Assembly (NCBI GenBank): GCA_004022145.1
Contig: RCNU01000002.1
DNA: 64,000 bases
Strand: one strand, 5' to 3'
Origin: Paecilomyces variotii
Lineage: Eukaryota
The notes under the pieces were generated by a model. It ran no database searches. It was not told where the DNA came from and saw nothing but the letters and a program-made list of their open reading frames with translations. Of the stretch, positions 1 to 64,000 are shown one piece after another. Each line of letters starts with the position of its first letter. The first letter of the stretch is position 1. The translations under genes and the position numbers were made by a program.

Positions 1-245
1 GTTTCCAATTGCGCCTCGTGCTATTCGTCGCCTGAGAACCTGATCCAGAGTCCTTGTATTCCAAGTCTCAGTAGTGAGGCCAACCAGAATAATAATAACA
101 TAACTGGACCTTGACCGCGTGTCCGTTCATACACGACGTTAGCGCCGCCACCCCGTGTTGTTGCTGGTGTCGATCTCCGCGGCCAACCTTTGCATTCCGC
201 TCTGGATTTGTGTCCTCATTGGAATCGCTATGAGCGCGCGAGATC

Positions 246-2739
246 ATGTCGACAGCCTCGTCTGAGCTGTCGCAGTCTTCTAGCGACACGGATAGTCGCG
301 AAGGACATCCAGTCGCCCGGCGGATCCAGCGCCAGGGGATTCAGGAACGGCTCGACACTGCAGCGCCGCAGAATATTCTCTTGTCCCTGATCGCATTTCG
401 CATCCTCAATGCCCTGTGCGTGCGCACGTTTTTCCAGCCGGATGAATTCTTCCAGTCTCTGGAGCCTGCATGGCAGCTCGCGTTTGGCAAGGACAGTGGT
501 GCATGGATAACATGGGTAATTAGTTGAACGTTGGTTGAGACGGTGCATCGCTAATAGGAGCTTGCCAAAGGAATGGACGCACCATCTGCGGTCCTCGATT
601 CATCCGATATTATTCGCAGCTGTATATTATGTCGCCGATATCCTGTCATGGTGCCTGCGTCTCTCACCGTTGACGCGTGCGGAGGTGCTAGTCGTTGCGC
701 CAAAGATCACGCAAGCGATCATCGCGGCCGTGGGGGATTATTACACTTGGAAACTAGCGGGCAAGGTTTATGGACAAGGTAGCAATGAGGCATGGGCAGT
801 GGTATGTGGACAATGCCGGTTGTGATGCGAAGGTCTATACTGACGGTCTGCAGCGGATGCTTACCGTCGTAAGCCCATGGCAGTGGTTTTGCTCTACGAG
901 GACTTTCTCCAATTGTCTCGAAACAACCTTGACGGTCGTCGCATTGTACTTTTGGCCATGGAGATGGACTATTGCGCCTCAGAATAACAAGAGTGAGGAT
1001 GAGGACGACGATGACCTCATTACCAACAGTGACATGAACGAAGAGCCAGAGGAGCGCAATGAGTCTGGGAGGTATGTGGTCCACATGAATATAAGTAATT
1101 CATCTATCCTCTGACGGTTCTTATAGTCTGCGCAAGTGCCTGCTCCTTGCTGCCCTCGCATGTGTGCTGCGGCCCACGAATATCATCATCTGGATAACGC
1201 TTGCTGGCTTCATGCTATCCAAGGCTACCAGGGGAGAATGCTTGATCATTGCCAGAGAGGCTACCATTTGGGGGTAAGTTGCGGAAACCATCATTTCTCA
1301 CCGATTCTGACGGTAGTAGATCTTGCGTCTTGGGCTTCTCAATTTTTGTCGACTCTCTTTACTACGGAACGTGGACCTTTCCTCCCCTCAAATTTCTATA
1401 TTTCAACATAGCTCAATCACTGGCTGTGTTCTACGGTCGGAACGATTGGCATTACTACATATCACAGGGATTTCCTTTGCTTCTTATAACGGCGTTGCCT
1501 TTCGGACTGGTCGGACTATACCAGGCTGTCTTTCCTTGTACTCGTCCGCACCAGGAACACGCGGCAGCATCGATCAAGCGCCAGCTGGGCTGGGTTTGTA
1601 TCATCATGCCATCTGTCCTGTCCCTCATTTCACATAAGGAAGTCCGGTTCATCTACCCTCTGCTTCCGTGTTTACACATTCTGACGGCACCTCCATTTCT
1701 GGACTGCTTCCTGCCTGCGATCGCGAGCTCGTCCGCGGCGCACACGCCTCGCAGGCTTATCCTTCTTTTCCTTTTACTGGTGAATGTGACTATTGCGCTC
1801 TATACTACACTCACGCACGCTTCTGGTGTCATTGATGTTCTTTCGTATCTCCGTGGTGAGCACGAAGCGCACTACCAGGCTCAGACGCAACCCCCGCAGT
1901 CATCCCTGACCCCTGTTCTTCCTTCGAGTTCACCAAACATGACAGTAGGATTCCTCATGCCCTGTCATAGCACCCCCTGGCGATCAAATCTGGTCTTTCC
2001 CTCCATCCGCGGCTGGGCTTTGTCGTGCGAGCCTCCCGTGGGTCTCGACCAGACACAGAAGGCTGCCTATCTCGACGAAGCAGACCAGTTCTACGCTAAC
2101 CCGAGTGACTTTCTGCGAGCAAACATGGTTGGGGGTCTCCGACACATTCCGCGAAGACCGTCCTACCTTGCACCCTTTCCTTCCCTTCAGCGACCACAAG
2201 AGCTTCCTACGACACTCAAGGACGAAAAAGGCATGCCCCGGTTCATACATGAGTGGCCCGATTATCTTATCTTCTTCGCCCAGTTAGAACCAACCATGCA
2301 ATCCCTTCTGCGGGGCAGCTCCTACGGCGAGTGCTGGCGAACATTCAACACCGCATGGCATGACGACTGGCGACGCCGGGGTGACATCGTTGTATGGTGC
2401 CTTGATCCCAAGCTGCAGCAAGATTCGCGCGACAGTGCTCGGAAGAAGGAGCAAGCCCGTCGAGACAAACAGTTCGACAGGATAGTTGAGACTTTCAGAA
2501 GGCAAGGAAGACCGCAGAAGTCGTGGTGGCAATGGCCTTCCTGGTCTTATTCTGGACTACACTGGCCTCGTGCCTGGCCCTTTGCCAAGCAGAAGAGAAG
2601 TATATTCGAGCTTCCATCTGACTCGTTCTGGAGAAGGAACAAGAAAACAAACTTCTTAAGCGATCTCAAGCTCCCTTCCTGGCCTTTCTCATCGAAGAAA
2701 AAGAAGAAGTCGATTCTCGACCGCGAATTGTGGGAATAG
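246..2739 (+). CDS. GPI10: GPI mannosyltransferase 3 (Alg9/PIG-B family, GT22), multi-exon
   Basis: Consecutive ORFs carry [53 protein letters not shown] and LSCEPP..DEADQFY. First intron is 516-570 (GTAATT..CTAAT..AG). Stop TAG ends at 2739. Confidence 0.92.
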
Positions 2740-3461
2740 ACTGATACCGGGAGATAGCGAGCCCGTGCGCTGTTCCATTTATATATGTCTGAATTTTGTA
2801 TCTAGCAAACCTACCTCAACTGGTTAATGTAGAAGCGTGGAGGTCAGATACTCAGGACATCGACATATAGAAGTACATAGACAGGAGTACATATTTATCT
2901 AATTAATTTTGCCTTTAGGACAACAAAAGGACTTTTCACTTCAGGCAAGACTAGAACTTTTGTGTGTTGAATTTTGCTATGCATTATACTCCGAACAACC
3001 GCTGCTGAATTCAACAGCAGCAATTGGCTTTTGGATGGCTTTGTCGTTACAGTTCTATGCGTGGATTGAGAAAAGAGCAGTGGACTTGACTTAGTATAAA
3101 ATTGACGGTATATAATTAACCACAACAGCGTTGCTGCTCCTAGGAAGATTGTTTTCCAGTTCTCTCCTTCCTGTCATCCCTTCGCACCAACACATCACTG
3201 GTAATTCATTGCCATGCCCTAACATCGCCCGACGTTTCTCCCAAATGAAAGGAAGCTAGCTATAATCAGAGTCGCAGGCAGGCTTATTCCAGCCGAAGAT
3301 TGATGATCCCATTTCAATAGACCTTTCCCGACCAGGTGTTGACACTCTGGAAGGAGATTTGAGCAGTATTCTGCGGAAACTATGATCAAATGATGTGATA
3401 GTGTCGAGGTTCATATCTTGCAGTGTACATTCACTGGTACCAAACATCAATATGCAACTAT

Positions 3462-5549
3462 TCAATACAACCAGGGTCCTAGTAAAAGTCAATATAATGA
3501 TGATCATAGAGGGAATTCAAAGGACGCGAATAAGGGTCCCCACCTTTAATAAAGTTATTTTCTTGTTCCACATGAGTCGGGATCTGTAGTGCCCGTGCAT
3601 GAACGACATTGATTGCCTGCATGGCATCTTCAGCCTTCACAACAAATCTACACGTAGCGAACAGACAAACATTAGCTGGGGCCAGGATGATATATGTAAG
3701 TCGGAGTAGAAAGCACATACGAAATGTTTATCTCACTCGCCCCTTGGCTGATGAGGTAAATATTGATTTTTGCGGATGCGAGTGCCGAAAATATCTCGTC
3801 TTGGGATTTGACCCGCGTCAGTTGAGTGTTTTCTTTTACTTATCGAATCTTTTGCAGACGAGTCTTACTTGCAGTGCCAACCATGTTGCGCATTTTCTGG
3901 CCAATAACAGAGACAATATTCATGTTTTCCAATATCGTTACCTGTTCTCAGCAATGAGCCACCGTCGATTTGCGGTAGAGAAGAGCAGAAGGACGAATAC
4001 TGACCGATCCAAATTCCTGCAGATCAAGTACTAATTTATTGGTGATGGTCGATGCTTGGATTGCAAGACTGACGTTTCGCTCACTCGTGGTGACCAAATC
4101 CGGAACTATGCCATTTCGTTCAAGTTGACAGAATACAGAAGCCAGGAAACCTTGCGACTTGGTGGTCCGGCTAGATGTGACGTTGATGAGAATGAGACCT
4201 TCTTTGCTGGTAATGGCAGTTGGACGTCGCCTGCTTCGAGATTGCCCATGGTATCCGTTGGAAAGCATAAAGATATCGTCTGGCGGACTCTCCTGCACTG
4301 TTTCCTTCACCTGGTGATCTGTCTCTGGAGTGGATGGGTAGATCACGGTCCCTGATCCGCTGGGATTGAGTACGTTTTTCAGTCTCAAGACTATCTCGGA
4401 CTTGTGTAGTTGTTCCATTGTGAGGGGATGGATGACCTGCGCGAAAACATGGCGTAGTGTCAGAACTCAAGTTGTATGCTATTCCTGATGATGAAAGACC
4501 CTGCTTTCCGGACTTACCTCGCTGCCAAAAAAGGTCAGTTCTGCAGCTTCTTCTGCAGTGACAGTCGCCAGAACTCGCGCCGATGGTACTTTTCTGGGAT
4601 CCGCGGTAAATATTCCATCAACTTCTTTCCAAATCTGGTATTCCATTGCAGCCAGGCCTGCTGCACACATCGCGCCACAGAGGTCGGAATACCCTCTACC
4701 AACACACCGGAGGAGTGAGTGAGGCATGAGGCCAAAATAACCTGGACACATATGCCATGGTGAGTTGATAAATAATAATTCTACACATCGTCTAAGAGGG
4801 TATACATACCAGTGATTACAGGCACCGCATCTGTAGATTCAGATACTATTGACCCAATCCTGCGCGAGAGTCGATGGTAGAATTCTGTTCCGAGACGTTC
4901 GAACTGCGATTCCTGTTCTGGCAGAGATCCGCCGAACACTTCTGCAACAATGTTATCCAGGTTGATGACTCGAGCAGGAATGCCCTCCTTGATGGTCAAC
5001 GCAGCCGCCACGATCTTGCACGCCAATCTCTCTCCTAATGAGAGCACGCGGTCTTTAGAGCGTGCAGACAGATCTCCCACGACCTGGAGGCACAGCAGAA
5101 AAATTAGTACAAAGCAAAAAAGACAGTGACCACTGCTCTTTCGAACCAAGACGTACGTGGGCTGCAAGAAGGAATCTGCGAATTTCTTCGCAGTCATTGA
5201 CCACACTCAGTGTGGTCTCACTGAGAAGCAGATCGCTAGTATCGTTGGAATAGGCCCGAAATGACTGCAATTTATCCAGATGGGCATCGCGGATACTATC
5301 AATAGTCGCATTTATATGACCGATTGATTCCACTCCGACGATCTCTGCACATCGAAGACAGTCGAGAAGCAAACTTGTCGTGCCGCTAGCCTTCGTGGTA
5401 CCGGATAATGCAGAACAGACGACGGCGACATTGTATGTTTTCAGATACGAGGGAATGATCGTCCCACACACTTTGTCCAGCAATTTTCCGAGGCTCGTAC
5501 CTCCATATTTCTGGACAATCCATGGCTTTGGGTCAGGGCGAATGGTCAT
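3462..5549 (-). CDS. Aspartate kinase (HOM3-like, with C-terminal ACT domains), multi-exon
   Basis: Motifs WIVQKYGGTS, VAVVCSA, DRVLSLGE, VGRGYSDLC, QIWKEVDGIFTADP and EAAELTFFGSEV, then ACT segments DLVTTSERNVS, VSVIGQKMRNMVG and INIYLISQGASEINIS. The last micro-exon reads GPWLY-stop at 3462. Confidence 0.9.
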
Positions 5550-6102
5550 CTTGGCTTCGTGAAGGCTACTGCTTAGACTCTCAGTCGACGAATGATCGGA
5601 TGGCTTATCGCATGTGAAGGAATATAAACAATAGCCAACAAGATGCAGCCGAGTGAGGTAAGTTATCACATATTTGACACTTGTGCCATCCTAAGTCCTA
5701 GAGAAACAAAAAGAAAGAAGCAAATGTCGATGACGTACAAACGAGCTTGTTCCAGAGCCCTATCGAGATCACGGTGTTAGAAACTCTTATCTACATACTT
5801 CACCCTGCCCGAACTGCAAAGACCGAGGTCACCGATTCGGGCTTCGTATCAAAGGATCGCCGTGTGCAGCCAAGAATCGATCCATGGACTGAACAGCCAA
5901 CTATCTATAACGACAACAGTGTATTTTGGCTATCTCCAACTCTGACGATCTTCACGTTATGATTAGGCTGACCTGAGCGGGCAATGCTATATGTAGAGCA
6001 CCTTCTCCAACGGAACCATACTTCTTGTCTATCAAACCAAGGAACACGACAAGTTAAAATAGACCGACAAAGTTATACAACTGTAGACAGCCCAAAGCAA
6101 TA

Positions 6103-7258
6103 ATGCATTCGACGGACATGTGCGAATCCAAGTCTTCTGAGCTCCCAGTGCAGAATTTGGAGATTAAATTCGGCCTCAACAAGTCCTTTGCGAATCCAAC
6201 GCCAATGTGAGTCTGTTCCCAGACCTGGTACAGAACCTCATCAAGCCTCGCTAACGTGTATACAAGTGCGGTGTTAGGCCTTGCCATAAGTGTTACGACT
6301 CTGGGCTGCGATCTCATGGGATGGAGAGGAGCTGGTGGTGATGGCGCTGCGTCAACGTAGGTTTGCTTGCCCTTTCGCACTCGCAAATTCCTATGACCTT
6401 GATGGTTGCAGAACTGATCAATTGTTTTCTGCAGAGGAGCTTATTTCTTCATGGGTGGACTGCTTATGATTCTGGGCGGGTTTCTTGAGTTTATCTTGGG
6501 AAACACGTTCACATTCTTTCTATTCTGTGGCTACGGTGAGTGGCTTAAATATATTCACAGGCTTGTGAGTACTAATATGACGGACTAATCGCTTCAATGT
6601 GGACAGGAGGGTGGTGGTTGAGCTTCGGTGCAACGCTCCAGCCTTTCTACGGAGCGTATGGAGCCTACTCGCCCGATGTCTCTGATCCTTCGAAAGGACT
6701 TCAGACGACTGGATTCAATGCGAGCTTTGGTAGGGAGCGTCTCTTAATTTCTTCTCTTGCACACCTTCTCTAGGGGCGGAATATCCTACCTCTATTCCCA
6801 GCGAGGGAGACAGATAACCAACAACCTTGTTGCTAACGACCAATACCAGCATTCCTGCTCGTATTTATGGGCATTTTCTCCCTCGCTTGTTTCTTGGGCT
6901 CATTGAAAGTCCATATTGCGCTTGCCGTGGTGGAGCTCAGTCTCACCATAGTCTTCGCGCTGCTGGCGGGTGCCTTCTGGGAGGTCGCTATGGGAAATGC
7001 CAGCGTTGCCTCGAACCTCCAGACGGTAAGTATAGTGACTATCCTCGTTTTTATACACTGCGTGTCCGAATATAAATCTAATTTTGCTGCCATTTGTGAT
7101 AGGCTGGCGGAGCTTTTCTTTTCGTCGCAGGCATTGCGTCCTGGTATATCCTCTTCTCGCTTACCCTGAGCTCTGTGGGATTTCCCTTTACACTTCCCGT
7201 GGGCGACCTCAGCCGTTTCCTCACGAAGGAAAGAAAGTTTAGTGACGCTTCAGTGTGA
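6103..7258 (+). CDS. GPR1/FUN34/YaaH (Ato/Ady2/SatP/AlcS-like) acetate/ammonia-associated membrane transporter, about 6 exons
   Basis: Spliced by eye: FANPTP signature, MGWRGAGG, YFFMGGLLMILGGFLEFILGNTF, GGWWLSFG..P.YGAYGAY, F.ASFAF, AGGAFLFV..WY..LPVGDLS. Only partly visible in the ORF track. Confidence 0.85.
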
Positions 7259-8002
7259 AGTTATGTGGTCCCGAGACATGATAATTGAAGTAGGCGGGGA
7301 AAGACTAAGCAATCTAAAAATTGAACTCGAAGGTGGAGTGGTACGCAAGACGCTGGTTGCAAAGGAAATTATGCTGGACGAATACTTTCAAGCTACGCAG
7401 TTCGTCCTGTTGAAGGTAGTCATTCTGGATTCTGATTACGGTTTTGTTTTCGGTAGAACTATATATAGCTACGATAATAATTGATAATGGTGGATATTCG
7501 GGCACTCCACTCCTTGTTTTGTCTGCAAATAATAAGTATAACTATTTCAACATAGATAACCTAGAGACATATGAATTACCTAACAGACAGCCATAAACTG
7601 CGAACTTAATTTGTATGGCGACTCTTTCGAGATTTACATTGCTTTCTCCAATGTCTGTGTCTGAAGCGACGTCAGTACGGCTGAGTTAAGGGTGCAGATA
7701 CATATGTTGTTTTTATCCTTCCAGGGGGTTGTCCTGATTCCGCCAAGGGGATCAGTTTTGGAACAAGTGGTGCCTGTTTCATACCTACTTCCTCACTCAT
7801 TATCTTTTTAAAGACGTATCGCATCTCTTTAATATTCCTATCAAATATTTACAATACCACAACAGCCCAAGAATAAAAGCTAATTTCAAATTTCTCCTAT
7901 GAATCTCCAGGTTAGATCACGTTACCACAAACCTGGTATATAGGCCCCTGCATAAATATTCAGAGATTCAGAAATTTCTTCTGTCTTTTACCTGGATAGC
8001 AT

Positions 8003-9233
8003 TCACACGTATCCCCTGATCGCGGCAATTTCGGCGTTCAGAATAGACGAACCCGCAGCACCAATGACAGTATTGTGTGAGAGGCAGACGAAACGGATAT
8101 CAAAGTAGCCGCCATTGCCACTTCGGACGCGGCCCACACTGACTGTATAGCCGTTAGATATGTTGCGGTCCAGTCTTGGCTGAGGTCGATCAGGCTCATC
8201 GAAGACTCTGATTGTCTGCTCTGGTGCCGAGTGAGCACCCAGCCTATAGGCCTCAGATTGGTGCTCTTGTAACGCCTTCTTGACTTCCTCAGCAGTTGGC
8301 GGCGGTCTGTTCTTGAAGCGTAGCGACACAAATGCCATATGGCCATCTGTAACCCCGACTCGGGTGCAAGTAGCGCTCACCCGTAGACCACTCTGTTCCT
8401 CGAACGCGGTAGAATCACCGTTTATAGAACCGAGGATCTTTTGCGCCTCGTTCTCAAGTTTGTCTTCCTCGCCACTAATATATGGGATTACATTATCCAC
8501 GATATCCAGAGAAGGGACACCAGGATAACCAGCTCCCGAGATAGCTTGCTCGGTGAAGACTTCCACTTCCTCAACAGGACCAAACTTGGCTTGCAGAGCG
8601 GCGAATGGGATAACGATTCCAATGACGGCACAGTTCGAATTGCATACTATGAAGCCTTTCTTCAAACCAAGCTCCTTGCGCTGATGTGGGATAATCTCCA
8701 AGTGCGACGGATTCACGGTTGGAACGACGAGTGGCACAAGCGGATGTTTGCGGTAGTTCTTTGCATTCGAGAAAATTGGGATTTCAGCCTTGGCAAATTC
8801 CATCTCTGGATAATAATCAGTGAATGAGATCCGTGTGATCTGTAGACTTACATGGGAAGTAAAAAGAGACAAGAAAACGAATGGGGGAAATACCGATATC
8901 GCCCGCAACATCGCTATCCAAACCGGAGAATACCAGGTCACAATCGCTGAACTCTGTAGCTTTGCAGGCTTGGATGACAAGTTCGCCCAACTCTTTCGAC
9001 ATGGGGACCGATTGCTTCCATATGACCGCATCTTTGTACTTCTTGCCCGCCGAGCGAGATGAAGCCCCGATCTTGTGTAATACGAGAAATGGGTGATCCG
9101 CGAGAAGAAGGATGAATCGCTGGCCGACGGCGCCGGTCGCTCCAAGGACACCTTGTATAGTCAGCGATGGGTCATAAGACTCTCTTAGAGGTTCAGACCT
9201 ACCGCACTTCTTCTTTGTGACTGCAGGTGACAT
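8003..9233 (-). CDS. Aspartate-semialdehyde dehydrogenase (HOM2-like)
   Basis: GVLGATGAVGQRFI Rossmann motif, FSNAKNYR, catalytic NSNC, NVIPYISGEEDK, QPRLDR and SHNTVIGAAGSSILNAE. Two introns. Confidence 0.93.
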
Positions 9234-9916
9234 AGTATATAGATGGTTTTGGCTGTAGAAGATTGCCTTGTTATCAAAGATATTCGAGTCTCTCTACCTA
9301 TTGAAAGTGCCAGTAAGGAAAGCGCAAAACCAAATGGCAAGGATCGCTATACAATACAACTTTTATGTATAAAAAAGGCAAACAACGCTCGTGTCAAAAG
9401 AGTTACACACCAACGCCGCTTTCGCATCTAGCGGATAGCTGGGGTAAAGGCGACGGAGAATATCACCGGCCCCAAAGCTGAGATGCCGTTGCTCATGCTG
9501 TAAAAGGAATAGCTAGGAATAATTGATAGTGGTTATGAGCAAGTTTTATTACTGTATCTTCATTTCTTTTGTTTTTATTCGTGTTTCGATCGCATCCTAA
9601 CTTCTTTCGTTCTACCTCGGTTTCTGAGATAGTTTCTTTCCATTAACCCTCTCAAGGGACGATCTGATGTCATTCATATTCCTATTAGCCCCGTATCCGT
9701 GCGGCTTATCAGTTGGCGCCATACTACAATAGAGCGTATAGTCGCACATCACCAAACACCGCGACTCTGATAAGCAAGAGTCCAAATCCCGCATATCCCG
9801 GCGATTCTTCTCCAGGAGAGAGATTAGTTCTCCCGACTGAACCCACAATCACCGACACTTCTATCTTTTGATTGAAACTGAAGAGAGTATCAGTCAAGCT
9901 ACTTGTGTGAGGCCCA

Positions 9917-12546
9917 ATGGACAAACAAACCTCTGAGAAGCCGAAACGGAGCGATACTCGGAAAGGACCAATTGCTCCGCCGGTCAAGTTAGCCTGCCTC
10001 GCTTGGTACGCTTTAGTTTCTCGAGTGCTAAGTTTAGCGGATGTAGAGTATTGCTCGGAAACTGACTTTCCGGTGAAGTAGGCGCTCACGGATACGTTGC
10101 GACGGCAAAGAAATATGTACAAATGTATGTTGATCTGAATCAAAAATAATAATAACAACAATTATAAGTGACGCGTGCATAACTAATCGATCTCTAGTGC
10201 CTGAGAAAGGGACAAGAATGTGCATATACGCCTAGTAGACGCGGAGGCGCTCGAACGAGCCGCCGTTTTACGCAAAACGGCATGCAGAAGAAAAGCGAGA
10301 ATAAACAGGCTCGACTCCGTAAGTACTCGGATGGAAAACAAAAATATGAAGGAAGAAGAATAGAAACTCTTGTTTGATCCGTGCTGCTAATGGTTTGCCG
10401 CAGTCCCAATCGAACAATACATTGAACCGGGGGCCGGACTTAGCAACCTCGATGACAATTTTCAGGACAGCGACTTGATCTTTGACAGCATTTTTCACCA
10501 TGATCAAGATGCCATTATGTCCGACTTTCAGCCACTTCGACCAGTATCACCGGTGGTGCGGGCATACCAGAGTGATCGTGACGTGTAAGCGTTCTGCTGC
10601 CGTGGGCCAGGCGTTCAACAAAGGTCTAACATTTTACTGTAGACTGGAAGCATACTATGTCTACATTCATCCATATTTCCCTATACTGCCTCCCCCAAAT
10701 TCGATACCCACTGATCGTCCCATTGCCGTTTCTGAAAGCGAACAGAATCTCAACAATGCTGATTACGAGCCTTCGTCACCTCTCAGCCTCGGCATCTTGA
10801 GTATATTATCGTTGATTCCTCATCCAGATGACCCGAACCCGGGTAGTGAAGAGGCTGTCTTATTCCGCAGGAATTATGCCGAGTGTCTGGCCCAGTCAGC
10901 TTTGGAAAGCATCAACATTGAAACCGAAGTACCGGCGTCCTCGACGTCGCCTGCGCAGGTTCTCTCTGAAGCCTCAGATGTATATCAGCGCGTTCCTTTC
11001 CATCAGCATGTGCCAGTCGAGTTAGAGAGCATAATCGCCCTTTCTATCTTGAGCATATATGAATACGCACAGCGAGGAAACATCAAAAGGATGCGTCAGC
11101 GAGCCGGACAGGCTATCATGGCAGCTATGGATATGTGTCTCCATAGTGAGTCAGAAATGGAGAAACCGGATGAATTCACAGAAGCAAGGCGCCGGGCTTG
11201 GTGGATGACGGTAGGCTCTCACCCCCAGCCCTGGAATAGATCTCGCGGCTAACACCAACCGCCAGTACATCTGTGTATGTCAGGGATCAATTGTCAGTGT
11301 CACTGTATGTCGGCCGCTCTCTGTGTCTCGTTTATTGTTGTTTGCGGCTAATCAAGGATGATCAAGGAACCGACAATATCTATTCATGATCCGAGATTTA
11401 CTACTCCATATCCTACGATTGGTGCAGACTCGACTGTAAGCATGGCTCTAACCGACTTTCACCCGTTTTGACCACCCTCACTTACACTCCAAATACCAGG
11501 CATGGTCCTTCTTTATCGATACCCAACGTGCGATCGTTTCTGCAACAGTGGCTGTTGTCGAATTAAACAAAGCTCTGAAAGCGGGAACTGGCCTTCAATC
11601 GAAGCTGGAGCGCAACCGCGAGCTTGACAATGAAATGAAGCTGCTAGCTGCCAAAGCTGACGCGTATCTCCCACCACATCGCAGTACGAGCTTGCTAGAT
11701 CCGGAAGAGTCCATAGTTGCAGATTGCTTGAAATTAATAGGGCGTATCAAAGTGAACAGGTTGGCAACCCCTGATTCTGCTGTTGAAGACGGAGGAACTT
11801 TTGCTCACACTCTCTCCAGCGCAAGGATCAAGCTCCATCGATACAGTGCTTTCTTCGATCTTCCACTGTTCTCGCAGAAACACTGCGACTTGCAGCCATC
11901 AAAGATGCGCGAGGATGGTTCAGGATCAGGGAAGTCTCCGATATGCTTATGCTCTACCTCGACCGCCTCCCTCCCTCTACCACCCGGCTTGTCCTGGAAA
12001 GATATGAGCTTGCCAGAGACACCCTCTTCCCTTGCATCAGATATGGGCTTGGGTGTTAGGGACCTTCTCGGACTTGGCAATCAGATGTCGACCAAGATTT
12101 GTCTCAAATCGGCGTTGAATATTGCTCAGTGCTTTGACAGACTCCCATATCCTAACCCCTATGGCTCGCTTGGTGCATCCATTTCTCTAACATCGAGGAA
12201 TCCAGCATGGAATACGGCGCTGCCTCGCACCATGCCGTCCTTTGCGTGCTGTGCAATGCAGAGTGGTTATTCGATGCTGATGGTCCGTCACAAAGTAGAG
12301 CTCATGCACCCCAAGAATTCTACAGCCAATCCCACAGTTGCGAAATTATACAGCCAGCTGCACGAGGGTCTACAATCTGTCGTTGGAGCCCTCGAGAATT
12401 ATTCCATCGCGTTCGAAGCGCTCACGGGTATGAGGGGTACGTGAAATGAACCATTAACCTCCTGGACACCAAAAATCTTACTGATTGGACTTTCAGATCA
12501 AATAAAAATGATGATAGGCTCTTTTGATCCACCTAGCGAGAGATAG
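9917..12546 (+). CDS. Zn2Cys6 (GAL4-like) transcription factor with fungal TF middle region
   Basis: The spliced N-terminus reads CLAC-RRSRIR-C-DGKEI-CTN-C-LRKGQE-C-AYTPSRRGG (C-x2-C-x6-C-x5-C-x2-C-x6-C) over three exons. The middle region has YYVYIHPYFPILP and EARRRAWWMTY. Confidence 0.9.
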
Positions 12547-13066
12547 GACGCAAGGATGTGTGGAGTAGAGGGGAACTACTAGTTTGGTGTTGTGCACTAC
12601 TGAGGCAAGAAAGGGAACGGGAGCCACTATGGAGTCGTAGTGGACTCGAATGTTAGTTTTATTTCTACAGTCCATATACTATCTTGTACCCACGGGCGTC
12701 TGCAATTCAGCATATTAGTTTAGTCTGAACGTAATCCATCGTGTCTCTTGCTCCGCGTGTTTGTCTTATTCCTCTCTTCAAGGCGGTCGACGCCAGCGGG
12801 CAGATGCAGCGAGAACCTTATACTGCATACCTATATCCGTGAAGAAAATGCTGTAGGAACTGTAGTCGCTGCAGATATACATAGAATCCGTAAGGGCTTT
12901 ATGGTAGTCGTCCAATTCAACTTATCGGATGAGAAATTCCCGGGATGTTGATGGGTTACCCATTCCTATTTCCATGCAAGAAGCATCGCCTTCTGTTATC
13001 TTTCGTTGAACTAGACGGAGTTTCCAGATGGCCACAAGATCAGTGTTGTTATGTGGTTAAACCGAT

Positions 13067-13116
13067 CGGTGTTTGGCTCGGGTGTTTGTGATCGGTGTTC
13101 TAAAGCCGGTGTTTGG
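13067..13116 (+). promoter_or_regulatory. Four spaced (C/G)GGTGTT repeats upstream of the sulfhydrylase-like gene; candidate Zn2Cys6 binding array
   Basis: GGTGTT starts at 13068, 13081, 13094 and 13108 (spacing 13/13/14), each within a CGG-containing word. GATA sites follow directly. Confidence 0.55.
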
Positions 13117-13345
13117 GCAGATAATTACCTATCGATGTTGAGACATCGAGATAACTCACACAAGTTAGATAAGGGACTTGGTTTATTTCTTTACTGAACT
13201 CGTTATTATAGAAGGATATATTATCCCAGATGATTCCGCAAATATTAGCACGTTTGACACATTAAGACAATCATCTTCTCTCTCACGATACTATCTCGGT
13301 AGCTACTTGCCATCCTTCTTCCGACAAGAAACTACTTCAGCCTCG

Positions 13346-15008
<1,663 letters not shown>

Positions 15009-15847
15009 AGATCTTAGACTTTTCTTTTCTTTTCTTTTCTTTTTTCTTTTTTTTATTTTTTTTTTCTAACGCAGTAATGCGATTGTCTGATTTTGTCTTC
15101 TAGTATACTACAATGTCCATATCCATAACGTGTCTGCTCACGAGATTCTGGAAATTTTAGTTAAGCAAACAATATGTTATTTCCTAAGTCCAAGATATGG
15201 GGTTATTCTTTTGAGGTTAAACATGATATTCCAATGTTCTACCCGGTAGATCATGTCATCTGTGCGTTTCCTAATTTTGACAATAGATAGAGGGAAAAAT
15301 ATTCAGCGAGTATGATCCCATTTGTACAAGTCCTGGTTAATATATGTCGGCGCATAAAGGCTATTACATAATGACCTGTCTTATTATCTGTTTGTACCAG
15401 GCTGTTGACATAGAACCTGCTAGATCCGTGTAATTAGGAGATAAGTATGGGGTGTACTAGAGCAAAGAAAGCAACCTAGCGATCTACTAGGTGGTTCGGT
15501 CATGATCTTACTTCCGCGCCATTTAAAGTTCGAGAGTATATATTGAACTGTCGGAACGAGGACAATGCCTTGATAGATTTAATTCTAGGAGGTTCGATAT
15601 GTACATCGGCTTATACTCTGGGACCAATCACATACTAAGTGGAATTATGAAATTATTGTTATCCATTGTTACCAATGGCAATTTCTTGATTCACTGGCTT
15701 GCAGTCTACCGTTCGCTTCCCAAGTCTCGCTCACTTAAGAACACGCATCAACTCCTCCGCGTTTAGTCCCTTGCAATGAAAATGGATTTTCGAAAATGTC
15801 AAAATGCAATGCGCTGAGTTCCATTTGTTCTCTATTTAAGATCCCAC

Positions 15848-17373
15848 TTACGCCTCTTTAAACGACACATTTACGCCTGGTTTTGTGTTGACGGTCAAGG
15901 AGCTAGAAAAGAAACATCAGTTTGTCAGCAGAACTCTCGCCAACGGTATCTAGATAGATAGCTTTCTTACAAGATATCCGGCCGTGAATAGCTACCGACA
16001 GGGTCGAAGTCCAACTGCGCGAGGTGGATTTTGATTAGTCCAGAGCAGAATATCTAACGCCGTTGGATTGAATTGAAACTCACCCGAGCCTCTACGATAT
16101 CGGACTTGTTCAACGTTGCGAGTATTATTTCCTCTTTGTCCCACACTGGCTGTGAGACAAAGGTGCCAAGAGGCCCAACCACGCAGGAACCGCCATGACT
16201 CAGGATGTCGTCTGGCTCCCATCGAGACCCATCGGGCTTGCGGTCGTGGTGCTCCGGTGTAAAAGGGGGGTAGTCAGAAGGGAAATCGGATACCTTGCGA
16301 AGAAAAGTCGGATTAGCGAGGGATCTCTTTTCTCCCTGGCTCTCAAAACAAGAAAAGATTTAAGGAGGCCAGAAGGGGGGGACGAAGAGATTACAAACCT
16401 TGCAGAACTGGTTTACTGAAATAACAAAGCATCGCCCTTCTTTCGCAATATGCTGCATTGTTGCGATCCAGCTTGGCAGGTCGTCGGCATTGGGGGCGAT
16501 GTATATTCTGACCATTGAGTAAGGTTGCGGTCTCGCGAGGTCAAGTGTCAAAAAGGGGGAAGGGGACTCACTCGATCCCTTGTTGGTACAATGCCAGGCG
16601 CGCAGCAGGCATGTAATTCTCCCAACTAAATGGATTATCAGAATAAGCCATATAAGCATGACAAAAAACAAAATAAAGGAATGGTTTTGTTACCAGATGA
16701 GCCCTCCGACTTTGCCAATATCAGTGTCGACGACATCCAACCCGTCACCGGCGCCTCTACCCCAAACCAACCGTTCAGCCGCCGTTGGGATCAACTAAGA
16801 ATCCATCAATCAATATGTCAAAGCTAACAGAAGGTATATAGGTAGGTATTGTATACTTTGCGATGTCGGCTCAAGACGGCACCGTCGCGACCCAGAAGCA
16901 ACGCTGTGCAGTAGAGAGTCCCGCCGTCTTTTTCTATAATTCCCACTGAAAGGTAAACGTTGTTTTCCTTGGCTATCTCACATAACTGATCCATTTCTAC
17001 CGAAGGAATGGCAACAGCTGAGTTGTAGTATTTAGCATACCACTTGCGGCCTGCTTCCGGTATTAGGCTGGCAAACACTTTCACGATAGAACGCGGGGTC
17101 CACACGAACCTCGAGGCTCTCGCGCGCCAATTGTTGCATCAAAAGCGTACCTCCATGGATAGGCCGACAGGAAACCCTCCCTAAGACCCCTTAGCTGCCA
17201 ATTTTCGCAAAATTCGAGGGGGCGAAAACGCACGGGAAAACGACGAGGTTAGCTCCTGCTGCTGCTGCTTTCGAGGTAAACTCGGCCACTTTCTGTATGC
17301 TTTTTGGCAAATCAAATGAGACAGGAGCAGCTTGGATAGCTGCAACCACGATGCTGTCGGACAATTGAGACAT
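15848..17373 (-). CDS. Nitrilase (carbon-nitrogen hydrolase, branch 1), about 8 exons
   Basis: Spliced Glu-Lys-Cys triad: [23 protein letters not shown] and GGLIC-WENYMP, with the Cys codon split by an intron. Also [19 protein letters not shown] and [15 protein letters not shown]. Stop at 15848. Confidence 0.92.
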
Positions 17374-17896
17374 GTTGTTCGGGGTGGATTTCGTCTGTGT
17401 CGGGCGCCGATATCCTGTCATATGGAAAATATAAGGGAATAATAGAGACGGCTATGGTATGCTATTTTAAATAGCACGCGAAACGAAGGAAAGAGAGAAG
17501 AAGAAACAGAAGACTTGAAACCTCTGGGAATGCCGGTAAAAGGTGCAAATAGTTTCCATTGGCTCCGCGGTGATACTGATAGATATCTCGGGGCTTATCA
17601 GGAACGAAGATCAACTAAACCCGATGAACGGGCTTTGCAAGGCGAATCAGCAAACGCCGAATGAACAGCCCAGTATTACGTATCGCTAATTGTTCCATTC
17701 TATACAAACTGTTAACAATGGGGATATTCGCCCTTGTACAACATGAAATAAAACATAAGAAATATGCAGTGGAAGGTATTCTGCCATCCACGCAATCACC
17801 CATCTACGACGTTGCTCTTAGAAGACAGCTATTATGGCTATCGGCAAGTTTGAGATCCTCCCGGATATGCTTTTTACTTCTATAGACAGGACTAAT

Positions 17897-19296
17897 ATGA
17901 GCTTAATAGCACTTGACTACAAACCAGAGCAGCAAAATCCTTTTACAGAGCTCATCTCTGGTCAGCGCATCGCACTGATCCCGTCTTTAACACTTGAGTC
18001 CGGGCATGTGCTGAAGTCGTGCCAGGTGGCCTACAAGACCTGGGGCCAGCTCAATTCCACCCGTGACAATGTGCTGGTAATCTGTCACGCATTATCTGGG
18101 AGCAGTGATGTTGCAGATTGGTGGGCGCCTCTCATGGGCCCAGGGAAAGCCTTCGACTATACCCGGTTCTTTATTTTTTGCGGAAATGCGCTCGGATCGC
18201 CATATGGAAGCTCATCGCCCTTGACAATAAATGTTGACACTGGACTGCCATATGGCCCTGAATTCCCACCCACCAGCATTAGGGATGATGTAATGTGCGT
18301 ACTGAAATGGATATCCCCAAGTGTACTATATACGGGACTTTCGTTGCTAACTTCTTCCGCGGAAGAGCCCAGAAGTTAGTTCTCGATGCATTGGGCGTTT
18401 CGTCCGTCGCTGCAGTGATTGGAGGGTCCATGGGAGGCATGACAACGATCGAGTGGCCTCTCTGTACGCCGCCCGGCTTCGTTAGGACAATTATCCCTAT
18501 TGGAACCTCAGTTGCTCAGAGCGCTTGGGGGATTTCATGGTCTGAGGTCCAGAGGAGATGTATTCGCTCAGATCCTCTGTTCCGTGACGGTTACTATGAA
18601 CCAAACCAGCAGCCGACATCCGGTCTTGCGACAGCGCGCATGGTGGCTATGTTAACCTACCGTTCAGGGGAGAGTTTCGAGAAGCGATTTGGCAGAAAAC
18701 CGTCCAGCCAAACTAAGTGTTTAACACCACCTGCAGAGCCAGCAGCATGTAACGGCTCATCATCTAAACTGCCAGTGAAACCACCATCACCGGCCTTGGG
18801 CAACTCGACTATGAGGCAGTTTTCTGCACAGGAATATCTCGACTACCAAGGAGCCAAGTTTCTGCGTCGTTTTGACGCAAACTGCTATTTACACTTGATC
18901 CATAAAATGGATATGCACGATATTCGGCGTGGTCGAGTCCCTGAAGACTGTCATCTCTGTTCGAATGGCGAGGGAACGCTTCCAGACAACATCACGGCCA
19001 AAGTACTGTCCCGCGTACCGCCGCATGCCTTGGTCATTGGCATCGATTCTGATGTTCTTTTTCTCCCTGACCAACAATACCACCTGGCCGCTTGCCTTCC
19101 AGACGCCACCTTGACGATGCTCAAGTCGTCGGACGGACACGATGCATTTCTGCTTGAGTTCGAACAGTTGAATCATCTGATTATTGACAGGCTGAAATGG
19201 TTATTTCCAGCCATGTACGAAGGATTCACGGAGAGAGTAGCTGAGGTTGACATGCCCAATTCGACGAATAAAATCAGTGTGGGTGAGCTGGACTGA
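17897..19296 (+). CDS. Homoserine O-acetyltransferase (MET2-like, alpha/beta hydrolase fold)
   Basis: Motifs VICHALSG, NALGSPYG, GPEFP..IRDD, nucleophile GGSMGG, GLATARMVAMLTYRS, RFDANCY, GIDSDVLF and DGHDAFLLE. One intron near 18291-18362. An alternative upstream in-frame ATG lies at 17834. Confidence 0.93.
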
Positions 19297-19507
19297 TGGA
19301 GACGGCCCAGAATTCGAATACTGTGTGCATATACCTAGGCAGATGAACATCGTACCACACATGGGTTAGGACTTTAATAAGAAATGGATTGTGTGACATT
19401 GGTTCCACCGCACCTGAGTGAATGATCTATCTATGCTACTCAACCCCGTACCAAAAACCCTTCCCGGCATTCGTTCTCACAGCAACTTAATGAAAGAAGA
19501 ACCCACT

Positions 19508-19798
19508 TCACCCTTCTTCTTCAATCACCTCCAGGATCTCTACCTCGCTCTTCTTCTTCATCCATAACTCTCGTACACGACCCCTCTTTTCAATCTTCCA
19601 TTTCGTACTCGACGCCCTCTGTCCAGAACACGACGTCTCAGATCGCGAGGAACCATAACGTTGCAAAATGGTACCATCGTTGCGTGGCCAGTGCTTTTCG
19701 GGTATCTTTTGTCGAGAAGAATATGGTTTTCTGTGCTGGAGACCATAGAGGAGACCGAGTGTCCCTAGGATGGGAAGGACGATAATAAGGTGGTTCAT
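19508..19798 (-). CDS. Hypothetical small protein with N-terminal hydrophobic anchor
   Basis: ATG-started ORF of about 96 aa (MNHLIIVLPILGTLGLLYGL..). No family recognised. Confidence 0.3.
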   Translation of the reverse strand: MNHLIIVLPILGTLGLLYGLQHRKPYSSRQKIPEKHWPRNDGTILQRYGSSRSETSCSGQRASSTKWKIEKRGRVRELWMKKKSEVEILEVIEEEG

Positions 19799-21263
19799 GG
19801 TCTTATGTTTTGTCTTTCTGGAAAGGTGTGATTTCTGATTATTATTTGGCAGTTTGGGATATTTTATATGCAGATATAAATGGCTGCATGTGGGGAGAGA
19901 ATATTTAGCACCTTGTCCTTGATGAAAAATCAATGAGACAGGTTTACTTTCCATTGCTGACACCAGTCTTTGTGATGCCATAGAAAGGCTTCTGAGGCGA
20001 TACTGGATTGTCCGCGATAAAGACCAGCCTTCCTGGGAACATCTTTTGTCACTTGCGACCTGTATTATCCTTTGTATTCACTCTAAAAGGCGTATGTCAG
20101 TGCTAATCATTGCTAGGTAGTTCTGGAACATTATCCCCCTTCATGCCAATATCCTTTTACCTCCTGATCGAACTTCCCTTACAACCTATCCTAGAGAACC
20201 TAGCTTTCACAACAATCGACTTTCTCTTCGGTACGATCCTTTGAATCGTCATTCCCCCCTCGCAGCATCACCACTACCCTCTACAGCACTACTCTCCGAT
20301 GGCACAGACTTAGCCTGATCTTCCATTTCTATTACTGCTTCTGTTCTTTTAGACCCTGTGCCATCGCTCCCTTAGACTCGCTCCGTCCGACTGCTTCCTA
20401 TCAAACGCCCATTGCAAGATCTTCTTTCTGGATCATTGAGATCCCGTGTACCTGGTGGACCACGGCTGATTTCTATATGACCACAAGGGTTCCAGGTGAC
20501 AAGGACGGGAGCCCGAGAATACTGAAGGGTAGACACTTCTGAAGCTTCTGGCATTGCGTTTAAGGTCCTTCTTTAAGACAGACTATGAAGTAGCGAGCGG
20601 AATGGGGACACGTTTAGGGGAAGTTATCAAAATAGCGACGATAGATGGAGGCTATAGAATGCAGAGATTCATGTTTAAGGGATAGAATCCGTGGAACTCG
20701 ACGTATGATTGAGTATTGGGGTCTGATTAAAATAGCAGTCTTTGTCGAATAATCCAATATTGTGATTCCAGGCAGAATCGACAGGGTTAGTGTGTAGCAT
20801 GGCTGATACCCGTAGGAACGGCACTTGACAGAGAGAAGCGCTATGTTTTGGAGAAATATCAACAAGTACCATCTTACTATACCCCTCACAACTGAAGCGA
20901 ACTATCGGGATATACCGATATGGATCACGGGAATATGACAGAAGGAGATCAGCCTATTGTTTATAATTCTGACAGCCGCCTGGATTGCTTATTCCCATAC
21001 TATGCGGATCAATCTGTGAATACTACATCTTTATGTGCCCATGAGCTACGGAATCTACATCGGGCGAGTACCAGAATACGTTATAGGCAGCCTGGATAAT
21101 GCACAAATCTTAAATTTGATATTCATTTGTCCTATCTCCCATCTGTAAAATATTGCCCCGGTGGGCCCCAGACATCATGATCCGGATTCCTAATCGACAA
21201 AAACTTTAGTACTGTATAAGTCATTCGTCATGTCAGGGGATCAACACACCTCAAGAGAGTCTC

Positions 21264-21623
21264 CTATTCAGCCCACTGCCATTCCATGGGATCAACCATC
21301 TTGACATTGTTCTTAAAGACGCGCCGAAACCACGCCTTTGCCTTGTACCGGATGGATCTTTCGTACTTCCTCCTGGAGATGTACTCGAAGGACATCTTGG
21401 CTGCACAGCTGGGGCATGGCATGTTGCGCTTCCAGATATGCGGGACGTAGATCAAGGTCGGAATACGAGGGTAGTACATGCAAATATGACCACAGGAGAA
21501 ATGATGCTCGACAAAACGTTCGAAATGGCTGTCTGGGAGTTGACGAGTGCCCATGCGACGGAGACGATGTTCGTCGAAGGATGAAGGGGTGGACCGAGCA
21601 CTTGTCTCTAGTCCGATAGGCAT
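21264..21623 (-). CDS. Hypothetical small Cys/His protein (C-x-H ... CxxC)
   Basis: ATG-started ORF of about 119 aa containing HFSCGH and PCPSC. Confidence 0.45.
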   Translation of the reverse strand: MPIGLETSARSTPSSFDEHRLRRMGTRQLPDSHFERFVEHHFSCGHICMYYPRIPTLIYVPHIWKRNMPCPSCAAKMSFEYISRRKYERSIRYKAKAWFRRVFKNNVKMVDPMEWQWAE

Positions 21624-22452
21624 GGCGAGAGAGTTTTGATCTTGATCTTGTGGGATTTTCAAAGATTTGATCTGTTCAAGCAGCAGGGAGAATGAGTAGG
21701 TGTCCGAGGAAGAGCTCCGGAGCAAAAAATGAGAGACAGAGATGCTATGGTTAACTCCTCACACTGGACGCTACCCTGTCGGCATGGCGATGGACGACAT
21801 CATCATGGTAAATAACGAGCCAATGTGTTACCTGAAGAGACAGGGGGCATGTCTAATGAGGTGAGCAGTCTTAAAAGCACCTTCACAGGGATGTGAGGAG
21901 GGTTCTTTCAAAGGAAAATGAAGAATTACAGTCTAGTCTGAGATAATGACTGGGTTTATCAGTTACAACTACAGAGATGTGTCCTAGAGCAAGAGATGGA
22001 GTATCAAATAGACATTGTTTATTGCCGCTATCTAAAAGCAAGGCAAACAAGTCAAGCTTCGATGGAATTCCAACTCGCCATCCATATGGCATTCCTTAGG
22101 TACAAACAGTAAAGCTGGCATCGGTTCCCCAATCGATATCTCAAGGCCAAATTCGTGCGGGAGGGCCGAATTGTAGAACCGATATTCAAATCGTGTCCAC
22201 CGAACCAAAGCTGTTGAGTACAGGTTGATGTTATTTTTTTTGTTCCGTTTTCTTGCTTTTTTTTGTTTTCTTCTTTTTTTTCGTTTTTTTCTTTTGTCTG
22301 TGTTCTTCAGAATCTGCCGACTTGAGGAAGCCGGTAGTCAGCAAAGTCCTTAGATATCTTATATCCAGGAACCAGAAATGAAGAAACTTACGAGGAATAA
22401 CCGTAGTCAGAAAGGAGGATAAATCTTCGGACTGCTCCAGTACTCCATCGTC

Positions 22453-22962
22453 TCACTTCTTAACCGGAGAGCCAGCGTCGTGAGCAGACAGATCCTTGCT
22501 AGCATCACCTTCCTCGGATCCATCGTCCTCATCGTCCTCGCCGACGTCAAGCTCAGCATCGGTATAGAAGATCGATTCCCAATCTTCCTTCGGTTCAGTG
22601 CTCGCGGCACCTTCCTTGCTGAACATGCTCGTCATGAAATTGTCAGTCTGATCGGTCCCGGTGTCTTTCTTCATAACTCGCTTCACGCGTGGCTGGACGC
22701 CCGTAGAAACAGAAATGGTCGTCTGAGGGCACCCATTGATAACGCACTTCGGGCAATTAGCGATAAGCATGTTGTTTGAAACAACGAGGCTGGAGTAGAT
22801 TTTGTTCTCCTTGCATTTCAATGCCTGGCGAAGGGTCTTGGAGTCACGCTGGGCGAGACTGGTCCCAGATTCTCCGAGAGCCTCTGGCTCGAAGCAGACA
22901 TCGATTTCCCATTTATCAACGTGCTTGCAGTTGGTGTAGCTGTAGACTGTGTGACGGCACAT
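22453..22962 (-). CDS. Hypothetical Cys/His protein (MC..Y..CKH ... CPKC) with acidic tail
   Basis: 169 aa ORF whose pattern resembles small fungal putative Zn-binding proteins starting with MC. Confidence 0.55.
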   Translation of the reverse strand: MCRHTVYSYTNCKHVDKWEIDVCFEPEALGESGTSLAQRDSKTLRQALKCKENKIYSSLVVSNNMLIANCPKCVINGCPQTTISVSTGVQPRVKRVMKKDTGTDQTDNFMTSMFSKEGAASTEPKEDWESIFYTDAELDVGEDDEDDGSEEGDASKDLSAHDAGSPVKK

Positions 22963-23661
22963 GGTGATGATAAGGAACGTATGCGGTTGCTGGGATCTAT
23001 AAAAGAAAGCCTGTTTTTGGGGTTTATCTCAACTTGGAAGGAAAAGATACTAAAGGAGTGACAGTGGATGATAAGAAAGAGCAAGCTTTAACATCGAGCG
23101 TGTGAGGATTTGAAGAACATGTTTCGTGGGTCACCTGTCATGTCAACAACGACTAAGCGCATGCCGACTAAGCGGCGATGTCATAGAACGTGCCGGAAAG
23201 AAGAGAAAGACAGATCTGGAGTGAACAAGAGAAGGGTTACACATATAACTAACTTTATGCCTTAGAACGTGCGGGCATGTCTGCCCTTCAGGCGGGCCCG
23301 GTATAGCTATCCTATAAATCTTTATGTGGAGGCAGTATAGATCCAGCAGACATATGGATATAAGTATGAAGTGTAGGAGGGAATGCAACTGGGCCAAGTT
23401 ACAATTATCAACGGATAGACCACAGCCATGGCACCAGATACTATTGATTAGATTTTGAAAGTCTCTAAGGACAGAACTACAATCTTATTCTCATAATTCC
23501 TATTCAAGTAGTCGGCATGCCCCGAACTTCAAGACAATATCCAAGAGACGACATAAAAGGAAAGATATGCAGAGCCCAAGAAAGAATCGCATCTACTTTC
23601 ACTCGAGACAGCAGACCTCCAAATAAAAATTCAAGTCTTACTCCCTGATATCAATCATTTC

Positions 23662-24045
23662 TCAAGCCCCTAAACCACCGCCAAACACCATGCCCGCTCT
23701 GGCAACCAGGAACCCGCATAGAGTAATAAGAGACTTCCAATTCAAGCCGCTCTTCATGTTCCAACCGTTCAGTGAGTTTGCAGCATTATGATATCCACCG
23801 CCTCCAGACCCATAGCCTCCTCCCCCACGCCCGCATGCGCCGCACCTGCCGCCACCTCTGAGTTCAGGTTCGGGGCTTGGTGTTGCTGAGAAGTCATCGG
23901 TACTCTTGATCCCATCACTGAACTCAAGAAGTCTATCGTTGTGGTTGTTGTGATTGGCAGTGTATGGAGGAGTCGGCAGGACAATAGCTCGTGTGCTGGT
24001 AGGTGGTATGGTTGTATATCCGGCAACAGAATGTCCCGTAGTCAT
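23662..24045 (-). CDS. Hypothetical Gly-rich protein with C-terminal hydrophobic segment
   Basis: ORF with ELRGGGRCGACGRGGGG and a hydrophobic C-terminus. The start is uncertain. Confidence 0.35.
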   Translation of the reverse strand: MTTGHSVAGYTTIPPTSTRAIVLPTPPYTANHNNHNDRLLEFSDGIKSTDDFSATPSPEPELRGGGRCGACGRGGGGYGSGGGGYHNAANSLNGWNMKSGLNWKSLITLCGFLVARAGMVFGGGLGA

Positions 24046-24958
24046 TGGGACCCTGAATGACAGAGACACAGAGGAAGACATTATAGGACTGAGAAGATTA
24101 CTGGTAGTGGCAGTCGTCTTGCTTCAGGATGGCTGGCTCAAGGGACTTCCAGAAGGAAAGAAGGCTTGATTGAGAAACTATCTCCTGACCAGATGTAGCT
24201 TGAAGTAGTTCAATTATTTGATTCGAAGCGGCGATGGGGGTTCAAGAGGGAGATATATCCCCCATAAATAGGCAGCATCCGAAACAGTCAAGGCAAATTC
24301 AATCATCAAAGTGAGCAATAAACAAAATAACCTGTAGAGCCACCCTGTGCCTGTATTTGTTCTTTGTGAATGCTGTTTCTCCTTTGTCGGGAATGGCAAT
24401 CGTTGGATATCCTTTGTTTCACGTACTTCCCGTGAATCTTCAAGCAAACAGAGAATTCCTCTAAGATCACCACCTGGAACATACTAGGAGAGGGTTATCA
24501 TCTGTGGATGCTGTATATTCCCTAAGAGGAATTCTACTAAGCCAACCGGAGCAAGTAATTAGACAGATTGATATATAGGCCTATTTAACTGACCTACTAG
24601 ATATCCTCTAGTCCTGTTATATTAGATAGTTCTCCAAGAAAAAAGCAATTCTCTGCGATCTAACTCCATTAGCGCCCAGATAGTCCGCTGTATTAAATCG
24701 CCCACTAATCCTGTTGTACAGGCGGAACGAAAGTCTGAACAATATAGAGGGATCGATTCTCTCTGAAACGCAGAACTATCGCAGAAAATCAAGAGCCTCT
24801 CGCAGTATTTTCGTCAGTGTACCCCTCTGCGTTTAGCCAAGCCAACAGGCCCCAAGACTGCTTCAATCGATCACCGCCGTAATGTCGGTCTTTATAAACC
24901 AGCCAAGTAACGTGACTTCGATAATATATGTCTCTCACATTTGATGACTTCCGCCAAA

Positions 24959-25177
24959 TTATCCATCTTCAGCAGCCTTGATTGCTTTCCGGGCCAACCA
25001 TCTTCGATATAGGAACAGAGCGAGGAAACCGCATGCGACGAGGAAGACAATACAGAAAACGAGAACGACTCCGGGCTCTCTGGCTGCCCAGTTATGACGA
25101 TGATGACGACGTCTACTGAGGTCAGGGCCACCGACACCAGGGACAGTTGCATGTTCGATAAGACTGATAGCAGCCAT
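24959..25177 (-). CDS. Small single-pass membrane protein (conserved fungal hypothetical type)
   Basis: 72 aa with NWAAREPGVVLVFCIVF..LFLYRRW, i.e. one TM helix followed by basic residues. Confidence 0.6.
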   Translation of the reverse strand: MAAISLIEHATVPGVGGPDLSRRRHHRHNWAAREPGVVLVFCIVFLVACGFLALFLYRRWLARKAIKAAEDG

Positions 25178-26861
25178 AGCGAGGTTGGTAGAGGAAGGCT
25201 GTGGAGAAATGATGGTTAGAAATGATACTTAAATCGGGTTAATGTATCCAACCGACTGAGAGCTAACGGGTTATTGTACAGTGATTATCGTGAGGAGCAG
25301 ATATGGTGTGAGCATCTGCCAGGTTCAGAACGACCTAAACCGATATATGCAAGGCTTCAACGACAAAACTGCTGGGATAGAGGACAACGACTCGCAATGG
25401 AAGTTGAGATCGAATGACATGGGGGGAACGAACCTGCTGTAGCTCCGATCAATCCCTCCGAGGACACACTCCGTTGGATGAACAGCAGCACTTGACGCGA
25501 GGCTTTACTTGAGGGGAACGGACGGGAGTGTGATGGAAGAGGATTGAAGAAACTACGTGGGCAGGAGAACTCATCGAGCCAGAGACTACCTAGGTAGATG
25601 GTGCAGATGCTGACCGGCTACTAGCAAATCTTCCTTGGATTGGCAGCATCCAGACCGGGGTATTCCATGGCTAGATTTCTTCTCTTCCGGGGTGCACGCA
25701 AGTCTTACGATCGGGTGATGGACATGGATAATTACTAGAATATCGTATAGTTAGGTAGGTATCATGAGCTTTTCGTATGTGGCTACATACACCAAAGACT
25801 TCTCGTCCCCTTGTTACCAAAGATCCGTATGCTCAGATTGGAATGACTGAAATTGTTTACTTATAAGCAGAAAATTCCATCGTTAATTGTCCTCAAGCCG
25901 TCAACGATGCCGAAGAAGTATGTAATCCAGCTCAAGCTCCAGCTCCAGCTACCCCGCAAACCACTCAAGCTTCCCGCATGAAGCTCCATCAAACGGCGTC
26001 CACCCAGCCCTACCGAAGCCGAAGTACTACTATGGTATGTTTTCGCAAGACCCCAAATCAATACAACCGGAGAGAGAAACAACGTATACGGGTAACTATG
26101 TTCACATTTTCATCCTCAGCGCGCCTTGATTCTACAAAGACATCGGGTCTCATTCTGGTGTCCGACCGCATCCGCCAACCATGGTTCTGTCTCTAGGAAG
26201 CTTTTCGCGTGCTAGAAATCGCAGCGAATTTGAAACCACACATAAAGCGACACTGGAACCAGACGGAAGCCAATTCAGGTGGAGAACTCATCTTCTGCGT
26301 CATTACTGGATCATCCACCGAAGAAGCTCCATCGTAGAGGAACAATGGGAGTGTTCAAGTACGACAATCGAGGTACTCGTGCGGATCGACAATCTCACTT
26401 TAAGCATTGTCTCTGACGGCTAAATTGACTATGGTGATTCGCTAGAATCACCATGACTATCCCCTGGGATTGTGAGCATGAGCCTACGGAGTAGATAGGC
26501 TGGCATGGACCGGATGTGGTGCATGCAGACCAGGATACTGACAAGGCTCGGATGCGTTAATAATATGTTATCCCACTTGTTTGCTTAGACGGGCAGAGGA
26601 AAACCAGACATCGTTTGAGTGTTTCTCTATGGCTCATGTTGTTCGTATCGTCTTGACTTCACATACATAGTCAACTCAAAGAAAATAACGCAAAACTCCA
26701 GATGCATATGCATGTCTATCTATTATGCCACGAAAAAAGGAAAAATCTTTGTTATTCGGCCCCTTCCATCAATAATGCAGGTCATATGGGCGTAATCGTC
26801 GTAGACCAAATCCTCCTCTATTCAAAGCTTTATTTGCGGGTTCAACACTGACATTAATCCA

Positions 26862-28655
26862 TTACTTTCTCAACACTTTCTTCGTCGCCCACTCCTGCAT
26901 ATTGAGACCTCTCTTCGCAATAAGAAATGTCAGAGCGCCACCGAGCATAAACATTGCGGAGCCTGTTTGAATAGAAAAGTTAGTCCGCGGACGTAGGATA
27001 TTAAATAAGGCGGAATCAGCAACGGGGTTAATGTCGCTTACATATAGTAAATGTCCATCCTGCACCGATACTATTAATCATAGGAACGACGGCCGCACTC
27101 GCACTCGCGCCGAAGATATACTGAATCACATATTTCCCGCTGATGACTTCAGTCTTGTGAGCTGGAAGGACCTCTGTAGTTGCAATAGAATGTTTAGTTA
27201 GAGCTTGCTCGAGGGGGAAGGGGTCGTTATTTACGTTAACGTACCAGCTGTATAAGTATTCAATCCATTAAAAGTCCCCATCAGACCCCAACCGGCGAAA
27301 AAGGCACTAATTATCGGAACAGGCATTCCACCCACACCCTCCTGTAAGGTCCAGCCGTAGATCAGGGTTGCGGCAGGTAGCATGGTCAGAACCCATAGTA
27401 GACCGCTATGCAGTCGGTCTTGTGGTATTCGGACGCCGTTACGCTTCTTGATGTATCTCTTTACGGTCCGATCTGACAATCTGCCACCGACGAGGCTTCC
27501 CACTAAGAAACCGGCGCCAGGGGCAAGGTAGAATAGACCACTAATCAGAGCCGTTGTGAGATTAAACCGAGGACCGAAGATGCTCCGTACAGATGTGAGC
27601 AGGGAATATTGGAAGAAGGCGAGTAATCCACAGGTGAAATCCTGGTTGTGTTTCTGTTAACTGCAGGACTCTCATCATCATTGTGGCTCAGAGCGAAGCA
27701 AGTACGTACGGCGAAGAAGATGTTCGGATACACGAAGAAAGTGAACACACGGATGGGGTTCATTGCGTAAAGAACCGATAATAGCGACGTGGGAGGTTCT
27801 TTCTTTTCAGAATCTGATGTTTCGACGCTGTTTATCTTTTCGATATCCGGGACGAAAAACACCGCCATGACAAAACTCAGTGCGGCCATTCCGAGCTGTA
27901 CCCAGAAGATGACTCGCCAGTGGGCGAAAGTGACGATGACTCCGCCAATACAGGGAGCTATATTGCGTTAATTCTCTATCATGATCCGTGGAAAGCTATC
28001 TTCTCACCAATAGCAGGACCGCTCACAGAGCCGGCCATGAAGAATCCCACGGCGGTGCCTCGGACAAGCTGGCCCTCATATCAGCATGTGCTTGACTTCG
28101 AAAGATTGTACAACCATTGATTCGCGTTCGCATACGTACAGGAGGGAAGATATCAGCCAAGATAGACTGGCCGGCAACCATAAAGTACGTGCCAGTGAAA
28201 CCGGACAGGATACGCATTGCGGTAAACATTGCCATGTTGATCGACAACGCGGTACCGATCGAGCAGAGACAAAGAAACATGACAGCGCAATTGTACGCCC
28301 ATCTGCGACCAATCAGTCTGCCAATTGGGATCCAGAATAGCGACGAGAAACCCATTGCTATCAGAACGCCCGAATTGGTGGCGGCTATCTTCTCGCTGGT
28401 TGTCGAGAACTCCTCGGCGATCTCAGGCATTGCAGTGAGAAAGGCTGTGCTGAAAAATGTAATCACGAAAGTCATCCAGCTGACGGTGAACAGAATTACA
28501 TATCGACGCCATTTCGGCAGCCTGAATGATGGCTTATCGAGCATGTTCCCGGCCGGAGCCTGGGGGCGTTCCGGATTCAAGCTGGCCAGAGCATCCTTCG
28601 TCCCCGGTGTGCTTGGTGGACTCAGACTGTCGCATGAGGGTGTTTGAACAGTCAT
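26862..28655 (-). CDS. MFS transporter, DHA1-like drug:H+ antiporter (Dtr1/Qdr-like), multi-exon
   Basis: Motifs [55 protein letters not shown] and PQDRL, with multiple hydrophobic segments. Confidence 0.85.
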
Positions 28656-29813
28656 GAGGAAGGAATCAAGCAAATTCTACGGATCAGTGAACTGCCACTT
28701 CAAACAGGATATGCGGAGATAAGACTCCTGTGATCATCGGCAGACCGCGGAATAACCAGACAAAATTGCACCAAAACAGAAAGAAAATGGAAAATAAAAC
28801 GAATTATCTGAGTCTGTGGCTGGAATCATTGAAGATAACATATATAAAGAACCAATTCCTGTGCAACAGAAGTAATCAATGCGCCCGGTGTCGAGTTTTA
28901 TCTCGTCATTGCCATCGGGCGAAACGCCGAACTGATATGTATCTCTAGACCAGCTCGTCGGGCCGAATTGTCGGTTTCCATAGCCGGTCCCTGAGATAGG
29001 AGCCTATGGCGTGGAAGGGAAGACGGCAATGAATCCATTGTGGGCCCGCTTGACTCATTTCTCACCACAAAGCGAGTTTAAAATTCTGATGAAGCATTGC
29101 GCGCGCTTCGGGGTCTTTTCGGGACGCCGACGATGGACCTGGCTGAGAACAAGCGGTGGTACCTGGCGCCAAGAAACCTGCTGCAAACGTTTATTTTCGA
29201 AACGATAGTCTATCCAGGTTGTTCTGCTCAACTAGCTGCTTCTTGCTTGGTGTTCTCTGCCAAGAGGATCAATCTCTTGGCTGTTCAGAGGCATTGGTCC
29301 ACGGCCTTTGCCATCTTGCGGTGAGTTGGCCATGTGGGAAGAAATCCAAGGGTTTTCACCGTTGCGTAAGTTGACCGTTTCTATTCGGTATCTTTTCCGT
29401 TTCCCGAAGCGTGGAGGAGTGATCCGTCGGGCATAAAAGTGTAGATATGGACCCACTCGATATGTCTTGGTAGTATAAAAACGACTCTAAATCCACCACT
29501 ATGCTTCCGCATGGCTGCGAAGGTTGAGTTGTTGCATGTAGATCCGAAGATATTTCCATTTTCCCCTAGTATCTACACTCCAATAAGTTCCATATCTAAT
29601 GCAGGTATTGGGGTTATACGCAGCCGCTCATGACGTTGTAAGTTGTTACCTGGAGCTGTGCATTACTACCCGTCCTGTAGAATTTCGACTGCATTGCCAT
29701 CCTCTAGGTCTACGCTGGGATTAGTTCAACCAGCTCGCTGAGAGAAAGCGTTCCTCGAAGAAGACGAATAGATTTGTCGCATCTAGACGAATAAGTATTC
29801 CCCCAAGCCACAT

Positions 29814-30608
29814 TCAATGTGATTTTGGCAAGTAAACACTCATCTCAAACCCATTGGTAAAAGGAAGAGTCATATTCTGAAATCCATTCTCGGGGGTTCG
29901 TAGATATCCCAGCAGGTCCGCGTATCCCTCAGAGCCAGATATTGTGTTGTCGGTCAGCACAACTGCGCCGTGTCGAAGACGAGGCAGGACAGTCTTGAGT
30001 GTTGGAAGAGCAAGGGCTGACCAAACTATATATGTTCGTTTAGCGCAAGGAAATCAAAGACCGATGACACGGTATCACTCACTGTCGAGAAGGAGGAGAT
30101 CAATCTGGGGCAGCCCGTCTTTCAGAGTCTCAAGCAGATCTCCCTCTCTTAGATCAATCTGGTCCTCAACCATCGCACCACATTGCGCCCAGTACTTGCG
30201 TGCGATGTCCGCCTTTTGCTTCTCTTTTTCCGTCGCAATCACAATTCCGGATTTACCTGTAGCGGCTTTCGTTTTAGCGACAGCAAGAGCAAGATAGATG
30301 GTGCTGACTCCGAAGCTGGTCCCTGCCTCGATGATATTCGTGGCCCCCATCGCGTTGATGAGCTGGTAGGTGAATTGGCATTTATCTTCGTCCAGTGCGA
30401 TGAACTTGTCACGCATGAGCTGATCAAATTCATTTTGAGGGCTGCCACTGGGCTTTTGATCTTTCAGATCATCCAGTATTTCTGTTGAGAAGACTTTTCC
30501 TTTCTTTGCAGAAGACATGGCAGCTTCCTGTTCCAGTGACTTCTGATGGAGTTCAGAGAGGAGCTCCAGGACATGCTGCGGAGCATCGACGGGCGAAGGG
30601 GCTGACAT
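29814..30608 (-). CDS. Class I SAM-dependent (O-)methyltransferase, 2 exons
   Basis: Motifs IIEAGTSFGVSTIYLA, VIATEKE, DLREGDL and IDLLLLD|IW..LALPTL..LRHGAVVLTDN. Stop TGA at 29814. Confidence 0.85.
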
Positions 30609-31659
30609 GCTTACACAGCGAATTGGGCTTTTGGGAGCCTTTGGTTCAGCCAGAAAGGAGGAGATCAGGGACGTAGCGATGGCAAACAACAGGAGAATGT
30701 TGGCCAACAAGTTCTGCTTGAAGCAAAATGAAGAAGACAATATAATATGCACTCTGCATACCCCAATCATCATCTCAACTGGCGCGGGGACACGGGAGGG
30801 TCTAACCCGGAGTGACTCAACGTTGGAGAGTCATAATAACTAAACTGAATTCAGCCTCTTTAAAGAAACTAGGGATGGTTTCCCTCATTGCATATGAATT
30901 GCCTATTCTCTGCTTCAAAGGGGTTTTTTTTTGCATTCTGGGGAATAGCACTGTGTCGTAACAGAATGAACTTAAGTGTTGTACGGCATTTGGTCTGGTC
31001 CTTGGTCATCTGGACAGGCTGCTAGTCACACTACCCTCGAGAATGATCGTTACAAGTTTCAAATTCATAAGTAAAGCTCCTCCAGCATGGAATTAATCAA
31101 TTCAGAATGCTAATAGGGCGAATGCCCGTCGAAACAGTCTGTCTCATCCGTGGTCGATGGGCAATTGGCTCGGGATGATGTGACCGTAGTGATTCGTCCA
31201 CGGTCGCCAAGCGCCTTCATGGTCTGATGCTCAACATACACAGTAGTACCCTGCCAGTTTATCAGTATATGGCATCCATGATTCATACAGGAGAACGCAT
31301 GATAGCTGGAGTCATGAAAATTCACAACACGCGCTTTATCGAGTGGAAGCATTAAACGCACTACTCTCCAGTTGATTGACCCATCTCCGTCCTGTACGAC
31401 TTCATTCTCTCCAAGGTCATCAGAGAGCGATCAATTAATCAATTTAACCCAGCAGTAACAATTGCGCGAACTAATTCACAGCCCGTCGCGCTGAACTGAC
31501 AATCAAGTAGCCTGTCCCGAGACATTCATAGCCCACTGGCGCTTTTCAATATAAGCCGAAGTACCCAAGCCCCGCGACGGTCCAACTTTCTCTACAACAT
31601 CACCACCAACCCCGCGTCGTCCTCATCGACCACGCGTTTATTTCCCTCAGCCCTGCTGA

Positions 31660-32487
31660 ATGGACATACCACAATTTTCAAACCCAAAGACCAAAATGAC
31701 GCCTCCAGACCCCTCACAGCAACAACCAGATTCAACAATTCAACCCAACATGATGCTAACCGCCAAAACTCCCGCGTCGGCTCCCTTCCCGCAGCTTCTC
31801 TCCGCGCTATTCACTTCCCTCTCGCGACCGTCGCGACCATGGCGTCTGACGCGCACTCTCCGCAGCGATAACCCAGCTGAGATCAATGGGGAATTAACAG
31901 GGACTGCGACGTTTAGTTTCCTTAAAAACGGCTCCGATTCTGCGAGAGACATGCTTTACAGAGAAGAAGGTGGGATGCCAAGTACGCTTATTCGCGGGAT
32001 GGCAGGATTGCGATGGACGAAGAAATATATTTGGCGATTGCGCGAAGATGGGGCTGGGATTAGTGTTTGGTTTGTGAAAGTAGGCGGGGTGGGATCGCAG
32101 ACTCGGACTGGGACTCAGAATCAGGAGTCCGACGACGAGGCTGATTATCTGTTTCATGAATTCGAGTTCTTGGACTCTTCTTCGGGGACATCTGAAATGT
32201 GTGTGCCGGCTTCGGAGAAGCAGGATCAAGATAAAGACTTCTCGTCACGATCGATACTTGTCACCCCGCCTATACCACCTCCTCCAAATCCAGGATCAGG
32301 CTCAACGACGACAACAGTCCTGACAGCTCGCGGAAACCATCTTTGCGTTAATGATATGTATCGTACAGCGTATTCGTTTCGCATTCGACCTGAGACGGGC
32401 GAGGTGCTCAGCTGGGCGAGCCGACATGTTGTGAAGGGGCCAAAGAAGGATCAGGATATCGTGAATTTGTATACTTTGGAGGAATGA
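31660..32487 (+). CDS. DUF6314-like protein
   Basis: Single exon with W.L.R....G..G.A.F, LYREEG, YIWR, SVWFVK, LFH, HLCVND.Y and W....VKGPKKD. Confidence 0.65.
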   Translation: MDIPQFSNPKTKMTPPDPSQQQPDSTIQPNMMLTAKTPASAPFPQLLSALFTSLSRPSRPWRLTRTLRSDNPAEINGELTGTATFSFLKNGSDSARDMLYREEGGMPSTLIRGMAGLRWTKKYIWRLREDGAGISVWFVKVGGVGSQTRTGTQNQESDDEADYLFHEFEFLDSSSGTSEMCVPASEKQDQDKDFSSRSILVTPPIPPPPNPGSGSTTTTVLTARGNHLCVNDMYRTAYSFRIRPETGEVLSWASRHVVKGPKKDQDIVNLYTLEE

Positions 32488-32613
32488 ATGATGTAAAGAG
32501 GTCTGGTGCTGTTCTCGGATGGCATGTTCCGACGGCTGAAAGGAATGAATGATTTATGAATGGATACCCTTGTTTATTGAGAGTGCGATGAGGAATTTGT
32601 TTTAATGCATAAT

Positions 32614-32661
32614 GCTTTGATGGCATGTATAATAAGAGCTTTGATGGCATGTATAATAAGA
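32614..32661. repeat. Perfect 24-bp tandem duplication (GCTTTGATGGCATGTATAATAAGA x2)
   Basis: Read directly between two convergent 3' ends. Confidence 0.9.
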
Positions 32662-32854
32662 AGGAAATTCTCCTCTGCGCAATACGGAAGTCCAATGGAA
32701 ATATATTGGGTGAGGTTATCATATGAATCATATATCATGTCATCGCTGTGGTATATAAACTATCGGTCATGAACATACGTACCCAGACACGATCTCTCCA
32801 ACCATATCATGTACATGTACTTACAATTCCACGTCGCCCCCAAACGCCACGCTC

Positions 32855-34736
32855 CTACAACGTGTAAATGAAGTCTGGGCGCTTATCTCCCAGCATTTCG
32901 ATCTCATGCGGGCTCAATCCCTCGATCCAGTGATCGCGCTCTCCCCGCCGCCTCTTCCCATTTTCAATTCGCAGCAGAACTTCCTGCAGGATGGACCCAC
33001 CGAGGAGGAACAGCACGAGATAGGCCATAACAGTGCCGTGTCCAGGATAGAAGCGGGGAGCATCTTGACCGCGGTAGATGTTTGAGGATACGACGCCGTT
33101 GAGATTACCCCAACCGATGATGATACCAATGGTAACGCCACGTTTGTAGACTCCTTTTGAGAATAGTAAGTGAATCTTTTCCCGTGACTAGCAGAGAAGA
33201 GAAGAAGGCAAGACTTACCTTCGGTGTTGTTGCTGGCCCATGCAATAGTGTTGGAGATACATGGGTAGATGCCCATGGCGCCCAGGAATACACCGGCATA
33301 GCGAGTACTGGCGGACTCAGCGCCTAGCAACATGGCAAAACCAACGATTCCGACAATCGAAACGGCAATGTTACAGATCCCGCGCTGGCGGGTGCGGTCT
33401 GCGATGAGACCAATGGCGATTGTGACAATAGCTGCGGCTGCGTACGGGGGTACACTGAGCAGCTGAGCTTTGATGGACGAGTATCCTGTTTTCCGTCAGA
33501 TACGATACTTGTGATGCTATATAACTGAAGGGGAATTACCCTATCGAAATATGTCAGCATACAGTCACAGATATCGGAGATGGACAACTTACTAGTTCCT
33601 TGATGATGGTGGGAGTGAACAGAGAAAATGCATAGAGAGGTGCATCGGCGCCCATGTAGATCATAGCGCCAGTCCAGGTTTTCCAGTCCCGGACGCTAGC
33701 CCAGAAGTACGACATCTTGAACTCCTCATGTTCCGCACTAGACTGCTCATCAGCTGCAAGGCGCCGGAGGACTCGCTTCTTGTCCACTTCAGAGAGGAAT
33801 TTGGCCTCGTCTGGGAAGTCGTGGACCATCCAGAACGAAAGCACACCAATGACAATGGTAGCAAGCCCCTCGATGATAAAGATCCAGGCCCAGCCAGGTT
33901 TGCCGCCGATTCCATCCATTTCACCGATAGCAGCGGCGAGCAGACCACCGAAGCTTCCAGCTAGAGCAGCAGCACTGAAAAAGATTGCTAGCGACGTCGC
34001 GTTAGCAAGCAATACAAGGAAATTGCATACATGAAGGGAGCCTAAACATGCACCTACCCATTCGAACACCAAACTCAGAACGTTTGTACCAGCAAGAAAG
34101 GTAGTATCCAATGCCAGGGAAAAGCCCAGCCTCAGCCAATCCGAGGAACCAGCGTGCAGCCATGAGACCAGAAAAATTGTGTACAAGGCCCATGGTAGTC
34201 ATACATATTCCCTAGCGCAGTAATTTGATCAGTGGGTGCTAGACTGCATATCGTGGCTCATCTTTCATACCCAGAGAGACATGATGATCGGAATGAAGAC
34301 ACTAGGCCGCAGTCTCTTAAGGAGCACATTGGTGAGGGGCTCAAAGACCGAATATGAGATAAAGAAGACTGTCAGAGTCAGATTATACTGCGAATTGGTC
34401 ATACGCAGGTCCTCCTGTAGGCCTTCGAGCTTGGCATTTCCAATATTGGTGCGATCTAGAAAGGACGCCAGGTAGAGTAGACAGAGCCATGGGATGAGCA
34501 TCAAATCTAGCCGCCAGAGCAGTTTGCGATCCTGCGCCAGTCAAGTCAGCCACGGTAACAAAAGCGGAAACAGTGAGGGAGGACACTACAATTTTCGCCT
34601 TCTCTTCCTCACTCAATCCATCATCAGGATCGTCGATGAATTCTGCCCGAGTTGCTGTTGGCTTCGACTCCAGATCCTTTTCCAATTCTGAAGCAGGACG
34701 GTTCTTGCCCGCGCCAATCGTTTGCGACTTCTCCAT
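32855..34736 (-). CDS. MFS anion:cation symporter (Tna1/Dal5-like), multi-exon
   Basis: Motifs LDLMLIPW..LYLASFLDRTNIGNAK, EPLTNVLLKRLRPS, RWFLGLAEAGLFPG, SCWYKRSE, GWAWIFIIEG, QLLSVPPY and the terminal DKRPDFIYTL. Confidence 0.9.
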
Positions 34737-36288
34737 GGCGGCCACAGAGTCTCAAGAGAGGCGCACAGCTAATTGACAGGTTGGAGGGTGTTTACCCGGC
34801 TGAGGAGAGGAGAGGAGAGCCGTTTTAAATGCACGCTGCGCGCTGACCGCGTACAGATCACGCACCGGCTAATTGGTCGTACTGCATCATAGCGGCAACA
34901 GTCAGAAGGAAAGAAAAATACATCAAGCTTGATTAACCTGGCCTATCATCATACAGAGAGAGAGACCAGGACCTGGCCAGATCCTGTGGTCCGGGACAAG
35001 CATTGGGCCATCTTTCTGGATATCTCTCCCCACGGGACGCTAAGACTTTGCACTGACCATCCCCAGCGTGGGGAAGCGGGGTTGGATTTTTAAGCAGAAT
35101 TGAAACGATCGACATGACTACCTAGGTATGTATTCACAGACGGAGGGCCTCTTCGGGCATGCAATTTGTGGCTGCACGACAGTCGGGGAGTACTCCGTAC
35201 ATGTACTGACGGGAATTCTCCTGTCTCTTGGAGATCAGTCAGGGAATTTCTGAGCCCGTTCATAAAGTCCACCTGGAATAACCAAATCAAATCAAATTGG
35301 TCTTCTCTCAGTTTCGCTCCGCAACCGGTGAGCATTCCAGATCTACTTAGCGGCTGGCAAGACGCCTCCTGAGCATCCGGTGATCTTGGCAAAATGCCCT
35401 TAACGGAGAAAAGACGGTTGTTCGCTTAAGGAAAGGAGGACGAACTTCTGGATCGCAACCCATGGTCACACGTGTGAGCGATCTGGGAGCAATGCGCAGA
35501 TCAGTTATTTAACCGGTGAAAGAATCTTGCAGAATGATAGAAGCTTAGCTGCTAAGAGAAACAGGTGTCTTCTCATGGATAGGAGTGCGTACCAAAGAGA
35601 TCTCATCCCCGAGGGCAGGGCTCATCTTCTCCCAGAAGAGGACAGTGATAAATAATGGTGATTCCGAAAATCGTAGCAATATCTCCGAAGTGGCTTTTTC
35701 TCGGTCTAAACAAGGTCCATGAGGCACCATAAGCGGCCGGTCCGTTCTTTTTCTTTTCGCTTCCATGTTCCCTGCGGGGAGAAGGGAAGCGGGGAAGATT
35801 TTGGCGGCATCTTTAGGTAGCTCGACTCTGTGATGGCAATAATGCCGATGGGAGACCAAGTGCCGAAAGAAGGGGAAGATGCATTTTGCGCTGATAATAA
35901 GCGCGGGGTTCTCAAAGTCGGGGACATCCCGAGGTTATGATGATCCTAAAAATATATTGTCTGGAAACTCTACATAGAGAGTGAACAACCCATCTAAGCC
36001 TTACTGAGAACATTACTCGTATTAATATTATTTAACCCGTTTATGAGGACTGCATAGCTTGCCCGCTGCCTGGGTGGTTTTGAGATCTGACTGATTTGAT
36101 TCGTCGACACAGCGAACCAAAGTGTAAGGGCTGATGTAGACTTTTAAAGAAGAAGCCTCAAAAGCAGCGGCTATTCTGGCTGCATATCTAATTTCAAATA
36201 CTAAGACATAAAAGGTGTTGGATTACAAAGAGCAAGAAAAGCAAAGCTTTCCTTGTATCGCTATCAAGGCTCCTGGCTAGCGGAATAT

Positions 36289-38157
36289 CTAGATGGGTCC
36301 ATCTGTCACACAACCATGGCTGGCATCGCTGACCAGGGTGGAATACTTCTTCAAAGTTCCCTTCTGGTATCTGAGTGGAGGTGCTTTCCACTCCTTTCTT
36401 CTTTTATCCAGTTCTTCAGTCGGGATCTCCAGATTAACCACTCTTTCCTCAGCATCAATCACGATCTTATCACCGTCTCGCGCCAGCGCAATCGGGCCTC
36501 CCTCCATTGCTTCGGGCACAATATGACCGATCAAGAATCCATGGGAACCGCCGGAGAATCTTCCGTCTGTGAGCAGCGCGACGTCCTGGCCAAGACCAGC
36601 GCCCATAATGGCCGCGCTGGGTTTAAGCATCTCAGGCATTCCCGGACCACCCTTGGGACCTTCGTACCGGATGATAACGACCGTCTTCTCGCCCTTCTTG
36701 ATCTCCCCTCGCTCAAGGGATTCGATGAATGCGTCTTCGTAGTCGTAGCACTTGGCTGTGCCCTCGAACCGTAGGCCTTCCTTGCCAGTGATCTTGCCCA
36801 CGGAACCACCTGGGGCCAGCGATCCGCGGAGGATCTGGAGATGGCCGGATGGTTTGATGGGGTTGCTCAGGGGTCGGATGATGTCCTGATCAGCAGGGAA
36901 ATCGGGCCACGAGGCTACATTCTCCTTCATTGTTTTACCGGTGATGGTGATTCCTGAGCCGTCGATCAGGCCTTCCTTTAGAAGGTATCTGAGGATAGCT
37001 GGTGTGCCGCCAATCTTGTATAAATCGTGCATAACATACTTTCCAGATGGCTTCAAATCAGCCAGGAATGGCGTCTTGTCGGACACTGCTTGGAAGTCAT
37101 CGATAGTCAACTTGATGCCGACAGAGTCAGCAATAGCAATTAGATGCAGGACAGCGTTTGTGCTGCCACCCAAGATGTTCACCACAATCATTGCATTCTC
37201 AAATGCTTGACGTGTCATGACATCCCTGGGCTTAATGTCTTCCTTGAGCATATTCTTAACCACCTCGCCAATGTTTTCACATTCGACCAGCTTCTTGGGA
37301 TCATCTGCCGGACAACTACTGCTCCCGGGCACTGTCATACCCATTGTTTCAATGGCCGTCGCCAGCGTATTGGCCGTGTACATGCCACCACAGGCACCTC
37401 TGCCGGGGCACGCATTGCGAATGATATCGAATCGCTCTGTCTCGTCGATCTGGCCTGTGATATACTGCCCGTACGACTGGAACGCACTGACCAGATCCAA
37501 CTTTTGACCCTTTGCACTGCATCCGGGCTTAATGCTACCACCATAGATCATGACACTAGGCCGGTTCGTGCGTCCCATCGCCATCAACACTCCAGGCATA
37601 TTCTTATCGCAACCCGGCAGCGACACGTTCGCATCATACCACTGGGCATTCATTACAGTCTCAATGCCATCAGCGATGATCTCACGACTCTGCAAGCTGT
37701 ATCGCATTCCCTTTGTGCCCATACTGATCCCATCAGATACTCCAACGGAGTTGAATCGCATAGGGACCAGACCCGCCCGATGGATAGAATCGCGCACGAT
37801 CCCAGAAAGGTCGTGCAGGTGCATGTTGCATGGGTTACCCTCGAACCATACAGAGGAGATACCGACCTGCGGCTTCGACATATCCTCCTCTGTTAGGCCG
37901 GTCGCATACAGCATTGCTTGTGAGGCACCCTGAGATTTGGGTTGTGTTATTGTCGATGAGATTCTGTTGAGGCCATCGTCGGACTTATAACGGCGCGAGG
38001 TAGGCAGAAGGCGTCTGACGATTAATGTCAGGTTAGCATTTTTCGCGATTCTGAGGAGAGATTTAACACATTACGATAGGAGATTCTCGTACATGCTGTT
38101 GAACTGAGCGCGTCGGCTTGATGCCAGAGCTCTAGCTCTGATATGCGTCGCGAGCAT
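36289..38157 (-). CDS. astD: Dihydroxy-acid dehydratase paralog (AstD-like self-resistance enzyme), 2 exons, about 596 aa
   Basis: Motifs [59 protein letters not shown] and [14 protein letters not shown]. The N-terminus is Arg-rich and presequence-like. It lies next to a terpene cyclase and P450s. Confidence 0.88.
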
Positions 38158-38358
38158 AGTTCGTGCTTGCGGATACGTGCACGGGGACAGTGTTTAAGAG
38201 GGAGAAAACTGATGAAGGAAAAAAAAGAAAGAGTAAAAAGGTTCACTGTGTTCAAGAACCAAGCCTGTAAGAAGACTCATGGCCACACAGCCGTGACTAA
38301 GATGACAGGGCTCAATAACGTAGGATAGTTGATGTGTTGCTGGGTTGTTGCCCTCATT

Positions 38359-38381
38359 CCGGAGTTGCGACCCAACTCCGG
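38359..38381. promoter_or_regulatory. Perfect 9-bp inverted repeat CCGGAGTTG-N5-CAACTCCGG upstream of astD
   Basis: Read directly, about 200 bp 5' of the astD ATG. It contains CGG/CCG triplets. Confidence 0.4.
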
Positions 38382-39101
38382 CCTCCGCCCTGAACAAGCT
38401 CGGTGGTGGCCGGACTGGATCTACTTAGCAGCTTGATCTTCGCCCCCATGCAGGGGTTGTCGACTCATACACCAATTATATAACTGGTTATTGCCTTCGT
38501 TCCTATTATTTAAGATTATCCACCACTGCGGTGCGTCGCGCCGCTATGTTATATAGGATCTAGACAATCTTGACGATCTGTAGAATAAGGATCCGGTGCG
38601 AGAATGCTAGCGGTATCAAGCACCTGAATAAGATTTCAGATCCACGTATTTCAAGTCTACTCCGTACTGAGTGCTTATTGCATCTCAATTATGTGTATTC
38701 GAATAATATGCACACACCCCGGGCGCAGAAAGTGGATGATCATAACTAATTTGGGTCGACCTCTATTCCAACTCCGCTGTGTCGAAATAAACCGCAATCT
38801 ACGGAGTATTGATCCTAGCCGTGCTCATGAGAGATGCAGATTTCCTCCCCTGGGAAGATCACCATTGCTACAACTAGCGTCCGCAGCAAAAGACACGTTT
38901 GGATCCTCTTCAGGTGGGTCTCATTAAGATCAATGATCGAGGCTATAATCTGAATAAGCACTACTTGAAGTACGGAGTATACAGGTAATCGGTGTCTGGA
39001 TCTCCAGAGGCTCGTTTGGTCAATGGCAAACCTATTGGTAAGTGTTGCATTTGATTTGTTCGTAGCCTAAATATTCGTATCTTGGGATGATCTTGGTTCC
39101 A

Positions 39102-39102
<1 letters not shown>

Positions 39103-39138
<36 letters not shown>
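39103..39138. repeat. Poly(A) homopolymer of about 36 nt (poly-T on the astA sense strand, 3' of the gene)
   Basis: Read directly. Confidence 0.9.
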
Positions 39139-39140
<2 letters not shown>

Positions 39141-39213
39141 CGCAGGAAGGGGAAATAAAACGAATCTATAAAACGAAAATCTTTTTGTTGACATAACCTT
39201 TCCTTTCCGCTGC

Positions 39214-40431
39214 CTAATGAGAGTTCCCCCTCAAATAACGCATCGCCCATCCAAACAGATTGATTACTGAGCTCGCCACGTAATCCATTTTGTGATACTG
39301 GGGTGCATCGACGGAGAATGCAAACGCGTTGGTCTGATATGCCTGTGTCTCAGATCCTTTGGGGGCCGGCCCATCGACTTCAAAGCCTTCGACTTGGCAA
39401 GTCCACTCCTCGATATCCACCCATCCCACACCGAGCGCCTTGTCAAAGTAATCGCGGAACTTGACTCCCGACTCTTGTAAATCGTTGCGCTGGTAAATCT
39501 CCCGCAATCTGTATCTGAAGTCGCAAATGTGCCACGTTACGTAACCGTGGATAAAGCCGCGGATGGTGGCCAGCAACTCCGGGTCTTTGTCCTTCAATAG
39601 TTCCAAAATCCGTATGCAGGCATGGATTGAATCGTCGGTGAGACGTTGGAGGGCCTGATCCATCGTGATTCCGTCCACAGTGCACCAATTGGTAACCAGA
39701 TTGGCTTCGTCCTGGTCGTATTCTTTGTAGAACGAGAAGAGATCGTTCATCAAGGCAACGGGCCCGTCGATTTGGGCCATTACGCAAGCGATCTCTGTAA
39801 AGAGCTTCTGGTCGTCGAATTTGGCCGCGGGGAACAGGGTCCCTGCGACAGCACCACCGAGACAGTTCAACCGTCGCAGGAACAGAGGATAGCAGTCCGC
39901 GCCACGGTAGCCCTGGAAGTTGTGTTGCTCGATCCAGCACCCTTCAAAGTAATCAAAAGTGCAGCGCATGATATTGAAGGAGCAGAAGCTGCCATAGTGG
40001 CTTAGGAGGCGGGGGAGATGAGCATTGAACAGCACCCAGAAGGGGTGCTTCTGTTGTTTGCCCTGAATGAGGTCTACCCAGAAGGTGGCCATCTGGGTAC
40101 TAGGGTCGTGGTTGATCTCATCATCCAGAACGTTGATGATGGAGAGATAGATGCAGACGTCTACTTGGGCTTCTCGAGGTAGTCTACTCCAGCAATAGAC
40201 AATGAAATGGGAAATGGTCCGAGTGACAGCAGCAATTCGGCGGGGAGCCACACCTTTGAGGATTCTCCTTGGAAGAGGCTCAGTAAAGTATTGTGCTGTC
40301 TTGGAATAAACATGACGAAGGCCTTCAACACGCTCATCGTGTGTTAGGTTGTCATCATGGTACTCAATGGCATCAAGGAAGCGCACAATGGAGTCACAGT
40401 AGGTGTTGGCGGGAAAAGTCTTCATATCCAT
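39214..40431 (-). CDS. astA: Trichodiene-synthase-like sesquiterpene cyclase (AstA-like, daucane/carotane synthase)
   Basis: Single exon of 405 aa with [28 protein letters not shown], the NSE motif NDLFSFYKE and GYVTWH.CD.RYRL. Confidence 0.88.
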
Positions 40432-42139
40432 GATGGAGACAATTCGAAGAAAGTTAAGATGCTTGCTGATATCTTAGGAAAAAGAATGCCGGAACAGAGG
40501 CTGCTTAAGTATCTTGGAAACGTAACATAGAGAATAGATGGAAGAATCACACCTCTTGGGCTGGAGCGATTTCGTATACTTACTACTCCAGTGTATCAAC
40601 ATTACCGCGATCCTTTCTTACCTAGAGGCTGGATCTATCAGGAATAACCTTTCTATGGGCCCAGGATGCAACTGAGAGGATACGCTCCATGGCTATGGCA
40701 CTAACCAGCCGGATACGCATAATCTCTCTTCTGTTGCGGTTGTCAATACAGTCTTAACAGCATATACCTCGCCTATGTCGCCACTGGAATGGGCTATGGA
40801 ATCAACTCACCAGCTTACGAAAAGCATGTATTGGAGACTAGTCTTTACGCGGCCTTTTCACTGATATTCACTTGCCTCATATCAGATAAGGGCAGAGCCG
40901 TCTCCCCTGCGGAGGTGTCCAACGACTCCTAATAGTAATTTTATTTGTAAATTCTGCATGCTGAGCAACATTGGGAATCTATACTTGCGGCGAGGGGCCG
41001 AAGATCGGTCACCAAACGAGTGGACATGAATAGTTCATGAGTCCAGAGTTAGTAGATGCTCCATCAACAAAGGTAATCACGACATGGGCTACAGCGTCAT
41101 TCCAGATTTGGACTTGTCGTGCTTTCAGGCCGTGTTTCAGGTGATAGGATTCGATTCGCGAATGGATGCAATGAGAACTCCTAGGGAATGCGTGTCATGC
41201 ACTAAACTAGGATTCAATCCTTCGCCCCACCAACAAATACGAAGAAAACGAGACTTTGGTAAACACTCAGTAATACTACTGTCGAGTATGCAGTTAGCGG
41301 GTCGGATCTCGGTGGCGTCAAGGTCTAATGGCAGTGGTAAAATTGGTCCTAAGCAAGTCGGTGATTGTCTCATCCTGTATCGCTTGACCAGCGAGTCTTT
41401 CTAGACCACGAAGTTCTCTGTATCCCCATTATTTCATGGAGCTTTTCTTTCTGCTTACTTCCCTTTTTGATGCCATTTTCACCATTCTGGCGAACATAAT
41501 TGGTTCCTAACAGTCCGTTTGTGATTCTTGGCTGTTCCCAGTTACTACTCGTACCTTGGTAGTCCGGTTGAGCTGAATCCCCTGGCTGTCAAAAGTGAGG
41601 ACGATCACAAGATGGCTGTACACTGTTTGAAACAGGTGTCAAAGTGTCCTCTCGTCACGGAAGTTGTCCGGTTGGTAGTCAATATATCTCATCCTCTACC
41701 GTAGTCATTATGGGAGCGGACTTATCTGATAGACTCGTCCCGCACGGTGAACAGATATAGCTATTGATATTATCAAGCCAAGCAAATTGACGGAATTGCA
41801 GGCCAATTAAACCTTTCTGGGTTAGGAAAGTCCTACATTGGCCACGCAATATAGAGGATCCCATACTTATGCACTACGGAGTTCTCCGTACTTAGTCTGC
41901 GGAAGTTACTTAGTACATCCCGGAGAGACTAGTTGTTTGGGGCGATGTTGCTTACCTGCATAAGCACCGTATTCTTATTTTTACGGACTCCATAATCTGA
42001 ATTATGATTGATTGCTAACTATGTCTTTGTTTAGTAATCGATTGGCCATTTCCATGTTTATTTCATAGACTGGTCATCCGGACTTGAAAAACGGCCCCAA
42101 ACTGCAGAAACAGCGGCGCGCTGTAATTTTGGTTTGTAT

Positions 42140-42440
42140 TCAAATCGTATTTGAAAGTTTGTTAGTATTTATCCTGGAAGAAGAATAGCTGTTTACTAGG
42201 GCAATTCGAATGGTATGTCCAACTATCCCACAGCCACTACAGCGTTGGGGCGAAGAAAAAAGTACGGGAACAAGCTGTCTTTGAACATCAAACTCAATTC
42301 CCTCATTGCGAAATCCTTCTTCCACATCCAATTTTATATATACTCGTCCCAAAACAATTTTCAGTCCCTCAATGTTTCGAGTAAGCAGCTTACCGTTGGC
42401 CCGTGCGGTCAGCAGTTGGCGGGCCGTGAGCTCGTCCACA
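42140..42440 (-). mobile_element. Probable degenerate DNA-transposon fragment (C-terminal zinc knuckle)
   Basis: RCSGCGIVGHTIR followed by CPSK after a 1-nt frameshift. This is the CxxC-x3-GH-x4-C knuckle typical of fungal DDE transposase C-termini. No catalytic core or paired TIRs were seen. Confidence 0.45.
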
Positions 42441-42543
42441 AACGGCGATCATCGTCGATAGATCTAGATCCTGGAACACGCGGGGCTAGCGACCTCTGCA
42501 TAGCGCCAAAAATGTAGCTTGATGCTGAGTGCTTACTTAGTGC

Positions 42544-44310
42544 TTACTTGCGCACGCCCGTAATCCTTACCTTGACTGCACCGTCACCTTCCTTAGGAAA
42601 GGCGAAACCTCGCGTATGGTACACATCGATATCTTTTTGTGTTGTTTCAAACAGGTCCATGTCCAACGATGTTGCAACTCTTGCGATACCGAGGTAGAGT
42701 TTTGCATATGCCAGGCTACGGTAAAGAATTAGTAACAGTTACGCCGTGGTTAAATAACAGTCATGGAAGCTCTTACTTGATACCAAGACAGGCTCTGCTG
42801 CCCTTGCTGAAGCTGACCATATATTTGTCGAGGTTGACACCGTCTTGTGCTGCCTTGACCCAACGTTCCGGGTCAAAGACTTGAGGATTTGGGAATGCGG
42901 AAGAGTCATTGTTGATCAGGTAGGTTGACTGGCTGACTGGTGTCTGTTTTTGGGTCAATAGGGAGACAGTGGGCAAGATATAGGTGAAAGCAAGCTTACT
43001 CCAGGTGGAATTACGAAACCCTTGTATTGCAGAGCTTCTTGGGGGGAGATTCTTGGAATGCGCACGACTAGACCGTAAGTAAGTCGAATTGCTTCCTGGA
43101 CGACACCTCTCTAGATAGCGAATTAGTAAATCTGCAGCACAGGAACCGAACGATAAGAATCGCACCATGTAGGGCACAGCCTCAAGCTCTGTTGTGGTCC
43201 ATTGCTGGCCATCCGGCTTTGCAACAGCCTCCAATTCTTTCCGCAGCTTCATTAGCACTTTCTTATTATTGAGCAAGTGGAACAATGCAACAGACAGCGT
43301 TCTAGCAGTGGTGTCAATTCCAGCAAAAATGATGGTCTCGCCCTCATCCAACAGACGATCCAGTGTTTTCTCCTCATCGGGCACGCTGGGATCCGTCAAT
43401 GCGCTCACAATCACAGATTTGGACCTAGCGTCTTTCATAGCCCTTTTCTCCTCATCAGAGCTGTTAGGATAGTTCAAAACCATCTTCTTGTTCCCCTCTC
43501 GCGCCGACACGACCAGGGGGAAATTCTGGTTGATCAACCCGAGGATCGGCAACGGGAGGCTCTTGAGTGTAGTTGCAGGGATGGGCAGAAAGCGTGTGAG
43601 GTTATATAGATTTAACAAGACAGTCAGAGCATCCTTCAGCCCGTACTTGAAGTCCTTGCTGCTGATATAGTTTGCATGAGAGCCATAAAAGTGGTAGGTG
43701 ACAACGTCTGCAGTGAAGGCAGAAAAGGCACAGGTCAGGTCGATGGTGCTTCCTTTTGCTTCTGCGAGACGGGAGATCAATGCATCGATACGCTCGTGGA
43801 TGGCAGGCTCAATGTCCGCAATGGCCCTTTTGGAAAAGTATGGGCTCACAATGGCACGACGCTTGCGGTGGAGGTCATGATCGAGAGTAGAGATAGTGGA
43901 ATGCGGGAATGTATAGCCACCCACGGCTGACAGTTCTTTGTTAACCTTGCGGCCACTGCCAGCGTAGATGATGTTGAAGTATTCCGGGTCGTGGATATGC
44001 AGAGATCTGGAGTTGATGCGAATAATCGGGCCTTTGAGAATGGTTAGTCCGTCTTGCATTCAAGATAGTTGAGGATGAAAACTGTACCATATTTTTCATG
44101 CATCTTCTGAATTTCCCAGAGATAAGTGCCATCTTTAATGACGTCGTAATAAAACTCGTAGAAAGACCATATGGCTGCCCGTTTGGGACCGGGAAATTTA
44201 CGCAACGGATGAAAAAACAGATCGTATATGCATCGAGCGACCACATAGGCAGCAAACACACCAACTGCTGCGCCGATGGTCAATGGAACGGACAGCTCTT
44301 GGACTAACAT
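42544..44310 (-). CDS. astB: Cytochrome P450 (AstB-like), 5 exons
   Basis: Motifs FFHPLRKFPGP, YEFYYD, HEKYGPIIRI, FAGIDTT, QEAIRL, FDPERW and the heme motif FSKGSRACLGIN. The last exon LAYAKLY..VRK-stop ends at 42544. The symbol is assigned from cluster position. Confidence 0.8.
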
Positions 44311-44843
44311 GATGATGACCTTAGGCTGTTCAAGGTGATCAAGAAAAGTCTGACAAGGTGAGGATATCCAAAAAGAAGACCATCTCTTTTGTTCCCTTCT
44401 TTTCTCTGGCTTACTACGAGAGCTTTTCATGTGGCAAGAAGCTCCTTGGCTACATAAAGGAATTGCAACCTTGGTTCGTGCGTATGGCTACTTTTGGCCC
44501 CAATAGTGATTACGAGGTCATTAATTACAAGTCTTCTCGCCTTTGACTATTCAGTTGACTAGCGTAAAGTCAATGCATGGGAGCGGATTATTGCAAGACA
44601 GTCTTACATCCATCGCTCCGTTGCCGGCCAAGACACGATCGTAAGATACGAAGGTTATTATCAATAGTTGGTATTCTTCTTGACAAAAATTTGCTCGTAA
44701 TTAGGTGTAGTAGACCTGGCCCGGTATTAAGGACCTAGGTCTTCCAGTGACCGCCCTCATTTAAGCGCCAAAGACCCTCATTCTGCTTGAGGATTCAGTT
44801 ACCTGGATAATTAGTATCCTATACAAGCAAACAGCCCCAAAAT

Positions 44844-46567
44844 ATGGGAGTTTTTGCTCTATCCCTGGCCTTTCCTGAAGGGAACGAGACATGGGCTGCA
44901 GTGATCGTTACTGCTCTAGTAATATGCACTGTAATTACGATCTATCAAGCATTCTTTGCCATCAAGTATCCTGCAAATCTCCCGCTAGCTGGTGAGCCTG
45001 ATGGAAAACGGACATTCAGTTGGCGAACAAGATGGAGGTACTATACCGATTGCGAGGCTCTATACAAAGAAGCATATGAAAAGGCACGTTCTTCTACATT
45101 TACGTTATGGCAATACTAACATGCATGAAGTATACCAAACGTGGCAAGACAGTCCTCCTTCCAGGTCTCGGATTTCGCCACGACATCATCTTGCCTCAAA
45201 GCACAATGCTGGGGATCTTGGCCCGTCCCGAACATGAGCTCAGTCACGCCGACGCCGTCTTAGAACTTGTTCAGCTAAAGTATGCGCTTGGCCATGAGAA
45301 ATACAAAGCCGATCCCTGGCCGTGTATGCTTGTCAAGTCGGATATCAATTCCAAGCTGGAGGCCGTCTGTGAGGGTATGAATGAGGAATTGAAGTATGGA
45401 TTCGATAAATATATCGGATGTGATAAAGAGTCATGGAAGGAAGTGCATTTGTTGGAGACTATTCGAATGGTCATGATTGCCGCGGCGAGTCGATTTATGG
45501 TTGGGTTTCCTTTGTGTATGTTTCTTATTTCCTACTGGAATTGTTCCCTTTCTAACTGGATAACAATAGGCCGCAACGAAGTGTATCTTCGAGCCTGCTG
45601 GAAGGTCAATGATGGGATTGTGATCAACGGTGGTCTCACTGGTGCCACTCCACGTCTTCTGCGCCCAATCGTTGGTCCGTTGGTTACTATGAATCTCCGT
45701 CGAAACATCGAACAGGTCAGGAAACAAGTAGAGCCTATTTATCGCCAGCGGGTACAAGCATTGAGCCAGCACAACAACTCCGGAAAGCTCGATGGCAAAG
45801 AATCTCAGGATCTCTTCCAGAAAATGCTGCATTACGCCCAGAAAGAGCGACCAGACGAACTGCACGACCTCCCCAGCATGTCCAGACGACTGTGTTTTGC
45901 CAACTTTGCAGCCGTACATCAGACAACCCTCCTTGTAACAAACATGATACTCAATATTCTCGCCTCAGACTCGCAATACAATACCATCTCCGTCCTCCGC
46001 GACGAAGTCACCGATATCATTGGTCCCGACAGCAACGCCAAATGGACCAAATACAAGGTCGCACAGATGATCAGATCCGACAGCGTAGCTCGTGAAACCA
46101 TGCGTCTACATTCAAACACCAACAGGGGCGTCTTCCGCAAGGTTCTAACCGAGGGAATCAAGACGGAGGATGGCATTGAGCTTCCCAAAGGCGCATACAT
46201 CTCCTTCCTGGGTCGTCCACTCCAATGCGACCCCGAAGCCTTTGAGAATCCTCTCGAGTACGATCCTTTCCGGTTTTCTCGAGTCCGGGAGACGACTCCC
46301 AAAGATACGAAAGGCAAGTCAATCACGAACCATCTGAGCTTTGTGTCGACATCGCCAGAGCACCTGCCTTTTGGCCATGGACGTCATTCATGTCCGGGTA
46401 GGTTCCTGGTTGATTTTGAGGTCAAGATGATCATTGCCTATCTTCTAATGAATTATGATATCGAGTTTCCGGTTGAGTATGAAAGAAAGAGACCTGCAAA
46501 TCGGTGGATGGCCGAGGCTCTGGTTCCGCCTTCAGGGGTGCGAATCAAGATAAAGAGGCGAAGCTAA
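44844..46567 (+). CDS. astC: Cytochrome P450 (AstC-like, ent-kaurene oxidase-like group), 3 exons
   Basis: Motifs NFAAVHQT, DSVARETMR, YDPFRFSR and the heme motif FGHGRHSCPGRF. The first intron (45084-45130) is GC-AG. The symbol is assigned from cluster position. Confidence 0.8.
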
Positions 46568-47394
46568 TATTGCGGGTTTGATTGCTTCGGCAATATCAGA
46601 TAGGAACAACGGGTCTAGAATTGAATCATGTCGGTGCACAAAGTGAACACCAGGTGATCTGTCGATTATCCGTTTGCAGCAGGTTCTTTGATTCCAAATT
46701 CTAGGATAAAGGCTACTGGATTACTTGATTACTTGATTACTAGGATCTAGATTCTTTGCATGCCAAAGGTACATGCAGGTTCAATCCTGCCAAAAATAGA
46801 AGCAAGAAAGCAATTCAAGGTGTTTAGGTCAGACGATGCTTCCGTTCTACCCATGATTCGACAAATTAAGTCAGATATTAACGAGATCAAAATGCTTTGT
46901 TGCTAGTCGTATATACTGAACATGGCGACGGCTTTGGATAAATACTCGGACTCTATCAGGAAAAATCAATTGAACCGAGGAGCTTGCTACCAATTCCTCA
47001 TCTCCGTCACCTTAAAGAACATCTAACCTGTAGTGATCACCCCTCCGTCGATCAGTGAGGCCCTTCACTTACCAACAAGCCGACAAGATCTCGCCCTATC
47101 TATGTATAGTGTTTTCGCCAGCTTGTTTGGTGCTCTTCTGAGGTTGGCTGGCCGATTGCTAAGGCCCTCGCCCTATTCACCTTCTTGACTTCTTCTTGTT
47201 TACCATCTCGACCGCATACGCTATCATTGCTGAAGCTATATCGCTAGGTTCTGTATTGGAAAGCTTGATGGGGAGTGATTGGGGGCCCATTGGGATGGAA
47301 ATGAGTTTTCTGAATAACTACCCGCGATATCATCAGCCTGGTGACTGGAGCTGCGGCGGTGACAACTTCTTCATTTGCCGTACGGAAAGTACAT

Positions 47395-47478
47395 TCTGGT
47401 GATCACGAAATTACCGAGGACAATGCTGAAGAAATGATCTGTCTGGCAGATGCAGATGGTGATGGGAAAATTTGCTGA
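47395..47478 (+). pseudogene. Calmodulin-like EF-hand fragment
   Basis: Reads SGDHEITEDNAEEMICLADADGDGKIC-stop, resembling calmodulin's last EF-hand (LTDEEVDEMIREAD.DGDG.I). No intact upstream frame. Confidence 0.4.
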
Positions 47479-48843
47479 ATGTTATCTTGGAGTATCCCTA
47501 CTACATGGGTACTTAGCTAGGGAGCCAGCCCTAGCGGAGTCCTCCCGCGCCTTTTCCTTAGCGAGGTCATCACACAGAGATAAATAACTCGAGCTAGTCA
47601 GAGATGTGATTATTATGTTCCCCTCGATTGAATACAGGCTTAGAGAGAATTCGTTCTGAGGATGAGGAGTTCGTAAACGTGCTGGGATAAACGTGCTGGG
47701 ACAAAAATGATGGCGCAAATAGCACGACTCGCAGCCCTTGAAGATTATCTGCTGGTTTCGTTAATCAAAGCATCTGCTTGCTTGAGACTCGATTCTGATT
47801 TTAAAACATAATGAGTCGTGGACACTGGCTTGCAAGTTGCAACTGATATTCCAACAACGTGGGGGCGCAACACGACGTCCGTGCGAAGATGCAAGGGGCT
47901 TTCTAGGCAACGGAACAAGAATCTTGGATCACTGAAAATTCAGTGAAGTCCATGAGCATATTCATTTGCATTGTCGTTTCATATGTACAGCGTCTGCATA
48001 CATTAGTCCAATAGAGTGAGGACGGCCCCGATATGGGGAATCTTATACGAGAGGCTGTATCCCGTACTACTACTTGGTACACCGCCACTTGGCTGGTGTT
48101 CATACCAACCTTGAACAGAATTGATAATGTAATAGCGCCTATCGTGATCGGTGGGTACTGCTTTGTAGTAATTCGAGCGAAATGATTGAATAAGCTAAAA
48201 TCTTCCAAGTAAATCTGTGCCAGGGACGCTATAGCGCATATGCATGGCTAGTGCGTGACCATAAAGGCATTTACAAACTAGATGGGAGTTTAACAAAAAT
48301 ATATCAGCAGACGCTGGATTTCAGCCAGCCATGCGCAGTTTTCTCTGACGGAGGATTGCCAATATTCGCTCAACTATTGGCACAATGTTTGCGGCCTATC
48401 CTATATTTGAAATTTGAACCTATCCGCACAAGAAAGTAAAAGAATGACCGCTCTCATTTGAGTAATATAGTAGCCCTCTTTGACCTCTTACATCTGTTTC
48501 CGCAGAGACTGACGGTAGACCGAATAAATTGGAAGTGGAGAAACAAAATCACCACAGCAAATGCCTACGTCTGGAATAATAAACAGAGCTTTATAAGTGG
48601 TGGGAATTGCAATCATCAAGAATGTCCGGATGCGTAATTCGAAGCCGTGCAGAACTGTGGGGGGTCAGAGAACGCTGATTGGAAGCTGCCGTTGTCGCCC
48701 TATATGGAAATCGACATGTCCAACATCGAACTGCAAGCTTCGGATGACCACGAGCTGTCTTGATATGCAATAGCAGGGCGGTCTATGAAAATCGTATTAA
48801 ATAATGCGATGTCCAATTTCTCCCAGTTCGCGGCTGCAGAAAA

Positions 48844-50376
48844 ATGAATCTGCTGGTTACCATCTCCCTAGCAGCAGTAATCCTGCTCTATATTGTGCGG
48901 TACGGGCTCAAGTCAAAGCTACCGTTGCCATTACCTCCAGGCCCGACCTTTTTCTTCGGGATACTCCCAGAGAAGAACATTGCAGAAAGATTTCAAAAAT
49001 GGAACCAGAGATATGGTCCCGTCGTCTCTGTTCGCATCGGTCGACAGCTATTCATAATCTTGGGCACCCGTCAAGCAGCCTATGATCTGTTGGAGAGGCG
49101 AGCCCCCATCTACAGCTCGCGTCCGCCTTCATTGTTTCTAGACAAGTACTTGCACAAAGGCCTCTCATCTGCTTTCATGCCATACGGCTCCCGATGGAGA
49201 CTCCACAGACGACTACAAACTTCCTTTTTGAGCGTCCAGGCCTCCAAGGCCTACCGGAATCTGCAAGATATTCAGAGCAAGAAACTATTGCATGATTTTC
49301 TCTCCACTGATGACTTCTCTGAGGTTTTCTATCGGTATACGTCGGATGTCATGTTTACTCTCGCCTATGGAAAGGATGAAGGAAAGGATCAGTGTGATCA
49401 CCAGCGATTACATCAAATCAACGAAATGGCGATGTTCGTATTGCAGACAGCCTCCTTCGGAATGACCCTGTTGGACCGCTTCCCATTTCTGGATCGATTG
49501 CCACACCACATTATGAAGTGGCGTCGTATGGCAGAGAATCTCCACCACAAGGCGAAAGACGCATACACAGACTGCTGCCGTAGTGCCTTACAAGGAAGTT
49601 GTTGGAATTGGAGCCACGAGGCACAGCGACGAAGCGAGGCGAAAGAGCTGCCCTGGGAAGAAGTTTGCTACTCTATCGGTGAGCTTTATGTAGCAGGAAT
49701 TCATACAACAAAAATGGTCCTTGAGCACTTTATCGAGGCTAGTATTACACACCCCGAAATGGTGAGAAAAGCCCAAGAAGAGCTTGACTCAGTGGTCGGG
49801 ACAGAACGACTTCCGGCCTTTGACGACATGGACCATCTTCCCTATATCAAGGCAGTTATCTCAGAGCTTCTACGTTGGAGGACCATATCCACCATTGGTG
49901 TTCCTCACACCGTCATCGAGGACGACGAATACATGGGTTACTCCATTCCCGCCGGCGCTACAGTTGTTGCCAATCAGTTTGGAATGAACATGGACGAGGC
50001 TATCTTCGAAGAGCCAACTAGTTTTAATCCAGATCGATATTTTCAAAACCCAGAGCTTCCTGTTTCTGCATTCGGGTTTGGACGACGATCATGTCCTGGA
50101 AGTCGCCTCGCAGAAGCGAGTCTTTTTATCGTGATTGCAAGGCTACTTTGGGGCTATCAGATCTCCCCTGCGGAGGGAGACAAGCACCTCGATGCAGCAT
50201 CAAGCCCAACCTGTTTCATGGCATCAATTCGAGTCCGGAGCCTCAAGCACCAAAAGATTATTGAGAAGGGATGGGTGGAGTTTGAGATAGAGAAGAAAGG
50301 AATTTCAAGTGTTATTCAACAGAATGTGCAGAGCCGCAAAGCACATCCACGTGCAGAGTCAGCTTGTACAGTCTAA
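48844..50376 (+). CDS. Cytochrome P450 (OrdA/CYP64-like group), intronless, 510 aa
   Basis: TM anchor followed by LPLPPGP, IYSSRP, MPYG.RWR.HRR, AGIHTT, KAQEELDSVVG, SELLRWR, FNPDRY and the heme motif FGFGRRSCPG. Confidence 0.92.
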   Translation: MNLLVTISLAAVILLYIVRYGLKSKLPLPLPPGPTFFFGILPEKNIAERFQKWNQRYGPVVSVRIGRQLFIILGTRQAAYDLLERRAPIYSSRPPSLFLDKYLHKGLSSAFMPYGSRWRLHRRLQTSFLSVQASKAYRNLQDIQSKKLLHDFLSTDDFSEVFYRYTSDVMFTLAYGKDEGKDQCDHQRLHQINEMAMFVLQTASFGMTLLDRFPFLDRLPHHIMKWRRMAENLHHKAKDAYTDCCRSALQGSCWNWSHEAQRRSEAKELPWEEVCYSIGELYVAGIHTTKMVLEHFIEASITHPEMVRKAQEELDSVVGTERLPAFDDMDHLPYIKAVISELLRWRTISTIGVPHTVIEDDEYMGYSIPAGATVVANQFGMNMDEAIFEEPTSFNPDRYFQNPELPVSAFGFGRRSCPGSRLAEASLFIVIARLLWGYQISPAEGDKHLDAASSPTCFMASIRVRSLKHQKIIEKGWVEFEIEKKGISSVIQQNVQSRKAHPRAESACTV

Positions 50377-51954
50377 TATTGGTGGAAATGCCCTGTTTAT
50401 TTTACGGTGTTGCAGTTATATTGCTTCCTATTGTCTACCTTCGGCGTTATGGACCTCAAAAGGTTGAAAAGTTATTGAGAACCGAAAGCTCATTTAATCA
50501 AGTTTATCAAGACAGTAATAGAAATGAACAACATCGAAGTATCATAATTATGAAAGAGCACTAGAAAAACGAGTATCAAAAATTGCACGATTATCGTCTC
50601 ACCTCGATTGAAGGCGGCTCTCATGTTCAGTATTTGCAAATTGCAAGCCCAGGCCCCACCAGCAAGGATAGAACGCAGTATTAACGTTATTGGATTGCGA
50701 TAACGTTGATAAATCTTTCGTGTCTTCGTAAGCTGTTTCATTATGGTAAGGCAAAACATTTTAAGCATTTCGTATTCTGTTATATATACATTTACGGTGG
50801 CCGCCTGCTCAGCTTCCCTAGGACCACAAATAATGTTTGTGGGAATCTAGGACCACAGAAGCAAAGGTTCTGAAGAAGCATTTGAAATGGGAATGGAATC
50901 TTATTTGCTTAGAGAGCTGAAAGTGACCGAAATCTATCAGTTATTCATGCTTCCTCCCTCTATGTTGACATTGCAGCTGCCTGGAGCTGAACTGAATCCT
51001 CTATTTAAACTGTTCCATGGTTCCAGCTCTGTCTTCTTTGATCCTATACAGTTGGATCTAGGTAGCGTCCCGTTGCAGCTGCGACCCGGTTTGTATAGGA
51101 TAGGAGCAGCGGATTGCAGCAGGTTTGCAGCTTGTCTCCACAGAAGCCGTGAGCGCCGACAATGTTGAATGTAAACCAGATATCTTTCAACGATTCGTTT
51201 TATATTTTCAGAACGCATGACAGAAGAACGTGGAGTCTACTCTAGAGCGAAGCTCGCTTGAATTCTCTAGCAACTTGTCAGCCTATTGATATCTGTGGCT
51301 GGAGCCAGAAAGGCGTGGGAGAAACCCGACAGCAGGTCTGCCTGTAGGCAGGCTCCGACATTTTCTTTCCAAACACATCAGAGAAGTACTTGACTGAACT
51401 TTCCATCCAGAGCTATTAGGACTCTTGTATCGTACGGATGACCATAGTCTGCAACAATACCCAAATAGAATCAAAGGGGATATGATGCATATAGCAGTTG
51501 TGCTTGGAAAGCAAGCACCTGCAAAGGTATCATTAGCAACGAAACTAGGTAACAAGGCAGTGTCGCAGGTAGGCAAGGCTCTCTGGACCCCTCCTGCTTC
51601 CAGCCAGTAATGAATGCAACAGAAGCCCACTCATGCGGCGCAGGCGTCTAGAGATAATGATAAGTTGATGTGTTGGTCCAAAGGCGGTAGCGACTGGCTG
51701 ACGCTGTTTACCGTCCAGCCTGATGGCGCGAATTCACGGCGGCAAACGCATCAACATAACCCCCCCCTGTCCCTCATCCCCTCTTCGCTCTGTTTATTTA
51801 TCTCGTCATTCCTCATTAAAATTTCATCTGTTCATTTTTTTTAACTGAATCTGCAGATTTACTCCCATAACTGATAGTTTACATTCACGGTTCGATCATC
51901 CAACACAGTCAAGCACTAGCGTCTGTCTTGAAGACAGCCCTAGAAGGAACCATC

Positions 51955-54900
51955 ATGAAGTCCAAAGGGCAAGTCCTATCCCACAGATGCACCGCAGAAT
52001 GTCGCTAATCAAAGGACCAGTATATGCCATGAATTTGCCAGGTCCGGGACCTGCAGGTTCAAAAAGTGCAAATACCTTCACGAGAAAAGCTCTCGCGTGC
52101 CGCAGAATATCGACAGGAAGGAGCAACCCAAATCAAAGTCTGCGATACTATCGGATTCAGAGAAAGAACTTCGTGCTTGGCAAAGAAATATCCCACGAGA
52201 TACCGAGAGCGTACGGCCACTCCGTGGAAAACTCGCTGCATTCTTCCAGGAAGCACGTCGTTTGATCGAGATCGACGTCGGATCGCTACAAAGCGTGATC
52301 AAATGCCTTTCTCAAGAAGGTGGTCTACGGCGTGTCCATGAGCTTATCGATCAGGACTTCGATCTCATGTTGATTCCATCTAGAAAAGAGGAAGTCTTCA
52401 AGACTCAGATCCTTCCCTTCTTTGAGATAGTCTCCCATCCCAATGTTCTATCGTCCTTGATCATAGAACAATCACTTGGTACTATCTATAACTTTCTATA
52501 TGGAATTGAGGGAACCAGGGCTTCGACTTTGTTCAAGTACGTTGGTGATGTCTTGGCAAATGCGACAGTGGATGAAGACTATGTGGCACGATTCGAAGTA
52601 TCCGTCCATGTGTTTTCTCGAATCGTGGACTTGAACTCGAACGCGTTCATACATGAAACTCTGAAGACGCAGGCTACGAGGATTGAAGAAATATTGCTCT
52701 CTCTAAACCAATCTAGGCGTTCTCTCAATCTTCATTATGCGACTGTCTACTTGAAACGACTCCTTGACCGATTTGGAATCGGAACACGCTTGCCATCGGC
52801 CCTTGCAGCAGACGAAGGGAATAAGAATCAAAGACAGAAGGGTAACAGAAAAGTCCCATCTTTCATTCTTCAGCGCGAGCCACCGGGTGGTCGCCACGAC
52901 AATGACCACATGGACATATGCGATATTCGTATATTGCCGAGCTATCAAGAAATATCCAGTACCCGCCAGGAGTATTTACCCGTTACTGATCCATCGCAAT
53001 GGCACGTTGATGGTGTAGACGGCCTCCTGGACCGGAACTTTCGCCTACTGCGAGAAGATACTGTTGGACAACTTCGAGATGCAATCCACCAAGAAATTCA
53101 CCGGCCCCTTCACACTACTAAGATACAGAGGAAGACTCAACAGCGCACCTATGTATATCATGACGCGCGAATCAATCAGTTCTCCTGGGATCAGATCTCA
53201 GGTCTTCGTTTCCAGGTAGTCTTTCCACAACCCGTGAACGTGCGCAATTTACCACAGCGGGAGCTCGAGGCTTGGTGGAAAATGTCTAAACGACTACAGT
53301 ATGGTGCTCTTGTCTGTTTGATGCTGAAGGATCAATTCATCGTTTTCTGCACCGTCACCGAATCTCGAGGATCCGCACCTCACAATGGAACACAGAAGAC
53401 ACAAACGCAAGAACAGACTGTGAGTACGATACTCTGGAACAACGTACCAATGGCTTCGGTGATGCTGGAGCTTGTCGACAAAAGGGCAAACATTTTTCAG
53501 GCAATCCTTGACCAGTACACATCTACGGCACCTCCTTTCGCTCTTATTGAATTTCCTGGTGTCCTCCTTCCTGCGTTCGAGCCAACACTTCGTGCGCTTC
53601 AAAGTATAAAAAAGGCCAGAAATCTTGCTCTCTCGGAGCTCCTTGTATTTACCGGTGAAAATTCTACCATTGAAGCAGTTTCTTTGGCTCCACCGGTCTA
53701 TGCCTTGAAGCCTGGATTCGCTTTTAACCTACGCTGTTTGACTAATACCGAAACGGACTTCCTAGTCTATCCTGATCAGCCAGCAGATACCTCATATCTG
53801 CAACAACATTCCAGTCTTGATGATTCTCAGGCTGCAGCTTTAGTCTCCAGCCTCCAGCGTCGCATCGGGTTGATTCAAGGCCCTCCCGGGACTGGGAAGA
53901 GCTATACGGGTGTAGCCCTCATTAAGACGCTGCTAGCAAACCGACATGGTGGAACTCACCTTGGACCAATTATATGCGTCACATATACCAACCATGCTCT
54001 TGACCAGTTGCTCGAGGCTCTCATAGACAAAGGTGTCACGTCCAATATTGTCCGTATCGGATCCCAGTCTAAATCAGAGAGGCTAGCGAAATACAATATA
54101 CGGACTATTTCGCGTGGAGTTGAGAGGACTCGGATGGAAAAAGCTCAGCAGTGGGACTTGCACCGAAAGTTAGAAGAAATCGAGGAAGACTTCAACAGAC
54201 TCCGTCTCAAAAAGAAGATTTCTGGTGCCCGTCTGAAGTATCATCTTCACAACGAACATTCATATCATTATAGGAACCTATTTGGACTGGATGAAGATGG
54301 ATTTCGTGAGGCTCGCAATGATGAAAATCCAGGTGCCAACATCAACAAGTGGCTACATGGAGGCGCACGGGGAAGTCCGATCATTCGCCCTCTGGAACAA
54401 CTGGAGTCATTGAACCTTTTTCACATATCTCGTGACGAGCGCCAGGCCTTGTATAATCACTGGATTGGAGAGATCAGAGAAAACTTACATGATCAGGTGG
54501 TTCAGCTTTCCTCAGATCACTGCAATGCAAAGGCTGAGTTTGACGGCGTTCGCGACGAACTAAACCTGCGATGTCTGAATCAAGCGGATATCATTGGCCT
54601 CACTACCACGGGTCTAGCACGTAACATGAATATGCTGCGAAGGCTTCAGAGTAAAGTCATGCTATGCGAAGAGGCTGGAGAGGTTCTGGAAGCACATCTG
54701 CTGACGGCTTTATTGCCGTCTATAGAACATCTGATCCTCATCGGTGATCATCTCCAGTTACCCCCCAAGGCTCAGAATTATGATTTGTCACGAGAGAACC
54801 CTCATGGAGGCGAGCAATACTCGCTAGATGTCTCATTGTTCGAGCGCCTAGTAATGCCAACTGATGTCATGGGCTCGGGTCTCCCTTTTAGCACATTGGA

Positions 54901-57781
54901 AACCCAACGTCGTATGCACCCGTCCATTGCCCAATTAATTCGGGATACTCTTTACCCGAAGTTGAGCGACGCTCCATCTGTTTCGGAATACCCTGAAGTT
55001 ATCGGCGTCAAAAAGAGGCTATTTTGGCTTGACCACAGGAATCTCGAGATGGACGCGTCAAATATCGATGCTATGGCGACGTCCCATTGGAATCAGTACG
55101 AGATTGACATGACTACGGGGCTAGTGAACCATTTAATTCGCCAGGGCACATACAAAAGCACTGATATAGCTGTCCTGACCCCATATCTTGGACAGCTTCA
55201 CAGACTCCGGCAGAGGCTTGGTCAGTCATTTGCAATCACACTCGGTGAACGGGACCAGGACGAGCTCGAAAAGTCCGGATTTGAAGGAGAGAACAGTGCA
55301 GCAGCTCCAGCCATGAGAACTACATTACTTCAAGCCCTTAGGATCGCCACCGTGGACAACTTTCAAGGGGAAGAAGCCAAAGTGGTTGTCATTACGCTAG
55401 TCAGAAGCAACCCCCAAAACCGATGCGGCTTCCTGCGCACTTCAAATAGGATCAACGTACTGCTCTCCCGAGCACAGCATGGAATGTACATCATTGGGAA
55501 CTCACTAACTTATGCCCACGTTCCAATGTGGTCCAATGTGGTTGACATCCTCCGTCAAAGCGGCAATATCGGTACGATGCTAGAACTACAGTGTCCTCGA
55601 CACCCAGAAACACCAATTTCCGTATCTCGCCCAGATGATTTTCCACGAGTTTCACCCGAGGGAGGTTGTGACCTTCGATGTGTTCACCGTCTGTCATGTG
55701 GTCATGCCTGTCTGCAAAAGTGCCATTCTGACAATTTGCACAATGCGGTCTACTGTCTGGAGCCCTGCCAACGACCACTTAAGGGATGTGCTCATGGGTG
55801 TCCCAAGAAGTGTGGTGATCCTTGCCCATCGAAATGCACAGCCAATGTCTTCAAAAAAGACAGAATACTCGGATGCGGTCACTCAATGCAGAACCTGCCA
55901 TGTTGGCAAAGCCAGGACCTGTCTACCGTGCGTTGCACAGTGCTTGTCGAGAAAGAAGTACCTACTTGCCATCATACTGCCAGTATTCCTTGCCACGTTG
56001 ATGTCGCATCACTTGGATATTCCTGCAAAATGCAATGTCGTCAGTTATTACCATGTGGCCACAGTTGCCAGAACCGATGTATGGACTGCATTACCAAGGA
56101 CGCAGCTGGTAATGTTCAGATTAACCATGGCATCTGCAAACACCAATGTGGTCGAAATCAATCCACATGTGCACATGTGTGTACTACACCATGCCACGGT
56201 GATAGCCCATGCCCTCCTTGCGAACTACCATGCGATGTACACTGCGGCCATTCCAAGTGTATGCGAAAGTGCTATGAACCATGTGCTCCTTGTGCCGAAG
56301 AAAGGTGCCTTTCTACCTGCCCACACAGCACGTGCACGATGCCTTGTGCCGCACCCTGTGATCACGTTCCATGCTCGCGTCGATGTGAGAAACTACTTGC
56401 ATGTTGGCATCAATGTCCATCTGTTTGCGGGGAAGCCTGTGTAACCCCTGCCTATTGCCAGATATGTGCCAGTGAGGATGTTCAAAACCAGGTGGTTGAT
56501 TTCATCCTTGGAGAGACCTACAAAGAGATAAACCTGGACGAAAACCCATGCATCTTCCCCAAATGTGGTCATTTCCTCACCATGGAGAACATGGATGCGC
56601 TGATGGAACTGAGGCGACATTATAAAGTTGACGCTGATGGGAAACCCATTGCCATTTCATCCACATCAGATCCATTCTCCATGGAAGATATCAAGAGGTG
56701 TGCACATTGTCGTGGTCCACTAAGAGATATCGCCCGATACGGTCGCCTCGTGCGTCGTGCTCTTTTAGACGAGTCCACGAAGAAGCTGATTGTCTCGATG
56801 AATAGAGAATATGTGCCTCTTGCACAGGAAGTCTCACAGCAGATACAATTACTCCAAGACACGAATATTGGTGAAAGGAAACTTCCTTGGCCCAAGTCCA
56901 TCCAAATCAGAGGTACACGCAGTGAGCAGTGTAAGAAGATGAGGCAAATCATGAATCAACTAGTCCCAGGAAGGTGGAAGGCAATCCTCGATGTCCGCGG
57001 ACGTATTCATGATTACTGTAATCGTGTCGCTTTGGAGGAGCAACCTTTGATCCGAGTTTATAACATGGTTGAGTATGCACGGCGTCGCAATATCACGTCC
57101 AGATCGTTCGAGTTTGACAACAATATGCTACAAACGAAGGGTCTGTTACAGGGGACCGCACTCAGCCTCCGCGTGGACATTGCTTTGCTCTCAGATCTGT
57201 TGACGTTGAAACAGCGGACCTCTGGGGCTGATTATCAGGCTAAAGTTGAAATTTCTTTAGAAGAATCGATGACAGACTGTCGAAACTTAATACGTACGGC
57301 AGAGAATTCACAACGCGTCCCTCAGCAAGTCGAGGGCCATATCTTCCTCGCACAGCTCCACGCTCTAGAGCGTTCTCATGCTACATCTGCTGCTGCCGGG
57401 GAGGAGCATTTCAAGCATTGCCGGGCAGCTCTGGATCAAGCACGATTGCTTTGTGATTCCCATCCTGGACAAGCAAAAGGGCTGTCAGAAGAAGTCGAAG
57501 GAGTCGAAAAGATGCTTACCGGTTCCACATTCTATACGACTGTCACGAGCGAAGAGCGAATGGCGGTTGTTCAGGCCATGGCCAGGGAGTTCAGCGGCAC
57601 TGGACACTGGTACTATTGCCGCAATGGACATCCTTTCACCATTGGGGAGTGTGGAGCTGCCATGCAAAGGGCCGCATGCCCAGAATGCGGTGCACCCGTA
57701 GGGGGCCAACACCATCAAGCTGCTGAAGGAGTAACGCACGCGTCGGATATGGAGAGGGAGTTCGCCCGGATGAATTTGTAA
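51955..57781 (+). CDS. ZNFX1-like protein: CCCH finger, SF1 (Upf1-like) helicase, NF-X1-type Cys-rich repeats, C-terminal RZ finger
   Basis: Motifs PGGRHDND, FRLLRED, Walker A IQGPPGTGKS, YTNHALDQ, EEAGE, LIGDH.QL.P, SLFERL, QRRMHP, TVDNFQGEE and RINVLLSRA, followed by repeated CGH.C..C and the terminal GHWYYCRNGHPFTIGECG.AM....CPECGAPVGG..H. The 5' micro-exon (ATG 51955) is inferred via a GC-AG intron at 51969-52014. Confidence 0.9.
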
Positions 57782-58157
57782 TCCACAACTTTACATGCAG
57801 GAAATATGTTTGAGTTTGATCACGATGTTAGTATTGAGTCAGTTAGAAGCTTCAACCCAGTTCATTAAGTTGAGCATAAAAGCATACATCCACTCTTCCG
57901 TTGTTGCCCGTTTGGAATAGAAAGTAAGCACACGATCTGTGTTCAACCTGTAGACCAGACTAGGATGTGAGCTCTATGTAACTCATGTAACTCACTCGAC
58001 TTTGGATGTTAGCTGATCCTACGTAGGCTGATACTGTAAGGGGGCAGCGCTACTAAGACGGTTACCGTTGATATACTCTTTAGTAGGAATAATCCCGCCA
58101 CTTTTGCATTTATCCTATGGCATTGACCCATTTAAAAAATATAAAGAAGAAAATATC

Positions 58158-59188
58158 CTAATCTCTCAGGTGTTCGGCAAACCACAGAAGAGCCTGGATG
58201 AAAGCCGCCTCTTTAGCATAGCGGACGACGCTCTTACTTAGATCTCCACGGACCGCGAAGCTAGAAGAAATCAGCACGTTATAAACCACACACACGGGAA
58301 TACAATAAAGAGGACGTGTAACCAAGTACTTACCCATGCGCGACGCCGCTATAGAGACTGAGATGATAAGGCAGCCCGGTCTCTTTCAAGATTTGTTCAC
58401 TCTCATGACGTTTCTCCGGGGGGAAGATCGCATCTGTTTCTGCAGCTGCGATTGACAATGGTCCCTTGATATTGCGCAGCTCTTCTGCCTCGAGATAACT
58501 CGGATGTGCGGTATAGCCCGCATCCACCTTGCCGGGCTTGAGATGTCGCGCGACGTATTTACCACCAAAGCAGTAGCCAACTGCGCCAATTTTCTTATCA
58601 ACACAATGAGTGGTTAGCTCTGCAATTTACTGTCTCACACCACAAGATTACTTTAATGCACATACCTTGATTCCGTATTTGGACCGTAGCGCAGTCACGC
58701 AAGCATCAACAATCGGATCGACGGTCTCTGGCGTATGGGCAATGCCCTTAGGATGGTATTTCCCGTTGCGCCATCCCTGCATGTCGAAATCCCCTGGACG
58801 ATTCAGCGGGATGGGGTCGTTGTAAAATAGGTCAGGGACCATCACAACTAGTGGTGATAGTCAGCTCTCGCTTCTCAGCTTGGGGATATTGTGCAGGATA
58901 CGTACAATAGCCGTTTTCAGCAAATGCATCAGCAATAAGTTGAGCATTGATGAATCTGTGTCCAATCACGTCGGTCAAACTATAGGATGTTCAGCATCAG
59001 TGTCTCTAGGTATATCCGAGTTTGCTATGAGCGCGGGGTGTCTACATCAAAATGCCCTTGTCTGTGTCCTTGTTTTCGGGGCTGATGGTATAGATTTCAA
59101 TGTCGACGAGTTTACTCAGCGTTCCCTTTGCGGTGCCTTCATGCTTGACACCTTGATAGCAACAGAGTCCCGGAGGAAGAGAGGTCAT
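58158..59188 (-). CDS. Dienelactone hydrolase family protein (AIM2-like), multi-exon
   Basis: Motifs CCYQGVKHEG, DVIGH.FINAQL.AD.FA, VPDLF..DP, nucleophile GAVGYCFGG, AHPS, AAETD.IFP and YSGVAHGFAVR. Confidence 0.88.
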
Positions 59189-59677
59189 GGCTGCGATGGT
59201 TTAGAATAGGTAGAGAAAGACCGAGGAAGATTGCAACTTAGATGGAAGCAGTGGGAGCTAAAGTGATTGTGAAATCCTGGACTAGTGTTTATATCGTCAA
59301 TGATATGTGATGATTGCACAATTCTTTGTTCTCTGCGATGTAAACTTCGGAGGTCCGATGCTACCCCGCGGACGGAGATAAAATCTATCAGGAGTAACAT
59401 CGGCCGACATCGCCGAAACTGGATAGTTATCGTTATGTATTACGCGTGTGTTATTATGTTGAACTCTCATTTTTGACTATTTACAAGGATTTAAATGATT
59501 CTTCAGTGGCGATGGTTCATAGTTGGATATCCGGAGGCTAATTCCATCTGATGGTCATACCTGAGGTGCGAATACAGATGAGACATAAGAAAGTCGAACT
59601 ATAAGAGGATCAACCTAACATTGCTTCAATATCATTACTACTATATCATCCAGAATATCATTAAGAAATCATTCAGA

Positions 59678-60670
59678 ATGACAAAGAAGCTACCTCTGAC
59701 CTTTGCCTGCGGATCGTATGACCGGACAGACGACCTCGCGAAAGGAGAAATACAACCAGCTGGGATTGATCTGAACTACATCTCAATCGACCATCCCCGA
59801 GATATATTCGATCGCATGATCGGCGGGAAGGAGTTTGATGTCTCGGAAATGTCCTTATCGGAATATATCTGTCGGTATGCCGATGGAGAGCGAGATCTGA
59901 TCGCCATTCCTGTCTTCCCTTCAAGAGCATTTCGACATGGCTACATTACCATCAACACCGATCTGGTCCAGAAACCAACTGATCTGAATGGAAAACGCAT
60001 CGGGGTTCAACTCTATACTATGACTGCTGCTGTGTGGATTAGAGCCGCGCTGGCTGATGCTGGTGTTGACTTGTCCACCATCACATGGGTAGAGGGTGCA
60101 TTCGACAAGCCAGGACCTCACGGAAAGGTCACGCCAAAGCCTTTACTTCGTCCTGTGAATAGGATAAAAAACGAAAGTGGGAAGTCTCTCAGTCAATGCC
60201 TTCAGGATGGTGATGTCGCCGCTACCATTGGTGCTGAGACGCCTCCGTGCTTCGGGAAGGCCCCAAACATCCGACGCTTGTTTCCTGATACTAGGGAAAC
60301 AATGAAGAGTTATTTTCGACAAACTGGGATTTACCCAATCATGCATGTTGTCGTGATCAAGAAGGAAGTCGTTGACAGATGGCCATTCGTCGCGACTAGC
60401 ATGTTCAATGCATTGGACGACTCGAAAATCCTTGCCTTGCATCGCATGAAGTTCGGCGGCACGAATAAATACATGCTACCTTTCTTGCAGTCGGATCTGG
60501 AGGAGATAGAACAATTGTTTGGAGGAGATCCTTGGCCTTATGGCATTGAGAAAAACAGGAAGACTTTAGAGGCTGCTGTATCGTATCTTTATGAACAGGC
60601 AATGATCTCGAGGAAGATCCCAATCGAGGAACTATTTGCTCCTATCAATGGTCGTAATTTGAAGGTTTGA
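59678..60670 (+). CDS. 4,5-dihydroxyphthalate decarboxylase-like protein (periplasmic-binding-protein fold), intronless
   Basis: Motifs LTFACG.YDRT, IF.RM....EFDVSEMSLS, AIPVFPSR.FRH, L.GKRIGV..Y.MTAAVWIR, TGIYPIMHVVVI and DPWPYGIE.NR.TLE. Confidence 0.8.
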   Translation: MTKKLPLTFACGSYDRTDDLAKGEIQPAGIDLNYISIDHPRDIFDRMIGGKEFDVSEMSLSEYICRYADGERDLIAIPVFPSRAFRHGYITINTDLVQKPTDLNGKRIGVQLYTMTAAVWIRAALADAGVDLSTITWVEGAFDKPGPHGKVTPKPLLRPVNRIKNESGKSLSQCLQDGDVAATIGAETPPCFGKAPNIRRLFPDTRETMKSYFRQTGIYPIMHVVVIKKEVVDRWPFVATSMFNALDDSKILALHRMKFGGTNKYMLPFLQSDLEEIEQLFGGDPWPYGIEKNRKTLEAAVSYLYEQAMISRKIPIEELFAPINGRNLKV

Positions 60671-60838
60671 TCTTTTTTCAATAATCACTCTTTTCTGGTC
60701 TATCACATCGAAGGTTCTATGAAGTATTCTACAGGCTATATATCTTATTATAAAGAATCGACAGAATAATGCGGCATCTTGCGGGAAATGTTGCTATCGC
60801 TTCATGAAAGCGACCGTCATCCAGTAGTTGTATGTTTT

Positions 60839-61852
60839 CTAGTTAGTTGATGAAGTAGCCCCATTCGCCGCCTTCTTCTCTTTAATCCTCCTCTCCTCTC
60901 GTTCACTATATCGATCCGCAAAAAGATCTAGATGCGGCCTCATCAAAATCGTATATTTGACAAATTCCTCCATGCAATCCACCAGTCGATCCCTGTTTCC
61001 GCTAGGCATAAGCCGTTGATCACCAGGTTGTCCTTCATCGGGGAAATGTGTGTATGCCTTCGGAATTGAAGACTGGTTCGGGATGGTAAACATCCTCATC
61101 CACCTCCCGAGGATACGTAATGAGTTGACCGCATTGAATGATTGCGATCCGCCGCACACTTGCGCGATTGCAAGGGTCCTGCCCTGCGTTGGGCGAACAC
61201 TGCCGGTACTGAGTGGAATCCAGTCGATTTGGTTCTTGAATACCGCGGTCTTTTATATAAATAGAGTGTAAGCGTGAGATTCATCAAGCGTGAGATTCAT
61301 AGTTGGAAATGGAGAAAAAGAATCACTAACCAAGTTACCATGCTGTTCAGGAGAAACCCAAACATGTCCATCACTCCATACACTCAACTCCCTGAGCTCT
61401 TGCACCTTAGGATGATTATGCTCTCTATCATTCTTCACTGGCAACCCTTCCGGATCGAAAACGCGCACATCACAACCTAGCCGGAATAGTATCCGCGAAG
61501 CTTCATACGCAACAAGACGCGAATATGATCTCTTGCGAAGACTTCCATATAACACGAGGACTTTCAGTCTCTGATTCGTATTCCGCAGATCTTTCTCCGC
61601 CATGTCCAGCACGGTGGTTAATTCTAGGTCGTTAACCCAACAACCCTCGGCTCCGCTGTCCTCTTCGAGGATGAACGGACGATATTTCTGACGGATATCG
61701 CGGTCATCGTCCTTTTCTGATATTGCGAGAGATCGATATGTTTTCTCGCTTCCAGCGGTATATCCCATGGTTGTAAGAGAATATCTGTGGCGTGGTCTTG
61801 GTAAAGCCGGACGGGTGTTGAGTCTCAGGGATGCTCTGAGACCAGAATACAT
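60839..61852 (-). CDS. arsH: ArsH-like NADPH-dependent FMN reductase (arsenic resistance), 2 exons
   Basis: Motifs [85 protein letters not shown] and DRYSER. The start is either ATG 61852 or 61768. Confidence 0.9.
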
Positions 61853-62317
61853 GAGTAAAGACCGCACACCTCTTGAAATCCAATCCCCAGATATACAGAA
61901 ATTGAAATGTTTGAGGAAGCTATATTTTTGATATATATACAAAGAGAGATCAATAGCTCGCACGCAACATAGCCATGTCACTAGGAGATCCTGATTGGTC
62001 CCGCATAACCAAAAGTAGCAGGCTAAGCCACAAGGTAGAGGCGGATGTGGACGGCAAAAGAAAAACCCGCGATCTAATCGGATCGATAACCAATAAAAAC
62101 ATCATGGTGGCAAGATTTGCTGGTCACCGAATGAGGCTTTCTGCTAATGGATTCTCTGTGGACCTGCAATGATTAGTGATTTTATATGTCTAGATCCTCG
62201 TCGAGATTGAGGAGGATCATTTTCAGTGCTGCTGGCAACATCGAATTTTGATGGCAATAATAATGTCGGCTTATCCAACACTCCAGAACAGCAGACGTAG
62301 TCATTCAGTCTCTCCCT

Positions 62318-63596
62318 TCAGCTCTTTTCCTTGCGGGTTTTTGCCTTCTCGGGGATAGCAGGAGATTCAGATCTCAGTGCCTTCTGCATAGCTTCCTTAA
62401 CCACATCCTCTTTGATGGCCACTTCCAGGAGAAGCTCATCGCGTTCCCAAATGAGCTCGACCGCAGCGGCCACCGGGCCAGCCAGCAGTGCAAGATTAAC
62501 CAATTTCACTACCAAGGAAGTCCACCCGACCTTCCCCAGGATCTTCTTGTGCGCCGAAACATACATGCTGATCGCCCACAGCAGAACTCCTACGGAGCCA
62601 ATCAGCCAGTCCCACTGCAAGAAGATGTGTACACCTTCAGTAACAGACTGAACACGAAGCGTGGAATATTTCCAAGGGAATGTCAGGCCAAAGACCGCAT
62701 TGTGGTGCAACGCAGCCGCGTACTTCTCGCTAAAGAGGACGGGGACAAGGCTAGCAGATAGAGAAAGCACCACACTAGCGACGTAGGTGACGGATGCACT
62801 GGCAAATGCAAAGAAGTATACTCTGCGGAAGGCTCGTCGCAGCACTATGGGAGAGTTGGCCTTCTCCTTGGATGCGAAGGGCGACAGCACCACATAGACG
62901 GTGGTGAGCAGGACGGCAACGTAGATAGGCCATGGCTGCCAGATCGCAACGACGAGTTGCTTCTGGTCATAGGAAAGGAATTGCGGGGTTGGAAGGACCA
63001 TCAGTAAGGAAGGTACATGATACGCAATGAGGAAAACGAGCGGGATCGCATTAAGAATCACTGGCGGAACAGCGATCGCGCGAGCAGAAGGTGCTCCGAC
63101 AATTGGAGACAGCCACAGTTGAAAAGAAAAATACAATGGCGTTGCGAAGGCGTATGTGGCCAGTTGAGCAAGAACGCCATCAATTGACGAACTGTATTTT
63201 CCTCTCCCGTTAGACAGGGCCATGTTGATCCACAGAGGCATAATGGGAGGCTTACAGAGATATTATTGACCAGCTGTTAGCGTTTCTCCATGACTCCAGA
63301 ACAACCAGGACCCAGGCAGCGCCCAGAGAGCCTGAAAAGTTGATTGCCTGCAGGGTCAAGGACGGGTTGCTGCCATCGAATACAGTCCAAAAGAATGCCC
63401 CCAGGAGAGTCAAGGTACTGTCAACAGCTTCTATACCCGCATAGATCGTCCTTAAAGGCTCCTTTGTGCCCGGCAGTGTCTTGGCGAGTATCGACTGGTC
63501 AACAAGCTCAAAGAGGCCATTGTCGCGTGAGAAAATCCATATCGCGTAGACGGCAAACGCGCTCAGGGCTGGCAGGATGTATTTTACAATTCTCAT
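62318..63596 (-). CDS. AtmA/PaxA/CtvD-like integral membrane protein (putative epoxide hydrolase/cyclase family), 2 exons
   Basis: Motifs LPGT.EPLRT.YAGI..VD..L..L..FFW, VLESWR..N, Q......PLY, A.WQPWP and FLQWD, with GP..A...L.WERDE near the end. Confidence 0.65.
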
Positions 63597-64000
63597 GGTG
63601 CAACCGTGCTATCGCTGGTGGTCTATCCCAGGAAGTTGGAACAAGCTTTAGAGGATGATATTCCAGTTTCCAGCACAGCTTAACTCTGCATCCAATTCGA
63701 CGGGTCTTGGAGTTGAAACACGCTGCCAATTAAGTATGTGGGCGCAGAATTGTTTGGGTACAGCCACGGTGAAATCCTTTATCATTTCTCCATGTGATGC
63801 GTCTGCAGCTAAGATCGGGCCGAGGTGTACTTAGAACAAGGCGGCAACTGTGATGATACTCTTCCGCCATTTTGCATGCGGACTGACTAAAGCCTTGCAG
63901 CCCATGATCTGGAGGACACTGGTTGAATGTCTCATTTGCTCGGCAATCGACTTCTTTCCATCCCATGTGAAGACTTCGATAGCGATATACGCGGTTCCCC

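Follow-up and report, generated by a model that had tools for sequence, protein, structure and literature searches.

A conserved gene cluster of filamentous ascomycetes, described from Paecilomyces variotii, with a possible role in cyanide assimilation

We analysed a stretch of 64,000 nucleotides of Paecilomyces variotii (the window; contig RCNU01000002.1 of assembly GCA_004022145.1) and found, at 3479-19296, a cluster of seven intron-bearing genes without any other gene between them. The cluster is genuine, and spliced RNA contigs show its transcription. The linkage of its core exceeds chance and holds in many distant moulds, far past this genus. We tentatively read it, with slightly less than even confidence, as a conserved metabolic cluster of filamentous ascomycetes that would supply O-acetylhomoserine (OAH), capture cyanide and hydrolyse the resulting nitrile to glutamate or glutamine. 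The sequence-only reading had proposed that the cluster was undescribed, and our literature searches found no account of it. The predicted products are, in gene order:

3479-5549, minus strand: aspartate kinase (AK), cluster-type paralogue (7 exons, 547 aa)
6103-7258, plus strand: putative GPR1/FUN34/YaaH-family small-carboxylate/ammonium channel (6 exons, 249 aa; all introns GT..AG)
8003-9233, minus strand: aspartate-semialdehyde dehydrogenase (ASADH) (2 exons, 380 aa)
9917-12444, plus strand: Zn2Cys6 transcription factor (TF) (9 exons, 665 aa; seven introns from spliced RNA contigs)
13346-15008, plus strand: Met17/MetY-like PLP gamma-replacement enzyme, cluster-type paralogue (4 exons, 474 aa)
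15848-17373, minus strand: NIT4-like branch-1 nitrilase (9 exons, 325 aa; 8 of 8 introns from spliced RNA contigs)
17834-19296, plus strand: Met2/MetX-type homoserine O-acetyltransferase (HTA) paralogue (2 exons, 463 aa)

Gene models were built by script from GT..AG introns and, for the TF and the nitrilase, also from the joints of RNA contigs (run X1), which gave at least 15 spliced joints (seven in the TF gene and eight in the nitrilase gene), all GT..AG or CT..AC. Pfam searches were run on single exons. The models and the Pfam matches recovered all seven contiguous genes in the order and orientation first proposed; the cluster had been placed from 3462 onwards, but its edge is at 3479, the end of the AK stop codon. 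The three expected head-to-head pairs were present, i.e., AK/channel (553 bp spacer), ASADH/TF (683 bp) and nitrilase/HTA (460 bp), and the PLP and nitrilase genes converge tail-to-tail. Between the remaining genes, the gaps (744, 901 and 839 bp) are too small for an additional gene, in line with the claim that no unrelated gene intervenes. An RNA contig covers the ASADH gene, and in HTA a piece of RNA contig begins at the exon-2 boundary (18366). Cluster proteins are 94-99% identical to P. variotii proteins. The P. variotii annotation of HTA (P0241, 97% identity) begins at Met25 of our model, and translation may start there. Upstream, an Alg9-like mannosyltransferase is encoded at 1246-2739; in the 19.5-27 kb flank, none of four ORFs scored above any family cutoff in a family profile search.

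The persistence of nitrilase linkage in other genomes had been set beforehand as a test of the sequence-only reading, and the linkage held: HTA and nitrilase were neighbours, as judged from accessions or locus tags, in all 11 species checked, and the PLP enzyme, AK and TF were linked elsewhere too. HTA and nitrilase accessions were one to three apart in nine of the nine species looked up, and adjacent locus tags were found in Thermoascus (847/848) and Pycnora (2181/2182). Comparing the 120 HTA matches with the 120 nitrilase matches listed, we found both on contigs of equal size in at least 24 named species and on one more contig; some of these contigs are small (18.7, 49.9, 53.6, 59.0 and 91.6 kb). 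in Aulographum hederae, nitrilase, PLP enzyme, HTA and AK have consecutive accessions (KAF1985606 to KAF1985609), Colletotrichum sp. SAR11_59 has AK (…383) and nitrilase (…381) accessions two apart on one contig of 107.8 kb, and in Lepidopterella the PLP enzyme and nitrilase accessions are two apart on a contig of 20.2 kb. There are also fused gene models, of nitrilase and PLP enzyme in Xylaria (P0120) and of TF and PLP enzyme in Colletotrichum cuscutae (P0014). Core-gene linkage recurs across four classes of Pezizomycotina, and the core seen to be conserved comprises AK, HTA, PLP enzyme, nitrilase and TF. The cluster is present in the lichen-forming Pycnora and Hypocenomyce; the exposure of lichen-formers to plant cyanogens is not obvious, which counts against the cyanide reading.

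These genes might instead be the genome's normal HOM3, HOM2, MET2 and MET17 copies in an ordinary Thr/Met neighbourhood, with the nitrilase as an unrelated neighbour, but we regard this as extremely improbable. It draws on the ASADH (PF02774, 4.7e-36; PF01118, 6.4e-17), which is about 83% identical (counted from the alignment) to its top solved relative, the A. fumigatus enzyme (5jw6, E = 1.1e-150), and may be the housekeeping copy. Identity to the Trichophyton enzyme 4zhs was about 60% (alignment judged by eye), and the Blastomyces enzyme 6c85 scored similarly to 4zhs. The AK points the other way. One exon (4518-4739) matched PF00696 (2.1e-14), and the gene also gave a weak ACT match (0.0069) under the cutoff. 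By sequence identity the protein is nearest to the nitrilase-linked AKs of Colletotrichum and Aulographum: 55% over the full length for that of Colletotrichum sp. SAR11_59 (P0364) and 51% for that of Aulographum (P0373), against just 41% for two further full-length AK representatives. The housekeeping explanation is also at odds with the position of the PLP enzyme outside the housekeeping Met17 clade (see below), with the linkage kept in those 11 species, and with the patchy spread of cluster-type proteins in fungi, e.g., in Fusarium, where the matches listed came solely from the F. solani complex and F. nematophilum. The proposal that dedicated genes over-supply OAH stood only in part: it loses from an ASADH that may be housekeeping and from the homoserine dehydrogenase, of which family profile searches found none in the cluster.

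The PLP enzyme matched PF01053 on three exons (3.6e-79, 5.8e-21 and 1.1e-22). It is 94% identical to the P. variotii protein P0001, which scored above the cutoff of the TIGR01326 subfamily and below the cutoff in 24 other models among those listed. In a tree with 18 cluster-type sequences and 18 ascomycete housekeeping Met17 sequences, the former made a single clade (SH-aLRT 100), apart from the latter, and its stem measured 0.8 changes per column. On this phylogeny the OAH-sulfhydrylase-like enzyme is a long-branched paralogue distinct from housekeeping Met17, which supports the sequence-only reading. Eleven alignment columns set 15 cluster sequences apart from 25 housekeeping ones, and the clade-specific D51, K55 and W58 correspond to H, L and L in yeast Met17, Fub7 and T. 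maritima MetY. These columns sit just ahead of the Tyr/Arg loop that, according to the available text of PMC8191291, lines the distal substrate pocket of TmMetY, whose Arg270' is described there as keeping out large second substrates. The equivalent of Arg270' is retained in the cluster enzyme and also in Fub7. Since Fub7 reportedly acts on a larger partner, this residue is no proof of a small nucleophile.

The long stem and the altered residues by the pocket loop also suit a somewhat unlikely alternative, that the cluster makes a secreted or signalling gamma-substituted non-proteinogenic amino acid by joining OAH to some nucleophile besides free cyanide. In that case the nitrilase would serve in tailoring or in self-protection against a nitrile product, e.g., cyanohomoalanine, a methionine analogue. 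There is precedent in the fusaric acid cluster, where AK, HTA and a Met17-like enzyme form an OAH supply module (PMC10967133, in the part available), and Fub7 was the second-best solved relative of the PLP enzyme (E = 2.2e-146). Secondary-metabolite clusters typically carry a pathway-specific Zn2Cys6 factor, and 2-amino-4-cyanobutyrate is given in the accessible portion of PMC13320846 as a substrate of E. coli MetRS that Chromobacteria make. However, the cluster and its immediate flanks hold no PKS, NRPS, oxidases, P450, or cyanide or nitrile source, the conserved core holds only the five genes named above as far as seen, and a nitrilase that destroys the product suits catabolism better than synthesis.

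The nitrilase matched PF00795 on four of the five exons tried and is 99% identical to P. variotii P0152. By sequence similarity it is NIT4-like: the parallel with plant NIT4 drawn at the outset was strengthened, as the A. thaliana enzyme is by far its closest solved structure (6i00, E = 2.4e-90; the runner-up, at 6.4e-47, is about 43 orders of magnitude behind). A NIT4 homologue from a fungus, NitAb, which has 'several hundreds' of relatives in Pezizomycotina, prefers beta-cyanoalanine; the available text of this study (PMC7503981) covers beta-cyanoalanine and other nitriles but not the gamma-cyano amino acid ('aminobutyr', 'glutam' and 'cyanobut' do not occur in it), which counts against the cyanide reading. 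NitAb is the sole characterised member of what is probably the nitrilase's group. We searched bacteria for a similar coupling by tblastn (E < 1e-10; flanks as far as the contig reached, 10 kb per side at most). At the 80 prokaryotic loci that encode the closest bacterial relatives of the nitrilase (44-51% identity), no PLP enzyme, HTA, AK, ASADH or channel homologue turned up. There is therefore no independent bacterial echo of the coupling.

The substrate preference of NitAb and the NIT4-like sequence would fit a route in which the HTA paralogue acetylates serine, the PLP enzyme replaces the acetate at the beta position with cyanide, and the nitrilase yields Asn/Asp like plant NIT4. Serine is acetylated by fungal CysA-type enzymes, which share a family with HTA. 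The substrate of HTA (PF00561, 3.3e-14) is not readable from its sequence; its best solved relative is the cephalosporin acetyltransferase CefG (2vat, 2.4e-87) and not MetX, although MetX enzymes were also among the relatives, and TIGR01326 takes in bifunctional OAH/OAS enzymes. We nevertheless hold this route to be quite improbable. The AK is conserved in the cluster and an ASADH is embedded here, which argues for homoserine and not serine. Moreover, the PLP enzyme is a gamma-family (PF01053) protein that retains MetY pocket residues, whereas known beta-cyanoalanine synthases are of the CysK-type family.

Returning to cyanide assimilation through OAH, we infer its whole chemistry, including the nucleophile, from the gene content, and likewise the release from feedback control and what the channel and TF do. 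The dedicated AK and Met2-type acetyltransferase would drive aspartate to OAH, with ASADH assisting in this lineage and the homoserine dehydrogenase step taken from primary metabolism; dedicated copies would not be subject to Thr/Met-pathway feedback. The fusaric acid module mentioned above is a precedent for such an OAH supply unit. The PLP enzyme, as a neofunctionalised Met17 paralogue, would remove acetate from OAH and put a small nucleophile on C-gamma. Cyanide, giving 2-amino-4-cyanobutyrate, is the leading candidate and the most economical one, a choice made by parsimony alone that falls a little short of an even call. An OAH enzyme is said to form a gamma-cyano amino acid. For the O-acetylserine-enzyme counterpart of this synthesis, the available text of PMC8955678 cites a reference. 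The nitrilase would turn 2-amino-4-cyanobutyrate into glutamate and ammonia, or hydrate it to glutamine, while the TF would turn on the gene set and the channel would deal with the freed acetate and/or ammonium. If true, the net conversion would be Asp + acetyl-CoA + HCN to Glu/Gln, a cyanide detoxification that also supplies nitrogen and an analogue, one carbon longer, of the plant route through beta-cyanoalanine synthase and NIT4. Against cyanide assimilation count the 80 prokaryotic loci, the housekeeping-like ASADH, the lack of a homoserine dehydrogenase, and the four promoter regions of the cluster, in which we found no motif common to all.

The same gene logic would serve for another pseudohalide or sulfur nucleophile, a purely conjectural variant about as improbable as the serine route or slightly more so. 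Thiocyanate, for example, would be joined to OAH and the S-cyano group hydrolysed by the nitrilase, giving homocysteine, CO2 and ammonia, an alternative source of sulfur and nitrogen. The PLP enzyme derives from homocysteine synthase, but we know of no NIT4-type nitrilase that acts on thiocyanates. The enzyme class accepts several small nucleophiles, azide being an alternative one in the available text of PMC6271081.

Among the seven genes, the channel has the weakest support for its family: PF01184 matched two short exons (E = 1.6e-4 and 0.061, both under the gathering score) at colinear profile positions (53-85 and 170-206), and four of the six exons had no Pfam match. The TF matched PF04082 (6.1e-08), and its residues 12-663 are 45% identical to the N-terminal part of the C. 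cuscutae fusion P0014. Its six-cysteine motif, CX2CX6CX5CX2CX6C, is seen only once the first intron (10006-10078) is removed; the RNA contig retains this intron. A short repeat in the window may be related to regulation:

13067-13114, plus strand: three CGGTGTT[TC] repeats within 50 bp, about 250 bp upstream of the PLP gene

One more copy lies at 9754, in the ASADH/TF spacer. The window holds seven copies in total, which is not above chance (mean 5.6); the repeats are a possible regulator site and a weak lead.

The sequence-only reading had proposed a cluster of seven contiguous genes, and our gene models and Pfam scans found all of them at 3479-19296, in the order and orientation claimed:

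3479-5549, minus strand, aspartate kinase (AK)
6103-7258, plus strand, GPR1/FUN34/YaaH channel
8003-9233, minus strand, aspartate-semialdehyde dehydrogenase (ASADH)
9917-12444, plus strand, Zn2Cys6 transcription factor (TF)
13346-15008, plus strand, Met17-like PLP enzyme
15848-17373, minus strand, nitrilase
17834-19296, plus strand, homoserine O-acetyltransferase (HTA)

The three head-to-head pairs are borne out (AK with the channel, ASADH with the TF, nitrilase with HTA), and no unrelated gene lies in between, as the other spacers (744-901 bp) are too short for one. As fungal DNA, the window has short introns of the GT..AG type. We scripted the gene models from such introns, taking those of the TF and the nitrilase from spliced RNA contigs of sequencing run X1. 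These contigs are 100% identical to the window and contain at least 15 spliced joints (seven in the TF, eight in the nitrilase), all GT..AG or CT..AC. RNA depth values derive from contigs, and no expression ranking was made from them. Pfam scans of single exons confirmed the family of every gene. Support was weakest for the channel, where PF01184 matched two short exons (E 1.6e-4 and 0.061) and none of the other four. Compared with database proteins of P. variotii, the models were 94% (PLP enzyme, P0001), 99% (nitrilase, P0152) and 97% (HTA, P0241) identical. The six-cysteine motif of the TF is intact only with the first intron (10006-10078) spliced out. One X1 contig, starting at 9931, reads unspliced across this intron, which breaks the zinc-cluster motif if retained; the contig reflects a retained intron or else a transcript whose end is incomplete.

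The upstream flank encodes an unrelated Alg9-like mannosyltransferase. The following 7 kb or so downstream (19500-27000) contain only short open frames, and none of the four ORFs tried there scored above any Pfam family cutoff. An X1 contig (18366-20117) extends beyond the HTA stop into this family-less stretch. Homoserine dehydrogenase was absent among the seven genes and the flanks scanned. Three further runs, the food-fermentation metatranscriptomes X2-X4, gave unspliced or partial contigs of 95-99% identity, and a 24 kb contig from a food-fermentation RNA library was colinear with 3000-20254 at about 96% identity. From the contigs of X2-X4 it follows only that the 17 kb order is the same in a close relative. 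The relative behind the 24 kb contig is too close to inform on conservation.

The nitrilase stays linked to its partners in other fungal genomes, an outcome on which the sequence-only reading had made its proposal depend. We assessed synteny from contig sizes, accessions, locus tags and fused gene models, using three protein searches and three cluster look-ups. The 120 listed relatives of HTA were compared with the 120 listed relatives of the nitrilase, the latter retrieved with residues 1-325 of P0120 (72% identical to the window nitrilase). Among the matches listed, HTA and nitrilase lie on contigs of equal size in 24 named species and on one further contig. Some shared contigs are small: 18.7 kb in Colletotrichum sojae, 49.9 kb in Melanomma, 53.6 kb in Sporothrix curviconia, 59.0 kb for the further contig and 91.6 kb in Thermoascus. 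Contig sizes likewise agree in three Biscogniauxia assemblies. Both lists contain P. variotii and Rasamsonia emersonii, but with unequal contig sizes between the HTA and nitrilase rows; the P. variotii rows are clusters of 21 sequences each, and those of Rasamsonia differ in strain or locus-tag labels. The HTA and nitrilase accessions were one to three apart in all nine species looked up, and their locus tags adjoin in Thermoascus thermophilus and Pycnora praestabilis. Four accessions in a row belong to nitrilase, PLP enzyme, HTA and AK in Aulographum hederae. Accessions are two apart for AK and nitrilase in Colletotrichum sp. SAR11_59 (107.8 kb contig), and for PLP enzyme and nitrilase in Lepidopterella palustris (20.2 kb contig). 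Two fused gene models join further partners: nitrilase and PLP enzyme in P0120 (Xylaria polymorpha), and PLP enzyme and TF in P0014 (Colletotrichum cuscutae), whose TF part is 45% identical to the full-length window TF. Hence, a core of AK, HTA, PLP enzyme, nitrilase and TF has been kept together across Eurotiomycetes, Sordariomycetes, Dothideomycetes and Lecanoromycetes. A search for a bacterial echo of this linkage (tblastn with the five other enzyme or channel models and the TF, E<1e-10) gave no match to the partner models in any of 80 metagenome loci, none of them fungal, with nitrilase relatives of 44-51% identity. In Parahypoxylon ruwenzoriense the PLP enzyme model (P0006) includes a fused DSBA-like thioredoxin-fold domain (PF01323), which hints at a different downstream neighbour in this species.

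The PLP enzyme resembles O-acetylhomoserine (OAH) sulfhydrylases. PF01053 (Cys/Met-metabolism PLP fold) is matched at profile positions 1-80, 82-304 and 309-380 of 381 by three of its exons. Its relative P0001 passed the subfamily cutoff of TIGR01326 (OAH_OAS_sulfhy; 595.5, cutoff 495.1) and fell below that of all 24 other models shown, e.g., the homocysteine synthase model NF006096 (547.6 vs 726). In a tree of 46 rows, the window enzyme and 17 relatives (74-96% identical) form one clade (SH-aLRT 100, stem of 0.8 changes per column), separate from the 18 ascomycete housekeeping Met17 rows, which have a clade of their own, and from the basidiomycete rows. By its place in this tree, the enzyme is a paralogue and not an ortholog of the housekeeping fungal Met17 clade. 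Branching inside its clade roughly follows the fungal classes, a pattern that would fit an ancient duplication followed by frequent loss better than a recent transfer. Eleven alignment columns split 15 cluster-type from 25 housekeeping rows. Among the cluster-type residues are D51, K55 and W58 (474-aa numbering), where yeast Met17, Fub7 and Thermotoga MetY have H, L and L. In sequence position, these three residues precede the Tyr-x-Arg loop by 7-14 residues. According to the source that also assigns the roles of the pocket residues, this loop lines the neighbouring subunit's distal substrate pocket in TmMetY (PMC8191291, in excerpt). All seven equivalents of that pocket (Tyr58', Arg60', Tyr113, Asn118, Lys210, Arg270' and Arg405, aligned to 7kb0) are identical in the PLP enzyme, and an S-x-T-K motif lies at 215-218. 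The first substrate is probably still OAH, and the second could plausibly be small. Fub7 too retains the equivalent of Arg270', which is therefore no proof of a small nucleophile. Among small nucleophiles, thiocyanate or another pseudohalide would be a very improbable alternative to cyanide. Cluster-type enzymes (window 14950-15008; relatives P0003-P0021) extend past the Met17 fold by a common C-terminal tail of some 40 residues, not covered by yeast Met17, Fub7 or TmMetY in the printed alignments.

The supply genes differ in how far they depart from primary metabolism. AK is 55% and 51% identical to its cluster-linked counterparts in Colletotrichum and Aulographum, vs 41% to two other full-length representatives, and by similarity appears to be a cluster-type paralogue. 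HTA, a protein of the alpha/beta-hydrolase fold, matches PF00561 and has motifs at 173-178, 381-386 and 410-415 (G-x-S-x-G nucleophile, C-terminal Asp/His). Its solved relatives are CefG and MetX enzymes, the best being deacetylcephalosporin C acetyltransferase. The putative acceptor is homoserine, not serine or another alcohol, a choice that cannot be read from sequence. In a tree drawn from the best 120 matches, all 45 ascomycete rows form one clade vs six basidiomycete Met2 rows. The HTA rows among the 120 best matches are all ascomycete, and many are nitrilase-linked. Its patchy spread among the species listed and its linkage to the nitrilase lead us to infer that HTA is a paralogue as well; its paralogy is read indirectly, because the 120 best matches included no undoubted ascomycete housekeeping Met2.

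ASADH is the only cluster enzyme that looks housekeeping-like, and it may be a housekeeping gene. Counted from the printed alignment, its large exon shares about 83% identity with the enzyme solved from A. fumigatus; with that of Trichophyton it shares, by eye, only about 60%, and the Blastomyces enzyme scores alike (E 3.4e-104). Given this identity, and as A. fumigatus is absent among the cluster-type HTA and nitrilase matches listed, ASADH looks like an ordinary Eurotiales type. It may be the sole copy in the genome or a recent duplicate. The ESM Atlas, searched with the ASADH exon, returned generic ASADH clusters only and was uninformative on orthology. Yet, ASADH has the cluster-type AK on one side and the TF on the other, and its reaction follows that of AK, so that its position is unlikely to be an accident. 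The cluster genes share enzyme families and catalytic motifs with the housekeeping Met17/CysD, Met2, Hom3 and Hom2, but the PLP enzyme and, by similarity, AK are cluster-type paralogues. We find a plain housekeeping neighbourhood hardly credible.

PF00795 (CN_hydrolase) matched four of the five nitrilase exons tried, and the motifs around E48, K135 and C169 are present. We take these residues to be the Glu-Lys-Cys catalytic triad of the family. The best solved relative is Arabidopsis NIT4 (6i00, E 2.4e-90), followed by cyanide dihydratases (6.4e-47) and a cyanide hydratase (2.5e-33). The score against TIGR04048 (Nit6803) was 199.9, below the cutoff of 502.6. Sequence similarity thus places the protein nearer to NIT4 than to any other kind of nitrilase, to cyanide dihydratases or to cyanide hydratases. 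Nitrilases of the mtnU type in methionine salvage, presumably not of NIT4 type, were considered as a parallel and dropped. MtnU is described as a nitrilase of unknown specificity (PMC3228920). NitAb and NitTv1 are fungal branch-1 nitrilases of NIT4 type, as is the window nitrilase. NitAb, from Agaricus bisporus, is a characterised NIT4 homologue with beta-cyano-L-alanine as its best substrate, and more than 500 homologues above 50% identity are reported across Dothideo-, Eurotio-, Leotio- and Sordariomycetes (PMC7503981). The clade of the window nitrilase has the same taxonomic spread, a comparison made with this published description and not with the NitAb sequence. In the excerpted text, the substrates tried were beta-cyanoalanine and non-amino nitriles only, and gene neighbourhood, homoserine or a gamma-cyano substrate are not mentioned (PMC7503981). 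A beta-cyanoalanine route starting from O-acetylserine would suit a nitrilase of this type. Its CysK-type partner (PF00291) is absent from 3479-19296 and the flanks, where the sole PLP enzyme belongs to PF01053, and we rate this route as very improbable.

The sequence-only reading had proposed that the cluster assimilates cyanide. The conserved set is limited to a supply pair (AK and HTA), one gamma-replacement enzyme, one nitrilase of amino-nitrile type and one regulator, and the cyanide route is the shortest chemical path in which each of these has a role. Aspartate would first be converted to OAH, with the homoserine dehydrogenase step borrowed from primary metabolism. OAH and cyanide would then give 2-amino-4-cyanobutyrate and acetate, and the nitrilase would hydrolyse the amino-nitrile to glutamate and ammonia, or to glutamine. 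Channels of the GPR1/FUN34/YaaH family have been linked to the transport of acetate and ammonium, both of which would be by-products of the route. We know of no organism that encodes such a C4 + C1 cyanide route as a gene cluster. Lichen fungi also carry the cluster, which we counted against the cyanide model, as we did the missing partners beside the bacterial nitrilase relatives and the lack of a promoter motif common to the cluster. We place this model, taken in full, close to but short of an even call; we are much more confident that the genes, the nitrilase among them, work together as one unit dependent on OAH. A wider and somewhat more tentative claim is that hundreds of filamentous ascomycetes, among them plant pathogens and endophytes as well as lichen fungi and moulds that spoil food, may fix the carbon and nitrogen of cyanide into glutamate or glutamine via OAH and 2-amino-4-cyanobutyrate, by a dedicated and separately regulated pathway. 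In this pathway, a Met17 paralogue would have turned into a true gamma-cyano-alpha-aminobutyrate synthase, and the nitrilase, of NIT4 type, would be adapted to the gamma-nitrile.

The closest known parallel is the beta-cyanoalanine synthase and NIT4 route of plants and some bacteria. As in the cyanide model, a PLP-dependent enzyme swaps a leaving group for cyanide, and the amino-nitrile is then hydrolysed to an acidic or amide amino acid and ammonia. However, the PLP enzyme of the cluster is a gamma-family Met17 paralogue (PF01053) and not a CysK-type beta-synthase, the proposed carrier is OAH instead of cysteine or O-acetylserine, and the proposed products are glutamate or glutamine instead of aspartate or asparagine. 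Unlike in the plant route, a regulator and genes for precursor supply are part of the same gene cluster. The capture step has a bacterial precedent: an OAH sulfhydrylase of a thermophilic Bacillus reportedly forms gamma-cyano-alpha-aminobutyrate. The chemistry is the same, but the bacterial cases are side or stand-alone activities. To our knowledge, these enzymes have no linked nitrilase or supply genes. 2-amino-4-cyanobutyrate is described as "natively produced by Chromobacteria" (PMC13320846, in excerpt).

The fusaric acid (FUB) cluster provides a parallel for the supply genes. It is described as combining Fub3 (AK), Fub5 (HTA) and Fub7, a Met17-like enzyme of OAH gamma-substitution, with Zn2Cys6 regulators (PMC10967133, in excerpt). 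AK, HTA and a Met17-like enzyme are clustered here and in other species too, and among solved proteins Fub7 ranks second in similarity to the PLP enzyme. This likeness bears on the alternative that the nucleophile is not cyanide and that the nitrilase serves in tailoring or self-protection. Unlike FUB, the cluster and its immediate flanks lack a PKS, an NRPS-like reductase and an FMN oxidase, and have a nitrilase instead; backbone or tailoring enzymes and a nitrile source were likewise absent from the conserved set. By E-value, the PLP enzyme is no closer to Fub7 (2.2e-146) than to yeast Met17 (4.8e-151), and in the 46-row tree, whose rows do not include Fub7, it has a clade of its own. We consider a non-cyanide nucleophile unlikely, but worth weighing against the cyanide model.

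Full-text searches of open-access PMC and bioRxiv gave no description of this gene combination in fungi. The kind of pathway, cyanide replacement followed by a nitrilase, is already known. Novelty appears to lie in the use of a gamma-family enzyme with OAH as the carrier, in the C5 product and in a conserved cluster of fungi that includes genes for its own precursor supply. If the cyanide model is true, fungi would have a third enzymatic means of dealing with cyanide, in addition to cyanide hydratase and rhodanese-type routes, and one that recovers both carbon and nitrogen. The model would then account for the commonness of NIT4-like nitrilases in Pezizomycotina, be relevant to fungi attacking or inhabiting cyanogenic plants, to food-spoilage moulds and to bioremediation, and provide two enzymes of use in biocatalysis, a synthase of gamma-cyano amino acids and a nitrilase acting on gamma-amino-nitriles. 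Even without cyanide, the conserved unit of AK, HTA, PLP enzyme, nitrilase and TF is an uncharacterised OAH-based pathway. As it comprises four or five proteins and one regulator, it is directly testable.

The four promoter regions of the cluster share no 7-8-mer and no consistent CGG-Nx-CCG site, and no 9-10-mer is common to three of them. The motif CGGTGTT[TC] occurs in three copies within 50 bp (13067-13114) 5' of the PLP gene and once at 9754, in the spacer between ASADH and the TF, with a window-wide count not above chance; these copies may be sites of the regulator.

Elsewhere in the window we identified the following genes:

36289-38070, dihydroxy-acid dehydratase (PF00920 and PF24877)
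39214-40473, TRI5-type terpene synthase (PF06330, E 1.4e-189)
42773-44059, 45080-46567 and 48805-50376, three cytochrome P450 genes
51959-57781, plus strand, AAA_11/AAA_12 helicase with a C-terminal RZ-type zinc finger, in a single open frame of 1940 codons

The stretch 36289-50376 looks like a sesquiterpene cluster with a branched-chain amino-acid enzyme, a layout that recalls what we take to be that of resistance-gene-guided herbicide clusters, e.g., aspterric acid.
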